Source of the DNA: Schmidtea polychroa
Lineage: Eukaryota
Assembly (NCBI GenBank): GCA_044892525.1
Contig: CM097885.1
Span: 1,800,001-1,860,000, forward strand
Length of the DNA: 60,000 bases
Direction of reading: 5' to 3'
Part shown: positions 1 to 60,000 of the stretch, one piece after another
Numbering within the stretch: the stretch's first letter is position 1
Layout of the letters: each line of letters begins with the position of its first letter
Notes under the pieces: model-generated
Told to the model about the DNA's origin: nothing
Databases searched by the model: none
Seen by the model: the letters and a program-made list of their open reading frames with translations, nothing else
Position numbers and translations under genes: made by a program

Positions 1-439
1 GGTTTGGGATGTCATGGTGATTTTGACACTTAAATATATTAGAATTGGATCCAGACCTTTTCAATGATTGATAGACTCGACATTAACTCTTGATCATAAA
101 TTACTTGTCAAATTAAATAAATCTTTTAAATATGAAGTAGTTCAAAGCTTCATAAACTTGTTCGAATTCAACAAATCGTTGATGAAATTATCGAGTTGGA
201 TGATATTTCTAAATGATATTAACATTACAGAATTTAACATGCTCACTGTTTCGATTCTCCATAGGCAAATGTGCATTAAATAGAAATGCAAATCCAAGAT
301 CATCTGGAATAAGAAAGAATTAAAATTTCTACATGTTCAAAACACTAATAATTGTGAACTTTGTAATGTAAATATTGAAGAATATCATTTTGTAAATATT
401 TAATGTTGTATGGATCAAGTTTTCCCATTTGACTATACG

Positions 440-497
<58 letters not shown>

Positions 498-1926
498 TCC
501 CGGAACAATAAAAGAAATACGCCGTGTGCTCAATATGAAATTTTGATTTTTCTAAAATAAAGTTTTTTCTTAAATTGAAATTTGATCATTAGGGTTGTTT
601 TATACGTTGGTTTAATCGTAAGGTAAATAAATTTTCAAAAAACAAAATGACGATTAAAACAATTTATCTATTATATAGGACCACATTAAATCGAAGGAGA
701 TAATTTCATTGACTTAGGGGAAATAATGACTTAAAATTGATAGACGTGCTATTTTCTTATTTGATAGGTATCACCAATAGGGTAAAGTTATTTTTTGACA
801 TTCTGTCATAGGTGACTCTAGCATCGTCATGTATATTTTATGCTTAGAAATATTTTGTTTAAATTAGATTTAATTAGTATGGCTCGGATGGATAAATTCT
901 ACAAAGATGTGACGCGGTACACTATAGAAGTGGCTATCCAAGTCAAGACAGCCGAGTCTCTTGTAAGAAAATGTAGATGAATGGAAGGTACTTGATTCAG
1001 ACCGAAACAGGTACGAAAACTCCATCAAAAGATTGAAGATCTAAAGAAAGACCAATGAACAATTAGAAATAATAAAATAACTATTCTGAAGCAAGCTCAG
1101 AGAATTATAGATCTCTGGGCGCGAAATCATATTAACGCCGTCTCTTACAACGAGTTTGTACATCACCATCATATGTATCATCATGGGTACATATGTCGGA
1201 ACACATTAGTCATGTAGCGTTTAACCAAGAGCTGATACACACAATTTGAATTATCTTTTCGTTTCTCCCCGTAAATGCCAATAATAATAATGATAATAAT
1301 CATAGTGATTGTAATGGTCATGGTGGCACCATAAGAAGGAGGCGTATATCATTTGCCTAACTGAAGGATCACACAATACATAGATCCAAGCCTTAAAAAG
1401 AAGCCGATAACGACATGTTGAAATATTTTTTTTAATTTATTTAGTTCAAACAAATGAATAATTATTTTAAATATTTTCACGATGTTCCGTGGATAGCTTT
1501 CTTCATCTCGTTGATGGAATATCAAATGTTCGAGTTGGTTGAAATCAATAGAAATGGTGTACCAACCATCAAGGAGAGTAATTATGAGTATAAACGAACT
1601 ATAGAAAGATAATCGGATCAATGCATTATCAAGGGTTTCCAAGTTTCACTAGTGAAGCTCAGCCTTTGCTGACGACCGCCCATTTGAAAAAGTATTGCAA
1701 TTGCCTTGCAGTGAATTTCAAATGGTCTTTGAAGTTGCGTTGGAATATGGAAATTGAGTCAATCACAAAAAAGAACATTAGGAGAAAATGAATTTAGAAA
1801 AAGAAATTAATCAAATAGAAAAAGGTTCGGGAGCAGCCATCAACGGAGCGGATCAGTTGAATATAATTTATTTATTTTGCATTTATATAACTGTACATTT
1901 TATATGATTCTATAATTTTGTTAAGT

Positions 1927-2833
1927 TATTGGGTTGGTGACAATGTGTGTTTTATTAATTTGTTTTATTAATTCACAAATTAACACTCTCGAACACGATA
2001 AGCTTTATTAATATCCACACGGGATTGTACAAATTTCAATTACAACCAATTAACTATAAACCAATTTATCACACAGAGCTTATTGCGACACTACGTGAAG
2101 AATAGCCCTTTCTGTAACCACAACAATAATCATTAGCCGTCAACCACTCAATTGCAGGATACGTTGATTCTATTTGCCTTGACCACAAATTTATTTACTC
2201 CCCTTCCACTTTATATTCAATTTTATAAGATTATCGTCACTTCTCGTTTCACTGTGTTCTGAACTCTGTTTAATTCTCCCTTTAATTGCTCCTTCTTAAC
2301 TCTCTAAATTTAACTCTCCTTTCAACTCTCGTTTTTCTTCTCTCGTTGTCTCGGTTTTTGTCTCTAATTTTGTCTGATTCTAACTTCTGTGTTTTCCCTT
2401 TTATAGCTTGCTTTATTTGTGGCACTAGAGATAATCAAGTGTTTTCCACTTTTTTTCTCTTGCATTTACCCGACTGTTTCCGTTTTATCTCTGACATATG
2501 TCGAAATATTTTTCCCTTTTCCTTTTTCGTTAAGCCTCTTTCTACCGGTATTTCCGCTATCTTTGACAAGCAGTCAAGATACGGCATTTTCTCATATTTT
2601 GTTTTTCCGGAATTTGAAATTCCTTTTCTCCTTTGTACTAATTAATTAGTACTGACCTTGGTTTTTGTTTTCTTTTCTAATTTCTTTTGTTTCCTTCCTC
2701 TTTCTCATTTCTCATTTTTTTTACTTCCGTTTTCTTTTCAGAGTTCCCATAGATCGTCCCGTTTGTCCTGACATTCTTCCCCCAGGTAATTTATTTATTT
2801 ATTATGCTATTTATAATTTAGGTATCCTCAACA
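1927..2833 (-). mobile_element. Probable degraded solo LTR
   Basis: Ends TATTGGG...CCTCAACA resemble the TGTTGGG...CCCAACA ends of other solo LTRs in the window; strong strand skew; no clean TSD. Confidence 0.35.
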
Positions 2834-2845
2834 ATTTATTATTAA

Positions 2846-3026
2846 CCGTTTGCGGACGGTAGGCCAGCACTGCTGGCCACGAATTTTATTCCAGACGTTC
2901 TACAATGTATAATGTCGAGCTGTGCTGGCCAAACTTTAAAAAAATCATACCACGATATCGGTCATTCGTATACTAAATAATTATGATAAATATATACTAC
3001 TTATTAAAATTAATTCCGTCCGCAAA
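2846..3026. mobile_element. Small inverted-repeat element, possibly piggyBac-type MITE remnant
   Basis: TTAA followed by CCGTTTGCGGACGG; inverted CCGTCCGCAAA at 3016-3026; right end incomplete. Confidence 0.3.
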
Positions 3027-3050
3027 TTATTATTATTACACACCCTACAA

Positions 3051-3594
3051 CAGGGATATTCAACTGGCGGCCCGCGGGCCTGATCAGGCGCGCCGAAATT
3101 TGAAAAAGGCCCTTTCAATATCTTGGAATATTACACATATATAAAAATATTTGGTGATATCTTGGGAATTGGGAATTCGTGTAAATTGAGATAGTTTTGC
3201 AATAAAAAAACTTGCAAAAAACACCAAAGTATTGAAAATGTGTTTGTAAGTTTGAATAGGAAACGGGGTTTACTTAATATTTAATAAAATTAATATGTGT
3301 TTAAGTGGCTGTGATCATTTAAATTTCTTGGAAAATGCGTCTAACACCAGAAAAATTAAAAGAAAAAATGGCAATAAAGTTATTAATTTAAAATGCGCCA
3401 GGAAAATACATAATAATATAAAAATAAATGGTAAACATTATAATACTTGGTAATAGAATAACAATCACTAAAACCAGTTTATTTTTGTTACTTTGTAATC
3501 CGCTACAAAACTAACTACTTTTTAATTGATACGGCCCTCGATTGCCGTTATAAGAAAAATTTGGCCCTTCATAATATTTAGTTGAATACCCATG
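3051..3594. mobile_element. hAT-type MITE (544 bp)
   Basis: TIRs CAGGGATATTCAACT / AGTTGAATACCCATG; perfect 8-bp TSD CCCTACAA (3043-3050, 3595-3602). Confidence 0.9.
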
Positions 3595-3602
3595 CCCTAC
3601 AA

Positions 3603-5366
<1,764 letters not shown>

Positions 5367-5468
5367 TTATTAATATGATTCTTATTATTCTTATTATTGA
5401 TATTTATAATAATTATTAGTATCATTATTTTTTATTATTATTTAATATTATTATTATTATTAATAATA

Positions 5469-5681
5469 CACTCATACCTTGCTTTACGGCCTAGATACGT
5501 TCCAGGAAAGTTGGCCGCAAAGCGAAACGCCGCATAACGAATCAAATATGATTTTGATACAATTCCATAAATTCAATAGGATTTTTGGCCGTATAACGAA
5601 ACATTTTAGGCCGTAAATCGAAAAACTGCCGTAATTAAAGTAGGCCGTTATAGCGAAAAGCCGTATAGCGAGGTATGAGTG
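5469..5681. mobile_element. Tc1/mariner (pogo/Tigger-like) MITE, 213 bp
   Basis: TIRs CACTCATACCT..TACGGC / GCCGTA..AGGTATGAGTG, flanked by TA on both sides. Confidence 0.85.
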
Positions 5682-5682
5682 T

Positions 5683-5699
5683 ATTATTATTATTATTAA

Positions 5700-5739
<40 letters not shown>

Positions 5740-5756
5740 GTTATTATTATTATTAA

Positions 5757-5799
<43 letters not shown>

Positions 5800-5840
5800 G
5801 TTATTATTATTATTATTATTATTAATATTATTATTATTTA

Positions 5841-5878
<38 letters not shown>

Positions 5879-5895
5879 GTTATTATTATTATTAA

Positions 5896-5929
<34 letters not shown>

Positions 5930-5973
5930 GTTATTATTATTATTATTATTATTATTAATATTATTATTATTTA

Positions 5974-6026
<53 letters not shown>

Positions 6027-6061
6027 GTTATTATTATTATTATTAATATTATTATTATTTA

Positions 6062-6150
<89 letters not shown>
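5683..6150. repeat. (TTA)n microsatellite
   Basis: Direct inspection. Confidence 0.95.
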
Positions 6151-6152
<2 letters not shown>

Positions 6153-7131
6153 AAATAATAATGTAAAGGAAAGTATTGCTCATTCAATATTCCAGCTTTA
6201 TATCAAATTATATTAAACAACCCCATTTAACCCCCTCCGTCATTTTCAAAATATTTATTTTCTGTTTAATAGAATAAAATTATTATTAGTGCAACGGCTT
6301 GTGATTGGATAAATCTCCCGTTTGCTGTGAGGCGTGACGGATTGACAGAATTAATAAATAAATATTTATGGTAGGTTGCGTTATTGCTGCGTTATAGTTG
6401 CGTTATTTGATCTCGTGTCCCAATGCATGCGGTCAATGCGGGCAATATTTCATCTTTGGGAATATATCAATTCCTTTATCCCATCTCATTCGTGGATATT
6501 TGTTGACATAAACAAATCGATATTGATGGCATCGTAGAACGGGTCGATTCATTGTGCGACGGTGACTGAATGAACAATATGCAAAGCATGTAAACTGAAT
6601 CATTATTATCCGCCACCGCCACTGCCTCAATGGCAATCTGCTGTGTGTGTGCTTGTGTGTGAGTCAGCATAGGAGTAATGAAATGACAGCATGATGGCAG
6701 TATACACAACTGCATGTGTGTGTGTGTGTGCATGCGTGTAAGCGTGCGACTGTCAGCTCTCAGATGGAATTAATACGTACGTAGTTGACATATAGAACAT
6801 GAGGACATAATTTCTCTGCCCAAATATCATGACGCATCATTAATGTGATTGGCGGGAAGCAAATCGTCACGAGCTGAGCAAATGAATATTCATCCTCAGT
6901 AGACTAAGCAATTGTAGCCATCGTGAAATAAGGTCACAGTAGTAGTAATAGGCCTTGTGTAACACAACTGATAAGCAACCATTCATTTTCTGCGATTCTC
7001 ATTGGTCGGTTCATTTTCAAATCACTGTTAACCTAGCGAGCTGTAACAAAGACTGTTGTCAGAATTGCGCTTTTTCAAACAATTCTACATAGACGACGAT
7101 TGTATAAACAAAATTTGTGCTGATTAGTGCC

Positions 7132-10100
7132 ATGTTTATGTCCGAGGTCAACTATACGTCAATGGAATCTTCACCGCAAGAGGAAATTTCTAACTCTGAT
7201 GTGGAAAATGTTGCCATGAGTCCTGATAATAATCGAATTGATGTTGTTAACGTTGAACAGTTGCCTTTTGATGATCAATCATCTGTGAAGAGCGGTAGAA
7301 CTGGAGATTGTTCGCGCAGTTGGACTATGGAAAAAGTTCAAGTTGGATATGATATCACTCGCAAAGGTAATAAGAGATTGTCATAATTAGTTATTGAAAA
7401 CCAAGTTCAGGAGAACGAAGTCTAGTAGTTGATGGATTTAAATTTACTAAATCCAGGGATGGAACTAACAATCGGGTGTTTTGGAGATGTTCAAGGCGAG
7501 AATGCAAAGCCACAGCGGTTACTGTATGTGATCGTGTAGAACATGTAAGGGCAATTCATGCTCATGAGCCTCCTTTGGCTGCTGAATTTTTTGGAAGTCA
7601 AGAAGGAGTATCTCAAAGATGTCAGCTGCAAGAAGTTCGATTTAATACTAGTGCAGCAAACATGCGACCCAGATATCGAAGGTCTACAGTGTCTGGATCG
7701 GAAGGTGGCAATGCAGAAGAATCATCCTCTGTTAAAGACATATCCAATTCAAATGGTATCAAAATCGAAAAGAAACCCGTTAATCAAGTAAACTGCTTTC
7801 AAAATTGTATTAGTATTAATTATAATGATAATTTGAAGAATGTTACAAATTCTAAGCCCTTGATCAGCTTGGTATCAGCACAACCAGTCTTCCAAATCCA
7901 CAATGCCGATAAAAAGCATGCGTGCTCCCCGTGTAACGGATTACAAAAAACCCCATCAGTCAAAGAACAAGTTCGAGATTTTATTCTCCGGAATTCAAAT
8001 ATTCAGCCGCAAAGTCAGACAGAAAATAACGTGTCTGTTGCTCAATTCCTGATTTCACCAGCTTCCCAAACGCAATTTATTCAAACTAATACAACTCCGC
8101 TTAATTCAGCAAACAGCGCAACCGGATCAACAATATTCAATTTTAGTACAATGCAGATCAACGCATCTCCAAATACAGGATCAGATTCGACAAGTGAGGC
8201 GCCGAGTCACAAATCAACACCGGGAGGCCTCATGTGAGCACTGATTTATGGATTAATTGATGATAAATTGCTGTTGGTTTGTTGTGTCTCGAATCGACTT
8301 TCTCTGTGGCCAATGAATGCTCGTTGTCACTGATTCATGTGACCACGTGATTTGTATGTGTGTGTGGATCTGTCATTGCACACATACATGACCTGGTGAG
8401 GCTGGCTGCTTGTTGTTGTTGTTGTTTTGTGTGTGTGGCTGTGTTGCTGCGGCTGCTGAATGAGTGAGTGAGTGAGACAGTGAGTGGGTGAGCGCAGTTG
8501 TGTGCATGTAGTGGTGTATTTGCACTGATTGCTGCTGATGCACACAATCACCGAGACAACACACCTCAATATTGGACAATTATAGAACTAGTATCAAGAT
8601 GATGGACACTGCCACAGATAATGTCGATGGTCTGTACAAATTCTGTGCAAAATTGGTTCTCATATCAATTTGATTTTTGATGTTGCTGCCAAGGCCTTGC
8701 AATTGTGCTTTAATTTAATTGATCAGGCACATTGAAGCATTTATCGAATGTGAGCGCTTTTTGGCTTGTTCTCTCTTTGACAGCAAATGGGGAATTTGGC
8801 GCCGCTTGAGCTTGATCGGTTCAATATTGTCAATGGATCATTGGAATTGGCAATTGATTTCATTTGTCTTTTCATATAGTTGTTGAATTTCTAATTCCCA
8901 TGGGATTTGTGGGGCGGGGGGGCATCATTTTACATGATAAGCTTATTGATAGGGAATTGCTTGTTGTGAATGCATAATATTGCATTAGATTGTTGCATAT
9001 ATGAGATATAAGTGATGGAATTGGGGCATTGACTGATCCCTCATCCGCCATTCCTTTACCTACCTGCCCAAATGCCAACCCATACCAATCCATTGAATTA
9101 TCACCTTGATGAGCCATATCATCATTACTTTATCCCATCAACATATTACCCATCATTATTTATTATATTCCATGTTAACAGAAACCTACCGACGACTCCC
9201 CGTGATGATACGCAATACAAAAGCAAAATGAACAGTGATTGTTCCGGCATTAATCAACTGAATCTTGAACAAATCATTCAAATCTTATTGAACAAAAGCG
9301 GACCTGACCGACAGCGTTCCAGTTCTGACAGCGAGTGGATGGCGGGCAACTCGAGTAGCACTGTGTCGTATGAGCATGAATCGCATGAATTGTCTCCATG
9401 TCCAATGGCCGGTTAGTGAGAATATTTCTATGTATATGGCTGATGCTGGTGCTGGTGCTGGTGCTGGTGCTGGTGCTGGTGCTGGTGCTGGTCATTGCAA
9501 TGGTTATGTTGCTGGCGATGGATTGTGCCCACTGTCAACACATGCTATCCAATGTGCTACCCAACCCATCTCACCCCACCCCACCTTTTCTACATTCTAC
9601 ATTTTCATTGACAGTTACCATTTCAGCGCCTCCTTTATCCGCCGATGATCAGAATTACATTGCTGCTAGCATTTCCCACCAATCGGCAGCGACTCCTACT
9701 CGACTGATTCACTGGAAAAAGGAGAAATTGCGGGAATCTGAGTCATCTGACGAATTGTTCCGCCGTGAACGCAAGCGACGGCATGAAGATATCAACAGTA
9801 ATAATTGCAATGCAATGATCGGACTTGGTGGATCATGCTTACCGGAATTGCGTGCTGCGGTCGGGGCGAGCTGTGGGGGTGATTCCATGCCAGCAAATGC
9901 AGCGAATGCAGTTAATGCAGCAACAGCCGCAACAGCGGCATCAAATGAGCTGTTTTCATTCCTCAATTCATTCCGTCCGACAATCACTCACAAACTGATG
10001 GGAGTGATGCAGAAACTGTCATCAGAATTGTGTCCAGAAGAAGCGGTAGCCCAGGAAGTGTTTGAGAAATGCACAGCAATCAAGACCTGCCTGGAAACAT

Positions 10101-10132
10101 TGGAGAAATTGCATTCTCTCATGAGCTGCTGA
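7132..10132 (+). CDS. FLYWCH-type zinc-finger protein, 4 exons (7132-7366, 7411-8233, 9182-9411, 9627-10132), ~597 aa
   Basis: Splicing gives TRKGERSLVVDGFKFTKSRDGTNNRVFWRCSRRECKATAVT...HAHEP (FLYWCH motif); all three GT-AG introns are phase-compatible (1,2,1); total 1794 nt is a multiple of 3. Confidence 0.8.
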
Positions 10133-10601
10133 GTTAAACAATTCTATTTTTGCATTGGGTGCCTTGTTGATAGGAATGTTGTCTTTATTTTTATATGCTC
10201 TTATTATTAACATTTTACTATTACTACTACTATTATCATGACCTTGACCTTGACCTTGACCTTGACATTTACTCCTACTCTCAATATCTCTCCCTCCTTT
10301 CCGTAATGATCACTCTGGACTTCCTCTTTTTGCATTTACTGCCTTTTGTACATATTTTTACATTTGTTATAACGGCTATTTTTCAGATCAGGCCCCCCTG
10401 ATGCCGGGCGGCGCAGTCGTTTATTATTTTTGTACTAACTTTTTGATGAAGTTTTGTACTGTTTTGTTTATTTAGGGTTTTTTATTTATAATTCCATTGT
10501 TATTATGAATATATAAATATTCGTTTTTATACGGTTGGCGTTGTGCTTTCTGTTATTTGATGTGTGTGTGTGTGTGTGTGTATTTTATGGTGGCATTGAT
10601 G

Positions 10602-10925
10602 GCGGCTATGGTGATGGTGGGTTGATTGAGGCTATGGTGATGATGGGCTGATTGAGGCTATGGTGATGATGGCCTGATTGAGGCTATGGTGATGATGGGC
10701 TGATTGAGGCTATGGTGATGATGGCCTGGTTGAGGCTATGGTGATGATGGGCTGATTGAGGCTATGGTGATGATGGCCTGATTGAGGCTATGGTGATGAT
10801 GGGCTGATTGAGGCTATGGTGATGATGGCCTGATTGAGGCTATGGTGATGATGGCCTGGTTGAAGCTATGGTGATGATGGATTAATTGAGGCTATGGTGA
10901 TCGTATATTGATTGAAGGTTATGGG
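10602..10925. repeat. 26-bp minisatellite, ~12 copies (GAGGCTATGGTGATGATGGGCTGATT)
   Basis: Direct tandem repeat without spacers. Confidence 0.95.
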
Positions 10926-12607
10926 GATAGTATGACACCGTTGATATCACTGGCAGAGATCAGTTTTATCACCACTGCTAACGATACTTATGTTCATACT
11001 TGTACATGGATTACTCCACACTACATTCTATTATTGCAATCAAGCGCTGGTGGCGTCACTGACTGCTAACTGGCACATTTGCTGATATTTATGCCGCATT
11101 GCTGTTGTTGCAAGATTTGATGCTGACTACGTTGACTCAGCACCGCTTCTATCACTTCATCAGGACACAGTCTGCTTGCTAATATTCACCACATGTTTAT
11201 CACTAGTGATATACAATAGCAACAGCAGTCTACAATAATTCTATTTCAATAGCCTTTATCAGACGATAATCCTGTTGTTTCATTCAAATTGTGGAGAATT
11301 CTGACAGCACTTCACTTATTTCCCATGTTCAATATTTCGTATTTGATTGTTACCAATCGCCCCCCTCCCCCGGTCACCCCCTTATTTCATGTGTATGATT
11401 TATAGATGCCTCGGAATGCGCCGCCTGGGACAATAATTGGTTAGGGTTATGACTGCAACCTGACTGCCAATTTCATTGATTCACAAGGCCAGCAAAATAT
11501 AAGAATTGCACATATTTCAGTCTGCAAATATTAGCATCAGCTGCTGCACATGTCTATGAGAAATCGGCGAAAACTGAGTCGATCGATAGAAGGGTGACTA
11601 ACGACCAGAAATGGCTACCAGACTGTTTCAGTACATTTGTAATGCTCATCTACAAGTTTCATCAGATAAAGAGTGCGCGTTACTCTGGACAATGTCAACA
11701 TTTCTGTTTTTGCGTGTATCAACAGGACTAATGCGTCTGACTAATGTAAGTCAAACGGACAGCGTACAATGCGCATTTCAAGAGTGTCGCACTCGGCTGT
11801 TGCTGCTGCTGCTAATGCTGCTACGACTGATGTTAATGATGGCAGCAGACTGGCCGTGGTGATATTTGCATTGAAACTATTCATTGATAAGGCCACTCTA
11901 TCGCTAATGTTCATAAAAATAGAAATATTATTCAATGATTTGATGGTGCTTAACGTTACCGAAATATTCACAGAGCACAATAGAAGTGCACCAATCGATG
12001 CTGATCAATAACCCGACTGGTGAAATCTGAACATAGACAATCGAGTTCGAATAAACAAATTATCATTCTAAATCCGTCTGTATATTGAATATCGGGTGCC
12101 TGTCGGTCCCAGTCGGGGTTGCACCCGGAAGCGAATTTTGACTTGTTTTGCGTTTAACTTTCCGTTCTATTTGATTTTATCGAATTCTAATATATTTTAT
12201 TCCACTGCGTTTGTGGCACTTCATAGAGCTTGCCCCAACCTAAGGCTTTGCTCATAATACCAAAAATAAGGCGTATAGCATCTCATATATTGAATATCAG
12301 CTGTACATAAAGATATATATCCGCCGCTATTGCGAAGGATATCCTTACATCCGCCACCCGTGGATATTTGCGCTCATATTCCTATCCAGTATCCAGTAAT
12401 CCCCTTCCCCTCCCTCCCCCCCAATCACTGGATCTATCTTTGTGCTTTTCTTTAACAAATTTACCGATGAAAAAACATTTATTAAAAATCGCTAAATAAT
12501 AAAATTTAGCAGTTAATATTTTCGATTTCTTATTTATATTTTTCATAAAAATGCTAATTATTGCGATGGCAACGTGCTGGAATAAGAGATAATATATTCA
12601 GTATATA

Positions 12608-12648
<41 letters not shown>

Positions 12649-13470
12649 CTAAGCTCATCTCCATCATTTGGCATCATCCAATGAGAGCACGCGCGTAAAG
12701 GCGAGTAGTAAAATTCGCGAATGAAAAATAATTAAATTAATAATCTGTTCATTGTATAATAAATTATTTGAGCAGAGTTATAAATGCTGCAAAATATATA
12801 TAGAAATGAAATGAACTACATTTCTAATTATATTTCTCTTTTCATTCTATCTTCGATCTTTTTTTAATTCAATAATTTTCATATTAATGATTGTAAGACA
12901 GATCAAACCAATATATTAAAACAATATTAGGTGCAAAATACACAATTGATAAAGCCTCTCCCACCAAGCGATTGAGAAGCCCGCAACCGATAAACAAAGA
13001 AAAACAAAAGATTTATTTCTGAAATTTTGTATGTTTATATCCAGTGATCCATTATTTATTTATTTCAGTTTTTCCTATTCCATTTTGAATTTTATATTTA
13101 CCCATTTTCTTTTTATTTTATTTAATTTTAACCACATTCATTTACCATATTTTTTCACTCTACTTTGTCATCAGAGCCATCTTTCCAATATTTCGGTCTA
13201 GGTGACTCATTTGACCGGGGGTTGCATGATATGCGCTCACTTATTGGCATGGGATCCACATTAATATGGCTTCCCATTTTCATTATTACATTTCAATGTC
13301 TTAACCCCTTGGGTAGTTCATCCATGTCGAGATTTGGTGCTTAAAGGATTTTTGGTTTGATGGATATTTGGAAGAGCGAATCCAATTCTATCAAAACTAG
13401 CCTCTGTGTCTAATATGAACATTGAACAGCCTATGAAAATCCTGATTTTGTGCATTTCCTAAATCTTAAG

Positions 13471-16400
13471 CAGCGCCGGTTCGAGATAATTATACGCCTC
13501 AGGTGAAAATTATAAAAAGCGCCCTATTTTAAAAATTAGGTACAAAAATTATGATAAAATAAAAAAGTTTAACAAAAAACAATCCATTTATTACTTTATT
13601 TCATTTTTTTCGATTGACATATATATAAAAAAACAGAATTTATAAGAATGATTTTTTCCTGGCTTTCATGTCTGCAAATTTTTCTATTGCTGCCTCCAAA
13701 TTTAGGTTTGCTACAACATTATTTTCAATTGAAATAATGGCCAAATTATTCAACCTATCTTCCGTCATAGTAGATCGCAAATACGTTTTTATTAGTTTTA
13801 ATTTACTAAAACTTCTTTCACCACTCGCAACACTAACAGGAATTGTTACGAGGATTCGTAAAGCCACCCACAGATTTGGTACTGTACTTTTCAAATTATT
13901 ATCATTGATAAATTGTAAACATATTAAAGGATCTTTAACATCATCTGGTACCAATTGGTTCAATGATTCGATTTCCTCGCACAATTCTATTCCATTTATA
14001 TCACTACTGGCCTCATTTGTTAATTTCAGATGTAAATCTTTGCAACTCTTCAGCAAATCACAACGATTTTTATTATTGTGAATATTGAACAAAAAACCCC
14101 ACGAATCTTCGAAATCTTTCATTTGCTGAAACCTTTCTGATATAGATATCAACGATTGATCCAGCATAACATTAAAAACATGATTTTTATAATATTTTTC
14201 TGGGTCATTTACATCTGGAGTTTCATCGTCACACTCATAACTAAATTGTTTTTGTCGCCTTCTGATTCTTACAGCTTTAAATTGTGCGTTCACGTTTAAT
14301 AGCGCAGCGAGATCTTTGGCCGATTTTAAAGCATCAGAAAAACCGGAGTCTCTATAATTTTCTAGAAAAATCTTACAATTCCGAAGAAGCTCGATGGCGT
14401 TACTCAAATCAAATGCAGCTTTTTGCATGGATTTGCTGACAATATTAAATTTTGACAAAAGTACGTACCAGACAGATAATGTTAACAAAAACTCGAAATC
14501 TTCTATTTTTTCAGATAAAGAGCTAGCTTCTGAAACAACTGCAGCATCTAATATTGTGTCTTGCAACTCATTTAATGCGTTTCTAATTTCCGTGATTTCA
14601 AACATTATTGCTTTAATGCATTCGATTCTACATTCCCACCTCGTTTCACTTAAAGGTTTAGGATTTAATGATTTAATATGTTTTTTCAATATATTCCATC
14701 GTCCAACAGATGCAGTAAACAAAGTATAAATTCTTTGAACATATCCGAAAAAATTTATGCACATTATTGAAGAAGAAACACTATCACCAATTAGTAGGTT
14801 AATTGAGTGACAACCGCAAGGCATAAAAAACGCTCTTGGATTTTCTTTTAAAATTCTAGCTTGCACTCCTTTAATTTTACCTTTCATATTAGCGCCGTTA
14901 TCATATCCTTGGCCTCTACAGTTTGCTAATTCCAAATTGAATTCTTCTAAACTTTCAGAAATATCATCATATAATCCTTTTCCAGTAGAATCAAAAACTG
15001 GTTTAAAGGATACAAAATGCTCTTTTATTTTCATATCCTCAACATCATAAAATCTTAACGTTATGGAGAGCTGTTCGATATGGCTTATGTCAGGTGTGCA
15101 GTCTAAAATAATTGAAAAATATTTCGATTTACGAACAGAATCCAAAATATGACTTCTTGTCATATCACCAAGTGTACTTATTAATTCGTTTTGTATAGTT
15201 TTTCCACAATAATGAACATGAATTTCTTGTGAGACCACCCTGCGCAAATGCTCATTTAATGGTAAATCAAATTTTCCTAGAAGTTCAACAAGGCCTAAAA
15301 AATTCCCATTATGCGGAACAAATAACTTATCACAAGAACCCCGAAATGCTAAATTATTTTTTGACAAAAATAATGTTATGTTTATCAATCTTTCTAGTAC
15401 CTTTTTCCAATTATATTTTTCTTGGACTATCAAAAACTGCAAATTCTTATCAATAGTTTTATTGCCTTTTAATCTTAATCGAGTTTCTATCTAGTTATTT
15501 TCACATTTTAAATGTGAAACTGACCGTTCGTGCATTTTCAAGCTGTCGTGAATATTTTTCCAATCCCATAAACCAGATTTGGCTAGATTTGACCTACCTG
15601 ATGGATCAAAAAGTTTGCAAAAAAACAAAATACAGGATTCTGAATAGTGCAACCATTTTCTTAGGAATTTTTCACCATTACTTATTTGACGATAAAAAAG
15701 CGAATTGGAAAAACTTCGATTATTTTTATCTCTTGGATAAATATGTGGTTGATTACACCTTTCTTCGTTTCCATATAAGTCAGTTACAACTATATGGTCA
15801 ATTTCCGTATGTTTTAAATTTTGTGGCCATAGCCCAATATCATTATAATTTAAAATATTTTCAAATACAGAATGAGTTGAATCACTAGGAACAATTATTT
15901 CAGTTCCGTGAGAAGACATTAAATTATCCTCATTGATAATATTACAATTTTCAGCTTCTGATGACACATTACCTATATCGTCCTCTGAGCTTGAAGATGT
16001 TGACTCGAAATGTTGATTATCATCGGCTACTGATTTACTGGAATTAAAATATTTCAATATTTTATCGTGCTTATCAGCTTGTTGTTGTCTATTTATTTTT
16101 CGTTTCCGATATTCATACCCACTCAATTTTTTTGGTGGCATCTTAGCTATGGCATAAATTTATATAAATATATTATATATTTTCCAATATATTTTTAAAA
16201 AATGATCTTAATCTTACCTTACCTCTTATATATTTATATTTTTAAAACAGAATAGGAATACAAATTTAATTTGAACAAACTGCAACAACACATTAGTTAC
16301 ACACTTGAAACAAAAAAATTGTTAAAAGAAAACTGGTAGCTATAGCTGTTAATTTAACTCGCACATCAGTTTTTGTAATACATACATATAATTTTTTTTT

Positions 16401-16652
16401 ATTTCAATTTTCAATACATATCAGAATTTCTCAGAATTGGAAATTCGTATATTTTGCATGTACTTTTTTTTTTGTTTTTTCTTATTTTCAATTTTGTTTA
16501 AAACGGTTGGTTTCATAGATAAATTTCAAAATATAAAGTTTTGGAGGCTTATTTTATAATTTACTTTGATTGTTTATAATAAATTTTGGCGCCCTCTAAA
16601 AAAAGGCGCCCTAGGCTATGGCCAAGGTCGCCTGGCCCTTGGGCCGGGCCTG
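13471..16652 (-). mobile_element. Full-length hAT DNA transposon (ZMYM1-like transposase)
   Basis: 8-bp TSD ATCTTAAG (13463-13470, 16653-16660); imperfect TIRs CAGCGCCGG / CCGGGCCTG. Confidence 0.92.
13640..16141 (-). pseudogene. hAT transposase with one premature in-frame TAG at 15491-15493
   Basis: ORFs 15491-16141 and 13640-15442 are in one frame with 16 open codons between them; motifs SIILDCTPD, GQGYDNGANM, CxxH, TRW, ERSFSKLKLIK. Confidence 0.88.
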
Positions 16653-17126
16653 ATCTTAAGTGTAGCAAAATTTTGATTTTTGATAAATACCTTTGCAATC
16701 GGCAATGGGATAATCGGTCTTTTCCTACATTGCTATGTCCCCTAACAAGTCGTGTATTCCACAGTGAATTGAGCTCTTTAACTATCCTATACTTATCTGT
16801 CTCTTAAATTTGATCATCTATTTTGTCTATTAAATTTTAGCATATGATTTATAATTATTGGTTTCAATGAGATGATAATTTCATGTTTTATAATAACAGC
16901 TTTCTCTATATCTCTTCTTACCTTCTGATCATTTTATCATATTTTGGAACTAAGCCGTTTATGTTTTTAACCCTGTAGTGGATTACGAGGGGAAACACCT
17001 CAGGCTCATAATTATTCACTATCTTCTACAGTCATAAATCATAACTTCACATTGTCCCCTTCACAGCCCTATATAACCATTGTTTGACCACTAAGTCTGT
17101 ACTGACTCTCACTCCAAGTGTTCTTT

Positions 17127-17842
17127 GTCGTAATTATCAAGATAAGACGCAACACAAAACACTTTATTAAATTTCAACAAGTTTCGATACAAAATTCTCA
17201 ATGACAATCCTTTCGTTCTGCTCTCCTTCAGAAAGCAGGTAACCTTAAAGAAGATCGCTTATATGAGATTTGACTATAACTTCCCCCTTATTACAAATTT
17301 GAACTGGTACGTCTAATCTTCTTACTTGCTTTCCTCTCTTCGACCAACTGGGAGTTTCCCAACAGTGCGTTTCCTTATAGATTGTTGTTAATCTCGCTTA
17401 ATCAGATAATTGAATTAGTCATCAACCAGAGATTTTTAGAAAAGAAAATAATTAAACAGGCGCTCTTGTTCAAAAGTCTCGTTTCCTAATTCAAAACTAA
17501 TAGTCTTTATTAATTTTGAAAGGAGGCCTCATTTTATTATGCTCTTGTTTACTGCTCGGGTTTCCCAGAATAACTAATAAATTATTTATTTATTTTTAAT
17601 TAATTTATATTTATGAATATCTTTTTATGGGCACCTCATATTGGTTTCATATTAGTATATCTGTGTTCGTCTCAACGTTCGCTATCCCTACATACTAATT
17701 GCCTTTGAATACATCATTTTGATTGGTTATAAATTTTTAATTACTTTCGAATTTTAATAGTTTTTGGCATTTTATTGATCTGCATATTTAATAATCTTGC
17801 ATATTCAAACTTATTTTGAGCTACTTTATACAAACCCTAACA
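17127..17842 (-). mobile_element. Probable degraded solo LTR related to 18250-18980
   Basis: Shares CTTCGACCAACTGG, CTCGGGTTT and AACCCTAACA end with the neighbouring LTR; left boundary uncertain. Confidence 0.4.
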
Positions 17843-18249
17843 TAATTATTACAATATCGTTCAACTCTAGCTGATTAATCGAAAATTTAGAATGTGAACA
17901 ATATCGGTCAAAGTTAAACACCAAACTCATTTACCAAAATTCACAAAAATAAATAATAAAAAAATATATAAATATATGTAAAAAAACATAGATTGAATTC
18001 GAACAGTCTCAATTTAAGCAAGACGATGGAAGATGGACAGGGGTCCACTAACTCACATACCCCTCGTGGGAAAACGTTTTTGAAAATTTCGTACGTCATA
18101 TCGACTTTAAAATTATGGGCTTGCTAACTCAAAGTTGATTAATGGGAGTTTCTGACTGTGTATTTCGGCGATCAATGGCTCATTTTGAAGGGATTTCCTA
18201 AGTGTCATTTGGAGACTTTTATGAAAAAATTTGAAAAATTTCTGAAATT

Positions 18250-18980
18250 TGTTGGGTATTTGGTGCAAGTCGGTATCACTGTCTGACTCCTTCGTGCCCT
18301 TTGAAAATAAGTTAAACACCCAACACAAAATCTTTATTAGAGATTAATACAGTTACACTTTTGTTACACTGTTTATTGATTCCACCCCACTTGATACAAC
18401 CCCTTTTTGCACCTTTCAACACTACTGGAAATCTTACTTAGGGATGAATCTTCCAATGGGAGATATCCCTTTCTGATACGCTCGATTTAAATTATTCAAT
18501 TGACACTTGTTTCCTTTTCTTCGACCAACTGGCCGCTTGTTCACTTATGAGGTCTCTTTTTAGACAATTTATGAGAGGCCAATTATCTAGAAAATTGCGC
18601 TAAATTATTTCCCCGGGACCTAAAATCAATATTTGATGGTTTTTAGATAACTTTAATTTGTTTACCCTTGATTAGGGCTCAACATATTCCTTCTTTTATT
18701 TTGTTGCTCGGGTCTCACTGCGCATCGGGTTTCCTACAGCGCTCGGGTTTTCCATTACTGATTAATTAATTTTAATTAATTTTTTTTCTCGCATTAACTT
18801 TCCTTGTAAACATCTTATTAAATTTCTGAACTCGTCTATCAATTTGGCGTTCAACCATACCCGATGTTGATTTTTGATTTTTAGTAAATTTTAATAAATT
18901 TTAAACTTTTACTGATTTTGACATTATTTGTTATGCCTTCCTTTTATATAAATTTTTTGGTTTTTGCGCTAACCCCAACA
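18250..18980 (-). mobile_element. Solo LTR (Gypsy-type 4-bp TSD)
   Basis: TGTTGGG...CCCAACA inverted ends; AATT on both flanks. Confidence 0.75.
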
Positions 18981-19490
18981 AATTTGAAAATCCAAAACAA
19001 TAAATCGCTACAAAAATTATTACACGAATAAAAATTATTACAATTGAATACAATAAAAATATGTATTCACCACCAACAATATAAAAATAAAGCCGTTAAA
19101 AGATATTTTGGTTTTTTTCCAAGATTTATTAAATCAGCTGGTATTGGGAGTTGGGTCAACGTCATTCATACCATCGTCATCATAGTTCATAGCAGGGGTC
19201 GACAACCTTTTTCGGATTTTCCAATTAAATTTTTTATGTGACCCGCACATTAAAATGTATCTTAAATAGCGCTTTCATATCATAAACGAGTATAAATATT
19301 ATTAAAAATAAATATAGAAAAAATATATTATTTTTAACATGCTATTTTTAACAATAATATCAGAGAACAAAAATTTTGCAACTCTTAAAAAGGAAAAAAA
19401 AATAAAATTTTAATTACATATATAGTTAAACATACATGGCAATGATTTAATTATAAGATAATGCCAATCAAACATTCTTTTCACGATTAA

Positions 19491-19517
19491 TTTGGACAGT
19501 TTGCCTGTCATCATCAG
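19491..19517 (-). ncRNA. Degenerate minimal hammerhead ribozyme core in Penelope pLTR
   Basis: CTGATGA-T-GACAG-GCAAA-CTGTC-CAAA; GAAA box mutated. Confidence 0.55.
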
Positions 19518-19756
19518 GTTGGATATAATAACTCATTAAATTAAAGATTTTAAACAAATTTATTATTTATATAAAAAATTTTTTTTATTTTATAAAAACA
19601 ATAATTATTTTTAAAAAAATTATACCTAAATTAATATATTATTTTTTTAAAATTTTAGCATTTAAAATTTAATTTAATAATTTAAAAAATTTTTATTAAT
19701 TATTTAATTTAATACAACAATCAATACATACAATATTAAAAAACCTATTTAAAAAC

Positions 19757-21454
19757 TTATTTAAAAACACTCAACACACAAGTATTTACTGCATTCTGCA
19801 CATTAATTTTCGGATTCAATGATTTTATCAACAACGCCTCACAAATCACACGTTCCCAATAATTATCGAAATTTTTTAATAAAATTTTAAAATCAGACAT
19901 ACCTATTTTAATCTTACAGCCCTTATTGTGCTCACCAATATGGGTCAAAGCCTTCGGTCTACAATGTTCTCGAGCTCGAATATAGAGATGACGGGAAGTC
20001 TCTCCAATGTATGTTGAAGTTGACACTATCCTATAGTTTAAATTCCCTAACTGCTTTCTTATCTTAACTTTATAATCCTTAAAACCTTCTGAGTACGGCA
20101 ATATTAACACAAATTTAGGCTCATCATCCTTGCTCACACTATTTAATTTATTTAACTCATCAGACTCACACATCTCAACAAGATCACACCAAGATTTTCT
20201 CAACCATGGATCCTTAGGAATTTTAATAAATTTGTCAACAATCTCTTTCACCATAATTACTAAAAAGGATTTTGAATAACCATTCTTCATTAACAATTCA
20301 ATCAATTTGTCAACACTTTTTACTGAATTTTTAAAAGTAGAAGACAAAGACCATGCACGATAAATCAACCCCTTCACCATATTTCTTTTATACTTGAATT
20401 CACAAAAACTTTCGGAAGAAGTATAGAGACCAGTATCAGTTGGTTTTCTATAAATCTCTGTCTAATAGTGTTTCTCTTTGCGTTGTATTAACAGATCCAA
20501 GGAAGCAAGCGATGATTTTTTCTCCGTTTCACATGTGAATACAATGTTTTTATGTAGACTATTCATATAATGCAAAAACGGGTCAACATGCCTCTGATTT
20601 TCAAATATAAGAAAAATATCATCCACATACTGTTTATAAACAGTGGGTTTCATACCTTGGAAAGATGCAATTTTCTTTTCTAAGCTTGTTAAATAAATTG
20701 AAGCCATCGTTGGTGCTAAAGGAGAACCCATAGCAACTCCGTCTATTTGTTGATACCATTCATTATTGAAAAGAAAATTGATTTTTGAAGTTGCAAATAC
20801 AAGAAGTTCACGAAATGCTGTTCTATCCAAAATATGATGTTCAGAAATATTTTCATTCCATAACAAGCAACATAATTCAATTGTTTCAACCAATGGTACA
20901 TTAGTAAACAGACTACAAACATCAGACGAAACCATAATTTCATCCATACTCTGTCTATCATATTGTGCAATGCAGGAAACAAATTCAAAACTATCTTTAC
21001 ATTCAAATTCTGATCGCATTAATGGTTTCAATAATCCATCTACGTCATCTTTATGGATTTTTGGAAGCCCATACATTTTTGCTGGTTGTGATCCCATTGG
21101 GCGAATAGATTTAAACAACTCTTCATCAATTTGCTTATTTTTAATTAATTTATTCAGTATTTCTTTCAACAAATTCTCATCTTTAAGAGGAGGCTGTATT
21201 CCATTTTTTCGAGAAATCTCTATTTTCACAAACTGGGGAGCGTTCAAAACATCATTAAGCTTATTTACATATACATCATGGTCGAGAATTACCAATCCAT
21301 TTCCTTTGTCAAACTTGCATATATTGATGTCTTTTTTAGCTAAATTTTTTAAAACAGTAAACTCTTTAATATTCTGCTTTTTATTTTTATCAATATACTC
21401 CATCGTACTCAAACTCAACACACTCTTCACATAATTAGTATTAATATCCTTCAT
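19757..21454 (-). pseudogene. Penelope RT/GIY-YIG endonuclease ORF, one in-frame stop at 20462-20464 plus probable deletions
   Basis: YGLPKIHK, DVCSLFTNVP, GVAMGSPLAP, YVDD, IYRKPTDT, YIGETSRHLYIRAREH. Confidence 0.9.
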
Positions 21455-21593
21455 CGATCTAAGTATATGAAAGTATAAACTTTCAATATTCGCACGTCAT
21501 TTTGTTTCATTAATTCTTTTTATATATAATTAATTTTTTATATATAATTAAATTTGTTTAAAATCCTAAATTTAATCAGTTATTATATCCCAC

Positions 21594-21620
21594 CTGATGA
21601 TGACAGGAAAACTGTCAAAA
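21594..21620 (+). ncRNA. Degenerate minimal hammerhead ribozyme core, second (inverted) pLTR copy
   Basis: CTGATGA-T-GACAG-GAAAA-CTGTC-AAAA; GAAA box mutated. Confidence 0.55.
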
Positions 21621-22917
21621 TTAATCGTGAAAAGAATGTTTGATTGGCGTTGTATAAGAAAAATATCATCCACATACCGTTTATAAACAGTGGGTTTCAT
21701 AAATTGGAAATAGGCAATTTTCTTTTCTAAGCTTGTTATATGTATATGGAAAATATGAAAATAGCAAATTTTTCAGTTTTTTGTTCTTGAATATTCTCTG
21801 TTAATTCATTTAAGTCCGGTTTTTTTTGGGATGCTGAGATCCTTAACAAGTGTCGTAAATTTTCATCCGTCAACCTCGTTCTATATTTTGATTTTTGAAA
21901 TTCATTCTTGAAAATGTTTGTTCGCATAAATAGGTGCTTGAAAAGATACAAATCATTGATTGGGAAATTTGTTTTCTGGTAGATTTGAATAAAATGCAAT
22001 TAAATTATTTTTATAAACGTTTTTAGATTGCAAATCAATTAGATCTAGTTGTAAATTGTCTGGTGCTTTAACAATATTAAATTTAAGAGGATTTTCAAAT
22101 ATTAATATGTCCATTTCTTTTGCATAAAAATCTTGAAAACGATGACGAAAATTCTCCTCAATTACTTTTAGTGACTCAATAAAAATATTCCAAGGACATT
22201 GTTTGTCTTTTATGTTCAAAAACGTTTTCAAAGTAAGAAAATGACAATAATTATTCTTTTCAAGTTGAGTAATAAACAATTTTATTTTAAGCTGGAAACT
22301 TTTGACTTCTGTAAATAGCTCGTTGATTAACTTAACTTTGCGTTAAATTAAATTTATTGAGGTAAGCTCTAATGTCCACAAGAATCGCTAACTCGCTTAT
22401 CCATTTACAATTAGATAGCTCTGGTATAATATTTCCTTTTGCAGTCAAAAACATTTCAATCTCGTCTCTCAACTCGAAAAATCTTTTTAAAACTTCCCCA
22501 CGACTGAGCCATTATAATATCTTCATATTCTGCGTATATTTCATTTCAATGGTTCATACCATTTTTACTAGAATATTCATAACATTTTCCAAATTTACAG
22601 CTTTTTCGCAAAGTGCAAATTGATGGATAATGCAATGAAGGGGAGGAGGAGGCTGTATAATATTCAATTCTTTTAATTTTTTATTAATCATACCCATCAA
22701 ACCAGTATTATGGCCCGTCATGTTCTTTGCACCGTCAGTTGTAACATTTTTAATCTTTCCCACTTAAGGTCATACATTTTGAAAACATCTAATAGTTGCA
22801 AAAATATATTTTCACCTCTTGTATTCCCATGGAGGCTTTTCAATGCAGAAAGTTCTTCTGTTACACAAAATTGTTGACCAATTCCACGGATAAAACTCAA
22901 CGATTGAGCAGTGCTAG

Positions 22918-23812
22918 TGTTAGGGATAGGCCCCTGGGCTTAAATTATTTTTCAAAAAATAGAATTAGGAGAAGTAAACGTGATCATAAAAGAGACATGT
23001 GATAATAATCGATTAGTAAAAAGTACTTTGGTTGTATTGAAAAGAAAAGAAATTTGTGAATTGAAACCATCTGTGGCAGATTATCGTCAAATCTAGAATT
23101 AAAGTAGCTGTTGAGTATTGAGGGAAATGATTAAAAAGGACACAGCTGTTGTATTAGAGAAGAAGCTTAATTAAATATTTACCAGCACGTAAACAGAAAG
23201 AAAAGGGAAGATCAAAATACAGCTGTGCTCAATAAACATATAAATAAAAAGCAACATTGTTGGAGATGAGGGTTATAAAATTGAGGGAGCAGAAGAAATT
23301 AGACAGATTTGAAAAATCTAGAGAAGAATTATTTATGAACAGAAACGAGAATATTTAAAAGTAAAATTTAATTTAATTTTAATTTAATTAAATATAAGGG
23401 TGGTTGAGGATAAATTAGTATCCTGTGAACTAGTAAAATTTAGCGAACACAAAGTATAGATCTTCTACTTTAGTGTTCCCTGGGAGCCCCAAAATCATTC
23501 CCTCTTGCTTGCCCAACTCTTTTAGTCATATTGCGATTGTTGTGCTACATAGGAGCCAACAATTTCTTGCAGACTGTTGACAACAGTAGGGATCAAAGAA
23601 TCCTATATCTGAATTGTTCTGTAAATTATTTGTTTATAAAATTCTAATAAAAGTATTTGAAAAAGGAAGTTGTTGAGTTTTGTTTTTTATAAATTACACG
23701 CAACCACACGAAAAAGTTATTTATAAATAACTATATTTATATTTATATTTATATTTAAATTAAATTGGAGTCAACTGTGTTGAGATCAACCCCCATCTTT
23801 TTGATCTTAACA
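22918..23812 (+). mobile_element. Solo LTR, 895 bp
   Basis: TGTTAGGGAT...ATCTTAACA; 4-bp TSD CTAG; removal restores transposase DESNDITSTAQ. Confidence 0.9.
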
Positions 23813-25460
23813 CTAGTTATATCGTTGCTTTCATCAAGTGCTAGTGACAAATACTCAAATTGTGAAGAGTTTTCTCTTAACTTATTAAACATACTTGTTG
23901 ATATATTTCAATACGTCGAACTACTGCACGTGCAGACAAACTAATATCTTCAAAATGCACATAAAATAGCGAACTGGCAAACTGAAAACAGAATGTTACA
24001 CTTGTTAATCGAACTTCGTAGTCGGTGGGATTACTAGTTACTATGCTTTGTCACCACCCACGTTTCGGCACGCTCATGCTCTAAGTTGGTTTACTTATGC
24101 TAAGGAACCCCAGGCGGGCCCATGGACCCCGGGCTGCGAAACCTTGTATTAAAGAATTAGACATTAAATAAATAATAAAATATCTTAATAAAATTAAGAA
24201 ACAAAAACAGATATGATTTAATAAAGTATCAAAAAGTCGCATGAAAATTAGTCAAAAACTAAGATGGCGTCCAAGTAAAACTCGATGTGACTGAACTTCC
24301 ATGCGAATATGAAATAGAAAGTTAATTGAGAGGTTAATTAATTCCAAAAGCAATTTAAAAGGATAAGACAAACAACGAATAAAAATGAGTTTCATATTAT
24401 GTATTAATAAACTCGTACAGCCTAATGGTTTTGATTTCCGTTGCATTCGGACCAATTATTAATGGTTTTTAGAGAATTCCCATATAATTTCTTATTATCA
24501 GTGAACCTCAGGAAGTTCAACCTTTCTGATCTAAGGTTTAACAATTCTCGGATAGGAAATGACCACTTGTTTGGCCCATTCAAGGACTTTCTTCAAAATC
24601 ACAGGAGAAAATTTTTCCTCGAAGCAAGGGTAAGACGAGTTAGATGATTTTACCTAATTAGTAAATACTGGAAAGCAGGAACTTCATTGTAGCTGAAATG
24701 AGCAGTCAAAATCAAGTTTCCATAATTGAGCGAATAAATTGACATCGAGAACCGAACTTCACAAGTCTTTGTATAAATATTTATTATAAATAAAATTTAC
24801 CGAAAATAAACAATTTCAGTTCTTGAATAATTTGCACAATTATTTCGAACAGTTATTACCACTTGATGATTTCTTTAATTACTTCCTTCGAACTGCTTGC
24901 AAAATTATATATGTTGTGTTTTATGTTATGTAGTGCGTGCTATGTCTTAGTAAGTTGGGTCGAAATGTGAATCGTTTCTGTCTGATTCTGGTTTTATAAT
25001 ATTCTCAGGATTAACCTTCGAATAAGTGTCTTGAACGCTAATTTTTTGGGCAGTTTGTACTAAAAATGGTTGGGTATTTATACTATTTCATATGTCAATA
25101 AAATAAAATATTTTAATGTCCGGCATAAACACACAGAATATATTTACTACATTTTTAATGATTTTTTAACATCTGTTTATTAATTATAGTTTTATAATAT
25201 TATAATTTCTTTTTGATCGACAGCTGTTTCCTTTTAGCTATAGTTTTTTAATATTATATTTTTAATAAAATAATTACAGACTATTAGATTAATATTATTA
25301 TTATTTTTATTATTTTTTCTAAAATTAATTAATTTACCCTTATGTAAAATATTAAATATGTATACGGAAAGATATATTAACAACTATAAATATAATACAT
25401 ATAATCCATATACCAAGAATAAAATAAGTAAAAATAGTCACACCTAAAGGATCATATATA

Positions 25461-26810
25461 CAGGGCCGGCTTTAGTTGGAAGCGGTGGATGCAAAGCATC
25501 GGGGCGCCTCTCGGAAAGGGCGCTAAAAATTTAGAATTTTAGTTTCTTTTTAATATTTAACAAAAAAACCATTAACAAATTTTTTTTTAATAAGAATTTT
25601 TTTTTTTTTTTTAAATAAAATTTCCTTGAAAAACTACTGGCCTACTAGTTTTCGAAGTGTTTAAGAATTGTTTAATTATTTCGCAAAACAAAATAAATTA
25701 TACATGCATAAATTTATTTTGAAACGGCCTGCTATATTCGGTTTAGTTATTTCGATTAAAAAAATTAATGCTAAAAAAAATTATTTTAAAAGTCTCCCAG
25801 TTCTATTCAGTTTTCAATCAGTTCAGTTGTTATTTGGTAAACTTTTTTCGCTAATAAAAAAAAATTTAATATTAAAATTTTAATAGTAAAATAAAAAAGT
25901 GTTCAGTACAGTTTAATAGTAAAAAAGTGTTTTGTTTCAGTACATTAGTTATTTTGCGGAATTGAATCATTGTACGGTGGTAGGTATTATTTAATTATTT
26001 TTATCTTTACTTCTAAAATTTATATTTTTTTAATTAAAAAAATTTTTATTAGCTTACCTATATCATAAAATATGAATTCAAAGACAAAATTATCCGGGTG
26101 TGAAAATCGAAAACGAAAGGCGAAGAGAGAGTTGGAGGAACAAAAAAATCAGGGAAGCCTTAACCAATATTTAAAAAAAGCAAATTTGACAATACCTACA
26201 ATAACGTTAACGGATGATCAGATTATTCCAGAGGATAGCACAAATGGTGAAGTTAGAAATAATGCCACTAATGAGACACAATCTATAAATTTACAAACAG
26301 AAATAACATCTTCATCTAACAAAGAGCTTCAAACCATACATTTAACTGAAACTATAAGTAATAGTGCTGATTTTCATTCAATTGATCCCGCAACTTGGCC
26401 TAAATTTATTAATGATAAAATTAGAAAAATTATTATTGAGCAAGGACCAATGCAAATAAGGAAAGAAGTTTATCGCCGTGATGATGATGGACGAAGTTTT
26501 ACTAATTATTATTACAATCGTAAATTACCTAATAATGAAATTATACCAAGATCATGGTTAGTTTATTCAAGTTCAGCAAACCGTGTTTTCTGTTTTTGTT
26601 GTAAATTGTTTATAAATCAAATAGAAGGAAACCAGCATTTGATTATAAATGGTTTTAGTTGCTGGAGAAATTTGTCAAAAACACTTGCAGCTCATGAAGT
26701 TAGTACATTACATGTTAATTGTTTTTTAAAGTGGACTCAATTAAAAAATATATACACCATTGTTATAAAATAAATATCAAGAATAGTCAATTATTAGAAT
26801 CACAAAAGAT
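25461..26810 (+). mobile_element. 5' fragment of a second ZMYM1-like hAT transposon (ORF 26072-26773)
   Basis: CAGGGCCGGC terminus; KLSGCENRKRK, DPATWP, RSWLVYS..VFCFCCKLF..GF..W..L..HE..H zinc-finger region homologous to 15491-16141; catalytic part absent. Confidence 0.8.
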
Positions 26811-27589
26811 AATGATATTGTTTTTGGACTGTATTGGATTGGATTGAATAACATAAGGAAGGATTGAATATTCGATTGTTCACAAATATTATTTTATTAG
26901 GTTGATTCGAGTTGGTTGTGTTATTAGGTTATCTGGGTCTACCGTCTCTCCTCGGCACATATATTGACCTTATATCTCCTGGGCCCTGTTTTATAATATT
27001 TGTTGAGGTTAAATGTGGTGATAGGCCTACCCTCATCATCCAACATAAATTAAACTCAACATGAAAACTAAATCACGATGAGAACGTGTGAACGACTCGT
27101 TTGTTTTCCAAAATGCGTTGATAATGATGATAGCGCTAATCACAACTCTAAATTCTATGTAGTGAACAAATATTCATTATCTAAGTAGGTAACCCGTAGT
27201 AGAGAAAATACCATTTAATGTCGGAAATAAAGAATATTTCCTCAACAGAATATAACCTCGTAAATGAGGACAGAATTATCCACCGATATTATGTCTCATT
27301 TAATTATCTAAATAGTAGCAACGAAATTCAAGAATTTCAGTAGGTAGATAGTGGCCCGCTGCCGCAATTACCCCCCCCCGGGGGGGGGGGGGGTCTGCGG
27401 CAGCTTTTTTTTTGCGGCAAATTTTTTTTTTGCAGCAACTTTTGGTTACGCAATTGCGGCAACTCAAAATTTTTGCTTTTCAGGGATTTTTAGTCCAAAT
27501 TTTTTTTATCACACTATAGCGAGGGGGTCTCGATGGACCTGGGATTTTCAATACAAAAAAATTTTTTTCAATACGAAAAGGTGGTCTCA

Positions 27590-29310
27590 ATAAAAAAGCA
27601 TGGATTTATCCCACTATAGTGAGGGGGTCTCCTTGGTCCTGAGAAAAAGGTGGTCTACACTAAAAAACAGTGGCAATTTAAAGTCTCAGGATATTTTCAA
27701 TACAAAAATCCGACTACCACTAAAAAAAGCATGGATTTTTCTAGGTCAATTCAGGTGGGTCTCCTTGGTCCTGAGAAAAAGGTGGTCTACACTAAAAAAC
27801 AATGGCAATTTAAGGTCTAAGGATATTTTCAATACAAAAATTCGACTACCACTAAAAAACAGTGGCAATTTAAGGTCTCAGGATATTTTCAATACAAAAA
27901 TCCGACTACCACTAAAAAAAGCATGGATTTTTCTAGGTCAATTCAGGTGGGTCTCCTTGGTCCTGAGAAAAAGGTGGTCTACAAAAAAAACAGTGGCAAT
28001 TTAAGGTCTCAGGATATTTTCAATACAAAAAGGTGGTCTACACTAAAAAACAGTGGCAATTTAAGGTCTCAGGATATTTTCAATACAAAAATTCGACTAC
28101 CACTAAAAAAAGCATGGATTTTTCTAGGTCAATTCAGGTGGGTCTCCTTGGTCCTGAGAAAAAGGTGGTCTACACTAAAAAACAGTGGCAATTTAAGGTC
28201 TCAGGATATTTTCAATACAAAAATCCGACTACCACTAAAAAAAGCATGGATTTTTCTAGGTCAATTCAGGTGGGTCTCCTTGGTCCTGAGAAAAAGGTGG
28301 TCTACACTAAAAAACAGTGGCAATTTAAGGTCTCAGGATATTTTCAATACAAAAAGGTGGTCTACACTAAAAAACAGTGGCAATTTAAGGTCTCAGGATA
28401 TTTTCAATACAAAAATCCGACTACCACTAAAAAAAGCATGGATTTTCTAGGTCAATTCAGGTGGGTCTCCTTGGTCCTGAGAAAAAGGTGGTCTACACTA
28501 AAAAACAGTGGCAATTTAAGGTCTCAGGATATTTTCAATACAAAAAGGTGGTCTACACTAAAAAACAGTGGCAATTTAAGGTCTCAGGATATTTTCAATA
28601 CAAAAATTCGACTACCACTAAAAAAAGCATGGATTTTTCTAGGTCAATTCAGGTGGGTCTCCTTGGTCCTGAGAAAAAGGTGGTCTACACTAAAAAACAG
28701 TGGCAATTTAAGGTCTCAGGATATTTTCAATACAAAAATCCGACTACCACTAAAAAAAGCATGGATTTTTCTAGGTCAATTCAGGTGGGTCTCCTTGGTC
28801 CTGAGAAAAAGGTGGTCTACACTAAAAAACAGTGGCAATTTAAGGTCTCAGGATATTTTCAATACAAAAAGGTGGTCTACACTAAAAAACAGTGGCAATT
28901 TAAGGTCTCAGGATATTTTCAATACAAAAATCCGACTACCACTAAAAAAAGCATGGATTTTTCTAGCTCAATTCAGGTTGGTCTCCTTGGTCCTGAGAAA
29001 AAGGTGGTCTTCACTAAAAAACAGTGGCAATTTAAGGTCTCAGGATATTTTCAATACAAAAAAACACTTTTCAATACAAAAAGGAGGTCTTCAATAAAAA
29101 AGCATGGATTTTTCTAGGTCAATTCAGGTGGGTCTCCTTGGTCCTGAGAAAAAGGTGGTCTACACTAAAAAACAGTGGCAATTTAAGGTCTCAGGATATT
29201 TTCAATACAAAAATCCGACTACCTTTAAAAAAGCATGGATTTTTCTAGGTCAATTCAGGTGGGTCTCCTTGGTCCTAAGAAAAAGGTGGTCTACACTAAA
29301 AAACGTGGCA
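27590..29310 (+). repeat. Higher-order tandem array of 60-bp and 72-bp modules in outer left arm (mirror at 55135-56174)
   Basis: Modules GGTGGTCTACACTAAAAAACAGTGGCAATTTAAGG... and TCCGACTACCACTAAAAAAAGCATGG... Confidence 0.95.
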
Positions 29311-30953
29311 AATTTTTTCAATTAAAGTAAATAATGGTTCTAAAAAATTAAATTAAATTACAGTAAATTATGGTCCAAATTTTTCAATTACAGTAAATAA
29401 TGGTTCTAAAAAATTAAATTACAGTAAATTATGGTCAAAAATTTTGAATTACAGTATATTATGGTTCAAATTTTTCAATTACAGTAAGTAATGGGTCTAA
29501 AAATTAAATTACAGTTAATTATGGTCCTAAAAAATTAAATTACAGTAAATTATGGTTCTAAAAAATTAAATTACAGTAAATAATGGTCCTAAAAATTAAA
29601 ATACAGTAAATAATGGTCCAAATTTTTAAATTACAGTAAATTAAGGTCCAAATTTTAAATTAAGTAATCAATGGTAAAAAATTTTAAATAAGTAAATTAA
29701 AGTAATAATTTTTAAAATAAGTAATCAATGGTAAAAAATTTTAAATAAGTAAATTAAAGTAATAATTTTTAAATTAAGTAATCAATGGTAAAAAATTTTA
29801 AATAAGTAAATTAAAGTAAATTAAAGTAAGATTTTAAAATTTAATTACAAAATAATAGAAGCTGGTTGAGAATTGAAATTTTTTAATGAAAATTTTTATG
29901 AAATAATTTTTAAGTAATTTTTAATAGAAATTTTAATGAATTATTTTTCAATGGTAATTTTTAATGGAAATTTTTATGAAATATTTTTCAATGATAATTT
30001 TAGATGGAAATTTTTAAGATAATTTTTAATGAAAATTTTTATGAATTATTTTTCAAAGACAAATTTTAATAATAATTCAACAACAAACCAACAACTTAGT
30101 ATCAACAACCAGTAACTTACGAACATGTATTTACAACCAGATACCTACAACTAGTTACTAACAACCTGATACCAACTACTCACAACCCACAACAACCAGC
30201 TACTAAGCATTATCAACCAAGTACCTACAACCACATACCAAGTACTAACAACCGACAACAACCAGCTAACAACTAACTACCACCTACCAAATACTTACAA
30301 CCAACATCAACCAGGTACTAAGCATTATTAACCAACTACCAAGTACTCACAACCGACAACAACCAGGTACTAAGCATCATCAACTAACTACTAAATACCT
30401 ACAACCAACCAATTACCTGATACCAAGTACTAACAGCCAGTTACCTGCTACCAAGTACTAACAACCAACAACCAACTAACAACTAGGTACCAGATACCAA
30501 CTACTTACAACCAACAACTAAGTACTAACAACCAGCTAACAACTAGATACCAAGTACTTACAATCAACAACAACCAACAACTAAGTACTAACAACCAGCC
30601 AACAACTAGATACCTAGTACTAAGCACTGTCAACTAGATACCAAGCACTGACAACCAGATGACCACATGAAATTATTGGTTAAATATGAAAATAAGGATT
30701 ATATTTAGTTGTTAAGTAAATTATGGTGTAAAATTAAGAAATAAAAATAATTAGGTAAATTAAAGTTAAAAATTTTAAATAAGTAAATTAAGGTTCAAAA
30801 TTTAAAATTAAGTATCCAATGGTTCAAATTTTAAATTAAAGCTAAATAAGTAAATTAAAGTAAAATTATTTATTTATTATCAAAAGATTGAATAACCACC
30901 AACTTTTTTGAGAAATGTAATTTATAATGAAAATTTAAATGGAAATTTTAATG

Positions 30954-31047
<94 letters not shown>

Positions 31048-34000
31048 TCAACAGTTACCAACAATCGGTTACTGATTATTTTTTAACTAGGTGCTAACAA
31101 ATACTTACAACATGATACCACGTACTAACTAACTCTCAAACAACCAAGTAAAAACAACCAAGTACCAACAATCAACTAAATATTCTTTATTGTATTTTAT
31201 GAATTGTTTTTTAAATTAATTTTTTATCTATCTTCAAAAATATGTTTAATTACAATCAGTAGAAAAACCTTTTCAAAATGTCTAAATTTAATAAAAATGT
31301 TTATTTTCATCAAAATGAATAATTGTCAACTCAACACCACGTGGAATTCAAAATAATTTAAATTACAATGAAAGACTAATGAATTCTAATTTACAAAACA
31401 TTCTTCTTTTAAATGATAACTACTGACTTATTATTGCAATGTAAAAATCGCATTCAATAAATACTTATTGTTGATCAGTTTTATTATATATACTTTGAGT
31501 TTATCTGACAGGATGTTTTGACCCCCCCCCCCCCCCTAAGGGTACAGGTCGTAATGGTACAGGTCGTAAGGGTATTAGTCGTAAAGGTACTAGTCGTAAG
31601 GATATTGGTAACACTCAACCCCCATCTACCAATTAACTAGTTACTAAGTACTAACAACCAGCTAGCAACTAAATACTAAACACTAACAACCACCATCAAC
31701 CAGATACTAAGCATTATCAACCTACAACTATATAACAACAATCAATAAACAACACTGTACCAACTACCAAATACAAGATACCAAGTACCAACAATCAACT
31801 AACAACACATAAAAATAATAGCAATTAAATAAAAAAATTATTCTTCATCGCATACACTATTTTCTTATCAAAATCTAAAAAGTCGACCAACTACTTACAA
31901 CCAACAACTATGTACTAACAAATTGATCTTTAAAAGCAAATACTCTTCACTTGAAAAATTAGATGGAAAATTAATTGAACTCAAGACATCAATAACTAGG
32001 TAAAAATTGATTAATTAATTGTAAAAATTTAAATTATTCAAAATAAATATCATAAAAATTAAATTAATGGACAAGAAAGAATTCTAGTCATTAATCATCC
32101 AGTAAATACTGATCATTCAAGTTAATATGAATCGACTAAGTTAATAAATAATATCTAATAGATAATTGATTTAGATTGAATAAATTAATTGAAATAAAAT
32201 TAATTTTAATTATTTTTTTGTAAAAGTAATACATGTACTCAAATTGATTGACTGATTTCTCAATATATTCAAAAAATCAGTAGAAATTCATTACAATTAT
32301 CAAAGTCAGCAATCTACAATAAAAATAATTATCATTAAATTCCAAAAGAGACTAGATAACTAATGATAACATCTAACAAACCAATAAATTCATTTAAATG
32401 ACAATAATTGGTATATTCAAGTGAATTCTCTAATAAAATCATCTAAAAAGAATCATTTCCCCTAAATATATCAATATTTAAAGATTGGTATCTTATCGAA
32501 AAGTACTTGTTAAAGATCATATGTTCACCTCAAACTAACAAGATTCCTTAAAATCCCCTTAAATGACTACATTTCTATCCTTAATTCATATTATTACAAA
32601 TATCATCTAAAAAGCATCAAATTTCATTGAAATAACACTATCCTTAAAGATTGATATTTTAATGATAAGTACCCTTAAAAGACTATATATTCCCCTCAGA
32701 TTAATAAGATTGCTTAAAATCCCCTTTAAATGACTATAATTCAAACTTTAATTCCTATTATCACTAATATTATAAAACATGTAAAATAATTTGATCATTA
32801 ACCCTAAATAATTTATAAAATCTAATGATAAAAGCAGTTATAATTAAATTTTTATTCTAAAAATAAATCACTCTATTTGAAATTTACAATAATTATTACT
32901 GTACAATATAACTGACTAGGTCCCATTGAAAGATTAAATTTATCCATTCAATAAAATATATTTCTTCAAATGATCATTTTTACCAATATTCAACCGATTT
33001 AATTACTAATTAAAATCAAGATTTCTTCCAATAAAGATAATTATTTCTCAACTTTTGTCATTCGCCGCCTAAATAAAGATAAAAATAATTTAAAGTTGAT
33101 ATCAATCCCAATTATCTGTAAAGATTTTATTGTCAAAACCAAGTAAATCGATCATTATCCCTACTTAATAAAACATTGTTCTAAAACATAAATCTAAATT
33201 AATATACAATGAATTAATCACAACCTAATAAAACGATATAATTTCACATTATTATTGATACATAACTGACTAATTGCAATTTCCTTAAAAACATTGATAT
33301 TTTACCAACATCACCCTTAAAAAATCATATATTCCCATCTTAACCGATCTTTCATTACATTTAACCGACTATATCCCCTTAAAAGATCATATTTTCCCCA
33401 TCTTAAACGATCTCTCACCAAATATTTCTACCCCTTTAAACATCTAACCGAATATATCCTTCAATTCTACCCACTTGAATCCTCCTTTAATTCAATTCAG
33501 TCTTAAAATCTTTAAAGAACTTCAAAAATATGACTTAATTGTTATAGACACCAAATATTCTTCCATTGAAATAATTTAGTAGCTATGTAGTAAGAGTTCA
33601 CTAAAAGATCAAAAATCAATATTTTCTACAAATATTTACCATCAAATACTGGAGATGATATATATTGATTGATCATAATTCTTCATCGATTCAGCCAATC
33701 ATTTTCAAGCAATAACAGCAAACTAAATTTCTTTATATCCTACAATAATTATCACGTAAATTTAAAGTCCCTGATAAAGTTAACTGGTTTCTTAGCTTAT
33801 GTTTTTAAAGATCATCAATGTGTAAATATTCTTAGAAAATTATTGAAAAAATTATTTATTCAAATATATTAAAAAGTTATCATCAAAAATTTATTCTATC
33901 ACTTAATTATTAACCTAATTGTCAATGAAATAAATTTTTATTTAAAAACTATTCAATAAAATACAACTAATTATCAAGAAATTAATTAAATTTAATTAAA

Positions 34001-36402
34001 TTTATCACCATTAAAACTTTTAATCAGTCAACATGAAATTCTTAGAAAATTATTCAATATCCTCATCAAAATTTATCCTACCACTTGATTATTGTACAAA
34101 CTCTAATTATTAGCCTCGTTAAAAATAAATTTTTATTTAAAATTAAAAAACAAGTCAATAAAAATACATTCAATTATCAAAAAATTAATTAAATTTACAT
34201 TAGAATTAGCATTAAATTACAGATATTCACAAAAATTACGGAAATTCATGAAAATAATGGAAATTCACAAAATAAAAATTCTCAAATAAATGTTAGATAT
34301 TAATTTATTAATCATTATATACTTTTTAAACTTATTATTGGAAAAAAAAGTAGAATGATATTGAAAATATATACAATTTAAAAATACAATTAAAATTAAA
34401 TTATATACTTTAAAAATTTGGTAAAATGTTGGTAAAATCCCGTTCACAGCTTGTTATGTAATAAACTAGTTTAAATTACATATCCTTCTCACTTATATTC
34501 CACCAATTCTCAATATTCCACAAATTATTATTTTATTTTTTATTAATTTTATGAATTTTATGAAATAATTTTAAATAAATTCAATTAATATATTTCCATT
34601 CTTATAAACCTTCTTTTTATCTATGCCACTTCTCAGTATTTACCTCTGATGATCCATTAATGAATTATTCTACCAATTATTTTCACCCATTTGAATTTAT
34701 CATCGAGTAATTTCCTCACTTTAATGAAGATTCTTACCACCTTCATTGTTAATTTTATCAAAGTTTAAAGAATAATTCTCTTTACATTGCTTACCACTTT
34801 AGAATTTTTATCGAAATTATGATAATTTTACTAATTCAATGAAAAATTTGAATGAGTTAATTAATATATATTCTGAGTTTATCCGACAAAATATTCTGTC
34901 CCCTTATGGGTATTGCTCACAAGGGTACTACTCACATTCAACAAGTCGCAAGGGTATTAGTCGTAAAGGTATTTAATGCTTTTATTTGAATGATTATTTA
35001 GACAAATTTGATGTTTAAGGTATTCATAATTTTTAGAGTTGATGGTTTTAGTAAATATTCAAGTAAATTTCTATCATTTTTGTGAATTTTTATCAATTTT
35101 GTGAATTTCCATTATTTTCATGAATTTCCGTAATTTTTGTGAATATCTGTAATTTAATGCTAATTCTAAGGTAAATTTAATTAATTTTTTGATAATTGAA
35201 TGTATTTTTATTGACTTGTTTTTTAATTTTAAATAAAAATTTATTTTTAATGAGGTTAATAATTAAAGTTTGTACAATAATCAAGTGGTAGGATAAATTT
35301 TGATGAGGATATTGAATAATTTTCTAAGAATTTCATGTTGACTGATTAAAAGTTTTAATGGTGATAAATTTAATTAAATTTAATTAATTTCTTGATAATT
35401 AGTTGTATTTTATTGAATAGTTTTTAAATAAAAATTTATTTCATTGACAATTAGGTTAATAATTAAGTGATAGAATAAATTTTTGATGATAACTTTGTAA
35501 TATATTTGAATAAATAATTTTTTCAATAATTTTCTAAGAATATTTACACATTGATGATCTTTAAAAACATAAGCTAAGAAACCAGTTAACTTTATCAGGG
35601 ACTTTAAATTTACGTGATAATTATTGTAGGATATAAAGAAATTTAGTTTGCTGTTATTGCTTGAAAATGATTGGCTGAATCGATGAAGAATTATGATCAA
35701 TCAATATATATCATCTCCAGTATTTGATGGTAAATATTTGTAGAAAATATTGATTTTTGATCTTTTAGTGAACTCTTACTACATAGCTACTAAATTATTT
35801 CAATGGAAGAATATTTGGTGTCTATAACAATTAAGTCATATTTTTGAAGTTCTTTAAAGATTTTAAGACTGAATTGAATTAAAGGAGGATTCAAGTGGGT
35901 AGAATTGAAGGATATATTCGGTTAGATGTTTAAAGGGGTAGAAATATTTGGTGAGAGATCGTTTAAGATTGGATATTGTTGGTTAGATTTAATGAGGGAT
36001 CGAATAAGATGGGGAAAATATGATCTTTTAAGGGGATATAGTCGGTTAAATGTAATGAAAGATCGGTTAAGATGGGAATATATGATTTTTTAAGGGTGAT
36101 GTTGGTAAAATATCAATGTTTTTTAAGGAAATTGCAATTAGTCAGTCATTAGTCTTTCATTGTAATTTAAATTATTTTGAATTCCACGTGGTGTTGAGTT
36201 GACAATTATTCATTTTTGATGAAAATAAAAATTTTTATTAAATTTAGACATTTTGAAAAGGTTTTTCTACTGATTGTAATTAAACATATTTTTGAAGATA
36301 GATAAAAAATTAATTTAAAAAACAATTCATAAAATACAATAAAGAATATTTAGTTGATTGTTGGTACTTGGTTGTTTTTACTTGGTTGTTTGAGAGTTAG
36401 TT

Positions 36403-38347
36403 AGTAGGTAGATAGTGGCCTACGGGAACAATTACCCCCCCCCGGGGGGGGGGGGGGGTTTGTTCCCAAATTTTTATTACGCAATTGTTCCCAACTCATT
36501 TTTTGCTTTCAGGGATTTTTGGTCCAAATTTTTTTTTATCACACTATAGTGAGGGGGTCTTGATGGTCCTGGGATTTTCAATACAAATTAAATTTTTCTA
36601 TACAAAAATCCGACTATCAATAAAAAAGTCAAGGATTATTCACACTATAGTGAGGGGGTCTCGATGGTCCTGGGATTTTCAATACAAAAAATTTTTTCTA
36701 TACAAAAATCCGACTACCACTAAAAAAGCCAAGGAATTTTCAGACTATAGTGAGGGGGTCTCGATGGTCCTGGGATTTTCAATACAAAAAATTTTTTTCA
36801 ATACAAAAATCCGACTACCACTAAAAAAGCCAAGGATTATTCACACTATAGTGAGGGGGTCTCGATGGTCCTGGGATTTTCAATACAAAAATTTTTTTTC
36901 AATACAAAAATCCAACTACCACTAAAAAAGCCAAGGATTATTCACACTATAGTGAGGTGAGTCTCCTTGGTCCTGGGATTTTCAATACGAAAAATTTTTT
37001 TCTATACAAAAATCCTACTATCAATAAAAAAGCCAAGGATTTATCACGCTATAGTGAGGTGAGTCTCCTTGGTCCTGAGAAATAGGTGGTCTACACTAAA
37101 AAACGTGGTAAATTTTTCAATTACAGTAAATTACGGTCCAAATTTTTCAATTAAAGTAAATAATGGTTCTAAAAATTAAATTAAAGTTAATTATGGCTCA
37201 AATTTTTCAAATAAGGTAATTATGGTTCTAAAAATTAAATTAAAGTTAATTATGGCTCAAATTTTTTAATTAAAGTAAATAATGGTTCTAAAAATTAAAT
37301 TAAAGTAAATTATGGTTCTAAAATATTAAATTACAGTAAATTATGGTCCAAATTTTTCAATTAAAGTAAATAATGGTTCTAAAAATTAAATTAAAGTAAA
37401 TTATGGTTCTAAAATATTAAATTACAGTAAATTATGGTCCAGATTTTTCAATTAAAGTAAATAATGGTTCTAAAAATTAAATTAAAGTTAATTATGGCTC
37501 AAATTTTTCAATTACAGTAAATAATGGTTCTAAAAATTAAATTAAAGTAAATTATGGTTCTAAAATATTAAATTACAGTAAATTATGGTCCAAATTTTTC
37601 AAATAAGGTAATTATGGTTCTAAAAATTAAATTAAAGTTAATTATGGCTCAAATTTTTCAAATAAGGTAATTATGGTTCTAAAAATTAAATTAAAGTTAA
37701 TTATGGCTCAAATTTTTTAATTAAAGTAAATTATGGTTCTAAAATATTAAATTACAGTAAATTATGGTCCAAATTTTTCAATTAAAGTAAATAATGGTTC
37801 TAAAAATTAAATTAAAGTAAATTATGGTTCTAAAATATTAAATTACAGTAAATTATGGTCCAGATTTTTCAATTAAAGTAAATAATGGTTCTAAAAATTA
37901 AATTAAAGTTAATTATGGCTCAAATTTTTCAATTACAGTAAATAATGGTTCTAAAAATTAAATTAAAGTAAATTAAGGTTCTAAAAAATTAAATTAAAGT
38001 TAATTAAGGTCTAAATTTAAAATTAAGTAATCAATGGTAAAAAATTTTAAATAAGTAATAATTTTTAAATAAGTAAATTAAAGTAATAATTTTTAAATAA
38101 GTAAATTAAAGTAATGTAATAAGTAAATTAAAGTAAGATTTTAAAATTTATTAACAAAAAGTTGAAGGTGTTTGAGAATTGAAATTTTTTAATGGAAATT
38201 TTTATGAAATATTTTTTTAAGTAATTTTTAATGGAAATTTTTATGAAATATTTTTCAATGATAATTTTAGATGGAAATTTTTAAGATAACTTTTAATGAA
38301 AATTTTTATGAAATATTTTTCAAAGTCAAATGAAAATTTTAACGAAA

Positions 38348-38378
<31 letters not shown>

Positions 38379-38392
38379 AAAAATAATAATAA

Positions 38393-38423
<31 letters not shown>

Positions 38424-38503
38424 ATATCGACCAAATACATAAAAATGAACTAGACACATAAAACACAAACAATTAACAAATGTAAAGATATAAAATTTAT
38501 TCA
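36403..38503 (+). repeat. Left TIR (2101 bp): terminal C/G hairpin, ~100-bp and ~30-bp tandem arrays
   Basis: Reverse complement of 51793-53479 apart from repeat copy number. Confidence 0.95.
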
Positions 38504-38509
38504 ATAAAA

Positions 38510-41500
38510 TTAGTCCTCATCGGACAAAATAACGTCATCGATATCGATGTCATCTTCTTCATTAAATTCTTCCTCATCTTCTCCAAAATCTTCATTTAAT
38601 TCTTCCTCATCTTCTCCATCATTTTCTCCATCATTTTCTCCATCATTTTCTGAAACATTTTCTGCAACAATTTCTCCAACATTTTCTCCAATATTTAATT
38701 CACTTAATCTTACATGCCCATATGCAAGACTAGCGTTTTTCCCCACCCAAACCCTTTTGTCATCTTTGTTTGTTAGTGCTATTTTTGTGTTTTTAATTGT
38801 AAAAATTTGATGATTTTTGCTTGTTATTTTAGTCTGAGGAACCGAAAAAATCTGGTTAGTGTTATAACAATCCAGGTATGACTGATGTTTTATGTCACTA
38901 CCTTTCAATGTTACACCTTTAGCCTTTTTTGTTTCCTCATCACCCAACAAGCTATAACATTTAGGTCTAAGAAAAACCCACTCCTTATATTTAAGACCTT
39001 TATTCTCGTCTTTGAACTTTCCAATGACTGAATCAAGGTTCTTACTATATAAGGAATGACAACTATTGTAATTGGAAGTATCTAATAAATTATCTCGAAT
39101 CATTGCAGGTAAAAGAACCTCAAGTTTGCAGTTAATGACTTCGAGGAAAAAAGAATCTGTATCACCTGCAACGATATTAATTTTACAATTAAACTCATTG
39201 CGAAATGATTCCAGATCCTTATATTGCAATTCATACATTCTAAGTTTAGATAGATCAAGTACAGATTGACCAATGTAACTCGGTCTATCTAAACATATAG
39301 AATCTGAATTCAATAGTGTTGCAATTAAATTATCAGCTATTTTAATAGATTTTTTAAAAGTCGGTTTTGACGAATATTTAACTAATTTACCGGCAGTTGT
39401 ACAAAGACGAAGATTCATTCTTCTCTTTAAATTTTCAACTGTTTTGCCGTATAAACTGTTATTTAGCAATTTATAATAATTTTTATCTAAGTTATTTACG
39501 CTTTTTGATCTTAATTCGGTATTTGTATCTATATATTTTTTAAAAATTGGTGATTGCTTAAATCTTACACCTCTATTTACACGTGTTACTTTAACACCAA
39601 GTTCTAAATATAATTTTAATAATCTCCAATGAATAACATAATTAGATTTTGGAAGATGAGTTAATAATAATTTTTCAACCTTAGACCCAGCAGGTTTCAT
39701 TTTTTCAGCAGCTACAGGGAAATCATCCAACTTATCATGAAGCTCAGAAGGAATTACAAGATCAACTTCAAGTGTGTATCCATAAGACAAAGATTCAAGA
39801 TTTAAATTCCTACATTCATCCATTATTTTATCAAATCCATCAAGAACCCAACAAAATTCGCCACAAGGTAATGATTGACTTAAAGCCCACCCATAAAGAT
39901 TATTAATATCTATATAAAGTAACTCGGTGTTCTCGTCGGTTTTTACGTAATGCTTATTCACAAAAGTAAGACCGCCTCTTATTCCACCCTCATAAAAGCT
40001 AAACATTTCGTTTTCAGTTATGAGTTCAATTGGTTCATTTAAAGACATTAATGCAGAAGACCAAGACATGCCTGGAATTCCGAAATAATTCAAAGGTTCT
40101 AATCTATTGTGAGCAATTGATTTCAACCTAAACTGATGAAAGAAATCAGCCAAAAGAAAACAATCAAGTTTTAGGTAGATCATCATATAATCTAATAAAG
40201 TTCTGCAATTAGATTCTACCCAAATCTCCTGAGCTTTTTCATACTCAAGCTCAGTGACACCCTCCCAGATTGGTGGTAATTCATACGTAGTTTGTAGAAC
40301 ATCTAAAGAAGTGGCGAAATTATAAGGGAAGATTCCTTTTTCACATACTATGGTGCCAGAAAAAGCAGAATTAGTAAAAGGCAAAGAATTCAAAGTTTTG
40401 ACTGCTTTAGCCAAAGAATCATTGACAAATTGATATGAATCAATGAATCTTATGCTAATTTTGCCTAAATGAGCAATCAAAGATATAAATTTTTCCGTAG
40501 TTATTGGGATGCACCCTAAATTCCAATTTTTAAATTTATTTAATCCATATTTAAGTATATGATGCATATCGTATCCCTTCAAGTTGTGAAATACGATAGG
40601 CAAAATTTTATTTATTTTTCTATTTACGTTACATGTGCTACAAGCTGCACCCAAGTATTTGCCCGTAAAATGATCGTGATCTCTAACAGGATCCACGATA
40701 GATTTCAAACAAAGATAACAAACCGTTGAATTAATGAATTGTTGTTGCTCATTTTTAGTTAATTTAATCATTGGTTTCCTACCCATTTTATAATAAAAAG
40801 GAAGAACCTTATTTAATGCTATATCCTCTATAGCACTTAAAAAACTCTCGACGCAATCTAAACCTATAAACTGTTGATAGGATTTAGATCCGTCAAAGTT
40901 ATTTACTAGTAAAAGACCAGCAGATATTGGCATGTGTCGCTGAAAATGAACATTATCAGAAGGTAAAATAGCCTCAAAATCGGCATAAACTACGAAAGGA
41001 GGAGTTACTGTTTTCGACCAGTCAGTAAACTGTAAGAATTTATTTTCAGGGAAAGTATAAAGAGTAGTTCCTAATTGATTGCGTTTGCATAATATTTCAT
41101 GTTTTTCTAGTGCGTTTCTATTGTTAAAACCATTCAAACAACGATGACACCATATTGATCGTATGCGTGTAGGACAACTAGTGTTTATGTGGCAATTCAG
41201 TAACCTATTTAAATTGCTTATAGCAATGTAATGGAAATTGTTCCCTTTATTTAATAATAGTAAATTAATTACTGTTCCATTTAAAACTTTGGAACGATGT
41301 ATAATGTCTAAATGGGGGTGTTTTAAAACGTAATTATCTGTTAATTGTTTGTTATTGTCATAAGAAAAAACATTAATTATTAAACCAGGATTTTTGGCCT
41401 CGAATTTTCTAATATCTTTTAATTTCATTGGTAAGTCTAATGGATTATATATTAACTCAGATAAATTATAACTGGATGTTCTATTTCTATATTGTTTAAT

Positions 41501-44013
41501 AACTTCATCATATTTTAAAATAGCTAAAATGCTATATAAAAAACACGAATCGTCGGTGTTTTTTACATTAATTAAGCATTTTTTATTTTTTAGACAAGTA
41601 GGTAGTTCAATGAAACTCCTACCACTTAATCTACTTAGCCTACTTATCTTTGTTATGGTGAAGTGAATTTCAGTTATTTTTTTTATGATCCAGCTACTTC
41701 CTAACTCTGTGATATTACTTATTTTCTCGTTTAGTTCTCTAATGCCTTCGTCAAAAAATGAGGCAGTTAAAGGTTTTGCGTAATTCGAAATATTATTAAC
41801 CTTTATTTCCCCGTCTTTTTCAAATTCGATTGTTATTCCGAATTGAATTTTGACGGAGCCTAATTCGTTAATAATATCTCGTAATTTTATAATTAATTGT
41901 TCTGGAAATATTATTTCCTTTATATTCAAGTTACTTGTATTTAGACTTAAAATTTGATGTGTACCCCTTAAATCTTTTTGTACTATGGGTACATTACCTC
42001 CTATTTGTACATTAGTAGTCGAAGAGTCGAGTGAAAGATTATCAAATTCATTATTGGGTTCGCCTACATCCCAAGAGTCGAGTGAAAGATTATCAAATTC
42101 ATTATTGGGTTCGCCTACATCCCAAGAGTCGAGCGAAAGATTATCAAATTCATTATTGGGTTCGCCTACATCCCAAGAGTCGAGTGAAAGATTATCAAAT
42201 TCATTATAGGATTCATCAACTAATCCGACCTGGGATTCAACAAAAGGCAATCCATCATTGGATTCAGCAAAAGACAATCCATCATCGGATTCAGCAAAAG
42301 ACAATCCATCATTGGATTCAGCAAAAGACAATCCAACATTGGATTCAGCAAAAGGCAATCCATCATTGGATTCAGCAAAAGACAATCCAACATTGGATTC
42401 AGCAAAAGGCAATCCATCATTGGATTCATCAACTAATCCGACCTGGGATTCAACAAATGTATTTAATTTAATTTTTTTATTAGTAGTATTTATTTCAATA
42501 GTTGAAGGACGTTTAAAAATAACATCTTTTTTAGAATTGAACCTATCTAAATGTTGTTTATGCTTATTATAAAAAACGCTATATGTTAAGGGCTCGCTAA
42601 TCTTACATATGGGGCATATAAAAAAAGTTTTATTATAGTATTTTTTAGAATAATAATTCTCCATTATAGAATGGCAATTATTATGTTCTTTCGACGAACA
42701 ATAATTTGGATAAAGTATACCTAAAATATATACATTTAAAAATTTGGCTAAAACATTTGATAAAAATAATACTATTAAAATTTTCTTATAATTTTGCATG
42801 TATGCATCCAATCAAAATTAATTATTTGCTATAAATGATAATTTAATGAAATAAATTTAACAAAAAATGTCTACTATAAATAGTATCCTATTAGAAGAAA
42901 ATAGTACATCAGTTATAGGTATGGTATGTAAACCTCCTATTCAATTCCTTCAATATAATATGTACTATTTGAAATATCCTATTACTTATTCGTTCAAGGT
43001 AATTTTTTATTTAATTATTTAATATTAATTTGTTATAGGAACCAGTTAATTTAAAAACATGTCAATTCAATATTCAAATTGGAGATATTGGGGAAGAAGA
43101 TAGAAAAAATCTTGGAGAAATTCTTAAATTAATTAATAAAGAAATGATTTTTAATGAAAAATTTACATTTATCAATTGTGAAAAAGGGTGTAAATTAGAC
43201 GAAGATAAAAAATCAAAAGTGCGAATACTTATTCAAGGAGTCAAGATAAATGGAGTTATAATTAAACCAATTTGGAAAATTACAAATGTTTTTGAATAAA
43301 TATTTAAGTGTTATTTTAAATGTTGTTGAAAAAAATTTTAAAGTTAATAAGTATTTAATAAGGGTCAGATTATTATTAAAGAGTACTGCATGCTCACTGC
43401 AGACTATTATGTAGCTACGTGCTCACTGTAGACTACATTATTATATTAAAGAGTACTGCATGCTCACTGCAGACTATTATGTAGCTACGTGCTCACTGTA
43501 GACTACATTATTATCATTATAAAAAAAATTTGCGAGGGATTTCCCCTTATTTCAAAATAAATATCATTAATAATAATTTCATTATAAAATATTATTTAAA
43601 AATGTTAATAATTTCATCATTATAAAAAAATTTTACGAGGGATTTCCCCTTATTTCAAAATAAATATCATTAAAAAATAACATTAATAATAATTTCATTA
43701 TAAAATATTATTTAAAAATGTTAATAATTTCATCATTATATAAAAAAAAAATTTTTACGAGGGATTTACCCTTATTTCATTATAAAATTTTATTTAAAAT
43801 ATTAGTAAAATATTAGATTATAAAAAATGAGTGAATTTCCTCTTAAGATCAAATAAAATTTTATTAAAAAATTATATAAAAATATCATTAATAATCATTA
43901 AAAAATATTAGTAATTTCATCTTATAAAATTTTATAAAAAATTGATAAAAATACTTACATTTGACATTTTTGTTCATAGTTTCATCCATTTCAGAATTTT
44001 TGTTCATTTTCAT
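38510..44013 (-). CDS. polB: Protein-primed family B DNA polymerase; predicted exons 43959-44013 and 38510-42720 (~1421 aa)
   Basis: Exo motifs VVYADFEA, FHNLKGYD, YLKLD; pol motifs YIDINNLYG, YKLLNNSLYGK, GDTDS, PKCY, KAKGV. The main ORF is certain; the upstream exon is predicted from a phase-matched GTAAGT donor and TTTTAG acceptor. Confidence 0.93.
42867..43299 (+). CDS. Unannotated 130-aa two-exon protein (42867-42998, 43039-43299); possible OB-fold ssDNA-binding protein
   Basis: AAAAAATG start, AAG|GTAATT..TTATAG|GAA 40-nt phase-0 intron, 87 open codons in exon 2, stop within AATAAA; function is inference. Confidence 0.7.
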
Positions 44014-44427
44014 AGTTTTTTAGTTTCAATCTTTTTTATCTAAAAAATAATTAAATTTTAATAATTAAAAAATAAAATTCTTACAATCCTTGGTACTAGC
44101 AAATTATGAGCAAATTTTAAAAACAAATCATTTATATACTTCTTCTTCTACTTAATACATTACGTAATAATTAAAGGATTAAATTTGATACCATGCGTAA
44201 TAATTAAAAGATTAAATAACTTACATAATAATTAAAGGATTAAATAACTTGCATAATAATTAAAGGATTTAATACCTTACATAATAATTAACTTAATTAA
44301 AGATTTAGTTTAATAATCAACTAAAATTTAAATTTTAATAATCAATTATATTGAATTAATAATCAACTAAAAATTTATTGAAATAATCAGCTAAAATTTA
44401 TTGAAAACAACTTTTTATTATAAAAAT

Positions 44428-44806
44428 TTATTTCATTGACTTTAACCAAGCCAAACAATGTTGTCCACATGTTTTTGTTATAGGGTTTTGGTAACGTATT
44501 CGATTGTATTCAATCGGCATTGACATTGATTGTAGTTTATTGATTAATATAGGTGGATAATAGAATCCCATTGGATCAAATGCATATATTTTGTCTGGTT
44601 TCACGTATACTGCAAGCCAATGTTCACCATTCAGATTAGCAGATTGAGTATTTACAATTATTGCTTTGTTGACATCTAAATAAGGTATTTTGTCTAATGG
44701 GAAAACACCTAGAAATTCTTTTCCTAGTAATTTTCTTCCGATAACATGTATCTGAATAGAACTAAATTAATAATAATTAAATAATTTAAATTAATTCTTA
44801 CTTCAT
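44428..44806 (-). CDS. Adenain-like maturation cysteine protease, 112 aa (exons 44802-44806, 44428-44761)
   Basis: FLGVFPLD, IVNT...GEHW, FDPMG, Q......CGQHC; 40-nt GTAAG..TTTAG intron after ATGAA. Confidence 0.92.
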
Positions 44807-44840
44807 ATTTGATTAATTGATTTTCGATATTTGGTTTATA

Positions 44841-46064
44841 TTATACCAAAACAGTACGAGTAGATGTAATTTGAATTTCTTTTTCAAAAACTCCATATAC
44901 GATTACAGAAACAGCTTCAGTAAGTGAAGATGCGAATTTAATATCTAATCGCAAATTTCCACTTTGTGGTAACTGACTTTGATGAAGATCAAAATCTGGT
45001 GCCAATACGAATGTAAAGAATGGATACTTGCTCTTAAAATCAGACATGGTGATACCACAATTCATATTTTTATTTAGATAACCCATATTTCTAATAATCG
45101 ATTGCATATAACTTGTACTATAATCATCATTCTCAAAATCTTGACTATATTTTTCGCGATAATCACTTCCTTTACTTAAAGTTATGGACTTGACATTAAA
45201 GTGATCAAATAAAGAAAATGATTCTGAAAACGATCCACTAAATCTTTTACTAGATTGAAATGCAACAAGTATAAAATTAGGTAATCGTCTATCTCCAAAT
45301 ATTTGTTCTTTATAAAAAGAGGAAGAACCAATAGGTAATGAGAAATCAACAACTTCTTTGCTTCTTAAAGGATAAATTGCATTTTTGGTAGACAGACCAA
45401 TTTGATGTCCTGCCAAAACCGATGGTTCAACACGAACTCTTCTAACCATTAATTTTGCGTCTAATAATAAAATTTTCGGTTCAATTTTCGCACAAGTTAA
45501 ACTAAGTGTTGGATTTGATCTTGTTAATTTAATTTGAACACTAACACCTGGTAGTAAATATTTAGGTTGATCAAAGAAATCAAATTGAAGTGGGGAACAT
45601 AAAGAAAAGGATTTTGATTTTTCAATCCATGTTTTTCTCGTAAGATCTTTGTTAGTATACCCCATTCCACCTAAAGATGTTCGTTTAGTATCTCCGTCAT
45701 AATTTATAAGTGTTTCAATTAATGCTTTGTGGGCAAATCTATCATTTGATCCTTCAACTTTGATTGAATTAAAAATTAATTCAACATCTTTAAAAAGGGT
45801 TTGGAAGAAGAAATTATTTGGAATTACTTCTGATTCGCCTAAATTCTCACCTAAATTATTAACAACTTTCAATTGAATATATAACAAAGTATCATTCAAA
45901 TCTAAATATTCAGTCTGCGATCCATTTATGTAAAATTGAATCGAAGAAGAACCGGCATCTGTAATTGAATTTCTTGGGTATACATCTTCAAATGCTCCAT
46001 GTTCAATCACTGCTTGGGGAGAAGGTCTATCAAAAAGACATAATTCTGATTTAGCACTAATCAT
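44841..46064 (-). CDS. Major capsid protein (double jelly-roll, PY)
   Basis: KSELCLFD..PQ N-terminus, YLDL..T.LY..LKV, QPKYLLPGV, GNLRLDIKF typical of Polinton MCP. Confidence 0.92.
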   Translation of the reverse strand: MISAKSELCLFDRPSPQAVIEHGAFEDVYPRNSITDAGSSSIQFYINGSQTEYLDLNDTLLYIQLKVVNNLGENLGESEVIPNNFFFQTLFKDVELIFNSIKVEGSNDRFAHKALIETLINYDGDTKRTSLGGMGYTNKDLTRKTWIEKSKSFSLCSPLQFDFFDQPKYLLPGVSVQIKLTRSNPTLSLTCAKIEPKILLLDAKLMVRRVRVEPSVLAGHQIGLSTKNAIYPLRSKEVVDFSLPIGSSSFYKEQIFGDRRLPNFILVAFQSSKRFSGSFSESFSLFDHFNVKSITLSKGSDYREKYSQDFENDDYSTSYMQSIIRNMGYLNKNMNCGITMSDFKSKYPFFTFVLAPDFDLHQSQLPQSGNLRLDIKFASSLTEAVSVIVYGVFEKEIQITSTRTVLV

Positions 46065-46459
46065 TTTTCAAAGATGGTACCATATCCTTTCATTCTTTTG
46101 TTTATATGTTTCTTCATAATTTTTCGGCGTTTAAGTATTCCGCCTTTTTGTTCTTTATCATTTTTAAATACATCGGATACTTTATTAATTACTTCAGGTA
46201 AATGTTGCATCACAGCTGGTAATGATTCTTTAATTTCAGAAATTGCATTTGATTTTAAAGCAGGCAAGATATTTGCATTGTTATTTATTACGTCATTAGC
46301 TGTTTTCATACCAAAATTTCCTATTCGTCTAAGAATTGGGAGTGCAAATCTACCTATTGTCTTCAACCAACCGGTTCCATATTGTTTACCAACAAAATAT
46401 GGTAAATCACCACCCGATTGGTTACTACTATAAAAATGTATTATGTCAGGATTACTCAT
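46061..46459 (-). CDS. PW-like virion core / putative membrane-active protein
   Basis: NQSGG, QYGTG, QKGG, MKGYG putative adenain-type sites; amphipathic GWLKTIGRFALPILRRIG. Confidence 0.75.
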   Translation of the reverse strand: MSNPDIIHFYSSNQSGGDLPYFVGKQYGTGWLKTIGRFALPILRRIGNFGMKTANDVINNNANILPALKSNAISEIKESLPAVMQHLPEVINKVSDVFKNDKEQKGGILKRRKIMKKHINKRMKGYGTIFEK

Positions 46460-47468
46460 TTATTTTACGAAAATGTAATGTCAAGTATGTTTTATCTTCT
46501 TTTCCAAATATATATTTTCCACTATCATCTCGTATATTGATTTCTATATTGTTTATATATGAAGACGATACAGGTAAGTACATTGGATTCTTTTCAATTA
46601 TTTGTACTAAATCATCTTTTTTATGTTTTTCCACCCAAATACATTTCAAAAGAGGGACCAATGTATCACCAACAATAATAGGTTCGATAATATTTGTATA
46701 GATCATCAATTGTTGATTGCGTTGTAATACTTCAGGTTCTTTAAAACCAATAATAAGTTTGTCAGTATATGCTTCTTCTAATAATCCTAAACTATTGGCT
46801 AAAAATTTACTAAATTGAACTTTACTGACATCATCATCCATTACAATTTTAACGATTTTTCCTTTTTGAATATCAACAGATTTAAATGGACGAGGATAAA
46901 AGAGTGATAGTTGATCATTTATTTGTGAAAGATCTGTAATGATATTTTCTTCGAATGTATCTGTATACTCGACATCGTAATAATATTGTATAGTTAGTCG
47001 AATTGTATCAAACTTTATTTTTCGATTATTTGGAGGAATAGTGATTTGGTTCAAGGCTTTTTTAAAAGTTATTTCTTTTTCTGAAAATCCCAATTTCTGC
47101 GCTTCTTTAATACTATCGAATTCTACTTTAAAAGGAAAATATTTACAATTAATGTTCAATGTATTTCCATCAATATATATTAAATAAAATGGAGAGTCGT
47201 GACTGATTGTATATTCATTTTTTTCTTGGTTAAAGTAAAAGTATTCATAACTTGTATGTAATACACTTTTACTATATTTGACATTTGAATTACTGTAAAA
47301 AGGAAAATAATTATACACAAAGGTAAAGTCCATGAGAGCTACTTCCCATTCACCATCCAAGTAAATAGGATTTTGAAATTCGACATTAAATTTACCAGCT
47401 TCATTATTTGGATGAGTCTGAGGACAACTATTAGAAGGTAAATTCACATAAAAATCTTTTTTAATCAT
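46452..47468 (-). CDS. Minor capsid (penton, PX) paralog 2
   Basis: FYVNLPSNS...P.N....F...F..PIYLDGEWEVAL; IYTNIIEP..VGD..VPLL; IEINIRDDSG..LHFR. Confidence 0.9.
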   Translation of the reverse strand: MIKKDFYVNLPSNSCPQTHPNNEAGKFNVEFQNPIYLDGEWEVALMDFTFVYNYFPFYSNSNVKYSKSVLHTSYEYFYFNQEKNEYTISHDSPFYLIYIDGNTLNINCKYFPFKVEFDSIKEAQKLGFSEKEITFKKALNQITIPPNNRKIKFDTIRLTIQYYYDVEYTDTFEENIITDLSQINDQLSLFYPRPFKSVDIQKGKIVKIVMDDDVSKVQFSKFLANSLGLLEEAYTDKLIIGFKEPEVLQRNQQLMIYTNIIEPIIVGDTLVPLLKCIWVEKHKKDDLVQIIEKNPMYLPVSSSYINNIEINIRDDSGKYIFGKEDKTYLTLHFRKINE

Positions 47469-48486
47469 TTATTTTACGAAAATGTAATGTCAAGTGTGTT
47501 TTTGTATCTCTACTAAATTTTATTAATTTTCCACTATCATCTCGTATATTGATTTCAATGTTGTTTATAGAAGAATTAGAAATTGGTAGATACATTGGAT
47601 TCTTCATTTCTAGTTGCACAATTTCTCCTTGTTCATATTTTTTTATCCAAATAGATTTCAATAACGGAACTCTTACATCTCCAACAGTCAATGGTTCGAT
47701 AATATTTGAGTAAATAAACATTTGTTGATGATGATTAAATAACTTTGGAATTTTTGTTCCAATAATTTCTTTCTCTGTAAATGTTTGTTTCTTTAATCCC
47801 AATGTTTTTGTTAAATTTTTATCAAAGGTTATTGATGAAATGTTATCAGCAAGACTTATTTTAACCAATTCATTATTTTGTATTTTTAAATCTTTAAAGG
47901 GAGACGGATTAATTGTCATTAACTGACCATGTATTTCAGATAAAGTATTGATGTATAGTTCATCTTCGAAATAATGTTCAAATTTTGTTTTTTCAACAAC
48001 ACTTATAATTATACCAAATTGATCAATTGTTTTATCTTCTGTAAATTTTGGTAATTTAATTCGCAAATGATCACTATCACTAATAACCGATACTGATTTT
48101 AATCCAAATTTAATAGCATGTTCAAAATCTGGAAACGTTATTTTAAATGGAACATGTGGACAAACAACAACCAAATTCTCATATCTTTCAATGAACATGT
48201 CAACTTCAGGAGTATTTTTAGGATTTATTACTTCAAAGGTTCGATTTGAATTATTTATTCTAAAATATTTAATTTCTTCATCCATCTTTACTTTTTCATA
48301 TTGTATCAATGAATTACTGTAATAAGGAAAAGTATTATACACAAAGGTAAAGTCCATGAGAGCTACTTCCCATTCACCATCCAAGTAAATAGGATTTTGA
48401 AATTCGACATTAAATTTACTAGCTTCATTATCGGGGAAAATAAGAGGACAACTATTAGAAGGTAAAATAATATAAAAATCTTTCAT
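47461..48486 (-). CDS. Minor capsid (penton, PX) paralog 1
   Basis: Same N- and C-terminal motifs as the adjacent paralog. Confidence 0.9.
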   Translation of the reverse strand: MKDFYIILPSNSCPLIFPDNEASKFNVEFQNPIYLDGEWEVALMDFTFVYNTFPYYSNSLIQYEKVKMDEEIKYFRINNSNRTFEVINPKNTPEVDMFIERYENLVVVCPHVPFKITFPDFEHAIKFGLKSVSVISDSDHLRIKLPKFTEDKTIDQFGIIISVVEKTKFEHYFEDELYINTLSEIHGQLMTINPSPFKDLKIQNNELVKISLADNISSITFDKNLTKTLGLKKQTFTEKEIIGTKIPKLFNHHQQMFIYSNIIEPLTVGDVRVPLLKSIWIKKYEQGEIVQLEMKNPMYLPISNSSINNIEINIRDDSGKLIKFSRDTKTHLTLHFRKIND

Positions 48487-48491
48487 AATAT

Positions 48492-49640
48492 TTATTTAAT
48501 CAATTGATTTTCAGATATCCAAGATGGAGTTTCATATCCATGCCATTTAACATAGTATTGTTTATATTTACCATCTTTTTTGGTTTTTAAAATCTTTTGA
48601 ATTCTAAATATTGTAGGAGCAGGAATTACTTGGAGTTCTTGTTCATAGAATTTACCAGTGATTGGTTTGTTTTCATGATCAACTATCACATACATGACAG
48701 GATTCTGTTTTGTATCGATTTTAAAAATTTGATATACTTCATCACTCCAATTATTATCAAAGTTTTTGATGAATGGTGAAGAATTGATTTTACTAATTCT
48801 TACATGATCACCAACCTTGTATTTCGGTTTATTGATTTTTTCTGACTTTGTTTGATTTTTAGTAAAATCTGCAGGTGTTTGTCCTTTTAATCCTCTGTGT
48901 GGTGAATGATTGTAACTGAAAATAATTTTTGGCAAAACATTTATCCAAGTTTTATTACCTTGATATACAAAATATTTTTTCAAGCGTTCTCTTAAAGTTC
49001 GATTAAATCGTTCTACGTGAGCAGCTTTGAACTGAGAAAATACCGAGTAATGGTTTATTCCTTTGATAACCTCTTTAACTTTGCTGTTATAAAATTCTTT
49101 ACCTAAATCATATATTTAAAAATTAATTAATTAAATTTAATTACCTAAATCCGTTTGTAAATTAATAGGTTTACCATCTGCAAACATTTCTTTTATCGCA
49201 TCAGCCATTTCATTTGCAGATTTAGTTTTTGTAGGAACAGCACGAGCATATCTATTAAAAACATCTATACAAGTCAGAATATATTTGTACCCCTTGTTAA
49301 TTTTTGAATAAGGTATCATTTCCATCAAATCCATTTGCCATACATCATTGTTTCCAATTGTTTTGTATGGTCTTGTTGGAAAACGTTTCAACATTGGTTT
49401 ATTTAAACTATATGCTAATTGATTAGATAACCATTTCTGAGTTTCTTTCTTTGAATTATTCACTCGTTTTGTTAATTTTTCTACGCCACCAAAACCATCT
49501 GGATCTTTTGGGTTTGTCCATATGGTTTTTAACTTTTTCTCTATTGTTTTCACTTTTTTCACTTTTGTTTTCACATTTGTTTTCACTTTTGTTTTCATTT
49601 TTTCCACTTTTGTGTTGGTTTTGTGATACGTTTCCTTCAT
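48492..49640 (-). CDS. int: Retroviral-like (rve) integrase with C-terminal chromodomain; exons 49145-49640, 48492-49102
   Basis: Removing the 42-nt intron gives WQMDL...QTDLGKEFYN...HVERFNRTL (intact DDE); YYVKWHGY..PSW chromodomain. Confidence 0.95.
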
Positions 49641-49709
49641 TATTACAACAAGTTGTCAAAATATTAAAATCTACAATATTTTTATTTGGTAATGAACTCT
49701 TGATACCCA

Positions 49710-50036
49710 TTAAGAACTTAATGATGAGATTGCACTAATTGCAGATAAGACTATAGGAATTAGTGCACCCAAGAACCCTCCTTTTTGTTTATATATTATC
49801 TTTCTCATTAGACGACGATTTTTTGTATCAACTAGAGATAAAAGTGATCTTTTATGTCTTTGCAATACTAATCTTTTAGCTTTAGTTATATTTACATTAC
49901 CGCGGACAACATTTATAATAACTTCAAGTAAATCATCAATAACAAATGATGGAAAAGACTGTAAAATTGATATTCGTTTCGAATTTGGTGCCTTTATTAA
50001 AGCATTAAAATATGGTAAGCTCCGTTCAAATTTCAT
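49710..50036 (-). CDS. Basic core protein with adenovirus pX-like C-terminus, 108 aa
   Basis: QKGG|FLGALIPIVLSAISAISS resembles pX GGFLPLLIP; first ATG at 50036. Confidence 0.75.
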   Translation of the reverse strand: MKFERSLPYFNALIKAPNSKRISILQSFPSFVIDDLLEVIINVVRGNVNITKAKRLVLQRHKRSLLSLVDTKNRRLMRKIIYKQKGGFLGALIPIVLSAISAISSLSS

Positions 50037-50065
50037 TATTATTATTAATTTACGCGACGGTTTGT

Positions 50066-50218
50066 TTATAATTTGATCCACTTCTTGATTTGTTTCTTAG
50101 TTTTTGTAGTTTTTGTACCTTTTGATCCACTTTTTGTTTTCTTTGTACGTTTTGTTTTCTTGGTAATTTTCTTCGAAACAATTGGAAGATTTTTAACAAC
50201 TACTTTTTTAAATGACAT
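50066..50218 (-). CDS. Unannotated 50-aa very basic (Lys/Thr-rich) protein
   Basis: MSFKKVVVKNLPIVSKKITKKTKRTKKTKSGSKGTKTTKTKKQIKKWIKL fills the gap between the ATPase and pX-like genes. Confidence 0.65.
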   Translation of the reverse strand: MSFKKVVVKNLPIVSKKITKKTKRTKKTKSGSKGTKTTKTKKQIKKWIKL

Positions 50219-50237
50219 GATTAATTTTATTTAGTTT

Positions 50238-50861
50238 TTAGTTTTGTTTATAAATCGTAACACCGTTTATATTAAAAATATCAGTTCTAATACGCATATC
50301 ATCTGGACATTGTTGTGTAAAATCAAAAAATAAATATCCATGAGGAATTTTTGTTGCATCTTGGAATGAATCAATCAAAAATTTTCTATTATTTGGATAA
50401 GCTTGTCTTGCAAGAAAATCTATTATTGTTTGATCTCTAGGATTTTTGAAAATAATTAAATATTGGACATTTAAATTACGTGTTCTATGACTTCCACCTT
50501 GATGAAAAAGATTTTGTGTAATGAAAATAACTGTAACTCCACAATGTCTACTGATTTTTGTAAATAAATTATTAAAATCTTTTTCTTTATTTGCTTCCTG
50601 GTACAGATCATCGATAATAATAACATCACCTTGACGTAATCTAGATGACCAATTTTTATCAAATCCTTTAATTATTGTCATTTTTAATTTACAGAAACTG
50701 TTTTGAGTCAATCCATGTTCTTCATCTGCACCTCGATGCCAATATATTTTATTAAATTTAGATTTAAACATGTTTGATTGTAATAAATTACATACAAATA
50801 AAGTTTTCCCGCTTCCACTAGGTCCAACTATTTGATATACTGCGTCATTTCTTAATTCCAT
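50238..50861 (-). CDS. FtsK/A32-like genome packaging ATPase
   Basis: Walker A GPSGSGKT, Walker B VIIIDD, SRH, ITQNLF, FKNPRD. Confidence 0.95.
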   Translation of the reverse strand: MELRNDAVYQIVGPSGSGKTLFVCNLLQSNMFKSKFNKIYWHRGADEEHGLTQNSFCKLKMTIIKGFDKNWSSRLRQGDVIIIDDLYQEANKEKDFNNLFTKISRHCGVTVIFITQNLFHQGGSHRTRNLNVQYLIIFKNPRDQTIIDFLARQAYPNNRKFLIDSFQDATKIPHGYLFFDFTQQCPDDMRIRTDIFNINGVTIYKQN

Positions 50862-50911
50862 TTTTTAATTAAATTATTTTATTTAATTTGTTTATAATTA
50901 CAATAATTAGA

Positions 50912-51388
50912 ATGATCAGCAACATTAATTATAGAGGAAGATGTGTAGTTAATGGAATGAAGTTTCCATCAGGAAAACCTCAACATGTCGTGGACAGAAG
51001 TGGAAAATATCCAATTTTATTCTTCAAGAGCGGGAAATGTAGGATAATGGGATGTAAGAAACCATTACAGGAAGGCGATCTCAAATATCAGATTCAAGAT
51101 TTACAAATCCAATCAATTACATTAACGCTAGATATGGGTACATGCATTGATTTAAATGCATTGTCAAGGAAAACCGATAGTTACTACGAGCCTGAAATAT
51201 TTCCAGCTTTACGTATTCTCAAGTATAACCCCCTATGTGTAAATGTTTTTTCAAGTGGGAAAGTTGTTATATTAGGGATTAAAACATTTGATTATTTTAA
51301 TCAAATTCAAGAAATTCAGAAATTCATTAAATCATTAACTATAAATATCACAACAAATGAAGAAATATTGGAATATTTATTAAGTTAA
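50912..51388 (+). CDS. TATA-box-binding protein (TBP)-like protein, 158 aa
   Basis: DLQIQSI...IDLNAL...YEPEIFPAL...VNVFSSGKVVILG matches TBP repeat 2; ISNI and ILFFKSGKCRIMG match a shortened repeat 1. Confidence 0.85.
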   Translation: MISNINYRGRCVVNGMKFPSGKPQHVVDRSGKYPILFFKSGKCRIMGCKKPLQEGDLKYQIQDLQIQSITLTLDMGTCIDLNALSRKTDSYYEPEIFPALRILKYNPLCVNVFSSGKVVILGIKTFDYFNQIQEIQKFIKSLTINITTNEEILEYLLS

Positions 51389-51451
51389 TTAAATTAATTT
51401 AATTAATTGTGTTTAAATTAACTGAATATCTACAATAACAAAAATTCAAAA

Positions 51452-51799
51452 ATGGATGACGATAAGCAAGCTTACATATTCCAGACTATATTAACGAAGA
51501 TGGAAGAATTGTTCCCGAATATAAAGAACAGACTTTCATATTGTGCTCCGGAATTATTAGCTTATAGAATCAAGCAATTAACTGGGATCAATATAGAAGA
51601 ACTTATACGAAGACATTTCGAATCTGTACAAGAATCAAGATTTAAATGCATAGACGATTGTGAAGTATGTATGGATCCGATGAAATTACCATGTCCGTTT
51701 AGATGTAGATGCTGCCAAGAATATAAGATGAAAGAAGTTGTTCATATTTTACTAGCAGAATTAAGAAGAGCTTATTACAAGCAAATATTGGATGAATAA
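51452..51799 (+). CDS. Hypothetical Cys-rich protein, 115 aa
   Basis: AAAAATG start, CIDDCEVC...CPFRCRCC cluster, stop within AATAAA. Confidence 0.7.
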   Translation: MDDDKQAYIFQTILTKMEELFPNIKNRLSYCAPELLAYRIKQLTGINIEELIRRHFESVQESRFKCIDDCEVCMDPMKLPCPFRCRCCQEYKMKEVVHILLAELRRAYYKQILDE

Positions 51800-51871
51800 A
51801 TTTTATATCTTTACATTTGTTAATTGTTCGTGTTTTATGTGTCTAGTTCATTTTTATGTATTTGGTTGATA

Positions 51872-51912
<41 letters not shown>

Positions 51913-53479
51913 TTTCGTTAAAATTTTCATTAAAAGTTATCTTAAAAATTTCCATCTAAAATTATCATTGAAAAATATTTCATAAAAATTTCCATTAAAA
52001 ATTACCTAAAAAATATTTCATAAAAATTTCCATTAAAAATTACTTAAAAAAATATTTCATAAAAATTTCCATTAAAAATTACTTAAAAAAATATTTCATA
52101 AAAATTTCCATTAAAAAATTTCAATTCTCAAACACCTTCAACTTTTTGTTAATAAATTTTAAAATCTTACTTTAATTTACTTATTACATTACTTTAATTT
52201 ACTTATTTAAAAATTATTACTTTAATTTACTTATTTAAAAATTATTACTTATTTAAAATTTTTTACCATTGATTACTTAATTTTAAATTTAGACCTTAAT
52301 TAACTTTAATTTAATTTTTTAGAACCTTAATTTACTTTAATTTAATTTTTAGAACCATTATTTACTGTAATTGAAAAATTTGAGCCATAATTAACTTTAA
52401 TTTAATTTTTAGAACCATTATTTACTTTAATTGAAAAATCTGGACCATAATTTACTGTAATTTAATATTTTAGAACCATAATTTACTTTAATTTAATTTT
52501 TAGAACCATTATTTACTTTAATTGAAAAATTTGGACCATAATTTACTGTAATTTAATATTTTAGAACCATAATTTACTTTAATTTAATTTTTAGAACCAT
52601 TATTTACTTTAATTAAAAAATTTGAGCCATAATTAACTTTAATTTAATTTTTAGAACCATAATTACCTTATTTGAAAAATTTGAGCCATAATTAACTTTA
52701 ATTTAATTTTTAGAACCATTATTTACTTTAATTGAAAAATTTGGACCGTAATTTACTGTAATTGAAAAATTTACCACGTTTTTTAGTGTAGACCACCTAT
52801 TTCTCAGGACCAAGGAGACTCACCTCACTATAGCGTGATAAATCCTTGGCTTTTTTATTGATAGTAGGATTTTTGTATAGAAAAAAATTTTTCGTATTGA
52901 AAATCCCAGGACCAAGGAGACTCACCTCACTATAGTGTGAATAATCCTTGGCTTTTTTAGTGGTAGTCGGATTTTTGTATTGAAAAAAAATTTTTGTATT
53001 GAAAATCCCAGGACCATCGAGACCCCCTCACTATAGTGTGAATAATCCTTGGCTTTTTTAGTGGTAGTCGGATTTTTGTATTGAAAAAAATTTTTTGTAT
53101 TGAAAATCCCAGGACCATCGAGACCCCCTCACTATAGTCTGAAAATTCCTTGGCTTTTTTAGTGGTAGTCGGATTTTTGTATAGAAAAAATTTTTTGTAT
53201 TGAAAATCCCAGGACCATCGAGACCCCCTCACTATAGTGTGAATAATCCTTGACTTTTTTATTGATAGTCGGATTTTTGTATAGAAAAATTTAATTTGTA
53301 TTGAAAATCCCAGGACCATCAAGACCCCCTCACTATAGTGTGATAAAAAAAAATTTGGACCAAAAATCCCTGAAAGCAAAAAATGAGTTGGGAACAATTG
53401 CGTAATAAAAATTTGGGAACAAACCCCCCCCCCCCGGGGGGGGGGGGTAATTGTTCCCGTAGGCCACTATCTACCTACT
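51793..53479 (-). repeat. Right TIR (1687 bp)
   Basis: Reverse complement of left TIR, with fewer 30-bp units. Confidence 0.95.
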
Positions 53480-53574
53480 TTAGTTAGTACGTGGTATCAT
53501 GTTGTAAGTATTTGTTAGCACCTAGTTAAAAAATAATCAGTAACCGATTGTTGGTAACTGTTGAATTATTATTA

Positions 53575-53685
<111 letters not shown>

Positions 53686-56600
53686 CATTAAAATTTCCAT
53701 TTAAATTTTCATTATAAATTACATTTCTCAAAAAAGTTGGTGGTTATTCAATCTTTTGATAATAAATAAATAATTTTACTTTAATTTACTTATTTAGCTT
53801 TAATTTAAAATTTGAACCATTGGATACTTAATTTTAAATTTTGAACCTTAATTTACTTATTTAAAATTTTTAACTTTAATTTACCTAATTATTTTTATTT
53901 CTTAATTTTACACCATAATTTACTTAACAACTAAATATAATCCTTATTTTCATATTTAACCAATAATTTCATGTGGTCATCTGGTTGTCAGTGCTTGGTA
54001 TCTAGTTGACAGTGCTTAGTACTAGGTATCTAGTTGTTGGCTGGTTGTTAGTACTTAGTTGTTGGTTGTTGTTGATTGTAAGTACTTGGTATCTAGTTGT
54101 TAGCTGGTTGTTAGTACTTAGTTGTTGGTTGTAAGTAGTTGGTATCTGGTACCTAGTTGTTAGTTGGTTGTTGGTTGTTAGTACTTGGTAGCAGGTAACT
54201 GGTTGTTAGTACTTGGTATCAGGTAACTGGTTGGTTGTAGGTATTTAGTAGTTAGTTGATGATGCTTAGTACCTGGTTGTTGTCGGTTGTGAGTACTTGG
54301 TAGTTGGTTAATAATGCTTAGTACCTGGTTGATGTTGGTTGTAAGTATTTGGTAGGTGGTAGTTAGTTGTTAGCTGGTTGTTGTCGGTTGTTAGTACTTG
54401 GTATGTGGTTGTAGGTACTTGGTTGATAATGCTTAGTAGCTGGTTGTTGTGGGTTGTGAGTAGTTGGTATCAGGTTGTTAGTAACTAGTTGTAGGTATCT
54501 GGTTGTAAATACATGTTCGTAAGTTACTGGTTGTTGATACTAAGTTGTTAGTTTGTTGTTGAATTATTATTAAAATTTGTCTTTGAAAAATAATTCATAA
54601 AAATTTTCATTAAAAATTATCTTAAAAATTTCCATCTAAAATTATCATTGAAAAATATTTCATAAAAATTTCCATTAAAAATTACCATTGAAAAATAATT
54701 CATTAAAATTTCTATTAAAAATTACTTAAAAATTATTTCATAAAAATTTTCATTAAAAAATTTCAATTCTCAACCAGCTTCTATTATTTTGTAATTAAAT
54801 TTTAAAATCTTACTTTAATTTACTTATTTAAAAATTTTACCATTGATTACTTAATTTAAAAATTATTACTTTAATTTACTTATTTAAAATTTTTTACCAT
54901 TGATTACTTAATTTAAAATTTGGACCTTTATTTACTGTAATTTAATTTTTAGGACCATTATTTACTGTAATTTAATTTTTAAGAACCATAATTAACTGTA
55001 ATTTAATTTTTAGACCCATTGCTTACTGTAATTGAAAAATTTGAACCATAATTTACTGTAATTCAAAATTTTTGACCATAATTAACTGTAATTTTATTTT
55101 TTAGAACCATTATTTACTTTAATTGAAAAAATTTACCACGTTTTTTAGTGTAGACCACCTTTTTCTCAGGACCAAGGAGACCCACCTGAATTGACCTAGA
55201 AAAATCCATGCTTTTTTTAGTGGTAGTCGAATTTTTGTATTGAAAATATCCTGAGACCTTAAATTGCCACTGTTTTTTAGTGTAGACCACCTTTTTGTAT
55301 TGAAAATATCCTGAGACCTTAAATTGCCACTGTTTTTTAGTGTAGACCACCTTTTTCTCAGGACCAAGGAGACCCACCTGAATTGACCTAGAAAAATCCA
55401 TGCCTTTTTTAGTGGTAGTCGGATTTTTGTATTGAAAATATCCTGAGACCTTAAATTGCCACTGGTTTTTAGTGTAGACCACCTTTTTCTCAGGACCAAG
55501 GAGACCCACCTGAATTGACCTAGAAAAATCCATGCCTTTTTTAGTGGTAATCGGATTTTTGTATTGAAAATATCCTGAGACCTTAAATTGCCACTGTTTT
55601 TTAGTGTAGACCACCTTTTTGTATTGAAAATATCCTGAGACTTTAAATTGTCACTGTTTTTTAGTGTAGACCACCTTTTTCTCAGGACCAAGGAGACCCA
55701 CCTGAATTGACCTAGAAAAATCCATGCTTTTTTTAGTGGTAGTCGGATTTTTGTATTGAAAATATCCTGAGACCTTAAATTGCCACTGTTTTTTAGTGGT
55801 AGTCGAATTTTTGTATTGAAAATATCCTGAGACCTTAAATTGCCACTGTTTTTTAGTGTAGACCACCTTTTTCTCAGGACCAAGGAGACCCACCTGAATT
55901 GACCTAGAAAAATCCATGCCTTTTTTAGTGGTAGTCGAATTTTTGTATTGAAAATATCCTGAGACCTTAAATTGCCACTGTTTTTTAGTGTAGACCACCT
56001 TTTTGTATTGAAAATATCCTGAGACCTTAAATTGCCACTGTTTTTTAGTGTAGACCACCTTATTCTCAGGACCGAGGAGACCCACCTGAATTGACCTAGA
56101 AAAATCCATGCTTTTTTTAGTGGTAGTCGGATTTTTGTATTGAAAATATCCTGAGACCTTAAATTGCCACTGTTAAATTAATTAAGGATTAAATTTTTAC
56201 TACATGTTATAATATTGAATTCTTATAATGTCATAAGTCTCCTATAGACCTAATTTTCTTCTAGATCAAGACTAAACTGCTATCCTACCATTCTGCAGAG
56301 AAATTAGAATAATACATCACTGGTACCTTCGACTCGTATTTTGGCATAACTGATAAAACCTTAAAGTTAAATCGGCACATACAGACTCAAGTGCTTTACG
56401 TCTGGCGAAAGCAAGAGCCAAGGCTATGAGACCTAGAAGAGTAAGAACCTAAATTTTACTTACCGAATAAGTGACATTTGGATAAGAATCGTCAACTATA
56501 CGAATAACGACTCATATTAGTATACTTTGTATTTCTATAAACAAGGTTCCTTTTGTAAATGTTTTGTATTAAATAAATATCCTGTATCCTAGCGTAACTT

Positions 56601-57542
56601 ATAGATAAGTCTGAATGTAGAATAAATAATTGATAATAATGTAGAATGCCTGCATTTTATATGATGAATTATATGTGGAAACGAATGCCAAAGTATGAGC
56701 TCGATTTGTTTTTTAGTGTCAGGATCATCAATGCGAATTCAAATTTCAACCTATAAATATTCTTCCTTCAATAAGAAATAGATTGAGAAACTTACGAATC
56801 AACCTTTAAAACAACTGAAGATGAATTTAGTCGTGTTGAGGGCACATGATTCAACCTGCCCCACGACCACGAATTAAGATTACAGTTGTTACGGTTGAGT
56901 AAAACCTGAAACTGTTTGATCACAGAATACCAAGCTTAGTTTATGTTCATCAATGAGCAGAGTCGGCATATTTGCAAATTTATACCTAGGCAGGTTAAAA
57001 GTCGAATCCAGAATCTAGTATTAACCAAACAAAGCACTATCATTTCCTCTCATCACATAGTTCCAGAAAATATGAAATTTAAATTACCAATTTCGGTGAA
57101 GAAGACGACAAAACATAATAAAGGGGAAGAAGGATAGTAAATGAGATAATGGCAAATAGCCTGCCCAAATTTTTCAAAATGAAATTGAAACATCAACAGA
57201 GATTGGAAATGAAACATAATAGTGATAATGTAAGGTCTTCTGTCGATAGTTCGAACCCTTAAACGACGATGCAATGAGAAGTAGTTCTAAATTAGGACCT
57301 CAATTGCCTTGGGCTTTTTCTATATATTTCTTCATGATGAACTATTTATAAATAAAGTTATCATTTCTATTATTTTTGAGGTAATATTAATCTAAAAAAT
57401 CTGTAAATTTTTCTATTCTAAATGAAAATTTTAACTAGATTATTACAAAATTTATAAATAAACAAAATCAAATATAATATTTTTATTTATAAACATTTAA
57501 TTTATGTTTTGTTTTAATTTTCAGTTTTAATAATTCTTTGCA

Positions 57543-57962
57543 ATGAGTACAAACGAAGAAACAACAGATGAAGTTCTACGATCGAAATATCCTCAGTTAG
57601 CAAAGAAAGGTGGAGCTAGTCAATTGCTTCAAAAGCGGCTTTGTAAAGGGGTGTGATTAGTGATTTATTTGATTTAAACTAATTTGTTTATGCAGCATAA
57701 ATATTTTGATTCTGGAGATTATAATGTTGCTCGAGCTCAGAATCAAAAGGCTGCTAATGTTTTGCCAACACAGAAAGAAGAATTGCCACTTTATGAAACA
57801 ACAGGAGATACGATAGCGACTCCTGAAACTGTACCTGCAGTGAGGAAAAAGAGCCTACAAAATCCACTGGCAACGAATACAACAAGTATTGTGAGCCCGA
57901 ATGTGATGCCAGTATTTGAACGAGATTCAGATCGAGAATTAGATTCAGCTGATAACAACTGA
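57543..57962 (+). CDS. ENSA: Alpha-endosulfine/ARPP-19 family PP2A-B55 inhibitor, 124 aa (exons 57543-57650, 57696-57962)
   Basis: LRSKYP..GGASQLLQKRLCKG|HKYFDSGDYN; 45-nt GT-AG intron, phase 0. Confidence 0.93.
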
Positions 57963-60000
57963 ATGAAGATTTGATTGTATAGTAATCAATTGCATTTAGA
58001 TCTTGCATTTCCTTTCGTAATAATTGAGTTTAAATATAATTTTTGATGTGTTATTGAATGCAAGCGCTGCGTAGATTTCACGGATTCTCGGATTGGGTTT
58101 ATATTTCGTTGGAATATTGTTTAATTTGGAATTATAACTTGATAAATCTTTGAATTGAACTCTTTTCAAATTTGAAATTTTCTAGACTTTCCACAAATCC
58201 TATCAAAATCATCATGAAATGGATCGATTGCTAATCATTTGTTAACAAAGATGAGAATTAAGTTAATATTCAAATTCACGAATAATGCTAACCTAAATAT
58301 TAGGATTTTGATTGGTTGTCATAATTTCCAGTTTCTATTGGTTGCTTAGCAACTGGACGCAACGGGATATTTCAAATATTGATGATAATATTATTATTAT
58401 TCAATAATTATACAAATTAGGGGGGTAATTCTCATTTATTTATGGCCATGGATTTCTTTACGCATCCAATTCTTGCATTTGCTCATCATTGCCATTCAAA
58501 ATCGTGAATAATTATTAAAAATGACCACGGTAAATGAAAGATTTAAAATATTGAATTCTAGCTGGGGTAATTGCGCACCAGTTGGTAACATTCTTGCATT
58601 TCCCTGATTATTGGGGATCTTGGGAATGAGAATTTGTGGTCAAATGCAGTGAAGCTGTTATTGTTCACTTGGCACCTCTCAGCAAAGCTTTAATTGGACT
58701 TTTCACCATTAATTGAATAGCACAGAAAAATAATACACGAGGGGGGGGGGCGATAGGATCTTGGGAAAGGAACTTTTGCTCGCATAAAGGATTCTTGGGC
58801 AGTTGAGACACATAAAATATTAATATTATTTGTCAGTAGTACTCTTTATGACAAATATTAACTCCAACAATAAGGTATTTCTCATTGGTAAATCGCACCC
58901 TAACCTGATTGGTGATATTTAATTAATATAAATTCATCATAAATAGCGCTGCTAACATCTTCATAGCTTTCCACAACTTTGAAAATGTCTGAATCGCATT
59001 TTCTTGTTTGTATTGTATGAAAATTGGGGGGGGGTCCCTGGGACAGAGATTTTTAAATCTTCATTTACTTTTAGGACAGCAAACTTGACAACCAGCTTTA
59101 CAACAATTATTAGCTCTATTCTCTTTACTAACTTTATTCAACATATTCATCATTAATGATAATCTCTTTTAATTGGCTCTCTTTCGCTCCTTTGATAGAG
59201 CTGCCTACATCACATATTACCCAATTTAGATTATCAGCCAACCGGAACGCGATCGGCGTGACCGTGCATTGTTCAATTCGTATTTATAGTTTCATTCGCC
59301 ACCTCAGATCGTTTCTATCAGAAAATATTGAGATTTGATTAAGCCTTTAGCACTCCATTGTTGGGGATTTACAAAAATGTATCAAACAAAATGAAAATTA
59401 GATTTATTAAAAATTAATTAAAAACTAATTAAATATTCAAAAATGAACAAAATTAATATTTTCCATGGAAAGGGGGCCGGTGAATAAAGTAATTTACAAG
59501 TTATTAGAAATTAATCTCATTTATTATTCAAGAAAAACTCATAAATTATTATAAAAATCTCGGACAGTTTATCTCTTTGAGACTGGCAACGAGATGAAGA
59601 AAATGACACATTTTCATCGAGATTCATTTGATCCAACGCCGTCAAGTAAGTGACAATCAACAGAAGAATTGATGGAGGCTTGTTTACAGATTTGTTAGAC
59701 ACGTTTTCAAAGTCATTGATGATGATCGAATCACAGTGGCGAATATGCATACCAAAGATTACCCTGGCTCATAGTAATCTGGTGGTTTTCGAACATATAA
59801 TTCTGAACAATTTGCAATTTCGGTGAATGGAAAACAACGTTTTATTTTTGCATAAAAGGTTTATATAGAATACGATGAGACCGTCTAACGGCTCACCACA
59901 AATAGACACCATCAACAAAAATGATTTATGACAAACAATTTGTACAAACATTAACTGTAAATAAAAAAATATTGTATTTATATCGGATTACAGATTGCTA

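Follow-up and report, generated by a model that had tools for sequence, protein, structure and literature searches.

A repeated motif that differs in concert between the terminal hairpins of two nested Maverick/Polinton-type elements

Introduction

How does a Maverick/Polinton element mark its ends as the place where replication starts? Replication start and end recognition in this family have so far been inferred from adenoviruses, and in the excerpt of Barreat and Katzourakis (2021; PMC8097293) on which we draw, Maverick ends are described as 6-bp end motifs only, with vertebrate TIRs of 46 to 1,447 bp. The question is raised by a window of 60,000 nucleotides of Schmidtea polychroa DNA in which one such element is inserted in another, both having the same terminal layout but each its own version of a short motif that is repeated there. 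A literature search for an earlier description of this motif swap found none.

Results

Two nested elements

The inner element (36403..53479) is 17,077 bp long. Its TIRs (36403-37597 against 52285-53479) match at 99% and extend to about 2 kb, and a 6-bp target duplication, TTAGTT on the forward strand, is present on both flanks (36397..36402 on the left and 53480..53485 on the right). The tip, AGTAGG, is a short-repeat AG/AGT end motif, a variant of (AGT)2. On the reverse strand lie a protein-primed DNA polymerase B (pPolB; 38510..42799) with an N-terminal CxxC..HxxH motif, an adenain-like protease frame (44428..44766; Peptidase_C5, E 1.4e-5), a retroviral-type integrase with a chromodomain (48492..49640; rve, E 1.2e-8; Chromo, E 2.5e-4), whose frame is broken by a short stretch containing stops, and an A32-like packaging ATPase (50238..50861; Pox_A32, E 7.9e-7). 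The pPolB has 291 homologues, with PF03175 annotated on most of the top matches; a Pfam scan of the protein itself gave only a weak match to Endonuclease_7 (endonuclease VII-like). By its TIRs, 6-bp target duplication, AGT-type tip, pPolB, integrase, ATPase, and protease, all of which, like its 17-kb size, it shares with the elements described in the excerpt of PMC8097293, the inner element is a Maverick/Polinton.

The CxxC..HxxH motif was found in 12 of 40 pPolB relatives, in one or two copies each, and the region that holds it is poorly conserved (mean identity, 0.27). Its best resemblance was to a generic zinc-ribbon look-alike (0.93, 164/256 features), and a comparison with Pfam did not find a DNA-binding family. 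A Pfam search with the ORFs at 44841-46064, 46452-47468, and 47461-48486 gave zero matches; by resemblance, they may encode the major and minor capsid proteins. An atlas search with a 115-aa Cys-rich ORF returned no usable match, a search of viral contigs for loci related to pPolB or to the capsid-like ORF confirmed none, and an Rfam search of 27000-57000 returned 0 structured RNA families.

The inner element sits inside a gene-less palindromic Maverick derivative that begins at 27339. The left part of this outer element spans 27339..36402, with a mirror centre near 34680 (self-BLAST), and its right arm resumes past the insertion at 53486..56174, where the terminus is cut off, leaving the present copy without a right end, second terminus, or target duplication. 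A tblastn comparison of 12 inner-element proteins with the outer element gave no match. Having a Maverick-type end without coding capacity, the outer element is a non-autonomous Maverick derivative. The outer arm and the inner TIR share about 66-79% identity in their 12 longest local alignments, whereas the outer element's own arms reach up to 97-100% in the longest pairs, and descent from a sister subfamily of the inner element is therefore likely, as judged from these identities. The sequence-only reading had supposed that the helper of the outer element may belong to a different subfamily; such descent of the element agrees with it, whereas a helper carrying the outer motif is one that we infer.

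One terminal layout, two motifs

AGTAGGTAGATAG was found 3 times in the window, each time exactly (27339 and 36403 on the forward strand and 53467 on the reverse strand). The outer left tip, an invariant 18-bp core starting with AGTAGG (27339..27356, forward strand), is identical to offsets 1-18 of the inner left tip (36403..36420, forward strand). By analogy with Maverick end motifs, this tip is probably the priming and integrase end; the adenovirus core origin is 18 bp in size.

Behind the inner tip lies a hairpin (36424..36467, forward strand) made of GGGAACAA (36424-36431), a C9G15 run (36435-36458), and TTGTTCCC (36460-36467). Farther in, the segment 36476..36498 (forward strand) contains the ATTACGCAAT word, with TTACGCAA at 36477-36484 directly before the last motif copy, TTGTTCCC at 36485-36492, followed by AACTCA. 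The inner right terminal module (53384..53479, reverse strand) has the same motifs as the left end and a C12G12 run. In the outer hairpin (27358..27404, forward strand; pairing probability, 0.85), the arms GCTGCCGCA (27358-27366) and TGCGGCAGC (27396-27404), which carry the inverted motif GCCGCAA (27361-27367) and the first direct copy (27395-27401), flank a C9G14 run (27371-27393). Two 17-18-bp units absent from the inner end come next (27412..27445, forward strand), which arose from a 17-bp triplication, and then the GTTACGCAAT word, the last motif copy TTGCGGC (27454-27460), and AACTCA (27445..27466, forward strand). An inner end thus has 3 motif copies and the outer end 5, one of them inverted in each case, all within 130 bp of the tip. 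The register from the tip is the same in both elements, the inverted copy ending at offset 29 and the C-run beginning at offset 33, and in both the last copy, directly adjoining TTACGCAA, is found beyond the C/G hairpin and complements the inverted copy perfectly over 10 bp.

The swap of this motif, as the sequence-only reading had reported it, is real, and its coordinates are correct. Between offsets 1-18 and 27-41, which are identical in the inner and outer ends, 6 of the 8 positions at offsets 19-26 differ without an indel, and the two homologous copies farther downstream show the matching change, so that it is indeed concerted and the stem is preserved. Some particulars of that reading need qualification. 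The four outer direct copies that it counted do stand at four positions (27395, 27412, 27430, and 27454), but they read CTGCGGC, TTGCGGC, TTGCAGC, and TTGCGGC, so that only two are exact. The spacers that it called conserved are identical at offsets 27-41 but differ at offsets 19-21, and the outer end has the two extra units of ~17 bp. Nor is the motif exchanged as a whole: TTG/CAA is common to both versions, and the swapped core is CGGC versus TTCCC.

The adjoining single-copy stretch has 5 substitutions in about 94 paired columns (~5%). At about this rate, 6 changes in 8 positions have a P of about 5e-7, or 8e-5 over 150 windows; were the background 20%, the P over 150 windows would be 0.18. 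The inner ends are one TIR pair, and the comparison therefore covers two independent motif types. The concerted motif change keeps the stem and, given how little the neighbouring sequence diverges, is far from what chance would produce. The tandem arrays downstream also carry element-specific variants in most or all copies (GCCAAGGA versus GCATGGA and GGTCCTGGGA versus GGTCCTGAGA), implying that concerted change is common in these TIRs.

Folding and template switching

Folding z-scores ranged from -3.5 to -5.9 on 6 of 6 strands. At the inner end, the inverted copy is computed to pair with the first copy at 0.55-0.76 and with the last copy at 0.24-0.45, and the inner left end has two near-equal folds (-24.1 and -23.8 kcal/mol); pairing the inverted copy with the last copy at the present outer end costs about 6 kcal/mol. 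Among 890 positions compared, the two inner TIRs have 4 differences. Three of these are adjacent G/C changes in the hairpin loop, the C/G boundary being shifted between the two ends with the run length of 24 unchanged. The alternative pairing and the boundary shift fit template switching at short inverted repeats, the outcomes of which, in the part of PMC8604942 consulted, include arm homogenisation, spacer inversion, and clustered changes. Unlike in simple inverted-repeat switching as described there, the change also takes in a third copy, a direct one beyond the main hairpin, which the alternative fold would bring within reach. Switching between inverted arms yields concerted change without selection, and template switching by itself predicts both the concerted change and low variation in the arms.

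The hairpin might matter while the letters of the motif are free, template switching and slippage spreading any version, so that the motif would be a neutral subfamily marker and any helper could copy either end. We regard this as a distinct possibility, if on balance a doubtful one. Each copy is complementary to the inverted arm, and the two near-equal folds, the loop shift, and the concerted variants in the tandem arrays would all be expected. At the outer end, moreover, the first copy has C for T off the motif while the stem extends outward by GC, giving up agreement with the motif for a longer stem, and decay is seen in one of the extra copies, so that pairing rather than the motif seems to have been kept there. 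Nematode Polintons have two very different pPolB classes and highly conserved TIRs (bioRxiv 2023.08.22.554363); this exchange of pPolB with retention of the TIRs is in line with free motif letters and argues against pPolB as a strict motif reader. What such an account leaves unexplained is the clustering of 6 changes in 8 nt between invariant blocks, the register kept from the tip, and the outer last copy, still a perfect complement despite its pairing cost.

A conserved G-quadruplex was considered and rejected. A three-tier fold with 1-nt loops requires 15 G, and a conserved role is unlikely since two of the three ends have fewer (the G-run measures 15, 14, and 12).

Variation at the inner end and scans for related ends

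Contigs of 4 public runs (of 11 listed) were aligned to the inner end. None of the 24 positions that make up the two direct copies and TTACGCAA had a listed variant, against 13 of 80 positions nearby (Fisher p 0.026), or 7 of 55 when the tandem part was excluded (p 0.07), for a zone that was picked after seeing the table and with contigs of other motif types mostly not expected to align. The table needs about 31 contig letters on each side, which places the tip and the inverted copy outside its reach. The low variation lends weak support to constancy of the two direct copies.

The same contigs bear on whether the swap might be an assembly artefact or the outer end a one-off rearrangement, as could be argued from the long, error-prone homopolymers in the hairpin and from an outer terminus that is seen once and lacks its right end. 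This is extremely unlikely: both TIRs carry an identical inner motif, for which all 4 of the 4 runs have contigs, and the five places of the outer motif agree with one another. In addition, one contig of run X1, whose letters are not displayed, aligns over 36401-36448 without a gap and with 6 differences, as many as expected of an outer-type end.

As leads only, X1 records 1-2, X7 record 17, and X8 records 25-26 have 6-13 other letters across the terminus.

A scan of viral contigs with the 18-mer gave 0 matches. Pattern scans gave matches that we took as chance: 11 to the C/G-run pattern in viral contigs (0 with the terminal layout), 4 in metagenome contigs (0 with a C/G hairpin), and 7 in prokaryote genomes (0 with the upstream layout).

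Discussion

The reading that we favour, and hold to be a serious possibility somewhat short of probable, is that the end module is a replication origin in two parts. The motif would be the site, specific to the subfamily, that the end-binding proteins of the element recognise, and template switching would rewrite it at all copies. The invariant tip would be the place of terminal-protein priming and integrase cutting, as in other Maverick end motifs. On the single strand displaced during protein-primed replication, the inverted copy could fold onto either of two direct copies, the first or the last; a polymerase that then copied one arm from the other would carry a new motif to all copies within one or two steps, inverting the C/G loop on the way. 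The new motif would be retained because an element-encoded protein reads it, candidates being the variable zinc-binding N terminus of pPolB or the integrase, and the TTACGCAA word would be a bZIP site of the host that stays constant, comparable to the sites for host factors that follow the core origin in adenoviruses. The gene-less outer element, descended from a sister subfamily, would need a helper with a matching motif and would have gained its two extra copies.

A binding code is plausible from the iteron-like layout, the fixed register, the extra passenger copies, and the adjoining C/EBP-like word, within a comparison of two motif types. The outer type was seen in an element without proteins. 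More specifically, an element-encoded zinc module might read the hairpin motif as an iteron-type origin code, with one-step rewriting by template switching splitting co-resident Mavericks and their giant palindromic satellites into incompatible helper-passenger groups, a proposal that we consider rather unlikely. If true, it would give Polinton origins their first known specificity determinant.

The analogy with geminivirus iterons drawn in the sequence-only reading holds for the layout but overlooked template switching, a simpler cause of the concerted change. Geminivirus iterons, in the excerpt of PMC12548392, are short motifs present 3-4 times, one in antisense, beside a stem-loop, their positions kept and their sequence varying among close relatives; the Maverick ends likewise have at least three short repeats, one inverted, adjoining a stem-loop, at the same positions with different sequence. 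Unlike geminiviruses, the element is linear, protein primed, and integrating, without Rep and without the TAATATTAC nick site, and the Maverick-end repeats themselves build the stem. No Rep family was found among the scanned inner-element ORFs, and the hairpin loop is a C/G run, not TAATATTAC. The repeats may thus work like iterons yet are not classed as such, and the hairpin is a putative origin stem-loop. Even in geminiviruses, one study found that replication did not depend on iteron identity, a point against the favoured reading.

Adenovirus ITRs belong to a related protein-primed replicon, in which the tip is invariant and the zone after it varies between lineages and contains host-factor-like words: as described in part of PMC6410123, they have a core origin with NF-I and NF-III sites, and NF-I differs among HAdV-E4 lineages. 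There the auxiliary sites are single host sites, whereas the Maverick end, with its AGTAGG tip and TIRs of about 2 kb, differs from the Mavericks described in our excerpts too in having a hairpin with an iterated, subfamily-variable motif. The repeats could be sites for host transcription factors that aid the origin or a TIR promoter, subfamilies having switched factors much as adenovirus ITRs acquire or lose the NF-I site, and host-factor binding has been proposed at iterons as well (excerpt of PMC12548392). RTTACGCAAT, present 3 times in the window, once per end, forms the core of an oligonucleotide from COX-2 that served as a gel-shift probe for C/EBP (PMC3066118), although another paper names this oligonucleotide CRE. 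This invariant neighbour word and the outer last copy together form the palindrome CGCAATTGCG. The inner motif includes AACAAT, which we take to be a SOX-type word. Such short words match by chance, however, and constant sites would be expected within one host, so that we think a host-factor code unlikely.

Very unlikely, in our judgement, is that the repeats are subterminal signals for integrase assembly or packaging without a role in replication initiation. They do lie close to the tip of an element that encodes both an integrase and a packaging ATPase, but retroviral-type integrases read mostly the last 10-20 bp, here the invariant part. A role in both integration and replication has been proposed for the inverted repeats of polinton-like viruses (PMC11296320).

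Returning to an origin with a subfamily-specific motif, the natural swap sets the tip, which does not vary, apart from the repeated motif, which does, and so supplies a ready origin map for a family whose ends, in the excerpt cited above, are described as 6-bp motifs only. If bound by protein, the motif would decide which helper element copies which passenger, and such a code, if real, would explain helper-satellite pairing. Without a code, hairpin copying alone would be rewriting the ends, a trace of single-stranded replication intermediates.

A Maverick/Polinton nested in a gene-less palindromic element

The window DNA is AT-rich and of animal type, and the 13-mer AGTAGGTAGATAG occurs in it three times (27339+, 36403+ and 53467-). 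The copies at 36403+ and 53467- are the boundaries of a 17,077-bp inner element with TIRs of ~2 kb and a 6-bp duplication, TTAGTT. This element is a Maverick/Polinton; it encodes pPolB, an adenain-like protease (44428-44766, in a frame that starts without an in-frame ATG), an rve integrase with a chromodomain (48492-49640, a frame broken by a short stretch containing stops), a protein X-like ORF, an A32-like ATPase and a TBP-like gene (50888-51388; Pfam E value, 3.4e-16). Further ORFs are putative capsid genes by resemblance. The N terminus of pPolB holds acidic tandem repeats (42031-42572) that most relatives do not cover. Host-side mobile remnants encode a hAT-type transposase (13640-16141), a reverse transcriptase with a GIY-YIG part (19757-21454) and an ORF fragment like the N-terminal part of hAT (26072-26773).

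The inner Maverick is inserted in the right arm of an outer element, a gene-less near-palindrome (27339-36402 plus 53486-56174, centered near 34680) that is cut off at 56174. Outer arm and inner TIR have the same layout, with only ~66-79% identity in the 12 longest local alignments, whereas identity between the outer element's own two arms rises to as much as 97-100% in their longest pairings. On these alignments, a sister subfamily is therefore the likely source of the outer element. That element may depend on a helper that carries the outer motif. The subterminal tandem arrays (27500-29300, outer; 36520-37110, inner) have modules in common in element-specific variants, with GTGGCAATT present 14 times in the outer array and GCCAAGG 4 times in the inner one.

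The two ends carry different versions of a repeated motif

Counted from the tip, offsets 1-18 and 27-41 have the same bases in the outer and inner ends; of the 8 positions between (19-26), 6 differ, with no indel. The inverted copy of the motif, 5' of a C/G run, reads GCCGCAA in the outer end and GGGAACAA in the inner end, and in both ends its complement stands after the run and again right behind the invariant word TTACGCAA. As TTG/CAA is common to both versions, the exchanged core is CGGC versus TTCCC. The outer end has 2 further units of 17-18 bp; the four direct copies that the sequence-only reading had counted there are all present, two of them exact.

The single-copy stretch adjoining the motif zone has 5 substitutions in ~94 paired columns, so that at this rate the 6/8 cluster lies far from chance (P ~5e-7; 8e-5 over 150 windows); at a 20% background the value is 0.18, not far from chance. 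By the adjoining-stretch rate, the concerted swap first proposed from the sequence is thus real and well beyond chance, in a comparison of two independent motif types.

Hairpin folding and a possible route to concerted change

All six strands folded more stably than their shuffles (z, -3.5 to -5.9), in part because of the C/G run itself, which alone contributes -12 to -13 kcal/mol, against -21 to -25 with the arms. All direct copies complement the inverted copy, the longest match being with the last copy (10 bp in both elements). Pairing of the inverted copy in the inner end is 0.55-0.76 with the first copy and 0.24-0.45 with the last; in the outer end first-copy pairing dominates (0.85), and the alternative fold costs ~6 kcal/mol. 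The inner end, unlike the outer one, has a second small hairpin (36404-36423), formed by offsets 17-21 (CCTAC) and their complement in the tip (GTAGG).

The protein-primed replication of adenoviruses displaces single strands, and a single-stranded substrate for template switching would therefore exist. Template switching between the arms on such a strand would change the motif at all copies, and it likely accounts for the concerted nature of the swap. In the text of PMC8604942 drawn on here, it homogenizes short inverted-repeat arms and inverts spacers. Among the first 890 positions, the inner TIRs show 4 differences, 3 of which lie side by side in the hairpin loop and exchange G and C: the run is C9G15 at the left end (36435-36458) and C12G12 at the right (53424-53447), 24 long in both. 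A small loop inversion would shift the G/C boundary and keep this length; independent slippage of the two runs could also have done so. The boundary changes in contigs of all four sequencing runs aligned, possibly as an alignment effect.

This route requires no selection on the motif. Contigs from 4 of 11 listed runs (3 studies; 28002, 1735, 50 and 3352 contigs) were aligned to 36340-36630. Weakly in favor of the motif being read, none of the 24 positions that make up the two direct copies and TTACGCAA had a listed variant, versus 13/80 at neighbors (p 0.026) or 7/55 without the tandem part (p 0.07), in a comparison whose zone was chosen after the fact and which is blind to other motif types. 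Low variation in the direct copies is predicted by arm homogenization too. A small number of contigs span the terminus with 6-13 mismatches and may represent further motif types.

Is the motif read?

We tentatively favor, as the leading reading, a subfamily-specific binding site for the element's own proteins. For it speak the focusing of divergence on the motif, the unchanged register from the tip, the position of the last copy outside the main hairpin and adjoining the invariant word, and the greater number of copies in the passenger. The published description of geminivirus iterons, in the portion of PMC12548392 used here (five to six nucleotides in three to four repeats, one of them antisense, with sequences that differ among close relatives), fits this layout, and the end motif may work like an iteron array by analogy. 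That much of the iteron comparison made earlier stands; the motif is not a geminivirus iteron. pPolB has a candidate reader in its N-terminal CxxC..HxxH motif, which 12 of 40 aligned relatives (those of at least 1090 aa among the first 57 hits listed) carry once or twice and which has no match to a DNA-binding family.

That hairpin pairing alone matters, and not the motif letters, is possible and somewhat less probable. Against the motif being read, the outer first copy is short of one motif base where the stem lengthens, one extra outer copy has decayed, and in the tandem arrays farther from the tip, too, most or all copies show variants specific to the element. We count on the same side the nematode Polintons in the consulted part of bioRxiv 2023.08.22.554363, whose two weakly similar pPolB classes go with highly conserved TIRs. 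Iteron identity was, furthermore, non-essential for replication in the virus studied, according to the same portion of PMC12548392.

Binding of the repeats by host factors is improbable by comparison with the element's own proteins. That the motif is read at all, by host factors or by the element's proteins, is also favored by its invariant neighbor RTTACGCAAT: the window has this word only three times, one copy per end, where composition predicts 0.5. A C/EBP probe in the excerpt of PMC3066118 has it as its core, although that of PMC2577330 labels the same site CRE. In adenoviruses, host-factor sites lie behind an invariant tip, as outlined in part of PMC6410123. TTACGCAA (27445-27460) is similar to the outer unit TTGCGGCAA and keeps step with the outer array's period of 17 bp; joined to the last copy of the outer end, it makes up a palindrome, CGCAATTGCG. 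The outer version may be the older motif.

Pattern and related-locus scans of viral contigs, metagenome contigs and prokaryote genomes yielded no readable third end. Titles and abstract beginnings on Polinton ends mention no such motif; terminal alignments in original descriptions or Repbase could hold the layout. In the accessible text of PMC8502044, a gene-map legend names TBP and the word "hairpin" is absent. The available parts of PMC8097293 and PMC11296320 describe, respectively, 6-bp Maverick end motifs with a role in jumping-back priming and polinton-like virus inverted repeats proposed as origin and integration substrate.

Follow-up and report, generated by a model that had tools for sequence, protein, structure and literature searches.

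In beta- and gammaherpesviruses, late genes are driven by a viral TBP-like protein that acts at a TATT box (PMC4893493). The factors in question are EBV BcRF1, KSHV and MHV68 ORF24, HCMV UL87 and HHV6 U58; they are large, share ~10% identity with the TATA-binding protein (TBP) and belong to a six-protein complex. Virus-encoded proteins of the TBP fold are also found in giant viruses (NCLDV) and, as the B263R type, in asfarviruses. The NCLDV proteins are two-repeat or longer forms from cytoplasmic or large viruses. Sporadic TBPs occur in unrelated Cymbomonas elements (PMC10675990). Starrett et al. (2021, PMC8502044) further use the label 'TBP' in Figure 5, in maps of MELD viruses whose PolB is adintovirus-like. 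In section 3.4 and the figure legends of that article it is a bare label: neither a structure nor a family analysis is given, no link to promoters is drawn and the gene is not discussed. One supplementary text contains neither 'TBP' nor 'TATA'. The label probably denotes the same broad phenomenon as the gene described below, so that the novelty of a Polinton TBP is lower than the earlier note had assumed. A published analysis of such a TBP was not found in the literature covered, to which subscription journals and figures do not belong. A word search of the texts of PMC12220804, 10.64898/2026.06.19.733378, PMC10748475 and PMC6431247 returned neither a TBP nor a TATA element.

The window, i.e. 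the whole stretch of 60,000 nt of Schmidtea polychroa DNA that was analysed, contains a complete Polinton of 17.1 kb (36403-53479). The element has the termini AG...CT and is flanked on both sides by the 6-bp direct repeat TTAGTT; a target-site duplication of 6 bp is a hallmark of Polintons. The outer arms of its terminal inverted repeats (TIRs; 36403-37597 and 52285-53479) extend over 1195 nt with 99% identity, and the inner arms, reaching to 38319 and 51984, over 656 nt with 94% identity. Polymerase, rve integrase, major capsid protein (MCP), ATPase and protease, together with the long TIRs and the 6-bp duplication, identify it as a Polinton/Maverick of the adintovirus type. A penton protein was not identified among the genes of the element, which are located as follows:

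36403..38319: left terminal inverted repeat, with the terminus AGTAGGTAGATAG... from 36403 and TTAGTT before it (36397-36402)
38510..42799, minus strand: protein-primed family B DNA polymerase, main ORF of 1429 aa (PF03175, E 4.9e-32)
44428..44766, minus strand: adenain-like cysteine protease, an open frame whose start is not defined (PF00770 Peptidase_C5, E 1.4e-5, 25.3 bits, cutoff 21.3)
44841..46064, minus strand: major capsid protein, double jelly-roll, 407 aa (AF2 model, pLDDT 77.9)
46061..46459, minus strand: ORF132, a conserved small protein with tblastn relatives in 6 loci
46452..47468, minus strand: ORF338, a tandem paralogue 47% identical to ORF341
47461..48486, minus strand: ORF341, the second tandem paralogue, paired with ORF338
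48492..49655, minus strand: retroviral-type integrase with a chromodomain-like tail (PF00665 rve, E 1.2e-8, 35.5 bits, cutoff 32.6)
49710..50036, minus strand: adenovirus protein X/mu-like core protein, 108 aa (PF05829, E 2e-6, 28 bits, cutoff 25)
50066..50218, minus strand: Lys-rich ORF of 50 aa, no Pfam family matched
50238..50861, minus strand: A32-like packaging ATPase, 207 aa (PF04665 Pox_A32, E 7.9e-7, 29.2 bits, cutoff 22.8)
50912..51388, plus strand: TBP-fold gene, 158 aa (Pfam PF00352, PDB sequence search, AF2 and Foldseek)
51452..51799, plus strand: ORF115, Cys-rich, downstream of the TBP-like gene, no Pfam family matched
51984..53479: right terminal inverted repeat, followed by TTAGTT (53480-53485)

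For the polymerase, the PF03175 match was obtained with the C-terminal 796 aa of the ORF (111.9 bits, cutoff 25.8); a Pfam scan of the whole 1429-aa ORF missed it, and a PDB sequence search with the polymerase gave no match at E<=0.01. The MCP model was compared using VIA-align and reached Z scores of 25.0 with the PBCV-1 MCP, 23.9 with faustovirus, 21.4 with Sputnik and 19.6 with mavirus, and its BFVD matches are mostly capsid proteins of virophages, adomaviruses and NCLDV. The integrase gene consists of two open frames (49137-49655 and 48492-49115), with weak, sub-cutoff Pfam matches to rve_3 and Chromo. The packaging ATPase and the TBP-like gene are arranged head-to-head, separated by a divergent intergenic region of 50 bp.

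The TBP-like gene is intact and runs from ATG to stop in a single open frame between the TIR arms; its description in the earlier note as intronless and located within the TIRs is thus correct. The encoded protein belongs to Pfam family PF00352 (TBP; E 3.4e-16, 59.3 bits, cutoff 22.9), with the best stretch at aa 64-130. All 35 matches in a PDB sequence search are TBPs (best 1mp9_A, 2.1e-13), and they cover only aa ~59-146 of the query; the N-terminal 63 aa alone matched no Pfam family. An AF2 model computed with 51 relatives reached a pLDDT of 93.9 and a pTM of 0.82; its beta-sheet is continuous and curved and can be superposed on that of the TBP core. With Foldseek, all 44 PDB matches at E<=0.001 are TBPs, the next match having an E value of 0.03, and the predicted model aligns with whole TBP cores over ~170 columns with TM scores of 0.60-0.69 across the 44 TBP chains. 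A BFVD fold search yielded NCLDV TBPs as top matches (Heterosigma akashiwo virus, 1.6e-8, followed by Terrestrivirus and Aureococcus virus), a B263R homologue at 2e-4, and weak matches to the herpesvirus factors U58, BcRF1 and UL87 (E 5e-3 to 3.5e-2). The earlier note's central claim that this Polinton encodes its own TBP-like protein is borne out by these searches; judged by the predicted fold, the product of this ORF is probably a minimal TATA-binding protein specific to the element.

The protein combines a remnant of repeat 1 (aa 1-58) with a repeat 2 that is complete (aa ~59-145). The C-terminal half had been likened to TBP repeat 2, and its motifs YEPEIFPAL (aa 92-100) and VFSSGKVVILG (aa 112-122) are indeed present in a canonical repeat. 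As in eukaryotic TBP, TBP-related factors and archaeal TBP, the fold is retained along with the complete repeat 2, its YEPE[IL]FP motif and both of its Phe residues, and repeat 1 keeps the Asn of S1 (N4), the Pro of NPKRF (P23) and the F-x-SGK strand. Unlike in cellular TBP, repeat 1 is modelled as four strands without any helix. According to the model and the alignments, both helices (H1, H2) have been deleted along with ~5-6 residues from the N-terminal stirrup, so that only repeat 2 shows the complete canonical architecture (S1-H1-S2-S3-S4-S5-H2). The shortening of repeat 1 noticed earlier, with H1 absent and one intercalating Phe gone, was therefore described correctly in these respects but is more extensive, since H2 and part of the stirrup are missing as well.

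The position of the first intercalating Phe is occupied by V26 and is not conserved in the 51 family members (Y12, I11, F8, C8, L5, V4, K2, H1). The other three (F38, F97 and F113) are invariant in 51/51 members, and the protein thus has three invariant Phe positions in place of the canonical two pairs of DNA-kinking Phe. R44, M46, N111 and E95 are likewise each found in 51/51 members. R44, M46, N111 and S68 differ from cellular TBP and align with canonical DNA-facing positions; the first three we take to be DNA-facing from the sequence alignment and the yeast TBP numbering, rather than from coordinates. The C-terminal stirrup motif YEPE[IL]FP, which is what TFIIB and Brf1 clamp, is conserved in the family (E93 in 50/51 members), and the protein may bind TFIIB through it.

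Among 140 candidates, 123 relatives of the TBP-like protein were found at E<=1e-3. A profile search of 1.84 billion representatives returned 3262 sequences at E<=1e-3 and 56 at <=1e-30. The 51-sequence family alignment has 19 invariant columns and a mean column identity of 34%. In the IMG/VR viral contigs, 76 pattern matches led to just two weak relatives, both ordinary two-repeat TBPs, and metagenome contigs were for this reason used to study the gene context. At least one other Polinton gene of the window is present in 36/80 metagenome loci, most of the others being contigs of 1-3 kb, and the gene order is conserved in five loci (L023, L032, L048, L056 and L074). This adjacency of TBP homologues to the same Polinton genes confirms the linkage for which the earlier note had suggested a tBLASTn search. 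The position of the TBP gene varies among relatives: it is found before the ATPase, divergent from the ATPase or after the MCP. The host genome contains at least two further subfamilies with the same head-to-head layout of TBP and ATPase genes. Homologues of ORF115 (32-33% identical) occupy the same position in four loci of the 170-aa subfamily in the host genome; the host's one 154-aa locus gave no match. ORF115 was discarded as a general companion of the TBP, with no match among 50 downstream ORFs of metagenome loci.

The TBP-like protein shares 23-37% identity over 64-125 aa with the TBP loci of the host. A separate host ORF encodes a two-repeat TBP of 212 aa, but Polinton genes are absent within 8.5 kb of it; it was dismissed as a TBP intermediate for this reason and looks like a host paralogue. 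In the phylogenetic tree, short and intermediate TBP forms of the Polintons constitute one split (support 100/99), apart from the cellular and giant-virus group (support 96/93), in which two NCLDV-type sequences are placed with the cellular TBPs and not with the Polinton family. Unlike cellular TBP, the Polinton form thus belongs to a clade of its own that is carried by a mobile element. A degraded one-off capture from the host, raised earlier as a possible objection, is refuted by the diverse syntenic family and its separate clade. In a large clade of Polintons, the TBP gene is a conserved and syntenic part of the element; its placement outside the Polinton core set in the earlier note does not make it foreign to all Polintons.

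That the gene is an inert passenger, intact merely because its copies are young, is extremely improbable. The element is present in very many near-identical copies in the host genome, and 150/150 scored copies of the TBP-like gene are 99-100% identical, which fits such a view insofar as intactness within this genome says little about selection. The invariant columns of the family alignment and the conservation in syntenic elements of many metagenomes, down to ~25-35% identity, speak against it.

The genes of the element share a putative promoter word. The box [T/C]ATAAACA, a TATA box whose seventh base is C, is located on the sense strand, mostly 31-41 nt before the ATG, of the capsid, packaging ATPase, protease, core-protein and integrase genes, whose identities were checked (double jelly-roll MCP, A32-like ATPase, Peptidase_C5, Adeno_PX and rve, respectively). 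In the window, TATAAAC was counted 10 times in sense and 2 times in antisense orientation. TATAAACAA occurs 14 times compared to 3.83 +/- 1.81 expected, a count reached in 0/100 shuffles, and 8/14 occurrences fall inside the element. The boxes are:

44834..44840, minus strand: TATAAAC box upstream of the protease frame
46098..46106, minus strand: TATAAACAA box of the MCP gene, first T 42 nt before the ATG
46549-46557: box of ORF132
47561-47569: box of ORF338
48558-48566: box of ORF341
49785-49793: box of the integrase gene
50062-50070: box of the X/mu-like core protein gene, first T 34 nt before the ATG
50244-50252 and 50265-50271: boxes of the Lys-rich 50-aa ORF
50888..50896, minus strand: TATAAACAA box of the packaging ATPase gene, first T 35 nt before the ATG

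The ATPase box is situated in the 50-bp divergent region, antisense with respect to the TBP-like gene and 16 nt from its ATG. The polymerase ORF has no box within 120 nt upstream.

In the relatives, sense ATAAACA was counted within 120 nt upstream of the gene start, for which the first ATG in the open frame that contains the tblastn match was used, with introns ignored; the labels 'early' and 'late' are used by analogy. In elements of the short TBP class, the box precedes 38/42 late genes compared to 2.15 expected, with 0 in antisense; it is found before 8/9 integrase (INT) genes and before 1/49 TBP genes. For the intermediate class, the counts are 7/10 late genes and 0/8 TBP genes. Elements with a full two-repeat TBP carry the box before 0/6 late genes and 0/5 INT genes; their TBPs have N/N where the short family has R44/M46, and two of these elements show TATATAA before the MCP gene. 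This co-variation of box and TBP type comes from maybe three lineages, and shared ancestry could explain it. Conservation does not extend to the flanks of the box, and the distance of 31-41 nt from the ATG applies to 25 unique boxes of the relatives. The sense-only orientation and the narrow distance suit a core-promoter element better than an enhancer-type site.

The box could also be read by a host factor, e.g. of the forkhead type, or by the host TBP, in which case the element TBP would have a general or other role in transcription. The forkhead consensus is RYAAAYA, and the invariant 7-mer ATAAACA fits this core, so a host factor could read the box; TATAAACA in turn differs from TATAWAWR at one position only, as would suit the host TBP. 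Such an arrangement is nevertheless unlikely given the strictly sense orientation in the late promoters, the narrow distance to the ATG in the 25 unique promoters and the lack of the box before late and INT genes of elements with a full two-repeat TBP.

Upstream of the TBP gene, an ordinary TATA and an initiator-like word are found in most relatives. The initiator-like word, located at most 40 nt from the ATG, is present in 29/43 unique TBP-gene upstream regions compared to 0/40 late upstream regions. In the subfamily to which the window's element belongs, the TBP gene is preceded by just 50 bp of intergenic sequence, and a canonical TATA plus initiator at workable spacing was not found there.

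We favour, with a probability of roughly 0.55, the reading that a private TBP is made early and then switches on the box-bearing late genes, by analogy with the herpesvirus TBP-like factor at TATT boxes. Host TBP/TFIID would transcribe the TBP-like gene first. The element TBP would then occupy the variant boxes, bending the DNA through its three invariant Phe residues, and would recruit TFIIB and Pol II via the retained C-terminal stirrup, turning on virion and integration genes. The preference for the variant box may stem from the invariant, lineage-specific DNA-facing residues R44, M46, N111 and S68, and the protein, having lost both repeat 1 helices and part of the N-terminal stirrup, may escape factors that use these sites on cellular TBP. 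In this model, the element protein would favour [T/C]ATAAACA and the host TBP the canonical word (comparison word TATAAAAG). The earlier note had suggested a promoter-selector for the capsid/packaging module; the strand- and position-specific box in that module, absent from the TBP gene, supports this part of its proposal indirectly. The proposed logic is shared with the herpesvirus factors, namely a viral TBP-like protein and a variant TATA box marking late or structural genes, with early genes using ordinary promoters. The Polinton protein differs from those factors in its small size (158 aa) and in matching the Pfam TBP family clearly, and the box here is [T/C]ATAAACA. It may work in a similar manner, but its weak fold matches to U58, BcRF1 and UL87 give no ground for assigning it to the herpesvirus system. 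Two observations count against a switch of this kind, in addition to the fit of the box to the forkhead consensus and the small number of lineages behind the co-variation: a TATA-type start ~30 nt downstream of a box at 31-41 nt from the ATG would leave leaders of a few nt only, and a canonical promoter was not found before the TBP-like gene of the window.

A complex prediction for the TBP-like protein and a TFIIB core gave scores of 0.06 and 0.05, which speak neither for nor against binding. TFIIB was represented by a database relative (P0258, aa 100-300) that is 92% identical to the host exon. The TFIIB core of the host is split by a short in-frame intron. A multi-copy TFIIB-like ORF was also considered as a Polinton gene and rejected, as it was not Polinton-linked in one 10-kb view.

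The stirrup that would serve TFIIB recruitment could also belong to a decoy or inhibitor that sequesters TFIIB or sits on host TATA boxes but does not support initiation, tilting transcription towards the element; the retained E93 and E95 and the missing repeat 1 helices agree with this. A TFIIB sponge, however, needs neither the three invariant intercalating Phe nor invariant DNA-facing residues, the dedicated box on the element's own genes would be left unexplained, and global inhibition would be costly for an element with so many copies in its host, all of which makes a decoy distinctly improbable. We consider it hardly probable, too, that the protein is no transcription factor but an architectural DNA bender for protein-primed replication, integration or packaging, acting e.g. 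at AT-rich ends. The TBP fold does bend DNA, and the gene adjoins the right TIR and the packaging ATPase gene; its position varies among relatives, however, and the sole conserved word found in the gene regions searched lies at promoter positions before genes.

The early-to-late switch can be extended to an orthogonal core-promoter code in a large clade of Polinton/adintovirus-like elements. Here, a stepwise-reduced TBP with altered DNA-facing residues (R44, M46, N111, S68) would read [T/C]ATAAACA, a word that the host TBP would read poorly; having shed the surfaces for control by the cell, it would fire the virion genes via host TFIIB and Pol II on the element's own schedule. From the sequence comparisons we hold this wider reading only tentatively, at somewhat less than even odds. 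The reduction series in that reading runs from the full two-repeat form via an intermediate with shortened helices to the 145-160-aa form with an all-beta repeat 1.

These observations bear on whether Polintons/Mavericks behave as genuine viruses that express their genes in a regulated programme. A private TBP and a matching variant TATA box on virion genes suggest an element with its own early-to-late gene switch. Private TBP, late-gene box and a host-type promoter on the TBP gene add up to a directly testable model, comprising one small protein and one 8-bp word. The graded loss of repeat 1 helices among related elements amounts to a natural experiment that could separate the parts of TBP needed for DNA binding and TFIIB recruitment from those that serve regulation only. 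If the pair of protein and box is orthogonal to host TBP and TATA, it may provide a compact switch for eukaryotic gene expression. If the orthogonal code is real, no smaller functional TBP would be known, and the protein would be a compact equivalent of the machinery that herpesviruses use for their late genes.

The TBP-like gene is enclosed by a complete Polinton (36403-53479) that has the termini AG...CT and is flanked on both sides by a perfect 6-bp direct repeat, TTAGTT. As the earlier note had stated, the gene is located inside the terminal inverted repeats (TIRs), whose arms of 1195 nt share 99% identity and extend inward to 38319 and 51984. The genes of the element are as follows.

Gene content of the Polinton (coordinates, strand, product)
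38510-42799, minus: protein-primed DNA polymerase (PolB; PF03175, E 4.9e-32)
minus: adenain-like protease frame (Peptidase_C5, 25.3 bits, cutoff 21.3)
minus: ORF407, major capsid protein (MCP) with double jelly-roll, from a structure model
minus: ORF132
46452-48486, minus: ORF338 and ORF341, tandem paralogues, 47% identical
minus: rve integrase in two frames, with a chromodomain-like tail
minus: adenovirus protein-X-like core protein
minus: Lys-rich ORF of 50 aa
minus: A32-like ATPase
50912..51388, plus: TBP-like gene
51452-51799, plus: ORF115, Cys-rich, downstream of the TBP-like gene, no family match

The TBP-like gene and ORF115 are the only plus-strand genes, and a 50-bp intergenic region separates them from the divergent ATPase gene. 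The ORF407 model (pLDDT 77.9) matches the MCPs of PBCV-1 (Z 25.0), faustovirus (23.9), Sputnik (21.4) and mavirus (19.6). PF03175 was missed in a Pfam scan of the whole PolB ORF and found with its C-terminal 796 aa alone. This ORF (38510-42799, minus strand) carries acidic tandem peptide repeats in its N-terminal third (ESNDGLPFAESNVGLSF..., NEFDNLSLDSWDVGEP...) and also has an acidic tail; ahead of the polymerase domain lies a weak Endonuclease_7-like zinc motif. ORF338 and ORF341 correspond to a single gene in metagenome relatives and in a second host subfamily (170-aa TBP, see below), and they are therefore a tandem duplication in the subfamily of the window; the duplicated gene is conserved and is possibly a virion gene.

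Several repeats and fragments were recorded in addition. The TIRs (36403-38319 and 51984-53479) consist mostly of internal tandem repeats that give rise to spurious 120-aa ORFs (36563-36925 and 52957-53319), and related arrays are also found outside the Polinton at about 54.9-56.1 kb (54876-56109). Between PolB and the protease (43380-43940, plus strand), short tandem repeats with many plus-strand TATAAA words but no long ORF are present. Fragments of a hAT-type transposase (Dimer_Tnp_hAT, E 1.1e-12) and of a reverse transcriptase (RVT_1, E 2.5e-8) are located in the ORFs 13640-15163 and 20462-21454, both on the minus strand.

The interval 50912..51388 (plus strand) is an open frame from ATG to stop that encodes 158 aa and contains the two repeat-2 strings quoted earlier, YEPEIFPAL (aa 92-100) and VFSSGKVVILG (aa 112-122). 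The Pfam TBP family PF00352 matches with E 3.4e-16 and 59.3 bits (cutoff 22.9), best over aa 64-130. A sequence search of the PDB yielded 35 distinct chains, all 35 of them TBPs (top match 1mp9_A, 2.1e-13); in each case only the query span of about 59-146 was matched, aligning to both target repeats. When aa 1-63 were searched alone against Pfam, no family matched. An AlphaFold2 model built from an alignment of 51 family members is confident (pLDDT 93.9, pTM 0.82). In this model, aa 1-58 form four strands and no helices. A whole TBP repeat occupies aa 59-145, in the order strand, helix, three strands and long helix, and after it comes a short additional helix. The TBP fold was confirmed by Foldseek: 44/44 PDB hits at E<=0.001 are TBPs, and the first non-TBP match, an unrelated protein, has E 0.03. 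The TBP alignments (TM 0.60-0.69, identity 20-26%) span about 170 columns and thus cover both halves of the protein. That the gene product is a conserved, element-encoded TBP-fold protein is hardly in doubt.

The anatomy of repeat 1 was read from alignments with canonical eukaryotic and archaeal TBPs. Strand S1 with the invariant Asn (N4), the Pro of the NPKRF motif (P23) and the F-x-SGK strand (F38) are retained, and the C-terminal stirrup motif is kept as well. Helices H1 and H2 and about 5-6 residues of the N-terminal stirrup are gone. The claim that repeat 1 is shortened and lacks its first helix therefore holds, but the loss is not limited to H1, since H2 is absent too. One DNA-intercalating Phe is missing, as had been proposed: the first kinking position is V26, and 51 relatives carry Y (12), I (11), F (8), C (8), L (5), V (4), K (2) or H (1) there, with the remaining three Phe positions invariant. 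Further substitutions fall at predicted DNA-facing positions, mapped through the alignment and the yeast TBP numbering. R44 and M46 align with such positions in S5 of repeat 1 (V and T in canonical TBP), N111 appears two residues before the last repeat-2 Phe (canonical Leu), and S68 would occupy the S1' Asn position. R44, M46 and N111 are each conserved in 51/51 family members and S68 in 49/51. Substitutions at the canonical Leu position, here N111, alter TATA specificity. The N-terminal stirrup surface of TBP is contacted by TFIIA, Bdp1 and Brf1 block II. Because this stirrup is shortened and the neighbouring helices are lost, the protein may evade factors that dock there.

Relatives are numerous, and the gene is not an isolated case. 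A word-indexed search of 5.8 billion proteins yielded 140 candidates, of which 123 are relatives at E<=1e-3. Almost all of them have 144-160 aa, 40-68% identity and about 90% query coverage, so that the unusual N-terminal half is conserved as well. When 1.84 billion cluster representatives were searched with a profile, 3262 matched at E<=1e-3; of these, 697 reached <=1e-10 and 56 reached <=1e-30. The best 150 are mostly single full-length matches in short proteins. In IMG/VR, only two weak relatives were found, both ordinary two-repeat TBPs. A metagenome scan yielded 91 relatives among 177 pattern matches, from which 80 loci were kept. The element proteins of the window were compared by tblastn with these 80 loci and two viral loci, and linkage to other Polinton genes was borne out, with at least one other element gene in 36/80 metagenome loci. 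Across the 80 + 2 loci, the ATPase was found in 24, the integrase in 20, the MCP in 13, an ORF341-like gene in 12, a protein-X-like gene in 9, ORF132 in 6 and PolB in 4. Metagenome loci lacking another element gene are mostly contigs of 1-3 kb; three loci of >5 kb (L020, L024 and L089; L-numbers denote extracted loci) also gave no tblastn match to one. Gene order is conserved in L023, L032, L048, L056 and L074. The place of the TBP gene varies among relatives: it may precede the ATPase, diverge from it or follow the MCP. In the subset with the gene after the MCP, the TBP-like stop codon is followed after 15-19 nt by the start of a conserved protein of about 190 aa (L042, L047, L050, L053 and L055; also L041, L043 and L051); it could be a lineage-specific companion of the TBP-like gene.

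Element-linked TBPs fall into three grades according to how much of repeat 1 remains.

Grades of element-linked TBPs
Full: two-repeat; about 172 aa in L083, L085-L088, L090 and L094; 242-247 aa in L084 and L091
Intermediate: 163-171 aa; L065, L070, L071, L073-L075 and L077
Short: includes the protein of the window

The intermediate grade shows the family signatures (NINY or NANF, SGKFRxMGC) and a shortened stirrup, with H1 and part of H2 kept. In a tree of 39 selected sequences (174 columns, LG+G4), short and intermediate TBPs together form one split (support 100/99), as do the short ones alone (100/99). Cellular TBPs group with two NCLDV-type TBPs and the host's intronless two-repeat TBP-like protein (96/93); outside this cluster, the element TBPs of full length fall into two groups. 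The tree, unrooted and with few cellular TBPs, does not give the origin of the element TBPs. Recent capture from the present host is excluded by the tree.

In the host assembly (781 Mb), 4206 first-look candidates were obtained with the TBP-like protein as query. A scored set of 150 showed 99-100% identity throughout, and 149/150 have no stop codon, from which it follows that this Polinton family has undergone massive, recent amplification. At least two further subfamilies encode TBPs of 170 aa and 154 aa that are 51-58% identical to the protein of the window; the head-to-head layout with the ATPase is the same, and the ATPase shares 83-84% identity. In all four 170-aa loci, the TBP gene is followed by an ORF115 homologue (32-33% identical); none was matched at the single 154-aa locus or found in the metagenome relatives. 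Host TBP loci share 23-37% identity with the protein of the window over 64-125 aa. The host genome also contains a family of intronless ORFs of 301-310 aa that encode a complete TFIIB-like protein (zinc ribbon PF08271, E 1.5e-10; TFIIB cyclin repeat, E 1.2e-10), for example L108:4680-5585 (minus strand; C3 near 39.08 Mb). At least 13 copies are located in two clusters, one at C3:38.2-39.1 Mb and one at C1:23.8-24.2 Mb; the intron-bearing TFIIB gene of the host (L105) and a Brf1-like gene (L101) are separate from them. No Polinton genes were seen near such an ORF in one 10-kb view. Among TFIIB proteins, the nearest named relatives come from animals.

Most genes of the minus strand share an upstream box, a candidate promoter element. 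Between 44834 and 50890, the minus (sense) strand of the Polinton carries 10 copies of the word TATAAAC; the plus strand of the element has two, both within PolB. The 9-mer TATAAACAA occurs 14 times in the window versus 3.83 +/- 1.81 expected (0/100 shuffles as high), and 8/14 occurrences are sense-strand sites inside the Polinton. Counted from its first T, the box is 34-35 nt from the ATG in the ATPase gene, the protein-X-like gene and the 50-aa ORF; the MCP box lies at 42 nt, and the boxes of ORF132, ORF338 and ORF341 lie at about 80-100 nt. The protease frame and the integrase are each also preceded by a box. Relatives whose proteins are 25-75% identical have ATAAACA as the common core; in 52 unique contexts, the base before it is T in 71%, C in 25% and never A, and the flanks are not conserved. 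For each TBP class, genes with a sense ATAAACA in the 120 nt before the start codon were counted, with the first ATG of the open frame that has a tblastn match taken as gene start and introns ignored; late genes are those for capsid, packaging and maturation-type functions, and the label is by analogy.

Genes with a box, by TBP class
Short: late genes 38/42 (2.15 expected from shuffles; antisense 0); integrase 8/9; TBP gene 1/49 (1.26 expected; antisense 4)
Intermediate: late genes 7/10; integrase 2/4; TBP gene 0/8
Full two-repeat: late genes 0/6; integrase 0/5; TBP gene 0/8

Two full-class elements have TATATAA ahead of the MCP. The residues corresponding to R44 and M46 are R + M in the short and intermediate classes, in which the box is present, and N + N in the full class, in which it is absent. 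As only few lineages are involved, this co-variation of box and TBP type could reflect shared ancestry. The box could also be read by a host factor such as a forkhead protein, because ATAAACA fits the forkhead consensus RYAAAYA; its strict orientation and spacing, with 25 unique boxes at 31-41 nt before the ATG, favour a core-promoter element, a host factor being the less probable reader.

The upstream architecture of the TBP genes differs from that of the late genes. An initiator-like TCA[TC][AT][AT]T within 40 nt of the ATG is found in 29/43 unique short-class TBP upstreams versus 0/40 late ones, and TCATAATT in 19/51 versus 0/59. Canonical TATAWAWR (18/43 versus 7/40) and the CCAAT box (14/43 versus 8/40) were likewise counted. 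In the window's own subfamily, the 50-bp intergenic region has no canonical TATA plus initiator at workable spacing.

These two promoter classes, with the box on the double jelly-roll MCP, ATPase and protease genes, support in part the earlier proposal of a promoter-selector. The TBP-like gene would be transcribed by the host machinery; its product would sit on the variant boxes and bring in TFIIB and Pol II, and this recruitment would turn on the virion and integration genes. We put the probability of such a late-gene switch, run by the element's own TBP-like protein, at roughly 0.55. One weak point is that a TATA-type start about 30 nt past the box would leave leaders of just a few nucleotides. 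A decoy role, also raised earlier, fits poorly with the invariant DNA-contact residues and the dedicated box. An architectural function at the ends of the element would be a further, less likely alternative. The closest functional parallel to the proposed switch comes from beta- and gamma-herpesviruses, whose late promoters are marked by a TATT box and served by a virus-encoded TBP-like protein (BcRF1, ORF24, UL87; PMC4893493). In a viral library, weak fold matches to herpesvirus U58, BcRF1 and UL87 were obtained, ranking below NCLDV TBPs and a B263R homologue.

In the non-subscription full-text literature and in Polinton, PLV and giant-transposon papers, the sole trace of a Polinton TBP is the Figure 5 legend of Starrett et al. 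(2021), with a 'TBP' label in MELD virus maps (PMC8502044); one supplementary file of that paper has no TBP match. Virus-encoded TBP-like factors are an already known kind. New are the minimal TBP architecture with its reduction series, the place of the TBP among the conserved genes of Polintons, and the promoter code with its two classes.
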